Assembly: GCA_002269645.1 (NCBI GenBank)
Contig: NIVC01002528.1
Span: 1 to 64,000, forward strand
DNA: 64,000 nt
Direction of reading: 5' to 3'
DNA from: Macrostomum lignano
Taxonomy: Eukaryota
Positions 1 through 64,000 of the stretch are shown piece after piece. Every line of letters begins with the position of its first letter. Position 1 is the first letter of the stretch. The notes below the pieces were generated by a model, which worked only from the letters and a program-made list of their open reading frames with translations, had not been told where the DNA came from and did no database searches. Position numbers and translations under genes: made by a program.

Positions 1-285
<285 letters not shown>

Positions 286-921
286 GCTTCAGGGATACAG
301 TTCTGCCATTAATCTGTGAAGTGAATTCCTGCAGTTTGGTATCGGTTCTTCAAGTCGAAAGCAACGTTCAGTTTTGAATAATGACTTCCCCTAGAAGGTC
401 CTGCCTAATCTGTATTAAACGAATAAATGACACTACGTTTAGGAGACTGATGCATCACAGACCTCCGCTGCCCTGCAGAACCAAACCCCAAGCTGCCCTG
501 AATGAACCTTCAACTGTAAATTAGGCATGTAAAAATTTGTCCAACTCCGCTCGTACAGTGGAAGTAACGACGCCAATACTTGTGCATATTTTGACTAACC
601 AATTATTGAAAGCACATCGCACCAATCCATAAATTCAGATAATGACCTTGGAGAGCCAGAACCAGTGTCTAGTCAATAAATGCTTGCGAGCTACCGCACA
701 GCATCCTTGACAGGGGCAAAGTCATTGGCTATCAACAGAAAAACCGGATCATTTGGGAAGAAGAGGGAAGAGAAATTGCAACAACCGTGAAGCAGAAAAC
801 CAAAGAGAATCGTCCATAAAAGCGATATGGTCAGGTTGTATAGGATCATTGCTATATTGGTTCTGTTTGAATTTTCGATTGCGCAGCTGAGTGTCTAAGG
901 ACAGCACTAAATATTAAAAAT

Positions 922-3068
922 ATGCTATACGCGGTTGCAGCCAGACCTGTGTCAGCAGTCTCTTCCAAATTTCACGGACCAGGGCATCAGCACCAGCCTT
1001 ATCAGCCTCACCAGCAGCACCAGCAGCACCAGGAACACCCGGAAGCAGATCCGCAAGCCCCTGTGCAGGTGTCGCTGCAACGTTCGGCTAATCAGATGTG
1101 GGCTTCCGGCTGCAAGGCGGAGCTGACTACAGGACTCAGCTGACCGTTATGAAGGTGAATTCGATTTTTTACTGAGTTGAAATGTCTCAGTGTCTGTCTC
1201 AGTGTCTGTCTCAGTGTCTGTCTCAGTGTCTGTCTCAGTGTCTGTGTCAGTGTCTGTCTCAGTGTCTGTCTCAGTGTCTGTCTCAGTGTCTGTCTCAGTG
1301 TCTGTCTCAGTGTCTGTCTCAGTGTCTGTCTCAGTGTCTGTCTCAGTGTCTGTCTCAGTGTCTGTCTCAGTGTCTGTCTCAGTGTCTGTCTCAGTGTCTG
1401 TCTCAGTGTCTGTCTCAGTGTCTGTCTCAGTGTCTGTCTCAGTGTCTGTCTCAGTGTCTGTCTCAGTGTCTGTCTCAGTGTCTGTCTCAGTGTCTGTCTC
1501 AGTGTCTGTCTCAGTGTCTGTCTCAGTGTCTGTCTCAGTGTCTGCCTGTCTTTCTCTACAGTTCTGTTCTGAATGCCCAGAGCCGCCCGCACTGTGCCAG
1601 GTCCAGCCCGAGTCCGCAGCCTTCGGCAAGCTGCACTCTGGAGACGCCATCCAGTCGGTGAACGGTCAGAAAACCCGTCAGTTGAGCCACGCCCAAGCAT
1701 CCAGCCTCATCAAGGAGTCTGGGAATTCACTAACCCTAATCGTTGTGAAGTGAGTTTTTTCCGACGGTTGCTAACGAAGTTATTTTAAGCCTTCAGGTCA
1801 AGTTACAGGCAAAGCTAGTATGCACCTATCGAAAGCGCTAATGCACTTTGTCTGTCCATCTTCCTTCTTTTTTATTTCTTTGCTTCTCTCATCACCCACG
1901 CGCAGAACCGCATGTCCGCAGTGGGAACCAGCGGGGGAGTGCAGAACCCAGCAACAGCGAACTGACAGCTGCTGTCCCTGTGGAGCCAGAGTGAACTTTC
2001 TTCGCTAAACCTGTACTAGGAGGAAAACACTACCAAGTCTTCTGATGAACCTTCTTCCTCTAGCTGCACAAGCTGAAAATCTGTTTTCCATTGAAGAAAT
2101 CAGCGCATATGTTGTAATAGTACGTTTGCTATATGCAGCAGCCTGTGCAAAATGCATTGGCGAGATGTAGCTGGATGTCTTCAGTTTTTTAAACACCAAA
2201 TGCTCACTAATTCCAAGTTGCAACTGAAGCAAGCATGTGTTTTATTTAGGGTACACTCGCAAGTTAATCAAGATTTTTTTCAGAAACACTCTGTAAAGTT
2301 TTGATGCCAAAAACCGCGCCTTTTTGAGAACCTGTTCACCGGTTTAAAAACAGTCTTTTTTAAAGAAAACCAGTTTTAAAAACTATTTTGTGCATCAATT
2401 GTTCAAAAGTTTGACAGAGTTAATGACAACACGAATAGTATGGACAAACTCTTAGTCTTAGTCTACATGTACTCTTAGATTGAGTTTACTGAAAGCTTTT
2501 TATAGAAAACTCGTCATTTACATTGCATCTCTCTGCCCCTTGAGTCTGCCTCTCTGCTTCCTTGAGTCTGCCTCTCTGCCCCTTGAGTCTGCCTCTCTGC
2601 TTCCTTGAGTCTGCCTCTCTGCTTCCTTGAGTCTGCCTCTCTGCCCCCTTGAGTCTGCCTCTCTGCTTCCTTGAGTCTGCCTCTCTGCCCCCTTGAGTCT
2701 GCCTCTCTGCCCCTTGAGTCTGCCTCTCTGCCCCCTTGAGTCTGCCTCTCTGCCCCCTTGAGTCTGCCTCTCTGCTTCCTTGAGTCTGCCTCTCTGCCCC
2801 CTTGAGTCTGCCTCTCTGCCCCCTTGAGTCTGCCTCTCTGATAATTGTGACCTAATTAGGATTAGGAGTTGGAAACCGTCAAACCGGGCCAAAAACCGTT
2901 TAAACCGGTTGGCATCCCTACTGTAAAAGAATCTCAAAAATCCCATCAGCAGACTTCCCTCAACCTCTGTCATCCTTTAAACTATTTTCCAGACAACCCG
3001 GGGCCGCTGACTCGCTTCAACACATCCGACCGCTGGGCAAGCCGAAGTTCAAGGCGCCGAAGAAGTAA
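922..3068 (+). CDS. PDZ-domain protein, PDLIM/Zasp-like PDZ (spliced; 5' end and last two exons uncertain)
   Basis: Exon ending 1154 (..[18 protein letters not shown]|GTGAAT) joins in phase 0 to exon 1601-1749 ([49 protein letters not shown]|GTGAGT), giving a full PDZ fold with the WGFRLQGG signature of the PDLIM family; needs a 1-nt frameshift near 1100. Tentative phase-compatible exons 1922-1990 and 2993-3068 (..[13 protein letters not shown]). Confidence 0.75.
1183..1544. repeat. 12-bp tandem repeat (TGTCTCAGTGTC)n, ~30 copies, intronic
   Basis: Direct read; lies inside intron 1155-1600. Confidence 0.97.
2529..2840. repeat. ~21-22-bp minisatellite (CTTGAGTCTGCCTCTCTG-CTTC/CCC)n
   Basis: Direct read, ~14 copies with two alternating linker variants. 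Confidence 0.95.
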
Positions 3069-3839
3069 ACAAAAACACAGACTGCGTTTGAAGCTCTGCT
3101 GCGTCATCTATATATTCGTACAAAATCAAGGACTTCCTTTGAAGAATCGCTTTATAATCGTTAAATAAAGATATACTACTCGTTTAAAGTCATTGAAATT
3201 GAAGTTATTTTATTACTATTAGTAGTACAGTAAAATGCTTAATACTGTTTGCAGTGTTTGTGATAAACCAAACTGCCTATCTGTACCTTAGACAGTTAAA
3301 TTATAAAGCTTCTCTGCAAAGCCAGAGCTACTTTAAGATTCTTAGAATCCGGCCACTCCCGCTAGTAACCAAAGATTCTTGTCAAGGTATTGTCGAAACT
3401 ACAATTGTACCATGACTACGTGGCGGATATTTGATTATTGCCATAGACGATTATATCGGCCCACCCGACAAGGCTGTAGAGTAACTGTATAGTTACTCAT
3501 TAAATCATTGTCTATGGTTGACACCCACACTCCATGGCACATATTAAATCAATCACAGTATTACCACCCAGGCTTTGCGGGCGATAATGGGAAAGCCAGA
3601 GAGCGCTATCATGTATTAAAGACCTCGGAAACCATGCTCTATTATTGCACAGCTACAAATTGGTCCAAATTAATCAAGACCGAGAACGAAAAGACCAAAG
3701 CAACATATTTATGGATTTGCGTCCTTAATTTTGATTAAAAACCGATGGTTTAATAATATTTTCCACTATATTGATAATAGTCCAGAGTTAAAGTGGTCAA
3801 ATCATGAAAAAACTTTTTCTTTGTTTAAAGAGGTGCAGC

Positions 3840-5834
3840 TCAGCAGGCTGACTCAGCGTCTGGCAGAAGCTGAAGCGTCACCCGGCCTTGAACGGTTGAG
3901 CCGTCCATGACGTCGCCATCCATGAGGATGCAGTCGCTGCCACCGGTGACACCGTCGCCGCAGACAGAGCCGCCTCCGCCGCCGGAGTGATAAGCGCCGG
4001 TCCCGGCGCCTCCGCCGCTGTAGCCGCCACCAGCGCCAGCCGCGCCAACTGAGCGTCCACCTCCGCCGCCGCCGCCAAACCCGCCGTCGCCGCCACCGCC
4101 GCCGCCGCTGCCAGCCGCGCCGCCGATCCAACCGACGCTGCGATCACCGCCAGAGTCTCCGTGCCCGGCATTGGTTCGTCGGGGCGCCATGCCCAGCCAG
4201 CCGGCGCCGCAGCCGCCGTCGAAGTCCGGATTGCTGCCGTTGCCGTTGTTGCCAGGCTGGCCGTTTTTGCCGCCGTAGCCAGTGTTCAGCTTGTTACCGC
4301 CGTTCGAGTCGCCACCAGTGCTGGCGGCCAGTCCTTGACAGCCTGTTGTTGCCGAAAGAAGAGAAAATGCTTTTTATGACCCTGGCTATAGTTTTCGAAG
4401 ATAAGACCCGCTTCTCACCTGAAGCCCAGGATGAGGCGCCGCCACCGCCGCCTGCCGCCAGCAGCAGCTGGCCGTTCCCAGTCATGTACACGAAGCTACC
4501 ACCGCCTCCGCCAGCACCAGCGTTGCCAAGCGTTGTCGGGCCGCCAGCCTGGCCCACCACGATTGACAGTCGCGCTCCGGCAGCGAGTTTGAAGCGTCCA
4601 GCTGCGAAGGCGCCTCTGCCGCCGACTCGATTGTGGAAACTGTTGAACCCGCCAGCGGCTCCTGCTGCCTTAATTCGATAGCAGCCTGTCACGTTGATTG
4701 ACAGCTGCAGGATGGAGCCGTTCGTACCTGTGCTCGAGTCTGCGGGTTTTGCAGTTTTGCAGTCCCCTCTGTAGCTGGCGCCCCCTCTGTAGCTGGCGCC
4801 TCCTCTGTAGCTGGCGCCCCCCTCTGTAGCTGGCATCCTCTCTGTAGCTGGCATCTTCTCTGTAGCTGGCATCCCTCTGTAGCTGGCGCCTCTTCTGTAG
4901 CTGGCGCCCCCTCTGTAGCTGGCGCCCCCTCTGTAGCTGGCGCCCCCTCTGTAGCTGGCGCCCCCTCTGTAGCTGGCGCCCCATCTGTAGCTGGCGCCCC
5001 CTCTGTAGCTGGCGCCCCCTCTGTAGCTGGCGCCCCCTCTGTAGCTGGCGCCCCCTCTGTAGCTGGCGCCCCCTCTGTAGCTGGCGCCCCCTCTGTACCC
5101 TCTGTAGCTGGCGCCTCCTCTGTAGCTGGTATCCTCTTTGTAGCTGGCATCCCTAGTGTTTCTTAGAAGATTCGCAGGCTCCCAAAATCGAATAAAATGC
5201 ACCAACAAGCTTGCAAGGCCAGCAGCCAATCCTGCTTAACTCGCTCGAGTGTTAGGACGTCGAATCCGCCAACTCACTTTTCTAAAACGCCTTCATTGCT
5301 TTAAACTTTATTGAATTAATCAGGCGACTCACTTGAAAACTCCAGCGTGATGTTGAGCCTCCTGGAGTCGATGATGCTGTCGATGTCGACCGCCTTCCAC
5401 ACCTCGGCGCCAGCCTCGGATCCCAGTGACCTCCACGCGTGGCTGCGCGGCGATCCGGCAGTCCGCGAGGCGTCCTCGACGAAGAGCAGCTGGCAGATGC
5501 GGCTGGCCCGCAGCAGGCTGACTGCGACACACCCCTTCGACCGGCAGCTGAGCAGGCAGTCTTGGATGGAGGCTGAGCCGGGCTCGCTGATGAAGAAACT
5601 ACTGACGGTCGGGTCGAGCTGGATTGGCCCGGAGGAGCGGACAAATTGACTGCAGCTAGTGAGCGCCTGCGGGAGGAAGGCTAAGATTTCCAGGCGTTAT
5701 TGTGTTGCTAGCTAGTAGGATTAACACGATAGTAAGTTAAGCACCGTTGGCCATGGTTAGTCGCACCTCAACACACGGACATAGGGTTGCCAGCACCGTA
5801 CAAGCAGTAAAAGTACATGGTACTTGGCTGTCAT
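3840..5834 (-). CDS. Secreted PAN/Apple-like + ALK/LTK-type glycine-rich domain protein (~403 aa)
   Basis: Exons 5834-5781 (MTAKYHVLLLLVRCWQPY, signal-like; donor weak), 5666-5333 (IQDCLLSCRSKGCVAVSLLRASRICQL, PAN-type Cys spacing), 4739-4419 (GCYRIKAAGAAGG..LSIVVGQAG..GGGGGSFV..LLLAAGGGGGAS), 4342-3840 (GGCGAGW..GGFGGGGGG..GAGGGYSGGG..GGGGGS). All junctions GT-AG and phase-compatible; total 1212 nt. Motif order matches the ALK/LTK glycine-rich domain. Confidence 0.85.
4765..5152. repeat. 18-bp minisatellite (CCCTCTGTAGCTGGCGCC)n, intronic
   Basis: Direct read; lies within intron 4740-5332, so the GGASYR/GAPATE ORFs are not coding. Confidence 0.95.
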
Positions 5835-6757
5835 TTTACGGGCGGCCAGACGTATCTCGATTCCTAGAATCCCGACTGTTTTGCCGAAATTGCACTTACC
5901 TATAAAACTAATAAAGCTGTTTATTAGAAAGTTGGATCGCATTTCAGCGAGTTTCTTCTGCGAGATCAGGAAAAGTGTCTGTTGATTCGCTTGCAGACAC
6001 ATCTTAATCCCATCGCCGCTGCATGTATATATAATGTTATCTTCTCAACAAAAGAAACCTACACGGTAAGCTTTGGCTCAGCAAAGTGACGCTTCAGAAA
6101 AGCCAAATGGCAGAATTTTTTTAGGGGAGAAAATTTACCGTCTCGATTGGTTGAGCAACATTTTTTGCATAAGCTAGGCGTGAATACCGAAACATATTAG
6201 CAACTCAAAGCTAGAAGATGATGTTTTGCAGCTCAATTGAGCAGAACAGCTGCTAGGATAAGTGACTACTGTGCATCAGCTGGTTGTCAGAAATGTATCG
6301 CATGGGTTCCCAAACACAGCAGATGCTGTTTTCTTTTGTTTTATTCAATGAAGCGTACAGAAGTACAGTATCCTGTCAACTGCAAAGACGTGGCTGAATG
6401 ATTTTGTATTCGTTGTACTCGAGTAGCAGCATAAACTGCTCTACGTTTGATGAGGTGCCTTTCAGTATTCTTCTTAGTGTTAAACTGACATCTCGTGCTT
6501 TGGTTTTCCATGGTTTAAAACATCACTTGATGTATCGATAGCTCGTGTGTACAAAAGTTTCCGGCTTTATTTGATAAACAAATCCGAATATCAGATAATT
6601 ATGGAGGGGACAAGATAATAGCTCTAGTTGCATTGCTATAGCACTATTATACATTAGCTTCATTGCAGAGTTAGCAAAGCATAAGATAGGAACAACAGTA
6701 ACCATCAGTTTAAAAATTAACAATGGAATTATAGTTATAGTCGGAAGAAACCCAGCA

Positions 6758-19085
<12,328 letters not shown>

Positions 19086-20138
19086 CTCTATTGAGCTTTC
19101 AGTGCTCTAGAAGAGGCACAACTTCCGGCGCGTTTTTCTGCTTGCTTGGGCAACTGCTAAATGAGGTCTATCGGGCTTACATTGGGTCTCTCTATTCTTT
19201 GATGGCGATGATGGCTATCTTAAGCTAAGGACTGACTCACTGACGCACTGACACACTATCGGTGCTGTCAAAACTGGCCTTGACAACCACAATTTAACTA
19301 TCAATTTTTATGCAGCGAGTATAGCCAGCCTTCTGCTGCTCTCAGTGTCTTTAATAGTGTGTATGGTTGAGCAGTTTTTTTGGCACTGGTCATGCATTAA
19401 GGCTTGGCTCAATTTTGATTGGCTAGTAACAGATAACCTCCAATCATGAGGTGCGCAGATCTGCCAATTTCAGCATAGGATTTTATTCATCCATCTAGAT
19501 GCTTCAGTGGCTTTGCATGCAGTCGGATTGGGAATTTCTCAACAGAAGTTTCGCGTGGAGATATTGGGCATGCGGCAATGGCGTGACTCTAATCTAGAAA
19601 GCTGGTTGATTGTTTGTCGTTTAAATCTACATTATTCAGGAAGGGTTCATATTGGACGTTTAAAATCAGTTGTCTTTAATCGTAATATTCCATGCGCATG
19701 CAGTTTACCCTCGCGGAACTAATCTTTCACCAGCAAACGAACTAAGGAACTTTGACCGATTGGTCGGGCATATACCCTCTAGAATGTGAGACGAAGGAAG
19801 AAAAGGGGTCGCCGATAGAGAGGGAGTTAGCCGGAGAGAGACAGTCCCTAGGGGGTCTGTTCGGTCTGTCTGCATTCCCTGCTGCAGCACAGCTACTGGC
19901 AGCTGGGTCCAATGCACTGCGGCTTCGCACACGCACACACAACCCTTTTCTCACCAAGAGATGAACTCTCAATCTTCTCCCCTCTCCGCCCCTCTCTCTC
20001 TCTTTAGCGCATCAGGAAATCCCATTATCCTCATTACAACCCGTGAGAGATGGAGCGCCTTGCCCGACGACCAGACGAGTAGGACGGAGACTATAACAAG
20101 AACGCTGTCCATGCTTTACTACTTCTTCTCGCTCTTTC

Positions 20139-21802
20139 TGTTTTAGGCAAACGGTGTACTTTTTGTCAATGTAGTAAAAAGAAACAAATGTTATGTTCTA
20201 CGGCACAGATTACCGACAAACATAGCTTAGCCATGCAGTTTCACTTGTCTTTTGGCACTCTTAATCCCCTCTATTTAGCTGTCGGCTAATCCAACAAGAC
20301 TTAAGAAGATTCAGCTGTCTGGACTAGTCTTACTAAAGGGTTTAAAGAGCTCTTAAATTATGGCTATATCCTCTGCGTGAACTCCCTATATAGGGACTGG
20401 GGAAACACCGGACTGACTGGCGACGACAAAGAGAAAGAGTAAAAAGGTCTATTGAATGAATGAATGCACAGGGCTCTCTGCTACGAAACTGATATACGCT
20501 TAGTCGATGGCTCCGCAGTGTAGAGACTCACCCAGTTGGCATGCATTATGCAAACACCAAAAACAGGAAACTGCTATACTTAGGCTAAGGCTAGCTAAAG
20601 ACAAGGCGGTGATTGAGATGGCTTAGTCTTTTCTCTCTCCCATCTCCCCATCTCAAATAAAAGGATTTGTCCAAACATGCGCAGCTTCAAAGTTCTACCG
20701 AACTGAAATCCCATCTATAGTCCGGAGTCTCTATTGCTTTTTGTCTGTTTGCTCCGGTCATGTTTTATGACTTTTTCACTATCGATGACAACAACGTCTT
20801 ATTCTCCAGGCAACTCAGAGAGATCTGGACGATTCAGACCTAAAGTGGATCATGAGAATTCATTTTCACCACTCAATATCGACTGATGAATAAAGATATC
20901 CAAGTTAATGGCTCTAAAAAATTCAACGAAATCAACACATTATAAAATACGCAACAAGGTCTTACTTTTGTGATGATGTGGCTCAAGGGCTCGGTCCTTT
21001 CGTGCCCCTTTCCCAGACCCGGGTTCGTGTACTGACCCTGGCTACGGTCCTCCACTGACACGCGTACGACGCGGTGTCCGTCGGGACTAGGCTGCTCGAG
21101 CGTACGACGCACGACAGCCTACAGACTCGCGTACGACGCAGAGCTGCTTGGGGTGGGACCGGCGTACGACGCACTTAATCCCTCTAAGGTGCCTAGTACA
21201 GATGCAGACCCAAATGACGTGCAAATTGGAAGGCTTACCAGCCGCGATTTCAGTCGTACAAGAAACAGCGCCGTCAGAGCAGTGGTGATCTCGATATCCT
21301 TTACTTATATATTTGTCTAGCAATTCTGCGAGGAATAGCAATTCAGCAACCAACGCTGGCACAATCGCCGAGGAGCCAAGAAGACGACGAGAATGGGGTC
21401 TCAAGGGGGGCCGAATAAATAGGCAGCAAACTGGGGGTCGAGGGCGCGGGATAAAGGCAGAAAAGGGGGCTTAGACATCAGCCAAGGCAACGCATGAGCT
21501 GTACCAGCCAATCGCCGGGGCGCAGCACGGCAGACTGGGACTGGCAGCCAATCACAAACAGGGGCGGGGCAGCAAAGCTAACAAAATAATGGGGCGGGGT
21601 CGCACAGGGGGGGTCGCACGCAGAGCATGGGGGGGTTGACTCAACAGAAAAGGTCTAGGCAGGGAGGGGAGGGGTACGCACGCGCAGAAGTGCAGGTGGG
21701 TGAGTCAGAAAATATCTAAGGAGGGGGGAGGAGGAGAGGACGGCCCACTGGCCCGGTGCAGCAACTTAGCAAAGAGCACACTGTCATAACGCATTCATGA
21801 CA
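20139..21802 (-). mobile_element. Candidate solo LTR (1664 bp)
   Basis: Termini TGT...ACA flanked by CTTTC at 20134-20138 and 21803-21807; CCAAT boxes (21508, 21548), GGGGCGGGG boxes (21561, 21591), TATTTATT on minus at 21414-21421. No gag/pol; the TSD match could be chance; orientation inferred. Confidence 0.4.
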
Positions 21803-21879
21803 CTTTCAAAGTTATTCATCTATCTCTCTGGAAATTACAAACCTGACCGGAGTTGAACTATTCATATATTTCAAATAGG

Positions 21880-23719
21880 TCAAGCCTGCCAAATAAATTT
21901 TCGCCTCCGTCTCAACCGAGTCGCCTCTCTGCCGCGCAATATCCGTCGCTTAGCGGGATCCAGTTCGCCAGCTTTCCTCGCCTGCTCCTGACTCGCACTC
22001 GCACTGCCGCCTGCGGCGCGTCGCTGCTCTTCCGCTTGTTTCCTCAACGCCGCCAGGTGCCTGGCCCGATGCACTCGCAGCTCGGCAATCACGGCGGCTG
22101 ACTGCAACCGACCGAACTGCAGTCCCTGACGCATCGGACCGGCTAAACAGCAGAACCAAATAATCAGAGCCAACGGAAGAATGACTCCAATCACTGCACT
22201 GTCGAATAGACCGCGCCAAACGTTTAGAAACCGGCTGGGCACATCGTTGAGACTGTCGCGACAGTTGCTAGACCGGGAGTCGCTGCCGTGGCAGACGTCG
22301 CCCTCTAGCCACGGCGGTGGGCACAGGCACTTGCGCTGGCTGGTCTGGAAGCCCTCCATCAGGCCGTCGGAGCTGACCTTACAGGTAGATCGCTGCCAAT
22401 CTGACCAGGAGCACCAGGCGCCGTGCAGGCCTTCCACTCTGCGAAAGAAGCCGTCCAATAGTTGACAGTTGGAGTCGCAACGACCATTGGGCTGGAGGTG
22501 CCGGTGAAGGATTAATGCACTTATCAGTCCTCATTGTCCGGCATTAGTATGTGCACACTCTCAGCCTTAGGGGTTGTGCCTTCATGGGCTAAAATTTAGC
22601 ACGACGAAAACGACACCGAATATGCACTAAGCAGTTGTACGTTCTCAAAATTCAAAACTATAATTTCTTACACCCTAACACAGCAAGCTTATGAAGCTTA
22701 ATTTTTGTCACTCGCTCAATGTGACCGCCTCTAAGGGGATAAATTGAGCCTATTTAACATAGGCAAAGCCAACTCTGCGCAATGAATGCCACGACACACA
22801 CGTAAATTTTATACTTGCTTGCTTGCAAATCGTAAAGAAAACCTTTATAATTACCAAAATCTGCAGTTCTCGTTAAACGAGATCAAACTCATTGTGGACT
22901 AAGCTGAAGGACTAATCATAGAAGAGAGATTAGTAAACTGAAACCAACGGATGAGGCAGCTAAGCCCTTGCTGCAGTGAGGCTGGATGAAATGGGGTTCG
23001 GTGCTAACAGGCGAGGAGGCAGTTTTTCTAAAATATTGCCCACATCAGTTCAACATGGGAATTTATTCCTGTCATATTTCATTAGAGTACTTTAGTCCAT
23101 ACTGGCTGTCTATGCGACAAATGAATATCAGGGGGTTTTAGCCTAGTGGTTAGAGCGACGGACTCACGACTTGAAGGTCGGGGGTTCGATTCCTGATTTC
23201 ACTGGAACAATTTGTGTCCTGAGCAAGACACTTAACTCTTCATGCATTGCTTCAGTTCACCCAGCTGTAAAATGGGTGCCAGCATTAGCTGGTGTGTGTG
23301 GCGACCCCCCTCCAGTCCTTGGACTGAACAGCCGTACACAGCCTTCCGACCGCTGAGCTGTCGGTTGTACATCTGCTCGTGGCAGGTGTAATAAACTGTT
23401 ATTATTATTAGAATACCCCACAAAACTTGTCAGTTTTTTCTTGCAGCGTACCAAAACTGCAAGTCCTCGTTGAGTAGTCGGTGGAGTTTAAATTGTGCGG
23501 AATGTTGGCAAACTTCAGGCAGACGCAGCGACGCCTGAGATCGGCCCGACAGGCGCCCGTGTTGGAGAGCCGCTGACAAGCAGACTCAGTCCAGATGCTC
23601 CAGTGGCAGATGTAATCTGGGTCGGATAGCTCGTCTTCGAATTCCATCAGCTCGACATCGATTGACTTTGTCAAAGTTACAATCAAGGTCAAAAGGAGCG
23701 ATACGGTTGTGCGTAACAT
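21880..23719 (-). CDS. Type I membrane protein with signal peptide, two TSP1-like repeats, TM helix and basic tail (~304 aa)
   Basis: Exon 23719-23417 (MLRTTVSLLLTLIVTLTKS; CHWSIWTESAC..RRRCVC) + exon 22491-21880 in phase 0 (HGAWCSWSDWQRSTC..GFQTSQRKCLCPPPWLEGDVCHG; TM AVIGVILPLALIIWFCCLAG). WxxWxxW..C..R..C pattern is the thrombospondin type-1 signature. Confidence 0.8.
23131..23410 (+). mobile_element. tRNA-headed SINE, family A, with CORE-like central domain and (TTA)n tail
   Basis: A box TAGCCTAGTGGTTAG, B box GGTTCGATTCC, then GTGTCCTGAGCAAGACACTTAAC..CAGTTCACCCAGCTGTAAAATGGG resembling the CORE domain; second copy inverted at 60019-60270. Confidence 0.85.
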
Positions 23720-25184
23720 TTTCAGCTACTCTTGTTATTTCTATAAGCTTCTGATGACGCTATCACGTGTTTAATTTTATGCACTTTAAACTAAATTTAA
23801 GTCATAGACAAATCTGAAGCAGGCGGTATTGTAGAAAATCAGCCTTTAGGATACTGAATGGTTATTCGTGTTGTCTATGGTTAACCCTACAATAATGGTT
23901 AACTATTTTTGGAACAAAATAGCAAACGCCAACGATAAAGAATAAGCGCTATGAAAAATTATTGGCGTTCATCGGACATCGGTCGACCATCAGACACGTT
24001 CACTGCTACATGCATCATAACTGAAATACCAATAACTGCGAAAGTGCTAGCAACGCCCAACGCTATTTAGGTTTTCGGAGCAAATCATGTTGTGACCTGC
24101 ACCTCACAATGCCCTTGACCCGACCCCTGCGCTGTCCGCCTGCCATTCTTCATTTTATTTTTCTCGTTTTCATTTTCATTGGCTGGCGTCTTTTCCTCTC
24201 TCTCTCTATCGTCTGGGCCCAGTCCAATCGTGTCTCTTGCCATGGAGGCACCTGATTGGCTAGCCTTTCCCCTTCCTTCTCTCTCGCCCTTCAACTCTGT
24301 GAGTTTTGTTCCCCCCCCCCCCCAACCCCCGCCCTGCGTGGCTTAGCCCCAACCAGCCCCGGTAAGACAGAAACTGCATACCAAATCCAAGTCTAGACTA
24401 GCTTTTCAAGACCGGACTACCCTAGACAGAGCTTTCTGCATACGGTCCAATGTCAGACCGGTCTACTATAGACAGAAGTAGGGTAGCTAGACCATAGACC
24501 ATAGACTGAACTACCCAGTCCGGACTAGCTAGTCTGGATTAAGCTTTCTGCATACGGCCCGATATTTCGGGTTTATTTTGATGGCGAGCCGACGGCGACG
24601 CTGGTCTCTGGTCATTTTTCCAAACCGCCTAAATAGCTCGTATATGCCGAATGCAAAAATGTTTTAAAATATACCGATTATGCACTTTTTTACTTTGCAA
24701 CTTCATAGTTAGTTTAATAAAATCTCTACCAGTAACATTTCCTATACCGCCTGCCAAAATTTCATTTTCATCTCTCTCTTTCAGATTTCAACGAGCCACT
24801 TTACTCGATCCTGTGAACATTTCCGATCGCTCTTTGTTTCCTTCACTGCACCTGGTGAAATGTGAAAACGCAGAGAACCGCGGCCACCTGAAGACTCTTC
24901 AGTTCGTTTTCTTTCCAGTTCCAGATCCTACATCTCCTACTCCGATATTACAGTACAGTTGAATCATGAATTGAAACTTTATCGGTTTCTGCATGCTGCT
25001 AAAATAAGATCCATGAACTTAAGCCTGAGATTAGCTGAGCTTGATAGAAATATATTTGACTTCTTAATCGCTTTATAAGCTCCTTATTTTCCCATGCTTA
25101 TTTCCTCTATGTTCCTGGCTATTTCATATATATACTCGTAATTAGATTTTTTCTTGACTTCTTACTACCTGTTTATAATCACAC

Positions 25185-27600
25185 CCTGCTTCCCCTACAT
25201 ATGTGTCCGCATCTACCTGCTTCCCTACATCTGTCTCTGCATCTCCCTGCTTCCCTACATCTGTCTCTGCATCTCCCTGCTTCCCTACATCTGCCTCTGC
25301 ATCCCCCTGCTCTCCATCCTCTGTCTCTGCATCTCCCTGCTTCCCTACATCTGTCTCTGTATCTCCCTGCTTCCCTACATCTGTCTCTGCATCTCCCTGC
25401 TTCCCTACATCTGTCTCTGCATCTCCCTGCTTCCCTACATCTGTCTCTGCATCTCCCTGCTTCCCTACATCTGTCTCTGTATCTCCCTGCTTCCCTACAT
25501 CTGTCTGTGCATCTCCCTGCTTCCCTACATCTGTCTCTGCATCTCCCTGCTTCCCTACATCTGTCTCTGCATCTCCCTGCTTCCCTACATCTGCCTCTGC
25601 ATCCCCCTGCTCTCCATCCTCTGTCTCTGCATCTCCCTGCTTCCCTACATCTGCCTCTGCATCCCCTGCTCTCCATCCTCTGTCTCTGCATCTCCCTGCT
25701 TCCCTACATCTGTCTCTGCATCTCCCTGCTTCCCTACATCTGCCTCTGCATCCCCCTGCTCTCCATCCTCTGTCTCTGCATCTCCCTGCTTCCCTACATC
25801 TGTCTCTGTATCTCCCTGCTTCCCTACATCTGTCTCTGCATCTCCCTGCTTCCCTACATCTGTCTCTGCATCTCCCTGCTTCCCTACATCTGTCTCTGCA
25901 TCTCCCTGCTTCCCTACATCTGTCTCTGTATCTCCCTGCTTCCCTAAATCTGTCTCTGCATCTCCGTGCTTCCCTACATCTGTCTCTGCATCTCCCTGCT
26001 TCCCTACATCTGTCTCTGCATCTCCCTGCTTCCCTACATCTGCCTCTGCATCCCCCTGCTCTCCATCCTCTGTCTCTGCATCTCCCTGCTTCCCTACATC
26101 TGTCTCTGCATCTCCCTGCTTCCCTACATCTGCCTCTGCATCCCCCTGCTCTCCATCCTCTGTCTCTGCATCTCCCTGCTTCCCTACATCTGTCTCTGTA
26201 TCTCCCTGCTTCCCTACATCTGTCTCTGCATCTCCCTGCTTCCCTACATCTGTCTCTGCATCTCCCTGCTTCCCTACATCTGTCTCTGCATCTCCCTGCT
26301 TCCCTACATCTGTCTCTGCATCTCCCTGCTTCCCTACATCTGCCTCTGCATCCCCCTGCTCTCCATCCTCTGTCTCTGCATCTCCCTGCTTCCCTACATC
26401 TGCCTCTGCATCCCCCTGCTCTCCATCCTCTGTCTCTGCATCTCCCTGCTTCCCTACATCTGTCTCTGCATCTCCCTGCTTCCCTACATCTGCCTCTGCA
26501 TCCCCCTGCTCTCCATCCTCTGTCTCTGCATCTCCCTGCTTCCCTACATCTGTCTCTGTATCTCCCTGCTTCCCTACATCTGTCTCTGCATCTCCCTGCT
26601 TCCCTACATCTGTCTCTGCATCTCCCTGCTTCCCTACATCTGTCTCTGCATCTCCCTGCTTCCCTACATCTGTCTCTGTATCTCCCTGCTTCCCTACATC
26701 TGTCTCTGCATCTCCGTGCTTCCCTACATCTGTCTCTGCATCTCCCTGCTTCCCTACATCTGTCTCTGCATCTCCCTGCTTCCCTACATCTGTCTCTGCA
26801 TCCCCCTGCTCTCCATCCTCTGTCTCTGCATCTCCCTGCTTCCCTACATCTGCCTCTGCATCCCCCTGCTCTCCATCCTCTGTCTCTGCATCTCCCTGCT
26901 TCCCTACATCTGTCTCTGCATCTCCCTGCTTCCCTACATCTGTCTCTGCATCTCCGTGCTTCCCTACATCTGTCTCTGCATCTCCCTGCTTCCCTACATC
27001 TGTCTCTGCATCTCCCTGCTTCCCTACATCTGTCTCTGCATCCCCTGCTCTCCATACATCTGTCTCTGCATCTCCCTGCTTCCCTACATCTGTCTCTGCA
27101 TCTCCCTGCTTCCCTACATCTGTCTCTGCATCTCCCTGCTTCCCTACATCTGTCTGTGCATCTCCCTGCTTCCCTACATCTGCCTCTGCATCTCCCTGCT
27201 TCCCTACATCTGTCTCTGCATCCCCCTGCTCTCCATCCTCTGTCTCTGCATCTCCCTGCTTCCCTACATCTGCCTCTGCATCCCCCTGCTCTCCATCCTC
27301 TGTCTCTGCATCTCCCTGCTTCCCTACATCTGCCTCTGCATCTCCCTGCTTCCCTACATCTGTCTCTGCATCCCCCTGCTCTCCATCCTCTGTCTCTGCA
27401 TCTCCCTGCTTCCCTACATCTGCCTCTGCATCCCCCTGCTCTCCATCCTCTGTCTCTGCATCTCCCTGCTTCCCTACATCTGCCTCTGCATCCCCCTGCT
27501 CTCCATCCTCTGTCTCTGCATCTCCCTGCTTCCCTACATCTGCCTCTGCATCCCCCTGCTTCCCTACATCTGTCTCTGCATCCCCCTGCTCTCCATCCTC
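25185..27600. repeat. 30-bp minisatellite (CATCTGTCTCTGCATCTCCCTGCTTCCCTA)n, ~80 copies, two unit types
   Basis: Direct read; variant unit with GCC..CCCCCTGCTCTCCATCC interspersed. Confidence 0.98.
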
Positions 27601-27868
27601 TCCTTCAATAACACTTATAATTTCTCAGCCTCAGACACTCTGATGCAGAACTAATCAACATGTTGAGTTACACGCACAAGATGCTTGTAAAGAGCCCCAG
27701 ACAATAGTTAATTAGGCACACATGCTGAAAGCGTGTTTTAACCAATGCTATAAGCTTGAGATGGAACAGAAGATTAATTTTCTCATCCCTCATCCATGCT
27801 TGAAATTCATAGAGATCTGACCGGAACGAAAGATGCTTTTCTACACCGTCGTTAGAAAGAAGAAATGA

Positions 27869-27871
<3 letters not shown>

Positions 27872-27904
<33 letters not shown>

Positions 27905-28049
27905 ACTGCACACCGCTTCTAAAACTGCAGGCCTCCTCCAAGGATCTCCGCCGTCGTCTTTTTCTACCGAAGCAGCCGCTATGAAGCGCTCAATAATTGG
28001 TGCCGGAGCAAAAAATGGCCCACGCGGTTTTTGCCAGGCAGGGAGCAAA

Positions 28050-28083
<34 letters not shown>

Positions 28084-28084
28084 C
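27872..28084. repeat. Two short (AG)n tracts (27872-27901 and ~28050-28084)
   Basis: Direct read. Confidence 0.85.
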
Positions 28085-28409
28085 GGCTCTCCCGCTTCCT
28101 GAAAACTTACTTGCCAGCAATTGCGGATTAAAGAGAAGAGACTGAGTCGATTGAAAAATTGCTTGAGAATGATTTTTTCTTTTTTCCTTAACTACAGGCT
28201 GTCAATCATTAGAAAAGACTGAACCAATGCGCTATTATAGTAATCTCTCTGCTAAAGTATTGCCTCATGTCCCATCCTCTTGTAGCTACCAAGCACTTCA
28301 TGTTGTAAAGCTCCAAGTTAAAAATCGTTCTCTCATATCACCTGTGCAAATTTTTAATGGATACATCGTTGAGATAAACTAAAAATAAAGTGATTGAACT
28401 TCAAATGGC

Positions 28410-31400
28410 TTCAGTTCACTGTATCTTTAGTTCACTGTCTCTTCAGTTCACTGTCTCTTCGATTCACTTTCTCTTCAGTTCACTGTCTCTTCATTTCATT
28501 GTCTCTTCAGTTCATTGTCTCCTCAGTTCACTGTCTCTTCAGTTCACTGTCTCTTCATTTCATTGTCTCTTCAGTTCACTGTCTCTTCACTGTCTCTTCA
28601 GTTCACTGTCTCTTCAGTTCACTGTCTCTTCAGTTCATTGTCTCCTCAGTTCACTGTCTCTTCAGTTCACTGTCTCTTCATTTCATTGTCTCTTCAGTTC
28701 ACTGTCTCTTCACTGTCTCTTCAGTTCACTGTCTCTTCAGTTCACTGTCTCTTCAGTTCATTGTCTCCTCAGTTCACTGTCTTTTCAGTTCACTGTCTCT
28801 TCAGTTCACTGTCTCTTCAGTTCACTGTCTCTTCAGTTCACTGTCTCTTCACTGTCTCTTCAGTTCATTGTCTCCTCAGTTCACTGTCTTTTCAGTTCAC
28901 TGTCTCTTCAGTTCACTGTCTCTTCAGTTCACTGTCTCTTCAGTTCACTGTCTCTTCAGTTCACTGTCTCTTCATTTCACTTTCTCTTCAGTTCACTGTC
29001 TCTTCATTTCATTGTCTCTTCAGTTCACTGTCTCTTCACTGTCTCTTCACTGTCTCTTCAGTTCACTGTCTCTTCAGTTCACTGTCTCTTCAGTTCACTG
29101 TCTCTTCAGTTCACTGTCTCCTCAGTTCACTGTCTCTTCAGTTCACTGTCTCTTCACTGTCTCTTCAGTTCACTGTCTCTTCAGTTCACTTTCTCTTCAG
29201 TTCACTGTCTCTTCAGTTCACTGTCTCTTCAGTTCACTGTCTCTTTAGTTCACTGTCTCTTTAGTTCACTGTCTCTTCAGTTCACTGTCTCTTCAGTTCA
29301 CTGTCTCTTCAGTTCACTGTCTCTTCACTGTCTCTTCAGTTCACTGTCTCTTCAGTTCACTGTCTCTTCACTGTCTCTTCAGTTCACTGTCTCTTCACTG
29401 TCTCTTCAGTTCACTGTCTCTTCAGTTCATGTCTCTTCAGTTCACTGTCTCTTCAGTTCACTGTCTCTTCACTGTCTCTTCAGTTCACTGTCTCTTCAGT
29501 TCACTGTCTCTTCAGTTCACTGTCTCTTCAGTTCACTGTCTCTTCAGTTCACTGTCTCTTCACTGTCTCTTCAGTTCACTGTCTCTTCAGTTCACTGTCT
29601 CTTCACTGTCTCTTCAGTTCACTGTCTCTTCAGTTCACTGTCTCTTCACTGTCTCTTCAGTTCACTGTCTCTTCACTGTCTCTTCAGTTCACTGTCTCTT
29701 CAGTTCACTGTCTCTTCAGTTCACTGTCTCTTCAGTTCACTGTCTCTTCACTGTCTCTTCAGTTCACTGTCTCTTCAGTTCACTGTCTCTTCAGTTCACT
29801 GTCTCTTCAGTTCACTGTCTCTTCAGTTCACTGTCTCTTCACTGTCTCTTCAGTTCACTGTCTCTTCAGTTCACTGTCTCTTCACTGTCTCTTCAGTTCA
29901 CTGTCTCTTCACTGTCTCTTCAGTTCACTGTCTCTTCACTGTCTCTTCAGTTCACTGTCTCTTTTCACTGTCTCTTCAGTTCACTGTCTCTTCAGTTCAC
30001 TGTCTCTTCAGTTCACTGTCTCTTCAGTTCACTGTCTCTTCAGTTCACTGTCTCTTCACTGTCTCTTCAGTTCACTGTCTCTTAGTTCACTGTCTCTTCA
30101 GTTCACTGTCTCTTCAGTTCACTGTCTCTTCAGTTCACTGTCTCTTCAGTTCACTGTCTCTTCAGTTCACTGTCTCTTCACTTCTCTTCAGTTCACTGTC
30201 TCTTAGTTCACTGTCTCTTCAGTTCACTGTCTCTTCAGTTCACTGTCTCTTCAGTTCACTGTCTCTTCAGTTCACTGTCTCTTCACTGTCTCTTCAGTTC
30301 ACTGTCTCTTCAGTTCACTGTCTCTTCAGTTCACTGTCTCTTCAGTTCACTGTCTCTTCAGTTCACTGTCTCTTCAGTTCACTGTCTCTTCAGTTCACTG
30401 TCTCTTCAGTTCACTGTCTCTTCAGTTCACTGTCTCTTCAGTTCACTGTCTCTTTAGTTCACTGTCTCTTCAGTTCACTGTCTCTTCAGTTCACTGTCTC
30501 TTCAGTTCACTGTCTCTTCAGTTCACTGTCTCTTCAGTTCACTGTCTCTTCAGTTCACTGTCTCTTCAGTTCACTGTCTCTTCAGTTCACTGTCTCTTCA
30601 GTTCACTGTCTCTTCAGTTCACTGTCTCTTTAGTTCACTGTCTCTTCAGTTCACTGTCTCTTCAGTTCACTGTCTCTTCAGTTCACTGTCTCTTCAGTTC
30701 ACTGTCTCTTCAGTTCACTGTCTCTTCACTGTCTCTTCAGTTCACTGTCTCTTTAGTTCACTGTCTCTTTAGTTCACTGTCTCTTCAGTTCACTGTCTCT
30801 TCACTGTCTCTTCACTGTCTCTTCAGTTCACTGTCTCTTCAGTTCATTGTCTCCTCAGTTCACTGTCTCTTCAGTTCACTGTCTCTTCAGTTCACTGTCT
30901 CTTCAGTTCACTGTCTCTTCAGTTCACTGTCTCTTCAGTTCACTGTCTCTTCAGTTCACTGTCTCTTCAGTTCACTGTCTCTTCAGTTCACTGTCTCTTC
31001 AGTTCACTGTCTCTTCAGTTCACTGTCTCTTTAGTTCACTGTCTCTTCAGTTCACTGTCTCTTCACTGTCTCTTCAGTTCACTGTCTCTTCAGTTCACTG
31101 TCTCTTCAGTTCACTGTCTCTTCAGTTCACTGTCTCTTCAGTTCACTGTCTCTTCAGTTCACTGTCTCTTCAGTTCACTGTCTCTTCAGTTCACTGTCTC
31201 TTCAGTTCACTGTCTCTTCACTGTCTCTTCAGTTCACTGTCTCTTCAGTTCACTGTCTCTTCAGTTCACTGTCTCTTCAGTTCACTGTCTCTTCAGTTCA
31301 CTGTCTCTTCAGTTCACTGTCTCTTCAGTTCACTGTCTCTTCAGTTCACTGTCTCTTCAGTTCACTGTCTCTTCAGTTCACTGTCTCTTCAGTTCACTGT

Positions 31401-34400
31401 CTCTTCAGTTCACTGTCTCTTCAGTTCACTGTCTCTTCAGTTCACTGTCTCTTCAGTTCACTGTCTCTTCAGTTCACTGTCTCTTCAGTTCACTGTCTCT
31501 TCAGTTCACTGTCTCTTCAGTTCACTGTCTCTTCAGTTCACTGTCTCTTCAGTTCACTGTCTCTTCACTGTCTCTTCAGTTCACTGTCTCTTCAGTTCAC
31601 TGTCTCTTTAGTTCACTGTCTCTTCAGTTCACTGTCTCTTCACTGTCTCTTCAGTTCACTGTCTCTTCAGTTCACTGTCTCTTCAGTTCACTGTCTCTTC
31701 AGTTCACTGTCTCTTCAGTTCACTGTCTCTTCAGTTCACTGTCTCTTCAGTTCACTGTCTCTTCACTGTCTCTTCAGTTCACTGTCTCTTCAGTTCACTG
31801 TCTCTTCAGTTCACTGTCTCTTCAGTTCACTGTCTCTTCAGTTCACTGTCTCTTCAGTTCACTGTCTCTTCAGTTCACTGTCTCTTCACTGTCTCTTCAG
31901 TTCACTGTCTCTTTAGTTCACTGTCTCTTCAGTTCACTGTCTCTTCAGTTCACTGTCTCTTCAGTTCACTGTCTCTTCAGTTCACTGTCTCTTCACTGTC
32001 TCTTCAGTTCACTGTCTCTTCAGTTCACTGTCTCTTCAGTTCACTGTCTCTTCAGTTCACTGTCTCTTCAGTTCACTGTCTCTTCACTGTCTCTTCAGTT
32101 CACTGTCTCTCAGTTCACTGTCTCTTCAGTTCACTGTCTCTTCAGTTCACTGTCTCTTCACTGTCTCTTCAGTTCACTGTCTCTTCAGTTCACTGTCTCT
32201 TCAGTTCACTGTCTCTTCAGTTCACTGTCTCTTCAGTTCACTGTCTCTTCAGTTCACTGTCTCTTCAGTTCACTGTCTCTTCAGTTCACTGTCTCTTCAG
32301 TTCACTGTCTCTTCAGTTCACTGTCTCTTCAGTTCACTGTCTCTTCAGTTCACTGTCTCTTCAGTTCACTGTCTCTTCAGTTCACTGTCTCTTCAGTTCA
32401 CTGTCTCTTCAGTTCACTGTCTCTTCAGTTCACTGTCTCTTTAGTTCACTGTCTCTTCAGTTCACTGTCTCTTCAGTTCACTGTCTCTTCACTGTCTCTT
32501 CAGTTCACTGTCTCTTCACTGTCTCTTCAGTTCACTGTCTCTTCAGTTCACTGTCTCTTCAGTTCACTGTCTCTTCACTGTCTCTTCAGTTCACTGTCTC
32601 TTCAGTTCACTGTCTCTTCACTGTCTCTTCAGTTCACTGTCTCTTCACTGTCTCTTCAGTTCACTGTCTCTTCACTGTCTCTTCAGTTCACTGTCTCTTC
32701 ACTGTCTCTTCAGTTCACTGTCTCTTTAGTTCACTGTCTCTTCAGTTCTCTGTCTCTTCAGTTCACTGTCTCTTTAGTTCACTGTCTCTTTAGTTCACTG
32801 TCTCTTTAGTTCACTGTCTCTTCAGTTCACTGTCTCTTCAGTTCACTGTCTCTTCACTGTCTCTTCAGTTCACTGTCTCTTCACTGTCTCTTCAGTTCAC
32901 TGTCTCTTCAGTTCACTGTCTCTTCACTGTCTCTTCAGTTCACTGTCTCTTCAGTTCACTGTCTCTTCACTGTCTCTTCAGTTCACTGTCTCTTCACTGT
33001 CTCTTCAGTTCACTGTCTCTTCACTGTCTCTTCAGTTCACTGTCTCTTCAGTTCACTGTCTCTTCACTGTCTCTTCAGTTCACTGTCTCTTCAGTTCACT
33101 GTCTCTTCACTGTCTCTTCAGTTCACTGTCTCTTCACTGTCTCTTCAGTTCACTGTCTCTTCAGTTCATGTCTCTTCAGTTCACTGTCTCTTCAGTTCAC
33201 TGTCTCTTCACTGTCTCTTCAGTTCACTGTCTCTTCAGTTCACTGTCTCTTCAGTTCACTGTCTCTTCAGTTCACTGTCTCTTCAGTTCACTGTCTCTTC
33301 ACTGTCTCTTCAGTTCACTGTCTCTTCAGTTCACTGTCTCTTCACTGTCTCTTCAGTTCACTGTCTCTTCAGTTCACTGTCTCTTCACTGTCTCTTCAGT
33401 TCACTGTCTCTTCACTGTCTCTTCAGTTCACTGTCTCTTCAGTTCATTGTCTCTTCAGTTCACTGTCTCTTCAGTTCACTGTCTCTTCACTGTCTCTTCA
33501 GTTCACTGTCTCTTCAGTTCACTGTCTCTTCAGTTCACTGTCTCTTCAGTACACTGTCTCTTCAGTTCACTGTCTCTTCACTGTCTCTTCAGTTCACTGT
33601 CTCTTCAGTTCACTGTCTCTTCACTGTCTCTTCAGTTCACTGTCTCTTCACTGTCTCTTCAGTTCACTGTCTCTTCACTGTCTCTTCAGTTCACTGTCTC
33701 TTTAGTTCACTGTCTCTTCAGTTCACTGTCTCTTCAGTTCACTGTCTCTTCAGTTCACTGTCTCTTCAGTTCACTGTCTCTTCAGTTCACTGTCTCTTCA
33801 CTGTCTCTTCAGTTCACTGTCTCTTTAGTTCACTGTCTCTTCAGTTCACTGTCTCTTCAGTTCACTGTCTCTTCAGTTCACTGTCTCTTCAGTTCACTGT
33901 CTCTTCAGTTCACTGTCTCTTCACTTCTCTTCAGTTCACTGTCTCTTTAGTTCACTGTCTCTTCAGTTCACTGTCTCTTCAGTTCACTGTCTCTTCAGTT
34001 CACTGTCTCTTCAGTTCACTGTCTCTTCACTGTCTCTTCAGTTCACTGTCTCTTCAGTTCACTGTCTCTTCAGTTCACTGTCTCTTCAGTTCACTGTCTC
34101 TTCAGTTCACTGTCTCTTCAGTTCACTGTCTCTTCAGTTCACTGTCTCTTCAGTTCACTGTCTCTTCAGTTCACTGTCTCTTCAGTTCACTGTCTCTTCA
34201 GTTCACTGTCTCTTCAGTTCACTGTCTCTTCAGTTCACTGTCTCTTCAGTTCACTGTCTCTTCAGTTCACTGTCTCTTCAGTTCACTGTCTCTTCAGTTC
34301 ACTGTCTCTTCAGTTCACTGTCTCTTCAGTTCACTGTCTCTTCAGTTCACTGTCTCTTCAGTTCACTGTCTCTTCAGTTCACTGTCTCTTCAGTTCACTG

Positions 34401-37400
34401 TCTCTTCAGTTCACTGTCTCTTCAGTTCACTGTCTCTTCAGTTCACTGTCTCTTCAGTTCACTGTCTCTTCACTGTCTCTTCAGTTCACTGTCTCTTTAG
34501 TTCACTGTCTCTTTAGTTCACTGTCTCTTCAGTTCACTGTCTCTTCACTGTCTCTTCACTGTCTCTTCAGTTCACTGTCTCTTCAGTTCATGTCTCTCAG
34601 TTCACTGTCTCCTCAGTTCACTGTCTCTTCAGTTCACTGTCTCTTCAGTTCACTGTCTCTTCAGTTCACTGTCTCTTCAGTTCACTGTCTCTTCAGTTCA
34701 CTGTCTCTTCAGTTCACTGTCTCTTCAGTTCACTGTCTCTTCAGTTCACTGTCTCTTCAGTTCACTGTCTCTTTAGTTCACTGTCTCTTCAGTTCACTGT
34801 CTCTTCACTGTCTCTTCAGTTCACTGTCTCTTCAGTTCACTGTCTCTTCAGTTCACTGTCTCTTCAGTTCACTGTCTCTTCAGTTCACTGTCTCTTCAGT
34901 TCACTGTCTCTTCAGTTCACTGTCTCTTCAGTTCACTGTCTCTTCAGTTCACTGTCTCTTCACTGTCTCTTCAGTTCACTGTCTTTTCAGTTCACTGTCT
35001 CTTCAGTTCACTGTCTCTTCAGTTCTCTGTCTCTTCAGTTCACTGTCTCTTCAGTTCACTGTCTCTTCAGTTCACTGTCTCTTCAGTTCACTGTCTCTTC
35101 AGTTCACTGTCTCTTCAGTTCACTGTCTCTTCAGTTCACTGTCTCTTCAGTTCACTGTCTCTCAGTTCACTGTCTCTTCAGTTCACTGTCTCTTCAGTTC
35201 ACTGTCTCTTAGTTCACTGTCTCTTCAGTTCACTGTCTCTTCAGTTCACTGTCTCTTCAGTTCACTGTCTCTTCAGTTCACTGTCTCTTCAGTTCACTGT
35301 CTCTTTACTGTCTCTTCAGTTCTCTGTCTCTTCAGTTCACTGTCTCTTTAGTTCACTGTCTCTTCAGTTCACTGTCTCTTCACTGTCTCTTCAGTTCACT
35401 GTCTCTTTAGTTCACTGTCTCTTCAGTTCACTGTCTCTTCAGTTCACTGTCTCTTCAGTTCACTGTCTCTTCAGTTCACTGTCTCTTTAGTTCACTGTCT
35501 CTTCACTGTCTCTTCAGTTCACTGTCTCTTTAGTTCACTGTCTCTTTAGTTCACTGTCTCTTCAGTTCACTGTCTCTTCAGTTCACTGTCTCTTCAGTTC
35601 ACTGTCTCTTCAGTTCACTGTCTCTTCACTTTCTCTTCAGTTCACTGTCTCTTTAGTTCACTGTCTCTTCAGTTTACTGTCTCTTCAGTTCACTGTCTCT
35701 TCAGTTCACTGTCTCTTCAGTTCACTGTCTCTTCACTGTCTCTTCAGTTCACTGTCTCTTCAGTTCACTGTCTCTTCAGTTCACTGTCTCTTCAGTTCAC
35801 TGTCTCTTCAGTTCACTGTCTCTTTACTGTCTCTTCAGTTCTCTGTCTCATCAGTTCACTGTCTCTTTAGTTCACTGTCTCTTCAGTTCACTGTCTCTTC
35901 ACTGTCTCTTCAGTTCACTGTCTCTTCAGTTCACTGTCTCTTCAGTTCACTGTCTCTTCAGTTCACTGTCTCTTCAGTTCACTGTCTCTTCAGTTCACTG
36001 TCTCTTCAGTTCACTGTCTCTTCAGTTCACTGTCTCTTCAGTTCACTGTCTCTTCAGTTCACTGTCTCTTCAGTTCACTGTCTCTTCAGTTCACTGTCTC
36101 TTCAGTTCACTGTCTCTTCAGTTCACTGTCTCTTCAGTTCACTGTCTCTTCAGTTCACTGTCTCTTAGTTCACTGTCTCTTCAGTTCACTGTCTCTTCAG
36201 TTCACTGTCTCTTCACTGTCTCTTCAGTTCACTGTCTCTTCACTGTCTCTTCAGTTCACTGTCTCTTCAGTTCACTGTCTCTTCAGTTCACTGTCTCTTC
36301 ACTGTCTCTTCAGTTCACTGTCTCTTCAGTTCACTGTCTCTTCACTGTCTCTTCAGTTCACTGTCTCTTCACTGTCTCTTCAGTTCACTGTCTCTTCACT
36401 GTCTCTTCAGTTCACTGTCTCTTCACTGTCTCTTCAGTTCACTGTCTCTTCAGTTCACTGTCTCTTCAGTTCACTGTCTCTTCAGTTCACTGTCTCTTCA
36501 GTTCACTGTCTCTTCAGTTCACTGTCTCTTCAGTTCACTGTCTCTTCAGTTCACTGTCTCTTCAGTTCACTGTCTCTTCACTGTCTCTTCAGTTCACTGT
36601 CTCTTCACTGTCTCTTCAGTTCACTGTCTCTTCAGTTCACTGTCTCTTCACTGTCTCTTCAGTTCACTGTCTCTTCAGTTCACTGTCTCTTCACTGTCTC
36701 TTCAGTTCACTGTCTCTTCACTGTCTCTTCAGTTCACTGTCTCTTCACTGTCTCTTCAGTTCACTGTCTCTTCAGTTCACTGTCTCTTCACTGTCTCTTC
36801 AGTTCACTGTCTCTTCAGTTCACTGTCTCTTCACTGTCTCTTCAGTTCACTGTCTCTTCACTGTCTCTTCAGTTCACTGTCTCTTCAGTTCACTGTCTCT
36901 TCAGTTCACTGTCTCTTCAGTTCACTGTCTCTTCACTGTCTCTTCAGTTCACTGTCTCTTCAGTTCACTGTCTCTTCAGTTCACTGTCTCTTCAGTTCAC
37001 TGTCTCTTCAGTTCACTGTCTCTTCACTGTCTCTTCAGTTCACTGTCTCTTCAGTTCACTGTCTCTTCACTGTCTCTTCAGTTCACTGTCTCTTCACTGT
37101 CTCTTCAGTTCACTGTCTCTTCACTGTCTCTTCAGTTCACTGTCTCTTCAGTTCACTGTCTCTTCAGTTCACTGTCTCTTCAGTTCACTGTCTCTTCAGT
37201 TCACTGTCTCTTCAGTTCACTGTCTCTTCAGTTCACTGTCTCTTCACTGTCTCTTCAGTTCACTGTCTCTTTAGTTCACTGTCTCTTCAGTTCACTGTCT
37301 CTTCAGTTCACTGTCTCTTCAGTTCACTGTCTCTTCAGTTCACTGTCTCTTCAGTTCACTGTCTCTTCACTGTCTCTTCAGTTCACTGTCTCTTCAGTTC

Positions 37401-40400
37401 ACTGTCTCTTCAGTTCACTGTCTCTTCAGTTCACTGTCTCTTCAGTTCACTGTCTCTTCAGTTCACTGTCTCTTCACTGTCTCTTCAGTTCACTGTCTCT
37501 TCAGTTCACTGTCTCTTCAGTTCACTGTCTCTTCAGTTCACTGTCTCTTCAGTTCACTGTCTCTTCAGTTCACTGTCTCTTCAGTTCACTGTCTCTTCAG
37601 TTCACTGTCTCTTCAGTTCACTGTCTCTTTAGTTCACTGTCTCTTCAGTTCACTGTCTCTTCAGTTCACTGTCTCTTCACTGTCTCTTCAGTTCACTGTC
37701 TCTTCACTGTCTCTTCAGTTCACTGTCTCTTCAGTTCACTGTCTCTTCAGTTCACTGTCTCTTCACTGTCTCTTCAGTTCACTGTCTCTTCAGTTCACTG
37801 TCTCTTCACTGTCTCTTCAGTTCACTGTCTCTTCACTGTCTCTTCAGTTCACTGTCTCTTCACTGTCTCTTCAGTTCACTGTCTCTTCACTGTCTCTTCA
37901 GTTCACTGTCTCTTCAGTTCACTGTCTCTTCAGTTCACTGTCTCTTCAGTTCACTGTCTCTTTAGTTCACTGTCTCTTCAGTTCACTGTCTCTTCAGTTC
38001 ACTGTCTCTTCAGTTCACTGTCTCTTCAGTTCACTGTCTCTTCACTGTCTCTTCAGTTCACTGTCTCTTCACTGTCTCTTCAGTTCACTGTCTCTTCAGT
38101 TCACTGTCTCTTCACTGTCTCTTCAGTTCACTGTCTCTTCAGTTCACTGTCTCTTCACTGTCTCTTCAGTTCACTGTCTCTTCACTGTCTCTTCAGTTCA
38201 CTGTCTCTTCACTGTCTCTTCAGTTCACTGTCTCTTCACTGTCTCTTCAGTTCACTGTCTCTTCAGTTCACTGTCTCTTCACTGTCTCTTCAGTTCACTG
38301 TCTCTTCAGTTCACTGTCTCTTCACTGTCTCTTCAGTTCACTGTCTCTTCAGTTCACTGTCTCTTCACTGTCTCTTCAGTTCACTGTCTCTTCACTGTCT
38401 CTTCAGTTCACTGTCTCTTCACTGTCTCTTCAGTTCACTGTCTCTTCACTGTCTCTTCAGTTCACTGTCTCTTCAGTTCACTGTCTCTTCAGTTCACTGT
38501 CTCTTCAGTTCACTGTCTCTTCAGTTCACTGTCTCTTCAGTTCACTGTCTCTTCAGTTCACTGTCTCTTCAGTTCACTGTCTCTTCAGTTCACTGTCTCT
38601 TCACTGTCTCTTCAGTTCACTGTCTCTTCACTGTCTCTTCAGTTCACTGTCTCTTCAGTTCACTGTCTCTTCACTGTCTCTTCAGTTCACTGTCTCTTCA
38701 GTTCACTGTCTCTTCACTGTCTCTTCAGTTCACTGTCTCTTCACTGTCTCTTCAGTTCACTGTCTCTTCACTGTCTCTTCAGTTCACTGTCTCTTCAGTT
38801 CACTGTCTCTTCAGTTCACTGTCTCTTCAGTTCACTGTCTCTTCAGTTCACTGTCTCTTCAGTTCACTGTCTCTTCAGTTCACTGTCTCTTCAGTTCACT
38901 GTCTCTTCAGTTCACTGTCTCTTCAGTTCACTGTCTCTTCAGTTCACTGTCTCTTCAGTTCACTGTCTCTTCACTGTCTCTTCAGTTCACTGTCTCTTCA
39001 CTGTCTCTTCAGTTCACTGTCTCTTCAGTTCACTGTCTCTTCAGTTCACTGTCTCTTCACTGTCTCTTCAGTTCACTGTCTCTTCAGTTCACTGTCTCTT
39101 TAGTTCACTGTCTCTTCAGTTCACTGTCTCTTCAGTTCACTGTCTCTTCAGTTCACTGTCTCTTCAGTTCACTGTCTCTTCACTGTCTCTTCAGTTCACT
39201 GTCTCTTTAGTTCACTGTCTCTTCAGTTCACTGTCTCTTCAGTTCACTGTCTCTTCAGTTCACTGTCTCTTCAGTTCACTGTCTCTTCACTGTCTCTTCA
39301 GTTCACTGTCTCTTCAGTTCACTGTCTCTTCAGTTCACTGTCTCTTCAGTTCACTGTCTCTTCAGTTCACTGTCTCTTTACTGTCTCTTCAGTTCTCTGT
39401 CTCTTCAGTTCACTGTCTCTTCAGTTCACTGTCTCTTCAGTTCACTGTCTCTTCACTGTCTCTTCAGTTCACTGTCTCTTCAGTTCACTGTCTCTTCAGT
39501 TCACTGTCTCTTCAGTTCACTGTCTCTTCAGTTCACTGTCTCTTCACTGTCTCTTCAGTTCACTGTCTCTTCACTGTCTCTTCAGTTCACTGTCTCTTCA
39601 CTGTCTCTTCAGTTCACTGTCTCTTCACTGTCTCTTCAGTTCACTGTCTCTTCAGTTCACTGTCTCTTCAGTTCACTGTCTCTTCAGTTCACTGTCTTTA
39701 GTTCACTGTCTCTTCAGTTCACTGTCTCTTTAGTTCACTGTCTCTTCAGTTCACTGTCTCTTCAGTTCACTGTCTCTTCACTGTCTCTTCAGTTCACTGT
39801 CTCTTCACTGTCTCTTCAGTTCACTGTCTCTTCAGTTCACTGTCTCTTCACTGTCTCTTCAGTTCACTGTCTCTTCAGTTCACTGTCTCTTCACTGTCTC
39901 TTCAGTTCACTGTCTCTTCACTGTCTCTTCAGTTCACTGTCTCTTCACTGTCTCTTCAGTTCACTGTCTCTTCAGTTCACTGTCTCTTCAGTTCACTGTC
40001 TCTTCAGTTCACTGTCTCTTCAGTTCACTGTCTCTTCAGTTCACTGTCTCTTCAGTTCACTGTCTCTTCAGTTCACTGTCTCTTTAGTTCACTGTCTCTT
40101 TAGTTCACTGTCTCTTCAGTTCACTGTCTCTTCAGTTCACTGTCTCTTCACTGTCTCTTCAGTTCACTGTCTCTTCACTGTCTCTTCAGTTCACTGTCTC
40201 TTCAGTTCACTGTCTCTTCAGTTCACTGTCTCTTCACTGTCTCTTCAGTTCACTGTCTCTTCAGTTCACTGTCTCTTCACTGTCTCTTCAGTTCACTGTC
40301 TCTTCACTGTCTCTTCAGTTCACTGTCTCTTCACTGTCTCTTCAGTTCACTGTCTCTTCACTGTCTCTTCAGTTCACTGTCTCTTCAGTTCACTGTCTCT

Positions 40401-43400
40401 TCAGTTCACTGTCTCTTCAGTTCACTGTCTCTTCAGTCTCTTTAGTTCACTGTCTCTTCAGTTCACTGTCTCTTCAGTTCACTGTCTCTTCAGTTCACTG
40501 TCTCTTCACTGTCTCTTCAGTTCACTGTCTCTTCACTGTCTCTTCAGTTCACTGTCTCTTCAGTTCACTGTCTCTTCACTGTCTCTTCAGTTCACTGTCT
40601 CTTCAGTTCACTGTCTCTTCACTGTCTCTTCAGTTCACTGTCTCTTCACTGTCTCTTCAGTTCACTGTCTCTTCACTGTCTCTTCAGTTCACTGTCTCTT
40701 CAGTTCACTGTCTCTTCAGTTCACTGTCTCTTCAGTTCACTGTCTCTTCAGTTCACTGTCTCTTCACTGTCTCTTCAGTTCACTGTCTCTTCAGTTCACT
40801 GTCTCTTCACTGTCTCTTCAGTTCACTGTCTCTTCACTGTCTCTTCAGTTCACTGTCTCTTCACTGTCTCTTCAGTTCACTGTCTCTTCAGTTCACTGTC
40901 TCTTCAGTTCACTGTCTCTTCAGTTCACTGTCTCTTCAGTTCACTGTCTCTTCAGTTCACTGTCTCTTCAGTTCACTGTCTCTTCACTGTCTCTTCAGTT
41001 CACTGTCTCTTTAGTTCACTGTCTCTTCAGTTCACTGTCTCTTCAGTTCACTGTCTCTTCAGTTCACTGTCTCTTCAGTTCACTGTCTCTTCAGTTCACT
41101 GTCTCTTCACTGTCTCTTCAGTTCACTGTCTCTTCAGTTCACTGTCTCTTCAGTTCACTGTCTCTTCAGTTCACTGTCTCTTCAGTTCACTGTCTCTTCA
41201 GTTCACTGTCTCTTCACTGTCTCTTCAGTTCACTGTCTCTTCAGTTCACTGTCTCTTCAGTTCACTGTCTCTTCAGTTCACTGTCTCTTCAGTTCACTGT
41301 CTCTTCAGTTCACTGTCTCTTCAGTTCACTGTCTCTTCAGTTCACTGTCTCTTCAGTTCACTGTCTCTTCAGTTCACTGTCTCTTCAGTTCACTGTCTCT
41401 TCAGTTCACTGTCTCTTCAGTTCACTGTCTCTTCAGTTCACTGTCTCTTCAGTTCACTGTCTCTTCAGTTCACTGTCTCTTCAGTTCACTGTCTCTTCAG
41501 TTCACTGTCTCTTCAGTTCACTGTCTCTTCACTGTCTCTTCAGTTCACTGTCTCTTCACTGTCTCTTCAGTTCACTGTCTCTTCAGTTCACTGTCTCTTC
41601 AGTTCACTGTCTCTTCAGTTCACTGTCTCTTCAGTTCACTGTCTCTTCAGTTCACTGTCTCTTCACTGTCTCTTCAGTTCACTGTCTCTTCACTGTCTCT
41701 TCAGTTCACTGTCTCTTTAGTTCACTGTCTCTTCAGTTCACTGTCTCTTCAGTTCACTTTCTCTTCAGTTCACTGTCTCTTCAGTTCACTGTCTCTTTAG
41801 TTCACTGTCTCTTCACTGTCTCTTCAGTTCACTGTCTCTTTAGTTCACTGTCTCTTCAGTTCACTGTCTCTTCAGTTCACTGTCTCTTCAGTTCACTGTC
41901 TCTTCAGTTCACTGTCTCTTCAGTTCACTGTCTCTTCACTGTCTCTTCAGTTCACTGTCTCTTTAGTTCACTGTCTCTTCAGTTCACTGTCTCTTCAGTT
42001 CACTGTCTCTTCAGTTCACTGTCTCTTCAGTTCACTGTCTCTTCACTGTCTCTTCAGTTCACTGTCTCTTCAGTTCACTGTCTCTTCAGTTCACTGTCTC
42101 TTCAGTTCACTGTCTCTTCAGTTCACTGTCTCTTCACTGTCTCTTCAGTTCACTGTCTCTTCAGTTCACTGTCTCTTTAGTTCACTGTCTCTTCAGTTCA
42201 CTGTCTCTTCACTGTCTCTTCAGTTCACTGTCTCTTCAGTTCACTGTCTCTTCAGTTCACTGTCTCTTCAGTTCACTGTCTCTTCAGTTCACTGTCTCTT
42301 CACTGTCTCTTCAGTTCACTGTCTCTTCACTGTCTCTTCAGTTCACTGTCTCTTCACTGTCTCTTCAGTTCACTGTCTCTTCACTGTCTCTTCAGTTCAC
42401 TGTCTCTTCAGTTCACTGTCTCTTCAGTTCACTGTCTCTTCAGTTCACTGTCTCTTCAGTTCACTGTCTCTTCAGTTCACTGTCTCTTCAGTTCACTGTC
42501 TCTTCAGTTCACTGTCTCTTCAGTTCACTGTCTCTTCACTGTCTCTTCAGTTCACTGTCTCTTCACTGTCTCTTCAGTTCACTGTCTCTTCAGTTCACTG
42601 TCTCTTCACTGTCTCTTCAGTTCACTGTCTCTTCAGTTCACTGTCTCTTCACTGTCTCTTCAGTTCACTGTCTCTTCACTGTCTCTTCAGTTCACTGTCT
42701 CTTCACTGTCTCTTCAGTTCACTGTCTCTTCAGTTCACTGTCTCTTCAGTTCACTGTCTCTTCAGTTCACTGTCTCTTCAGTTCACTGTCTCTTCAGTTC
42801 ACTGTCTCTTCAGTTCACTGTCTCTTCAGTTCACTGTCTCTTCAGTTCACTGTCTCTTCAGTTCACTGTCTCTTCAGTTCACTGTCTCTTCAGTTCACTG
42901 TCTCTTCACTGTCTCTTCAGTTCACTGTCTCTTCACTGTCTCTTCAGTTCACTGTCTCTTCAGTTCACTGTCTCTTCAGTTCACTGTCTCTTCACTGTCT
43001 CTTCAGTTCACTGTCTCTTCAGTTCACTGTCTCTTCACTGTCTTTTCAGTTCACTGTCTCTTCACTGTCTCTTCAGTTCACTGTCTCTTCACTGTCTCTT
43101 CACTGTCTCTTCAGTTCACTGTCTCTTCAGTTCACTGTCTCTTCACTGTCTCTTCAGTTCACTGTCTCTTCACTGTCTCTTCAGTTCACTGTCTCTTCAG
43201 TTCATTGTCTCTTCAGTTCACTGTCTCTTCAGTTCACTGTCTTTACTGTCTCTTCAGTTCACTGTCTCTTCAGTTCACTGTCTCTTCAGTTCACTGTCTC
43301 TTCAGTACACTGTCTCTTCAGTTCACTGTCTCTTCACTGTCTCTTCAGTTCACTGTCTCTTCAGTTCACTGTCTCTTCACTGTCTCTTCAGTTCACTGTC

Positions 43401-46400
43401 TCTTCACTGTCTCTTCAGTTCACTGTCTCTTCACTGTCTCTTCAGTTCACTGTCTCTTCAGTTCACTGTCTCTTCAGTTCACTGTCTCTTCAGTTCACTG
43501 TCTCTTCAGTTCACTGTCTCTTCAGTTCACTGTCTCTTCAGTTCACTGTCTCTTCACTGTCTCTTCAGTTCACTGTCTCTTTAGTTCACTGTCTCTTCAG
43601 TTCACTGTCTCTTCAGTTCACTGTCTCTTCAGTTCACTGTCTCTTCAGTTCACTGTCTCTTCAGTTCACTGTCTCTTCACTTTCTCTTCAGTTCACTGTC
43701 TCTTTAGTTCACTGTCTCTTCAGTTCACTGTCTCTTCAGTTCACTGTCTCTTCAGTTCACTGTCTCTTCAGTTCACTGTCTCTTCACTGTCTCTTCAGTT
43801 CACTGTCTCTTCAGTTCACTGTCTCTTCAGTTCACTGTCTCTTCAGTTCACTGTCTCTTCAGTTCACTGTCTCTTCAGTTCACTGTCTCTTCAGTTCACT
43901 GTCTCTTCAGTTCACTGTCTCTTCAGTTCACTGTCTCTTCAGTTCACTGTCTCTTCAGTTCACTGTCTCTTCAGTTCACTGTCTCTTCAGTTCACTGTCT
44001 CTTCAGTTCACTGTCTCTTCAGTTCACTGTCTCTTCAGTTCACTGTCTCTTCAGTTCACTGTCTCTTCAGTTCACTGTCTCTTCAGTTCACTGTCTCTTC
44101 ACTGTCTCTTCAGTTCACTGTCTCTTCAGTTCACTGTCTCTTTAGTTCACTGTCTCTTCAGTTCACTGTCTCTTCAGTTCACTGTCTCTTCAGTTCACTG
44201 TCTCTTCAGTTCACTGTCTCTTCACTGTCTCTTCAGTTCACTGTCTCTTTAGTTCACTGTCTCTTCAGTTCACTGTCTCTTCAGTTCACTGTCTCTTCAG
44301 TTCACTGTCTCTTCAGTTCACTGTCTCTTCAGTTCACTGTCTCTTCAGTTCACTGTCTCTTCAGTTCACTGTCTCTTCAGTTCACTGTCTCTTCAGTTCA
44401 CTGTCTCTTCAGTTCACTGTCTCTTCAGTTCACTGTCTCTTCAGTTCACTGTCTCTTCACTGTCTCTTCAGTTCACTGTCTCTTCAGTTCACTGTCTCTT
44501 CAGTTCACTGTCTCTTCAGTTCACTGTCTCTTCTGTCTCTTCACTGTCTCTTCAGTTCACTGTCTCTTCAGTTCACTGTCTCTTCAGTTCACTGTCTCTT
44601 CAGTTCACTGTCTCTTCACTGTCTCTTCAGTTCACTGTCTCTTCAGTTCACTGTCTCTTCAGTTCACTGTCTCTTCAGTTCACTGTCTCTCAGTTCACTG
44701 TCTCTTCAGTTCACTGTCTCTTCAGTTCACTGTCTCTTCAGTTCACTGTCTCTTCAGTTCACTGTCTCTTAGTTCACTGTCTCTTCAGTTCACTGTCTCT
44801 TCAGTTCACTGTCTCTTCAGTTCACTGTCTCTTCAGTTCACTGTCTCTTCAGTTCACTGTCTCTTCAGTTCACTGTCTCTTCAGTTCACTGTCTCTTCAC
44901 TGTCTCTTCAGTTCACTGTCTCTTCAGTTCACTGTCTCTTCAGTTCACTGTCTCTTCAGTTCACTGTCTCTTCAGTTCACTGTCTCTTCAGTTCACTGTC
45001 TCTTCAGTTCACTGTCTCTTCAGTTCACTGTCTCTTCAGTTCACTGTCTCTTCAGTTCACTGTCTCTTCAGTTCACTGTCTCTTCAGTTCACTGTCTCTT
45101 CAGTTCACTGTCTCTTCACTGTCTCTTCAGTTCACTGTCTCTTCAGTTCACTGTCTCTTCAGTTCACTGTCTCTTCAGTTCACTGTCTCTTCACTGTCTC
45201 TTCAGTTCACTGTCTCTTCAGTTCACTGTCTCTTCAGTTCACTGTCTCTTCAGTTCACTGTCTCTTCAGTTCACTGTCTCTTCAGTTCACTGTCTCTTCA
45301 GTTCACTGTCTCTTCAGTTCACTGTCTCTTCACTGTCTCTTCAGTTCACTGTCTCTTCAGTTCACTGTCTCTTCAGTTCACTGTCTCTTCAGTTCACTGT
45401 CTCTTCAGTTCACTGTCTCTTCAGTTCACTGTCTCTTCAGTTCACTGTCTCTTCAGTTCACTGTCTCTTCAGTTCACTGTCTCTTCACTGTCTCTTCAGT
45501 TCACTGTCTCTTCAGTTCACTGTCTCTTCAGTTCACTGTCTCTTCAGTTCACTGTCTCTTCAGTTCACTGTCTCTTCAGTTCACTGTCTCTTCAGTTCAC
45601 TGTCTCTTCAGTTCACTGTCTCTTCAGTTCACTGTCTCTTCACTGTCTCTTCAGTTCACTGTCTCTTCAGTTCACTGTCTCTTCAGTTCACTGTCTCTTC
45701 AGTTCACTGTCTCTTCAGTTCACTGTCTCTTCAGTTCACTGTCTCTTCAGTTCACTGTCTCTTCAGTTCACTGTCTCTTCAGTTCACTGTCTCTTCAGTT
45801 CACTGTCTCTTCAGTTCACTGTCTCTTCAGTTCACTGTCTCTCAGTTCACTGTCTCTTCAGTTCACTGTCTCTTCAGTTCACTGTCTCTTCAGTTCACTG
45901 TCTCTTCAGTTCACTGTCTCTTCAGTTCACTGTCTCTTCAGTTCACTGTCTCTTCAGTTCACTGTCTCTTCACTGTCTCTTCAGTTCACTGTCTCTTCAG
46001 TTCACTGTCTCTTCAGTTCACTGTCTCTTCAGTTCACTGTCTCTTCAGTTCACTGTCTCTTCAGTTCACTGTCTCTTCAGTTCACTGTCTCTTCAGTTCA
46101 CTGTCTCTTCAGTTCACTGTCTCTTCAGTTCACTGTCTCTTCAGTTCACTGTCTCTTCAGTTCACTGTCTCTTCAGTTCACTGTCTCTTCACTGTCTCTT
46201 CAGTTCACTGTCTCTTCAGTTCACTGTCTCTTCAGTTCACTGTCTCTTCAGTTCACTGTCTCTTCACTGTCTCTTCAGTTCACTGTCTCTTCAGTTCACT
46301 GTCTCTTCAGTTCACTGTCTCTTCAGTTCACTGTCTCTTCAGTTCACTGTCTCTTCAGTTCACTGTCTCTTCAGTTCACTGTCTCTTCAGTTCACTGTCT

Positions 46401-49400
46401 CTTCACTGTCTCTTCAGTTCACTGTCTCTTCAGTTCACTGTCTCTTCAGTTCACTGTCTCTTCAGTTCACTGTCTCTTCAGTTCACTGTCTCTTCACTGT
46501 CTCTTCAGTTCACTGTCTCTTCAGTTCACTGTCTCTTCAGTTCACTGTCTCTTCAGTTCACTGTCTCTTCACTGTCTCTTCAGTTCACTGTCTCTTCAGT
46601 TCACTGTCTCTTCAGTTCACTGTCTCTTCAGTTCACTGTCTCTTCAGTTCACTGTCTCTTCAGTTCACTGTCTCTTCAGTTCACTGTCTCTTCAGTTCAC
46701 TGTCTCTTCAGTTCACTGTCTCTTCACTGTCTCTTCAGTTCACTGTCTCTTCAGTTCACTGTCTCTTCAGTTCACTGTCTCTTCAGTTCACTGTCTCTTC
46801 AGTTCACTGTCTCTTCAGTTCACTGTCTCTTCAGTTCACTGTCTCTTCAGTTCACTGTCTCTTCAGTTCACTGTCTCTTCAGTTCACTGTCTCTTCAGTT
46901 CACTGTCTCTTCAGTTCACTGTCTCTTCAGTTCACTGTCTCTTCAGTTCACTGTCTCTTCAGTTCACTGTCTCTTCAGTTCACTGTCTCTTCAGTTCACT
47001 GTCTCTTCAGTTCACTGTCTCTTCAGTTCACTGTCTCTTCAGTTCACTGTCTCTTCACTGTCTCTTCAGTTCACTGTCTCTTCACTGTCTCTTCAGTTCA
47101 CTGTCTCTTCAGTTCACTGTCTCTTCAGTTCACTGTCTCTTCAGTTCACTGTCTCTTCAGTTCACTGTCTCTTCAGTTCACTGTCTCTTCACTGTCTCTT
47201 CAGTTCACTGTCTCTTCAGTTCACTGTCTCTTCAGTTCACTGTCTCTTCAGTTCACTGTCTCTTCAGTTCACTGTCTCTTCAGTTCACTGTCTCTTCAGT
47301 TCACTGTCTCTTCACTGTCTCTTCAGTTCACTGTCTCTTCAGTTCACTGTCTCTTCAGTTCACTGTCTCTTCAGTTCACTGTCTCTTCAGTTCACTGTCT
47401 CTTCACTGTCTCTTCAGTTCACTGTCTCTTCAGTTCACTGTCTCTTCAGTTCACTGTCTCTTCAGTTCACTGTCTCTTCAGTTCACTGTCTCTTCAGTTC
47501 ACTGTCTCTTCAGTTCACTGTCTCTTCAGTTCACTGTCTCTTCAGTTCACTGTCTCTTCAGTTCACTGTCTCTTCAGTTCACTGTCTCTTCAGTTCACTG
47601 TCTCTTCAGTTCACTGTCTCTTCACTGTCTCTTCAGTTCACTGTCTCTTCAGTTCACTGTCTCTTCAGTTCACTGTCTCTTCAGTTCACTGTCTCTTCAG
47701 TTCACTGTCTCTTCAGTTCACTGTCTCTTCAGTTCACTGTCTCTTCACTGTCTCTTCAGTTCTCTGTCTCTTCAGTTCACTGTCTCTTTAGTTCACTGTC
47801 TCTTCAGTTCACTGTCTCTTCACTGTCTCTTCAGTTCACTGTCTCTTCAGTTCACTGTCTCTTCAGTTCACTGTCTCTTCAGTTCACTGTCTCTTCAGTT
47901 CACTGTCTCTTCAGTTCACTGTCTCTTCAGTTCACTGTCTCTTCAGTTCACTGTCTCTTCAGTTCACTGTCTCTTCAGTTCACTGTCTCTTCAGTTCACT
48001 GTCTCTTCACTGTCTCTTCAGTTCACTGTCTCTTCAGTTCACTGTCTCTTAGTTCACTGTCTCTTCAGTTCACTGTCTCTTCACTGTCTCTTCAGTTCAC
48101 TGTCTCTTCAGTTCACTGTCTCTTCAGTTCACTGTCTCTTCAGTTCACTGTCTCTTCAGTTCACTGTCTCTTCAGTTCACTGTCTCTTCAGTTCACTGTC
48201 TCTTCACTGTCTCTTCAGTTCACTGTCTCTTCAGTTCACTGTCTCTTTAGTTCACTGTCTCTTCAGTTCACTGTCTCTTCAGTTCACTGTCTCTTCACTG
48301 TCTCTTCAGTTCTCTGTCTCTTCAGTTCACTGTCTCTTTAGTTCACTGTCTCTTCAGTTCACTGTCTCTTCACTGTCTCTTCAGTTCACTGTCTCTTCAG
48401 TTCACTGTCTCTTCAGTTCACTGTCTCTTCAGTTCACTGTCTCTTCAGTTCACTGTCTCTTCAGTTCACTGTCTCTTCAGTTCACTGTCTCTTCACTGTC
48501 TCTTCAGTTCACTGTCTCTTCACTGTCTCTTCAGTTCACTGTCTCTTCAGTTCACTGTCTCTTCAGTTCACTGTCTCTTCAGTTCACTGTCTCTTCAGTT
48601 CACTGTCTCTTCACACTGTCTCTTCAGTTCACTGTCTCTTCAGTTCACTGTCTCTTCAGTTCACTGTCTCTTCAGTTCACTGTCTCTTCAGTTCACTGTC
48701 TCTTCAGTTCACTGTCTCTTCAGTTCACTGTCTCTTCAGTTCACTGTCTCTTCAGTTCACTGTCTCTTCAGTTCACTGTCTCTTCAGTTCACTGTCTCTT
48801 CAGTTCACTGTCTCTTCAGTTCACTGTCTCTTCACACTGTCTCTTCAGTTCACTGTCTCTTCAGTTCACTGTCTCTTCACTGTCTCTTCAGTTCACTGTC
48901 TCTTCAGTTCACTGTCTCTTCAGTTCACTGTCTCTTCAGTTCACTGTCTCTTCAGTTCACTGTCTCTTCAGTTCACTGTCTCTTCAGTTCACTGTCTCTT
49001 CAGTTCACTGTCTCTTCAGTTCACTGTCTCTTCAGTTCACTGTCTCTTCAGTTCACTGTCTCTTCAGTTCACTGTCTCTTCAGTTCACTGTCTCTTCAGT
49101 TCACTGTCTCTTCAGTTCACTGTCTCTTCAGTTCACTGTCTCTTCAGTTCACTGTCTCTTCAGTTCACTGTCTCTTCAGTTCACTGTCTCTTCAGTTCAC
49201 TGTCTCTTCAGTTCACTGTCTCTTCAGTTCACTGTCTCTTCAGTTCACTGTCTCTTCAGTTCACTGTCTCTTCAGTTCACTGTCTCTTCAGTTCACTGTC
49301 TCTTCAGTTCACTGTCTCTTCAGTTCACTGTCTCTTCAGTTCACTGTCTCTTCAGTTCACTGTCTCTTCAGTTCACTGTCTCTTCAGTTCACTGTCTCTT

Positions 49401-52400
49401 CAGTTCACTGTCTCTTCAGTTCACTGTCTCTTCAGTTCACTGTCTCTTCAGTTCACTGTCTCTTCAGTTCACTGTCTCTTCAGTTCACTGTCTCTTCAGT
49501 TCACTGTCTCTTCAGTTCACTGTCTCTTCAGTTCACTGTCTCTTCAGTTCACTGTCTCTTCAGTTCACTGTCTCTTCAGTTCACTGTCTCTTCAGTTCAC
49601 TGTCTCTTCACTGTCTCTTCAGTTCACTGTCTCTTCAGTTCACTGTCTCTTCAGTTCACTGTCTCTTCAGTTCACTGTCTCTTCAGTTCACTGTCTCTTC
49701 AGTTCACTGTCTCTTCAGTTCACTGTCTCTTCAGTTCACTGTCTCTTCAGTTCACTGTCTCTTCAGTTCACTGTCTCTTCAGTTCACTGTCTCTTCAGTT
49801 CACTGTCTCTTCAGTTCACTGTCTCTTCAGTTCACTGTCTCTTCAGTTCACTGTCTCTTCAGTTCACTGTCTCTTCAGTTCACTGTCTCTTCAGTTCACT
49901 GTCTCTTCAGTTCACTGTCTCTTCAGTTCACTGTCTCTTCAGTTCACTGTCTCTTCAGTTCACTGTCTCTTCAGTTCACTGTCTCTTCAGTTCACTGTCT
50001 CTTCAGTTCACTGTCTCTTCAGTTCACTGTCTCTTCAGTTCACTGTCTCTTCACTGTCTCTTCAGTTCACTGTCTCTTCAGTTCACTGTCTCTTCAGTTC
50101 ACTGTCTCTTCAGTTCACTGTCTCTTCAGTTCACTGTCTCTTCAGTTCACTGTCTCTTCAGTTCACTGTCTCTTCAGTTCACTGTCTCTTCAGTTCACTG
50201 TCTCTTCAGTTCACTGTCTCTTCAGTTCACTGTCTCTTCAGTTCACTGTCTCTTCAGTTCACTGTCTCTTCACTGTCTCTTCAGTTCACTGTCTCTTCAC
50301 TGTCTCTTCAGTTCACTGTCTCTTCAGTTCACTGTCTCTTCAGTTCACTGTCTCTTCAGTTCACTGTCTCTTCAGTTCACTGTCTCTTCACTGTCTCTTC
50401 AGTTCACTGTCTCTTCAGTTCACTGTCTCTTCATTCATGTCTCTTCAGTTCACTGTCTCTCAGTTCACTGTCTCTTCAGTTCACTGTCTCTTCAGTTCAC
50501 TGTCTCTTCAGTTCACTGTCTCTTCAGTTCACTGTCTCTTCAGTTCACTGTCTCTTCAGTTCACTGTCTCTTCAGTTCACTGTCTCTTCAGTTCACTGTC
50601 TCTTCAGTTCACTGTCTCTTCACTGTCTCTTCAGTTCACTGTCTCTTCACTGTCTCTTCAGTTCACTGTCTCTTCAGTTCACTGTCTCTTCAGTTCACTG
50701 TCTCTTCAGTTCACTGTCTCTTCAGTTCACTGTCTCTTCAGTTCACTGTCTCTTCAGTTCACTGTCTCTTCACTGTCTCTTCAGTTCACTGTCTCTTCAG
50801 TTCACTGTCTCTTCAGTTCACTGTCTCTTCAGTTCACTGTCTCTTCAGTTCACTGTCTCTTCAGTTCACTGTCTCTTCAGTTCACTGTCTCTTCAGTTCA
50901 CTGTCTCTTCAGTTCACTGTCTCTTCAGTTCACTGTCTCTTCAGTTCACTGTCTCTTCAGTTCACTGTCTCTTCAGTTCACTGTCTCTTCAGTTCACTGT
51001 CTCTTCAGTTCACTGTCTCTTCAGTTCACTGTCTCTTCAGTTCTCTGTCTCTTCAGTTCACTGTCTCTTCAGTTCACTGTCTCTTCAGTTCACTGTCTCT
51101 TCAGTTCACTGTCTCTTCAGTTCACTGTCTCTTCAGTTCACTGTCTCTTCAGTTCACTGTCTCTTCAGTTCACTGTCTCTTCAGTTCACTGTCTCTCAGT
51201 TCACTGTCTCTTCAGTTCACTGTCTCTTCAGTTCACTGTCTCTTCACTGTCTCTTCAGTTCACTGTCTCTTCAGTTCACTGTCTCTTCAGTTCACTGTCT
51301 CTTCAGTTCACTGTCTCTTCACTGTCTCTTCAGTTCACTGTCTCTTCAGTTCACTGTCTCTTTAGTTCACTGTCTCTTCAGTTCACTGTCTCTTCAGTTC
51401 ACTGTCTCTTCAGTTCACTGTCTCTTCAGTTCACTGTCTCTTCACTGTCTCTTCAGTTCTCTGTCTCTTCAGTTCACTGTCTCTTTAGTTCACTGTCTCT
51501 TCAGTTCACTGTCTCTTCAGTTCACTGTCTCTTCACTGTCTCTTCAGTTCTCTGTCTCTTCAGTTCACTGTCTCTTTAGTTCACTGTCTCTTCAGTTCAC
51601 TGTCTCTTCACTGTCTCTTCAGTTCACTGTCTCTTCAGTTCACTGTCTCTTCAGTTCACTGTCTCTTCAGTTCACTGTCTCTTCAGTTCATGTCTCTTCA
51701 GTTCATGTCTCTCAGTTCACTGTCTCTTCAGTTCACTGTCTCTTCACTGTCTCTTCAGTTCACTGTCTCTTCACTGTCTCTTCAGTTCACTGTCTCTTCA
51801 GTTCACTGTCTCTTCAGTTCACTGTCTCTTCAGTTCACTGTCTCTTCAGTTCACTGTCTCTTCACTGTCTCTTCAGTTCACTGTCTCTTCAGTTCACTGT
51901 CTCTTCATTCATGTCTCTTCAGTTCACTTGTCTCTCAGTTCACTGTCTCTTCAGTTCACTGTCTCTTCAGTTCACTGTCTCTTTAGTTCACTGTCTCTTC
52001 AGTTCACTGTCTCTTCAGTTCACTGTCTCTTCAGTTCACTGTCACTTCAGTTCACTGTCTCTTAAGTTCACTGTCTCTTCACTGTCTCTTCAGTTCTCTG
52101 TCTCTTCAGTTCACTGTCTCTTTAGTTCACTGTCTCTTCAGTTCACTGTCTCTTCAGTTCACTGTCTCTTCACTGTCTCTTCAGTTCACTGTCTCTTCAG
52201 TTCACTGTCTCTTCAGTTCACTGTCTCTTCAGTTCACTGTCTCTTCAGTTCACTGTCTCTTCAGTTCACTGTCTCTTCAGTTCACTGTCTCTTCACTGTC
52301 TCTTCAGTTCACTGTCTCTTCACTGTCTCTTCAGTTCACTGTCTCTTCAGTTCACTGTCTCTTCAGTTCACTGTCTCTTCAGTTCACTGTCTCTTCAGTT

Positions 52401-54250
52401 CACTGTCTCCTCAGTTCACTGTCTCTTCAGTTCACTGTCTCTTCAGTTCACTGTCTCTTCACTGTCTCTTCAGTTCTCTGTCTCTTCAGTTCACTGTCTC
52501 TTTAGTTCACTGTCTCTTCAGTTCACTGTCTCTGCACTGTCTCTTCAGTTCACTGTCTCTTCAGTTCACTGTCTCTTTAGTTCACTGTCTCTTCAGTTCA
52601 CTGTCTCTTCAGTTCACTGTCTCTTCAGTTCACTGTCTCTTCAGTTCACTGTCTCTTCACTGTCTCTTCAGTTCTCTGTCTCTTCAGTTCACTGTCTCTT
52701 TAGTTCACTGTCTCTTCAGTTCACTGTCTCTTCAGTTCACTGTCTCTTCACTGTCTCTTCAGTTCTCTGTCTCTTCAGTTCACTGTCTCTTTAGTTCACT
52801 GTCTCTTCAGTTCACTGTCTCTTTACTGTCTCTTCAGTTCACTGTCTCTTCAGTTCACTGTCTCTTCAGTTCACTGTCTCTTCAGTTCACTGTCTCTTCA
52901 GTTCACTGTCTCTTCAGTTCACTGTCTCTTCACTGTCTCTTCAGTTCACTGTCTCTTCAGTTCACTGTCTCTTCACTGTCTCTTCAGTTCACTGTCTCTT
53001 CAGTTCACTGTCTCTTCAGTTCACTGTCTCTTCAGTTCTCTGTCTCTTCAGTTCACTGTCTCTTCAGTTCACTGTCTCTTCAGTTCACTGTCTCTTCAGT
53101 TCACTGTCTCTTCAGTTCACTGTCTCTTCAGTTCACTGTCTCTTCAGTTCATTGTCTCTTCAGTTCATTGTCTCTTCAGTTCACTGTCTCTTCAGTTCAC
53201 TGTCTCTTCAGTTCACTGTCTCTTTAGTTCACTGTCTCTTCAGTTCACTGTCTCTTCAGTTCACTGTCTCTTCAGTTCACTGTCTCTTCAGTTCACTGTC
53301 TCTTCAGTTCACTATCTCTTCACTGTCTCTTCAGTTCTCTGTCTCTTCAGTTCACTGTCTCTTTAGTTCACTGTCTCTTCAGTTCACTGTCTCTTCAGTT
53401 CACTGTCTCTTCAGTTCACTGTCTCTTCAGTTCACTGTCTCTTCAGTTCACTGTCTCTTCAGTTCACTGTCTCTTCATTTCATTGTCTCTTCAGTTCATT
53501 GTCTCCTCAGTTCACTGTCTCTTCAGTTCACTGTCTCTTCACTGTCTCTTCAGTTCACTGTCTCTTCACTGTCTCTTCAGTTCACTGTCTCTTCAGTTCA
53601 CTGTCTCTTCAGTTCACTGTCGCTTCAGTTCACTGTCTCTTCAGTTCACTGTCTCTTCACTGTCTCTTCAGTTCACTGTCTCTTCAGTTCACTGTCTCTT
53701 CATTTCATTGTCTCTTCAGTTCATTGTCTCCTCAGTTCACTGTCTCTTCAGTTCACTGTCTCTTCAGTTCACTGTCTCTTTAGTTCACTGTCTCTTCAGT
53801 TCACTGTCTCTTCAGTTCACTGTCTCTTCAGTTCACTGTCTCTTCAGTTCACTGTCTCTTCACTGTCTCTTCAGTTCTCTGTCTTTTCAGTTCACTGTGT
53901 CTTTAGTTCACTGTCTCTTCAGTTCACTGTCTCTTCAGTTCACTGTCTCTTCACTGTCTCTTCAGTTCACTGTCTCTTCAGTTCACTGTCTCTTCAGTTC
54001 ACTGTCTCTTCAGTTCACTGTCTCTTCAGTTCACTGTCTCTTCAGTTCACTGTCTCTTCAGTTCACTGTCTCTTCACTGTCTCTTCAGTTCACTGTCTCT
54101 TCACTGTCTCTTCAGTTCACTGTCTCTTTAGTTCACTGTCTCTTCAGTTCACTGTCGCTTCAGTTCACTGTCTCTTCAGTTCACTGTCTCTTCACTGTCT
54201 CTTCAGTTCACTGTCTTTTCAGTTCACTGTCTCTTCAGTTCACTGTCTCT
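28410..54250. repeat. 25.8-kb satellite of 16-bp TTCAGTTCACTGTCTC with interspersed 11-bp TTCACTGTCTC and TTTAG variants
   Basis: Direct read; the 16-aa periodicity of the ORF-track peptides (SSLSLQFTVSSVHCLF) confirms the 16-bp period. Confidence 0.99.
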
Positions 54251-55256
54251 TTGAATTGATGCATTTAGAAATGTTGCAATATCTTTAGTTTTATAAATAT
54301 TTTCTAATTTATTTTTTGAGTGACCATCAAGGCATAAAAAGTGGTGGGATCAACTCGATGCATTACTGATCAAGTACTTATAGTGTTATTAAAAATGCAA
54401 AAGATAAATAGATTTTCTCATGCACACGGGCGAGCTGCAGGTTAAATTGCCACAGGGATCAACAATAAGACGGGATCAGGTATAGCGCTCCCCTCCCCCT
54501 AGGAGAGATGAAGGGTTAAAAACTTTATGGCTAGACAAACAAGCTCCGTGATGGATTGAAACCACCCCCACCGTGCAGCCAGACCAGCTTCATCTGTCAA
54601 TCAATACGCTGGAGGGGAGGGCCGGGCATTTTATTGGATTCAGCAGCTTTTATTGGACGCAATGTTTTATTAGTCAGCTGTTGCACGACCGCCATCGCAC
54701 ACTCAGCTCAGTCGCTCTTTGCTACTAAAAGCAGATATTTCCTCGGGAAAAGTTCTCTATAGGAGCGTATATAGATTTTCGACCTACCTCAGCGTGCGAA
54801 AGAAAGTTAAGCAAAAAATGCTGCATGAATTTATAGTTTTCAACTTTCTGTTTGCCCGCAAATTTTACAGTTGGTGTCTTCTCGTGCACCTTCGTCTCAT
54901 TTGAATAATCGCAAGCTAATCGATTTGGATTATGCAAATTAACTGGCCCGAATGATAGCTTCTAATATAGCGATATGGGTTGCAGAATTTGCTACAACAC
55001 TTAGAATAACTAAACTATATCAAACTCTGACCGAGAGCTACTGAGAGCTCTTGTTGACCGACTTGATGGGTGGCCAGCATCTGTGTCGCCATGAAAAACT
55101 TACTTTTTTTTACACAGGATGGCATATGCTGGACTGAATTGCTGACACTGCAGACTGCTCAATATAGGGGGTATTGGACGGTAAGTTTTACTTCGTCATT
55201 ATAGGTATAAATTTTTTTTATCGTTGTTATGCATACGGCTGCAAATATTTCCACAA

Positions 55257-55470
55257 GAACCGAAATTTCACAACGCCGAAAACTACCTGCATGTTCCTTC
55301 ATAAGACCGAAATTTCACAACGCCGAAAACTACCTGCATGTTCCAATTCATAAATCCGAAATTTCGCATCGTAAAAAACTCAATATGCAAGCTAGTTATA
55401 GGCACTTCATAACATTGAAGTTTCATATTTTGGACCATGCAGAATTTTTTGGCGTTGTGAAACTTCGGTC
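55257..55470. mobile_element. Small inverted-repeat (MITE-like) remnant
   Basis: Two direct copies of CCGAAATTTCACAACGCCGAAAACTACCTGCATGTTCC and an inverted copy GGCGTTGTGAAACTTCGGTC at ~55450-55469; no TSD identified. Confidence 0.5.
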
Positions 55471-55504
55471 TTTATATGAGGCCCCCAATAATTAATGACC
55501 CAGT

Positions 55505-56160
55505 CCTACATTAAGAATTACTGCAGTTCAAGTATCTGGGTGTCTGGTCACTGACCCGGATGCCATTGTAAACAACCGCAAGCAGCTGGCATGGCGGGCT
55601 TTCTCACCTTCTCCACTCCATCTTCAACTGCCGGCTCGCAACCACAGCCTGGAAGGTCGCCCCTCCTCTATCCGCTCGGCAGTTAAGACGGCCCTGACCT
55701 ACCGGGCTGTTTGGAAGCTATTTTCATAACTGCCACTTGTGAGGCGAGCTTGGAGGCCTGCCATCGCCACCTCCTGGGCAATGCCCTGGGCATCCGGTTC
55801 CCTGCGCTTGCGCATGAACAACGCCGAGCTGGCGACCCGGACCCGCGTGCCGCCACGTACCCTCTGCAGAGGCGACGCCATGCAGATGTTGATCGCGGCC
55901 ACTGCGTGCGTGCCCACCCACGGGGCACAAGGCCCCCGCTCGCCGACCTGCTGCTCAGCCCCTTGTGGCCGCGGGAGACCGCCAAGGGCCATAGGTTGGC
56001 TGCACCACTCTGACTGATCGATACTCTTCTCTCTGCAGGCTCTGGGACAATTACCCCTCAGTCTGCAGCTAAGGCTCGACCTAACTGTTTTCCCACCAGC
56101 GGCCAGCGGGTGCTTCGCTGACCCCGGTGCCAGTGTCTGTTTAATAATAATTATAATAAG
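55505..56160 (+). mobile_element. 5'-truncated, degenerate RTE-like non-LTR retrotransposon (RT C-terminal remnant)
   Basis: Frameshifted fragments FKYLG, NRKQLAWRAF, LEACHRHLLGNALGIRFP, MNNAEL resemble the post-RT region of RTE-clade ORFs; ends in a (TAA)n tail at ~56142-56160. Confidence 0.7.
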
Positions 56161-58779
56161 TACAAAGCTAAAGCTCAAGTATTCTAATCTAAAAGACAGC
56201 TGATTATCAGCTGATATTTAATATAGAAGCTCAGTAGTTTAGTAGCAGCTTACATAAAATGTTTCTTTAATAAAAAAACAATCTTAGACAGTTTCGATGA
56301 TTTGGCAATAACCAATTGCGACATGTTTTGTTTATCATTTGCAGAATTTTAATTTTTGATGTTTAAAAATGATTAGGCACAATTATTGCAACTTATAGAG
56401 GGAAAGAAAGAGAAAATGTTAGATTAGAATACACTTCGGTTTACTAAGAAATATCAGACTTCATCAAGCTGGTTGCAATAGCTGAGGCTAGGCCATGATC
56501 GAAGATCTATTTTATATATAGTTGTAAGCCATTCCCCTGCCTCGCTCTGAGCCCCCCCCCCTAAAGCTATTGTCTAAATTAGTGGCGGGTCTGACAATTG
56601 ACGATTAACAAAAACCTTTAGGAAAAGCCTCCTAGGCACTAGGGTCTATGCCTACACAAGCCACTAGTTTGACTTTATCATGGCCATGGATAGCAACATT
56701 TTGATTTTTTTATGTTCAGAGGCAGCAGTCTAAAATTTTGTAAATGAAATAGGCCCAGTAGTCACCTAATAAAGTACAAACTAGGGTGTAGGCTAGCCAT
56801 ATGTTTTTAATCTTACATATATTAAAAAAATAAATAGGCCTAGGCCTAGAAATTGGGATGTGCAGTGATTTCATCTAACTGCCTTTTTGTTTGCTAGCAG
56901 ACAAAGAATATAGCTAGGCCTAGCAAACTAGGCCTAGGCTAGGCCCCTATGCAGGTTCCAGTTCCATGAATCCATGGTCTTGTCTTGGTCCATTTTAGAC
57001 TTAAGTAAATTAAAACAAACATGTAATTTACTTGTTTGAATACCAGTTGTATAAATAGTCTATTGCTAGTTGCCTATATATATATAAGCAACTATATAGG
57101 CCAAGTTTGCAATAGGCCTAAGCCTACTTTTATTCTTTAAAGTTAATATAAGTAGGCCTATGCAAATAATATTTTTAGGCCTAGGCCCTAATAATATTCT
57201 CAATACTATTCTCATAATATTTTCATAATATTCTTGTTAGCCACAAAGTTGTATTTGACTTGGCAAATAGGACTATAGGTCTAATAAAGTTAAAATCTAT
57301 ATTATTTCTATAGGCCTAAATAGGTCCTGTCTATATTATTGATAGCTTAGTTAACTTATTTTATAAGCTATGCAAGCATACCTTAGCTTAGATGCCAATA
57401 AAGGTGAATTAATTGCAAACCTTAATTAATTGCAAGCTAACCTTAGGCCTATTGTAGCCAAAGTCTAAACTATTCTAGATATCTCTTTGGGTGCTAGGCC
57501 TAAACTTGTCAAATTTTTTTTCATCAATTGGCTTAGCTGTATAGTAAATTTGTCAACTGGTAAATTTGTCAACTGGTAAATTCGTCAATTGGTAAATTCT
57601 TCAGCATAATACAGTATGAGCAGCTGTCTCAGTGCACAGAAAACAGATTCATAAAACCAATGAGCCAAGCCATGTCATTATAATGCTAGTTTTTAGGCAC
57701 ATGACATGACAATTGTCAATTGTGACAATTTGGGACAATGCCTGCCTTTATTGTCGCCAGATCGGCAAATCATCTATTACTAGAATGTCTTTTTGCTAGA
57801 TTGACTGGATAAGAGACATCAGCGCACTGTAGCACCTAGCAGTCTGCCATATATATGATCAAATATGAGATACAATAAAATAAAACTATGAAACCAAGAA
57901 TCTTCCATTTTAACAACTAGCTAGGCCTAGGCCCTAGGGGGACCACAATTTTGTCACTTGTCAGGATTCCAATCTTAATCAATTTCAATTTCAATCAGTT
58001 TTAATAAATGTAATTCAACCAAAAATATTACTTAACTAATTTTTATACACATATAAATAAAAAACTTATTGTTTTTGCTTCTGTTTGCATCTCTTGATTC
58101 TATACACTTATTATATTGCATATCTGTTATGCCCTATGCAAACTATGGTAAACTTTTCAACATAGTTGATAGATAAAAAGTTGATGAGTTTACCTAGATC
58201 CATCTCTTTTCCCTATCCCTTTGCAATAATGCACTAGATAGACTTATGCCACTAATGCTAATGCCTACAATGCAAAGGGCCAATCTATACTAGATGCTGG
58301 ATGACATCAGTGCAAACTACTAAGACAACTGTCTAGTAATAGGCTTAGGCCTATGTCTTTCAAATTGATCTTATAGGAATTGAATAGCTTATAGATAGCC
58401 ATAGTTATAGTCTAGTTAGCTTAGCCATACTGTTATTTTTGTTTCTAGGGCTATAAGTATGTCTAATTAGAGTAGTATAATAATTATTTATGATTATTCC
58501 TATGGATCTCAGTTTTAGTTTTAGAAGCAACTTGTTGCTACTAGCATTAGTACTGTTTTAGCCATAGATAGTCAGCCAACCTAGCTAAACTAGGATAACC
58601 CAAGGTTTACTCATCCTATTTGTAATATTTTGTAATTTTTAAAAATTGCAATAAAAATCTTATACAAATTGCAAAGTTATAATAAGATCTAGTAAATTTA
58701 TTTGATAAAAAATATAAAAACTATATCACTTTATGGGCATTGGTGTTATATCTTTATCTTATCCTTATTGCATGAAGTC

Positions 58780-60790
58780 ATGCCACAAAAGGTAAAAGGC
58801 TTCAATAAGAAGGTGCAAGAGGTTGCACCAACTGACCAAGAAAGTGAAGCTTGGATAACAGCTATAATTAATGGCTTGGCTTTGGCTGAACAGCATAATG
58901 AGTACCATGAAGGCTTTATGCATTGGATTAATGAATTGAATAAGTGAGTTTTTCAATGACATCAGTGTTTAATAATAAATTTTTGTCTTGGGATTTGTGT
59001 TCTAACATAAAAATCCTATTTTTTGGGCTTTATGAAGCTACCTACAGATGTTTGAGCTGCACTTCTCAAAGGAGACGCATTTGCAGCTAATTCAACTGAT
59101 GTACCAGCATATGACCAACCTGGAGCACGACAGTCTTATTCAGCTAGGCTGTATGGATGCGCTTTACCGACTGCTTAAGTGAGCTGCTTCCTTTGATAGA
59201 ATTTTGTTCATGGGTTTGGTATTTATTGGAATAGTTCTCTAATTCATTTCCTCATGTTTTCAATCATTTGGTTGGTTCTTTTGAATTGTATTGCAATAGA
59301 TAGGGGGTCATAGCCCAGTCAGTGGTCTGGCGCTGCGCTCTGATGTGTGTGCGGCCCAGGCTCGATTCCAAGTGCAGTCACATAAATTTGGGGCTAAATT
59401 GAAATCTCGGCTTGGCTCTGCTCGTGCAATTAACGCCAAGCTTGAGGGCCAACCCCCAAGGCACAGTGAAGTGTACTGTGTACAGGCCTAACGATAAATA
59501 AAGTTTAGGGCCGCTGTACACTCCTGTGTGAGTGTGGACCTGTGCGTGTGACTACGCGCTTGTGTGCCTGCTCAGGGGAGTCGGCGGAATGGGCAGTAAT
59601 GCCTCTCGCCGGTTGTGTGACTGTCGCTTGTAAAGTGCGCCTGGGTGCACACGCCGCCCCCTGTCTCTTGTCTAACAAGAAAGTAACAGGTTACAAGGTA
59701 TTTTAGATTGTTTTCGAGCTCTACCTAAATGATTTAGATGGCCCTTAAACTCATTTGCTATTCGATTATAATTTTACGCAACAGTTTACCGGTCATCTAA
59801 ATCTACTTCTATCAACACATGCTAAATCTCTTATTATTTACTCACTTTCAGGCACACAAAGTGTCTGCAGCCCAGCGACCTTCGCTTGGACTGGCGCCCG
59901 CTCTACAATCTGGCTAGGCACTATAAAAATTTCCAATCGTCAATTATTCGACACGGAAACGATTTTATTAGAATGTGAGTTGTTTAAGTTGTGTACATGG
60001 GAGTTCGAGTTGACTTGATTACACCTGCCCCAATGGCCAGATGTGCAACCGACAGCTCAGCCGCAGCTATTGCTGCATACGGCTGTTCAGTTCAAGGACT
60101 GGGGGGTCGCCACACACACCCTCAGTTCCCCAGCTAATGCTGGCACCCATTTTACAGCTGTGTGAACTGAAGCAATGCAGAGTCAGTGTCTTGCTCAAGG
60201 ACACAAATTGTTCCGAGTGGGTCGAGAATCGAACCCCCGACCTTTGCAGTCGTGATTTCGATGCTCTAAAGCACTCATACACACGCTCACACAGGGTGTA
60301 CAGCGGCCCTGACTCTCTTATCGTCAGGCATGTACAGCCTCTGTGCCTTGGGGTTGGCCCTCAAGGCTGTGAATCGCTCAATTATTAGCTTATAAATTCA
60401 TTCGCCTATCTTCATCCATTTGCCAAGCTCTTGGCGCCAGTTCCAGCGCTGTGCCGCCCGCGCCTCGCCCTACTTCGAGCCCGACGCTACCAGGCAAATT
60501 CTGGACGAATTGTCGCCTCGACTCTGCAAGACTTCGGTAGATTTCGAAACTCAGTCTCACTACCTGGCTCTGCTGCCTGTCTGCTTCTTGCCCGGCGTGT
60601 CGCAGGCGGATACTATCGATCTGTGGGCCAAGCCCATTCTCAAGTTCTGGTGCGCGCCCTGCCGCTCTTTGGGGCTGGGGGTCAGGCACTGCGCCTATCT
60701 CTGTCTGTGTGTGTTGTCTGTCTGTGTGTCTTAGTGTCTGTCTGTCTGTCTGTCTGTCTGCCTGTCTGTCTGTCTGTCTGTCAATCTGGC

Positions 60791-60866
<76 letters not shown>

Positions 60867-60920
60867 AGTCAATCTGTCTGTCTGTCTGTCAATCTGTCTG
60901 TCTGTCTGTCTGTCTGTCAA

Positions 60921-60953
<33 letters not shown>

Positions 60954-60976
60954 TTGTCTGTCTGTCTGTCTTATAG

Positions 60977-61040
<64 letters not shown>

Positions 61041-64000
61041 AAAATCTGTCAATGTTTCTGTCATTTCATCTGACTGTCTGTTTGCCCGTCTTTTTGTAAT
61101 TATGCGGTGTATCAAGATACAGCAACTTTAAATTTGGCACAACAAGTGCCGGTGTCAATTGTCAAAAATCGAATGTCAAATCCTGACGCTTTAAAATAGC
61201 TTTAAAAGTTATTCAAAATGAAACCTGCACAGGCCGGAGTCAGCCATCGGCACCAAGGTAGAAGCTTTGCTAGCCCAGACTCTGGCTAATTTAGTTGACG
61301 AATGGCACGACTGCATCGACTGGGAGCCGCACCTGGCCAACCTGTGCAGCCTGGTCCACCGCAGCATGCGATTGCCTGTTGGCAAAGCGCCAAATTCTAT
61401 GCAGCCGCCTAGGATTCTGTCTTCTCAAGGCCACGGTCACGATCGAAGCAAAGGAGCGGAGGACCGGTTAATGGGCAAGCTGGCCGCTCTGCTGATTGGC
61501 GCTATTCGGCCTGGCTCGGATGCGGCTGTCAATCATATTGGCAAGCTGTTGCGATTGGTTGAGCCCTATATGCATCCGTCTAATAGTGGTCGCTGGATGC
61601 TGGTTGGTTTTACTGTTCTATGCCAGTTTATGCTGTTCCAGTAGCTGAAATTCCAACCCCCATTCATAAAGTCCAAATCCCTATAGCCAAAATCCCAATT
61701 CCCGTAGCAAAAATCCCAATACCCGTAGCAAAAATCCCAATACCTGTAGCCAAAATCTGGATAGCCGTCGCCAAAATCACAATTCCCGTAGCAAAAATCC
61801 CGATACCCGTAGCAAAAATCCCAATCCCCATAGCCAAAATCTGAATCCTCATAGCCAATATCTTATTACCCTTAGCCAGCCAAAATCCCAATTCTCGTAG
61901 TTAAAATGCAAACTTCCCCGTAACAAGAATCCCGATTCCCCTTGATATAATCCCGATTCCCTTTAATATAATCCCGATTCCTTTTGATATAATCCCGATT
62001 CCCTTTAATATAATCCCGATTCCCTTTAATATAATCCCGATTCCTTTTGATATAATCCCGATTCCCCTAGCTATAATCCCGATTCCTTCAGCTATAATCC
62101 CAATTCCCCTTGCTATAATCCCGATTCCCTCAGTTGTAATCCCGATTCCCCTAGCTATAATCCCGATTCCTTCAGCTATAATCCCAATTCCCCTTGCTAT
62201 AATCCCGATTCCCCTAGCTATAATCCCGATTCCCTCAGCTATAATCCCGATTCCCTCAGCTATAATCCCGATTCCTTCAGCTATAATCCCAAATCCCTCA
62301 GCTATAATCCCGATTCCTTCAGCTATAATCCCAATTCCCCTTGCTATAATCCCGATTCCCCTAGCTATAATCCCGATTCCCTCAGCTATAATCCCGATTC
62401 CCTCAGCTATAATCCCGATTCCTTCAGCTATAATCCCAAATCCCTCAGCTATAATCCCGATTCCTTCAGCTATAATCCCAATTCCCTCTGCTATAATCCC
62501 GATTCCCCTAGCTATAATCCCGATTCCCCTAGCTAAAATCCCGATTCCCCTAGCTATAATCCCGAAACAGCAAGTAATAAAGTATATGCCAATTCCTATT
62601 TAAAATTTCAATTTGCAGTCGGTCGCTTCACTAATCCGCAAGCTGCTCACTAAGCTGGTGCACCGGCTCACAGACGAGCGTCACGGTCATTCGCACAAAG
62701 TCTGGTGGCGCCTACCGCCTAAGGAGGCACACATTAGCGACTCGCAAAGATTAGCCCTGTTCAACATGCTACTGGAGCCGGCTTTTATGCTAATCCACGC
62801 TCGTGGCTACACTATCAGCATGGCTTCCTGCGCTAATCTGATTTGCCAGTTGAATCCCGGGCCGTTTTTACAGCGGCTGTTTGTTGAATTGCAGCCGGCT
62901 CTGATGGATTCCAGTCAGCCTCATCGGCTCTGCGCTCTGTTGCTAATGGCCTCTAGAGTTGGATTGGCTATCGTGCGCTACTCTCCTGAAGAGGTGGTGC
63001 CGCTGTTGCACAGGTGCGTACAGGTGAAATAAATCTGCTAGGATGAAAGTTTCTATTCAAATAACCTGACCGAAGGATCCTCCTGACCTAAATAACCTCC
63101 CGACCTAAAACACCTGACCTAACTGACCTCCTGGCCTAAATGACCTGACCTAAATTACCTGACCTAAATGACTTGACCTAAATGACCTGACCTAAATGAC
63201 CTGACCTAAATGAACTCCTGACCTAAATGACCTGACCTAAATAAACTTCTGACCTAAATGACCTGACCTAAATGACCTCCTGACCTAAATTACCTCCTGA
63301 CCTAAATGACCTGACCTAAATAAACTTCTGACCTAAATGACCTGACCTAAATGACCTGACCTAAATAACCTTCTGACCTAAATGACCTCCTGACCTAAAT
63401 GAACTCCTGATCTAAACTACCTCCTGACGTAAATAATCTGCTGAGTTAGATTACCTCCTAACCTGAATAATCTCCTCACCGAAAGAACCAGACCTAAATG
63501 ATCCTTGATCGAGATAACCTGATTCTTAGTTCTAAAAAGAAATGCTTCCAATTAATTTTAATATATTATATTATTTAAGAAAAAGCCGTTCTTTTTTATC
63601 TTAGTGCGGGCTTGTCACAATACGCAGAGACTGTACCCCCTGTGTGAGCGTGTGTTTGAGTACGTGCCTGCGTGCAGTTTTGGCGCGCTTGCTTGTGCTC
63701 AGGAACGGGCAGAATTGCCATCAGCGTGTGTTGTGTGGAACGATTGATTGCGCCATAAATTTGTTTCTACCATACCAATCAATCCATTCCATCACCGCAG
63801 CGTACTGCCACTGCTCGAGCTGAGCAACCCGCTCCGCTTAGCGGCCGCTCTGTCACTAATTAAAGAACTCATTCACGAGATCTCTCTGGACACCTCGTTG
63901 GAAGAATTCTCCGCCTTATTCATGGACCGAGTCCTAGCCATAGCCGAGTCCCTGCTCACTGGCACCGGTTTTGGCGCCAGTTCAAAATCTGCAGCCGGCC
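58780..64000 (+). CDS. PSME4: Proteasome activator subunit 4 (PA200/Blm10), 5' part; continues beyond window
   Basis: Exons 58780-58943, 59038-59178, 59852-59974, 60428-60649, 61233-61602, 62619-63013, 63801-64000; phases compatible. Motifs [77 protein letters not shown] align by eye with PA200. Confidence 0.9.
59303..59667 (+). mobile_element. tRNA-headed SINE, family B (second full copy), in PSME4 intron
   Basis: Long near-identical stretches with 13477-13851. Confidence 0.8.
60019..60270 (-). mobile_element. SINE family A, second copy (A box clipped)
   Basis: Reverse complement matches 23150-23395. Confidence 0.85.
60271..60377 (-). mobile_element. SINE family B central fragment abutting the family A copy
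   Basis: Revcomp GCCTTGAGGGCCAACCCCAAGGCACAG..GTACATGCCTGACGAT..GGGCCGCTGTACACCCTGTGTGAG matches 13607-13695. Confidence 0.75.
60710..61040. repeat. (TGTC)n microsatellite with variants, intronic
   Basis: Direct read. Confidence 0.95.
61678..62565. repeat. Two adjacent related 21-bp minisatellites (CCAAAATCCCAATTCCCGTAG-type 61678-61860; TATAATCCCGATTCCCCTAGC-type 61925-62565)
   Basis: Direct read; within PSME4 intron 61603-62618. Confidence 0.92.
63068..63520. repeat. Degenerate TGACCTAAATGACC-type tandem repeat (14-17-bp units)
   Basis: Direct read; intron 63014-63800. Confidence 0.9.
63630..63745 (+). mobile_element. Diverged fragment of the SINE family B central/3' region
   Basis: CTGTACCCCCTGTGTGAGCGTGTG..GCGCGCTTG..TGCTCAGG..GGGCAG.A.TGCC similar to 13673-13772. 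Confidence 0.55.

What the first reader, a model, noticed from the sequence alone, without database searches (positions are those of the whole stretch)
21052..21185. Array of four stem-loops with an identical GCGTACGACGC apex but different, self-compensating stems
The exact 11-mer occurs at 21062, 21100, 21129 and 21162, separated by unique 27-, 18- and 22-nt spacers. It is itself a mini-hairpin (GCGT-ACG-ACGC) containing the palindrome CGTACG. The unique flanks extend each stem: GACAC/GTGTC; TAGGCTG-C-TCG/CGA-CAGCCTA; CAG-A-CTC/GAG-CTG; weaker GGGA/TCCC. Different sequence with the same structure implies selection on RNA or ssDNA folding, not tandem duplication. Inference: a multivalent protein-binding or kissing-loop dimerisation/packaging signal of a retroelement leader, or an undescribed structured ncRNA. 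More hairpins lie just upstream (20977-21041). Best candidate for a novel element in this window.
Basis: partly seen in the sequence, partly recalled or inferred. Interest (0 to 1): 0.7.

Follow-up and report, generated by a model that had tools for sequence, protein, structure and literature searches.

The report
Hairpin motif array inside flatworm LTR
The four identical 11-base motifs are real and sit in an 834-base retrotransposon LTR that has inserted beside a gene of the flatworm Macrostomum lignano, so they are most likely a control signal of that mobile element and not a new host RNA gene.

Summary
GCGTACGACGC occurs exactly four times, at 21062, 21100, 21129 and 21162, against 0.09 expected. 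Taken together, the unrelated flanks pair across each copy better than composition-matched shuffles (z about -3.5 to -3.8). Hairpin 2 is strong, hairpins 1 and 3 are moderate, and hairpin 4 and the "extra hairpins" upstream are no better than chance.

The context changes the reading. The window is Macrostomum lignano DNA. Two co-linear copies of this locus in the public assembly lack window 20969-21802. That 834-bp insert has TG...CA ends, a 7-of-8 terminal inverted repeat and a 4-bp target-site duplication (CTTT), so it is a young, polymorphic solo LTR. It lies 77 nt past the stop codon of an EGF-like gene. The array occupies positions 84-217 of the LTR.

LTR orientation could not be settled, so the array is either in U3 or in R-U5. 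My best reading (about 0.4) is that it is a multivalent protein-binding RNA hairpin module of the retroelement. The main rival (about 0.3) is a cluster of transcription-factor sites in U3. No other copy of this LTR could be retrieved, so covariation is untested. There is no Rfam match and no mention of the motif in the literature. Interest is modest.

The parts
20965..20968 (.). Target-site duplication, left copy (CTTT)
   Evidence: The empty sites in L007 and L008 carry a single CTTT. The window has it on both sides of the insert.
20969..21802 (.). 834-bp insertion read as a solo LTR. It has TG...CA ends and a terminal inverted repeat, TGTGATGA / TCATGACA, matching at 7 of 8. Orientation is unresolved.
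   Evidence: It is absent from two co-linear M. lignano loci that are 98-99% identical on one flank and 92-93% on the other. The junctions were read base by base. There is no second copy and no internal direct repeat in the window, L007 or L008.
21803..21806 (.). Target-site duplication, right copy (CTTT)
21057..21078 (.). Hairpin 1: GACAC / core 21062-21072 / bulged G / GTGTC. It has 9 bp and can be extended to 21050-21085.
   Evidence: Significance is p 0.007-0.13 depending on the null.
21088..21121 (.). Hairpin 2: TAGGCTG-C-TCG-A / core 21100-21110 / A-CGA-CAGCCTA. It has 14 bp and is the only hairpin that is significant on its own.
   Evidence: (p 0.001-0.004)
21122..21146 (.). Hairpin 3: CAG-A-CTC / core 21129-21139 / A-GAG-CTG. 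It has 10 bp and directly abuts hairpin 2.
   Evidence: (p 0.05-0.3). One two-sided A:T to T:A change relative to hairpin 1 was read from the flanks listed.
21150..21182 (.). Motif copy 4 (core 21162-21172), with only a weak distal GGGA/TCCC pairing
   Evidence: p 0.15-0.58, not significant
21304..21311 (-). TATA-box consensus TATATAAG on the - strand. The same palindromic TATATA also reads as a weaker TATA on the + strand. AGTAAA overlaps at 21300-21305 (-).
21414..21419 (+). The only canonical AATAAA in the LTR. It is on the + strand, about 105 nt from the TATATA.
21505..21710 (.). Duplicated-module region with two CCAAT boxes (21508, 21548), two GGGGCGGGG (21561, 21591) and two TGASTCA sites (21637, 21701). 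This half of the LTR is 65% purine on the + strand.
   Evidence: sequence read
21880..23719 (-). Host gene flanking the insertion: an EGF-like-domain protein, homologue of BOX15_Mlig011016g1. Exons are 23719-23417 and 22494-21883, with the stop codon at 21882-21880. The LTR begins 77 nt downstream of the stop.
18237..19085 (-). First coding exon of the downstream host gene (peptidase M13 / neprilysin-like), 1.9 kb from the LTR
   Evidence: (PF05649 and PF01431 on the L007 gene)

Best explanation
The array is a cis-acting module carried by the long terminal repeat of an LTR retrotransposon of Macrostomum lignano. Here the LTR survives as a young solo LTR (window 20969-21802) inserted just past the stop codon of an EGF-like gene.

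Shown:
- The insertion, its TG...CA ends and its 4-bp target-site duplication.
- Four identical 11-mers.
- Arms that are unrelated in sequence but pair across the motif in at least two or three of the four units.
- An unpaired base between the invariant apex and the variable lower stem in hairpins 1-3.

Inferred: when the LTR is transcribed as part of the element's RNA, each unit folds into a stem-loop. Its lower stem serves only to present an invariant apex, made of a 4-bp GCGU/ACGC helix and a 3-nt loop. A sequence-specific RNA-binding protein, either the element's own Gag/nucleocapsid or a host factor, binds several copies side by side.

The role depends on orientation. If the LTR reads on the - strand, the array lies in R-U5, about 90-225 nt after the TATA-directed start, in the 5' end of the genomic RNA. 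The role would then be RNA selection or dimer formation. If the LTR reads on the + strand, the array lies in U3, in the 3' untranslated end of the RNA. The role would then be export, stability or 3'-end handling.

My probabilities: LTR context about 0.9; selection on folding rather than on duplex DNA about 0.55; the specific 'multivalent RNA-protein platform' mechanism about 0.4.
For: Organism and context:
- The flanking ORF is 98% identical to M. lignano proteins.
- Two homologous loci align up to window 20968 and resume at about 21802 without the 834 bp.
- The junctions show CTTT|TG...CA|CTTT against a single CTTT at the empty site.
- M. lignano carries hundreds of LTR-retrotransposon families, mostly Ty3/mdg4, with solo LTRs near genes and short motifs repeated 1-4 times in their LTRs (PMC12801592).

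Motif: 4 exact copies against 0.09 expected. All 11 positions are identical while the flanks are unrelated. That argues for sequence-specific recognition of the core and against recent duplication.

Folding:
- The summed energy of core-centred stem-loops exceeds composition-matched shuffles at z -3.5 to -3.8 and p 0.0002-0.01 under three nulls.
- The - strand minimum-energy fold of the array is exactly four independent core-capped hairpins.
- Hairpins 1-3 share an unpaired base next to the apex.
- Hairpins 1 and 3, the only pair with residual flank similarity, differ by one two-sided A:T to T:A change that keeps a pair (flanks read).
Against: - There is no comparative evidence. No second copy of this LTR could be obtained, so true covariation is untested.
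- Only hairpin 2 is individually significant, and copy 4 has essentially no lower stem.
- The array as a whole does not fold better than dinucleotide shuffles (z -1.4 to -1.6).
- Both strands fold equally well and no G-U pairs mark a transcribed strand, so RNA, single-stranded DNA and cruciform readings are not separated.
- An invariant 11-mer repeated every 29-38 bp in an LTR is also what a transcription-factor site cluster looks like.
- No expression data are available.
- Orientation is unresolved. A canonical AATAAA 105 nt after the TATATA, purine-rich sense and antisense-to-host placement favour the + strand. A better TATA match, the upstream CCAAT / GC-box / AP-1-like pairs and the usual U3 > R-U5 proportions favour the - strand.
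Confidence: 0.4

Rival explanations
1. The four 11-mers are duplex-DNA binding sites for a transcription factor in the U3 enhancer of the LTR, which would read on the + strand. They would play the same role as the heat-shock elements that other M. lignano LTR families carry in 1-4 copies upstream of their start sites. The palindromic arms would be incidental, or would help cruciform extrusion.
For: - On the + strand the TATATA at about 21305 is followed about 105 nt later by the only AATAAA of the LTR. That places the motifs roughly 145-275 bp upstream of the start, the usual enhancer position.
- The core is itself an inverted repeat with a 3-nt spacer, typical of sites for dimeric factors.
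- There is strict 11/11 identity with free spacers of 18-27 nt.
- There is precedent in the same species (PMC12801592).
- The + orientation is antisense to the host gene, and the + strand is purine-rich.
Against: - A duplex-binding factor gives no reason for 5-10 extra base pairs of unrelated sequence to pair across each site (z -3.5 to -3.8).
- The motif matches no heat-shock element, and a full-text literature search found nothing on it.
- A second block of paired consensus promoter sites lies on the other side of the TATA. That suggests the other side is U3.
Confidence: 0.3
2. The array has no function of its own. It would be the decayed remnant of a local duplication, or of template switching during reverse transcription, inside one LTR copy. 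The arm pairing would be partly chance and partly inherited from an ancestral palindromic unit.
For: - Only one hairpin is individually significant and one copy has no stem.
- The array's overall fold is unexceptional.
- Units 1 and 3 keep traces of common descent.
- The right half of the LTR also shows local duplications.
Against: - Decay would erode the 11-mer as fast as the flanks, yet the core is 44/44 identical while the flanks are at random-level identity.
- The joint pairing statistic survives three different nulls.
Confidence: 0.12
3. The hairpins act as single-stranded DNA during reverse transcription, for example in strong-stop DNA at strand transfer, or as cruciforms in the integrated DNA. 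They would not act as RNA.
For: The hairpins are also stable with DNA parameters (-4 to -13 kcal/mol each; z -3.3 to -3.7). Both strands fold equally well with Watson-Crick pairs only. That is expected if both the RNA and its DNA complement, or the DNA alone, must fold.
Against: Four tandem sequence-invariant apices have no known role in strand transfer. It is hard to see why 11 nt would be invariant without a sequence-specific reader.
Confidence: 0.08
4. It is a host structured non-coding RNA gene, or a host 3'-UTR regulatory element of the EGF-like gene.
For: The array lies about 700-830 nt past the stop codon of a - strand gene. On that strand the loops are pyrimidine-purine-pyrimidine triloops, which recalls decay elements bound by Roquin-type proteins. 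That resemblance is from my own knowledge and is a lead only.
Against: Both other copies of the locus lack the whole 834 bp, so it cannot be a conserved host element. There is no Rfam match at gathering or permissive thresholds.
Confidence: 0.03

Closest known systems
Solo LTRs and LTR-borne motif repeats of M. lignano Ty3/mdg4 retrotransposons (Ustyantsev et al. 2025, PMC12801592)
   Same: Same species. It is an LTR with TG...CA ends. A short motif is repeated 1-4 times inside the LTR. That paper also reports solo LTRs lying within 2 kb of host genes.
   Different: The motif here is not a heat-shock element. Each copy is embedded in its own imperfect palindrome. The family and superfamily of this LTR are unknown, because no internal region is present.
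Duplicated trans-activation response (TAR) hairpins in the R region of some lentiviruses (own knowledge)
   Same: There are two or three adjacent stem-loops with the same apical loop and a bulge next to the upper stem. The lower stems differ. They lie inside the LTR-derived 5' end of the RNA and are bound by a protein in several copies.
   Different: There is no sequence similarity and no Rfam hit. The position at +1 of R is not shown here. The loop is 3 nt. A trans-activator is not known for this class of element.
Gammaretroviral packaging-signal double hairpin with identical tetraloops (own knowledge)
   Same: These are neighbouring hairpins with identical short loops on different stems. The loops end in a self-complementary CG that can make a two-base-pair loop-loop contact. 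They serve Gag binding and dimer formation. Here too the loop's CG is the only self-complementary part.
   Different: Those hairpins lie in the leader downstream of the primer-binding site, not in the LTR. Here the apical stem is also invariant. The function is untested.
Iron-responsive element array in the transferrin-receptor 3' UTR (own knowledge)
   Same: There are several hairpins with an invariant apex, an unpaired base separating the upper helix from a sequence-variable lower helix, and unique spacers. It is a multivalent binding site for one protein.
   Different: It has a different loop and bulge and is a conserved host gene element. This is an analogy of architecture only.
Su(Hw) binding-site array of the Drosophila gypsy element (own knowledge)
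   Same: It is a retroelement-borne cluster of one short DNA motif with unique spacers of a few tens of bp, acting as duplex DNA.
   Different: It has twelve sites in the 5' untranslated region, not the LTR. There are no palindromic arms around the sites.

Membership tests
LTR of an LTR retrotransposon (solo LTR) | 5'-TG...CA-3' termini with a short terminal inverted repeat | tested here: met
   TGTGATGA at 20969-20976 and TCATGACA at 21795-21802, complementary at 7 of 8 positions.
LTR of an LTR retrotransposon (solo LTR) | 4-6 bp target-site duplication, single at the empty site | tested here: met
   CTTT on both sides in the window and once in L007. L008 has a near-identical empty site. It could be read as 5 bp if the terminal A is counted with the duplication.
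LTR of an LTR retrotransposon (solo LTR) | Internal promoter and polyadenylation signals that define U3/R/U5 | tested here: inconclusive
   A TATA box (21304-21311) and AATAAA (21414, + strand) are present, but the signals disagree on orientation. No transcript data are available.
LTR of an LTR retrotransposon (solo LTR) | Belongs to a repeated family with full-length copies (paired LTRs, primer-binding site, polypurine tract, gag-pol) | not testable with these tools
   There is no second copy in the window, L007 or L008. ORFs within the LTR are not in the protein collection. The public DNA collections that can be searched here hold no flatworm genome.
Any Rfam family (structured RNAs, retroviral cis-elements included) | Covariance-model match at or near the gathering score | tested here: not met
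   There were 0 hits at gathering score over 64 kb. At E up to 10 over 20300-21900, nothing overlaps 21052-21185.
Retroelement dimerisation / packaging signal (kissing-loop type) | Palindrome of 4-6 nt exposed in a hairpin loop | tested here: not met
   The predicted loop is 3 nt. CGTACG is half inside the apical stem, and only CG is self-complementary in the loop.
Retroelement dimerisation / packaging signal (kissing-loop type) | Location in the 5' untranslated RNA (R-U5 or leader) | tested here: inconclusive
   This is true only if the LTR reads on the - strand, and orientation is unresolved. It is not in a post-LTR leader in either case.
U3 enhancer / transcription-factor site cluster | Repeated short motif upstream of the LTR's transcription start | tested here: inconclusive
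   This is true only if the LTR reads on the + strand.
U3 enhancer / transcription-factor site cluster | Motif matches a described binding site | tested here: not met
   There is no heat-shock element in the LTR. The 11-mer appears in one unrelated paper only.
Plain tandem repeat / minisatellite | Units similar over their whole length | tested here: not met
   Tandem Repeats Finder reports nothing at 21052-21185. Flank identity between units is at the random level apart from units 1 and 3. By contrast, every viral or metagenome contig with clustered copies of the 11-mer was a plain tandem repeat with constant flanks.

The most novel reading that the evidence does not exclude
This would be a previously undescribed retroelement cis-signal in which the LTR-derived end of the genomic RNA carries a row of stem-loops. 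Their invariant 11-nt apex (4-bp helix plus triloop, set off by an unpaired base) would be read several times over by the element's Gag or a host protein, while the lower stems drift by compensatory change. That would be a flatworm counterpart of multi-hairpin recognition signals known from retroviruses, and a tractable example of structure-only selection inside a transposable element family.
Probability: 0.3. Interest if true: 0.5.

Novelty: new variant of a known kind. Interest (0 to 1): 0.3.

Why it matters
If the arms prove to co-vary across copies, this would be one of the few defined RNA recognition signals in an invertebrate Ty3/mdg4-type element. M. lignano has transgenesis and abundant expression data, and LTR regulation is already under study there. 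It would also show how a mobile element delivers ready-made hairpin or binding-site arrays into host 3' UTRs and promoters, as this insertion does. If the arms do not co-vary, it is an ordinary cluster of factor-binding sites in an ordinary solo LTR. Either way, the main practical result is that the region is a polymorphic transposon insertion and not a host non-coding RNA gene.

Tried and rejected
1. Rfam, at gathering score over the whole window and permissively around the site, found nothing relevant. A tRNA scan found none, so a tRNA-derived SINE head is not supported.
2. A motif-cluster scan of viral contigs gave 6 loci and a scan of metagenome contigs gave 21 loci. All are unrelated microbial tandem repeats, mostly GC-rich, with constant flanks and no palindromic arms. 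They are chance sharing of an 11-mer, not homologues.
3. A protein search with the longest ORF inside the LTR, meant to fish out other copies, gave no hits. An exact look-up of the window's own 159-aa version of the flanking protein found nothing on record. The other cluster members have no contigs. No further M. lignano DNA could therefore be fetched.
4. A protein search with the peptidase M13 first exon gave no hit at the threshold. Its identity was taken instead from the Pfam marks on the L007 gene and from tblastn of P0003.
5. RNAalifold on the four units returned only the invariant 4-bp apex, because the lower stems are in different registers. It is therefore not a usable covariation test.
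6. My first constrained-fold script had the constraint symbols reversed and gave no extra pairs. The corrected run is.
7. The literature has no paper on the motif and none describing such an array in LTR retrotransposons. The supplement of PMC12801592 is not held.
8. I considered and rejected a DNA transposon or MITE (only an 8-bp terminal inverted repeat, with TG...CA ends and promoter and poly(A) signals inside), a Helitron or other rolling-circle end (a target-site duplication is present), and a miRNA or piRNA hairpin cluster (the stems are too short).
Full report
**1. The observation**

GCGTACGACGC occurs exactly four times on the + strand, at 21062, 21100, 21129 and 21162. It occurs nowhere else in the window even with one mismatch. 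Chance expectation is 0.09, and no shuffle out of 100 reached four. With two mismatches there are three more hits against 1.8 expected. The spacers are 27, 18 and 22 nt. Tandem Repeats Finder does not report the region. Anchored comparison of the 12-nt flanks gives 0-7 identities against a random mean of 3.1. Only units 1 and 3 show residual similarity, 7/12 on the left and 5/12 on the right. The "same core, unique flanks" description is therefore correct.

**2. Do the flanks pair?**

Free folding of 20960-21200 places hairpins 1-3 with the core at the apex on both strands. The minimum-energy fold of the - strand of 21052-21185 is four independent core-capped hairpins.

I then forced a single stem-loop centred on each core, with 14-nt flanks and left-with-right pairing only. 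The energies are -15.2, -18.9, -13.5 and -10.0 kcal/mol on the + strand and -17.4, -20.0, -12.5 and -10.7 on the - strand.

| Null model for the summed energy | + strand | - strand |
|---|---|---|
| Own-flank shuffles | p 0.0096 | p 0.0028 |
| Random genomic flanks | p 0.0006 | p 0.0002 |
| Pooled-flank shuffles, RNA parameters | z -3.5 | z -3.8 |
| Pooled-flank shuffles, DNA parameters | z -3.3 | z -3.7 |

Taken singly, only hairpin 2 (21088-21121, 14 bp) is clearly significant. Hairpins 1 and 3 are moderate and copy 4 has no convincing lower stem.

Two cautions apply. The array as a whole does not fold better than dinucleotide shuffles (z -1.6 and -1.4). The "further hairpins" at 20971-21055 are at chance level (z -0.4).

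In hairpins 1-3 an unpaired base lies directly next to the invariant apex. Units 1 and 3 differ by one two-sided change that keeps a pair (flanks).

**3. What the region is**

The ORF at 21880-22458 (-) is 98% identical to two Macrostomum lignano proteins, BOX15_Mlig011016g1 and BOX15_Mlig016119g1. I fetched their loci from assembly GCA_002269645.1 as L007 and L008. Neither contains the motif.

BLASTN shows that both loci are co-linear with the window. Identity is 97.8-98.8% over 16001-20968 and 92-93% over about 21802-24370. Both loci lack the stretch in between. Reading the junctions gives the following:
- Empty site: ...GGTCTTA CTTT CAAAG...
- Window: ...GGTCTTA CTTT [TGTGATGATG ... TTCATGACA] CTTT CAAAG...

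The insert is 20969-21802 (834 bp). It has TG...CA ends, a 7-of-8 terminal inverted repeat and a 4-bp target-site duplication. It has no internal long direct repeats and no second copy in the window, L007 or L008.

These are the hallmarks of a solo LTR. It is young, because it post-dates the divergence of locus copies that differ by 1-2% next to it. M. lignano is known to carry about 1,900 LTR-retrotransposon copies in about 400 families, mostly Ty3/mdg4. Solo LTRs occur near genes, and some families have short regulatory motifs repeated 1-4 times in the LTR (PMC12801592).

**4. Gene context**

The EGF-like gene has exons 23719-23417 and 22494-21883 on the - strand, with its stop codon at 21882-21880. 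The LTR begins 77 nt further on, probably in the 3' UTR. A peptidase M13 gene starts near 19085 on the same strand. The array occupies positions 84-217 from the left end of the LTR, or 618-751 counted from the right end.

**5. Orientation of the LTR**

Orientation decides whether the array is in U3 or in R-U5. The signals conflict.

For the + strand:
- It has the only AATAAA (21414), about 105 nt after the TATATA at about 21305.
- The right half is 65% purine on this strand.
- This orientation is antisense to the host gene.

For the - strand:
- The TATA reads as the full consensus TATATAAG (21311-21304).
- It would be preceded by pairs of CCAAT (21508, 21548), GGGGCGGGG (21561, 21591) and TGASTCA (21637, 21701) sites in duplicated modules.
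- It gives the usual proportions, with U3 about 530 nt and R-U5 about 305 nt.
- Against it, only a variant AGTAAA overlapping the TATA is available as a poly(A) signal.

I rate the two orientations as roughly equal. There is no heat-shock element.

**6. Mechanism**

Complete identity of all 11 positions beside random-level flanks argues for a sequence-specific reader of the core and against recent duplication. Pairing of unrelated arms across the core, with a shared discontinuity next to the apex, is what a presented-hairpin binding site looks like. A duplex-DNA site does not require it.

I therefore favour, at about 0.4, a multivalent RNA hairpin platform of the retroelement. It would be bound by Gag/nucleocapsid or by a host protein. 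In R-U5 it would serve RNA selection or dimer formation. In U3 it would serve export, stability or 3'-end handling.

The main rival, at about 0.3, is a cluster of transcription-factor sites in U3, for which this species offers a direct precedent. Smaller shares go to a non-functional remnant (0.12), a single-stranded-DNA or cruciform role (0.08) and a host element (0.03). The empty sites essentially exclude the host-element reading.

The loop is 3 nt and only its CG is self-complementary. The computed gain on dimerising (-7.3 kcal/mol per hairpin pair) arises from the core alone and is of the size expected for converting two hairpins into one duplex.

**7. Known families**

There is no Rfam match and no tRNA. 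The motif is absent from the searchable literature apart from one unrelated paper. No paper describing such an array in LTR retrotransposons was found. Clusters of the 11-mer in viral and metagenome contigs are all ordinary tandem repeats with constant flanks in unrelated microbial DNA.

The closest analogues in architecture, from my own knowledge, are:
- duplicated TAR hairpins;
- the gammaretroviral double hairpin with identical tetraloops;
- the transferrin-receptor iron-responsive element array;
- on the DNA side, the gypsy Su(Hw) site array and LTR enhancer repeats.

Membership in any of these families is either not met or untestable here.

**8. Limits**

I could not retrieve any other copy of this LTR. 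No expression or probing data were available. The statistics rest on four units chosen by eye.

**9. Verdict**

The retroelement attribution is right in substance, but the element is an LTR and not a leader. The host non-coding RNA reading is excluded, and the function is unproven. The region is a new variant of a known kind of LTR-borne repeated cis-element, of modest interest (0.3).

Noticed in passing
window 28409-54251: A single 25.8-kb array of a 16-bp satellite (unit CTTCAGTTCACTGTCT, about 1,700 copies, 88% matches) with extreme strand skew (GC skew about -0.45, AT skew about -0.57). It generates long spurious ORFs, for example 43205-47791.
   Followed up: no
window 25184-27590; 15335-16406; 10918-11784; 1-285; 60700-61040; 61684-62565; 63080-63505 and others: Mini- and microsatellites are unusually dense. 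They include a 30-bp unit x80, (GACA)n x268, a 16-bp unit x54, (TCTA)n, (TCTG)n, a 21-bp unit x40 and a 14-17-bp unit x27. More than half of the window is tandem repeat.
   Followed up: no
window 24371-24560 versus L007 8386-9306 and L008 7008-7904: A second structural polymorphism lies upstream of the EGF-like gene. The window's 190 bp are replaced in both reference loci by about 900 bp of AT-rich DNA with long internal inverted repeats. It looks like a foldback or MITE-type insertion. No tandem repeat is present there.
   Followed up: partly
window 21500-21760 (right half of the LTR): Duplicated modules carry paired consensus CCAAT, GC-box and AP-1-like sites. There are also many G-runs on the + strand (GGGGCGGGG, GGGGGGG, GGGAGGGGAGGGG) that could form G-quadruplexes.
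   Followed up: partly
window 18237-23719 (- strand) and protein P0003: An older UniProt gene model (A0A1I8IXN1, 583 aa) fuses the EGF-like gene with the first exons of the peptidase M13 gene, treating the intergenic stretch as an intron. The two genes may be co-transcribed, or the model may be wrong. The LTR insertion lies inside that stretch.
   Followed up: no
window 24417-24451 and 24529-24563: A 35-nt direct repeat (77% identity) 112 nt apart, inside the segment that differs from the reference loci.
   Followed up: no
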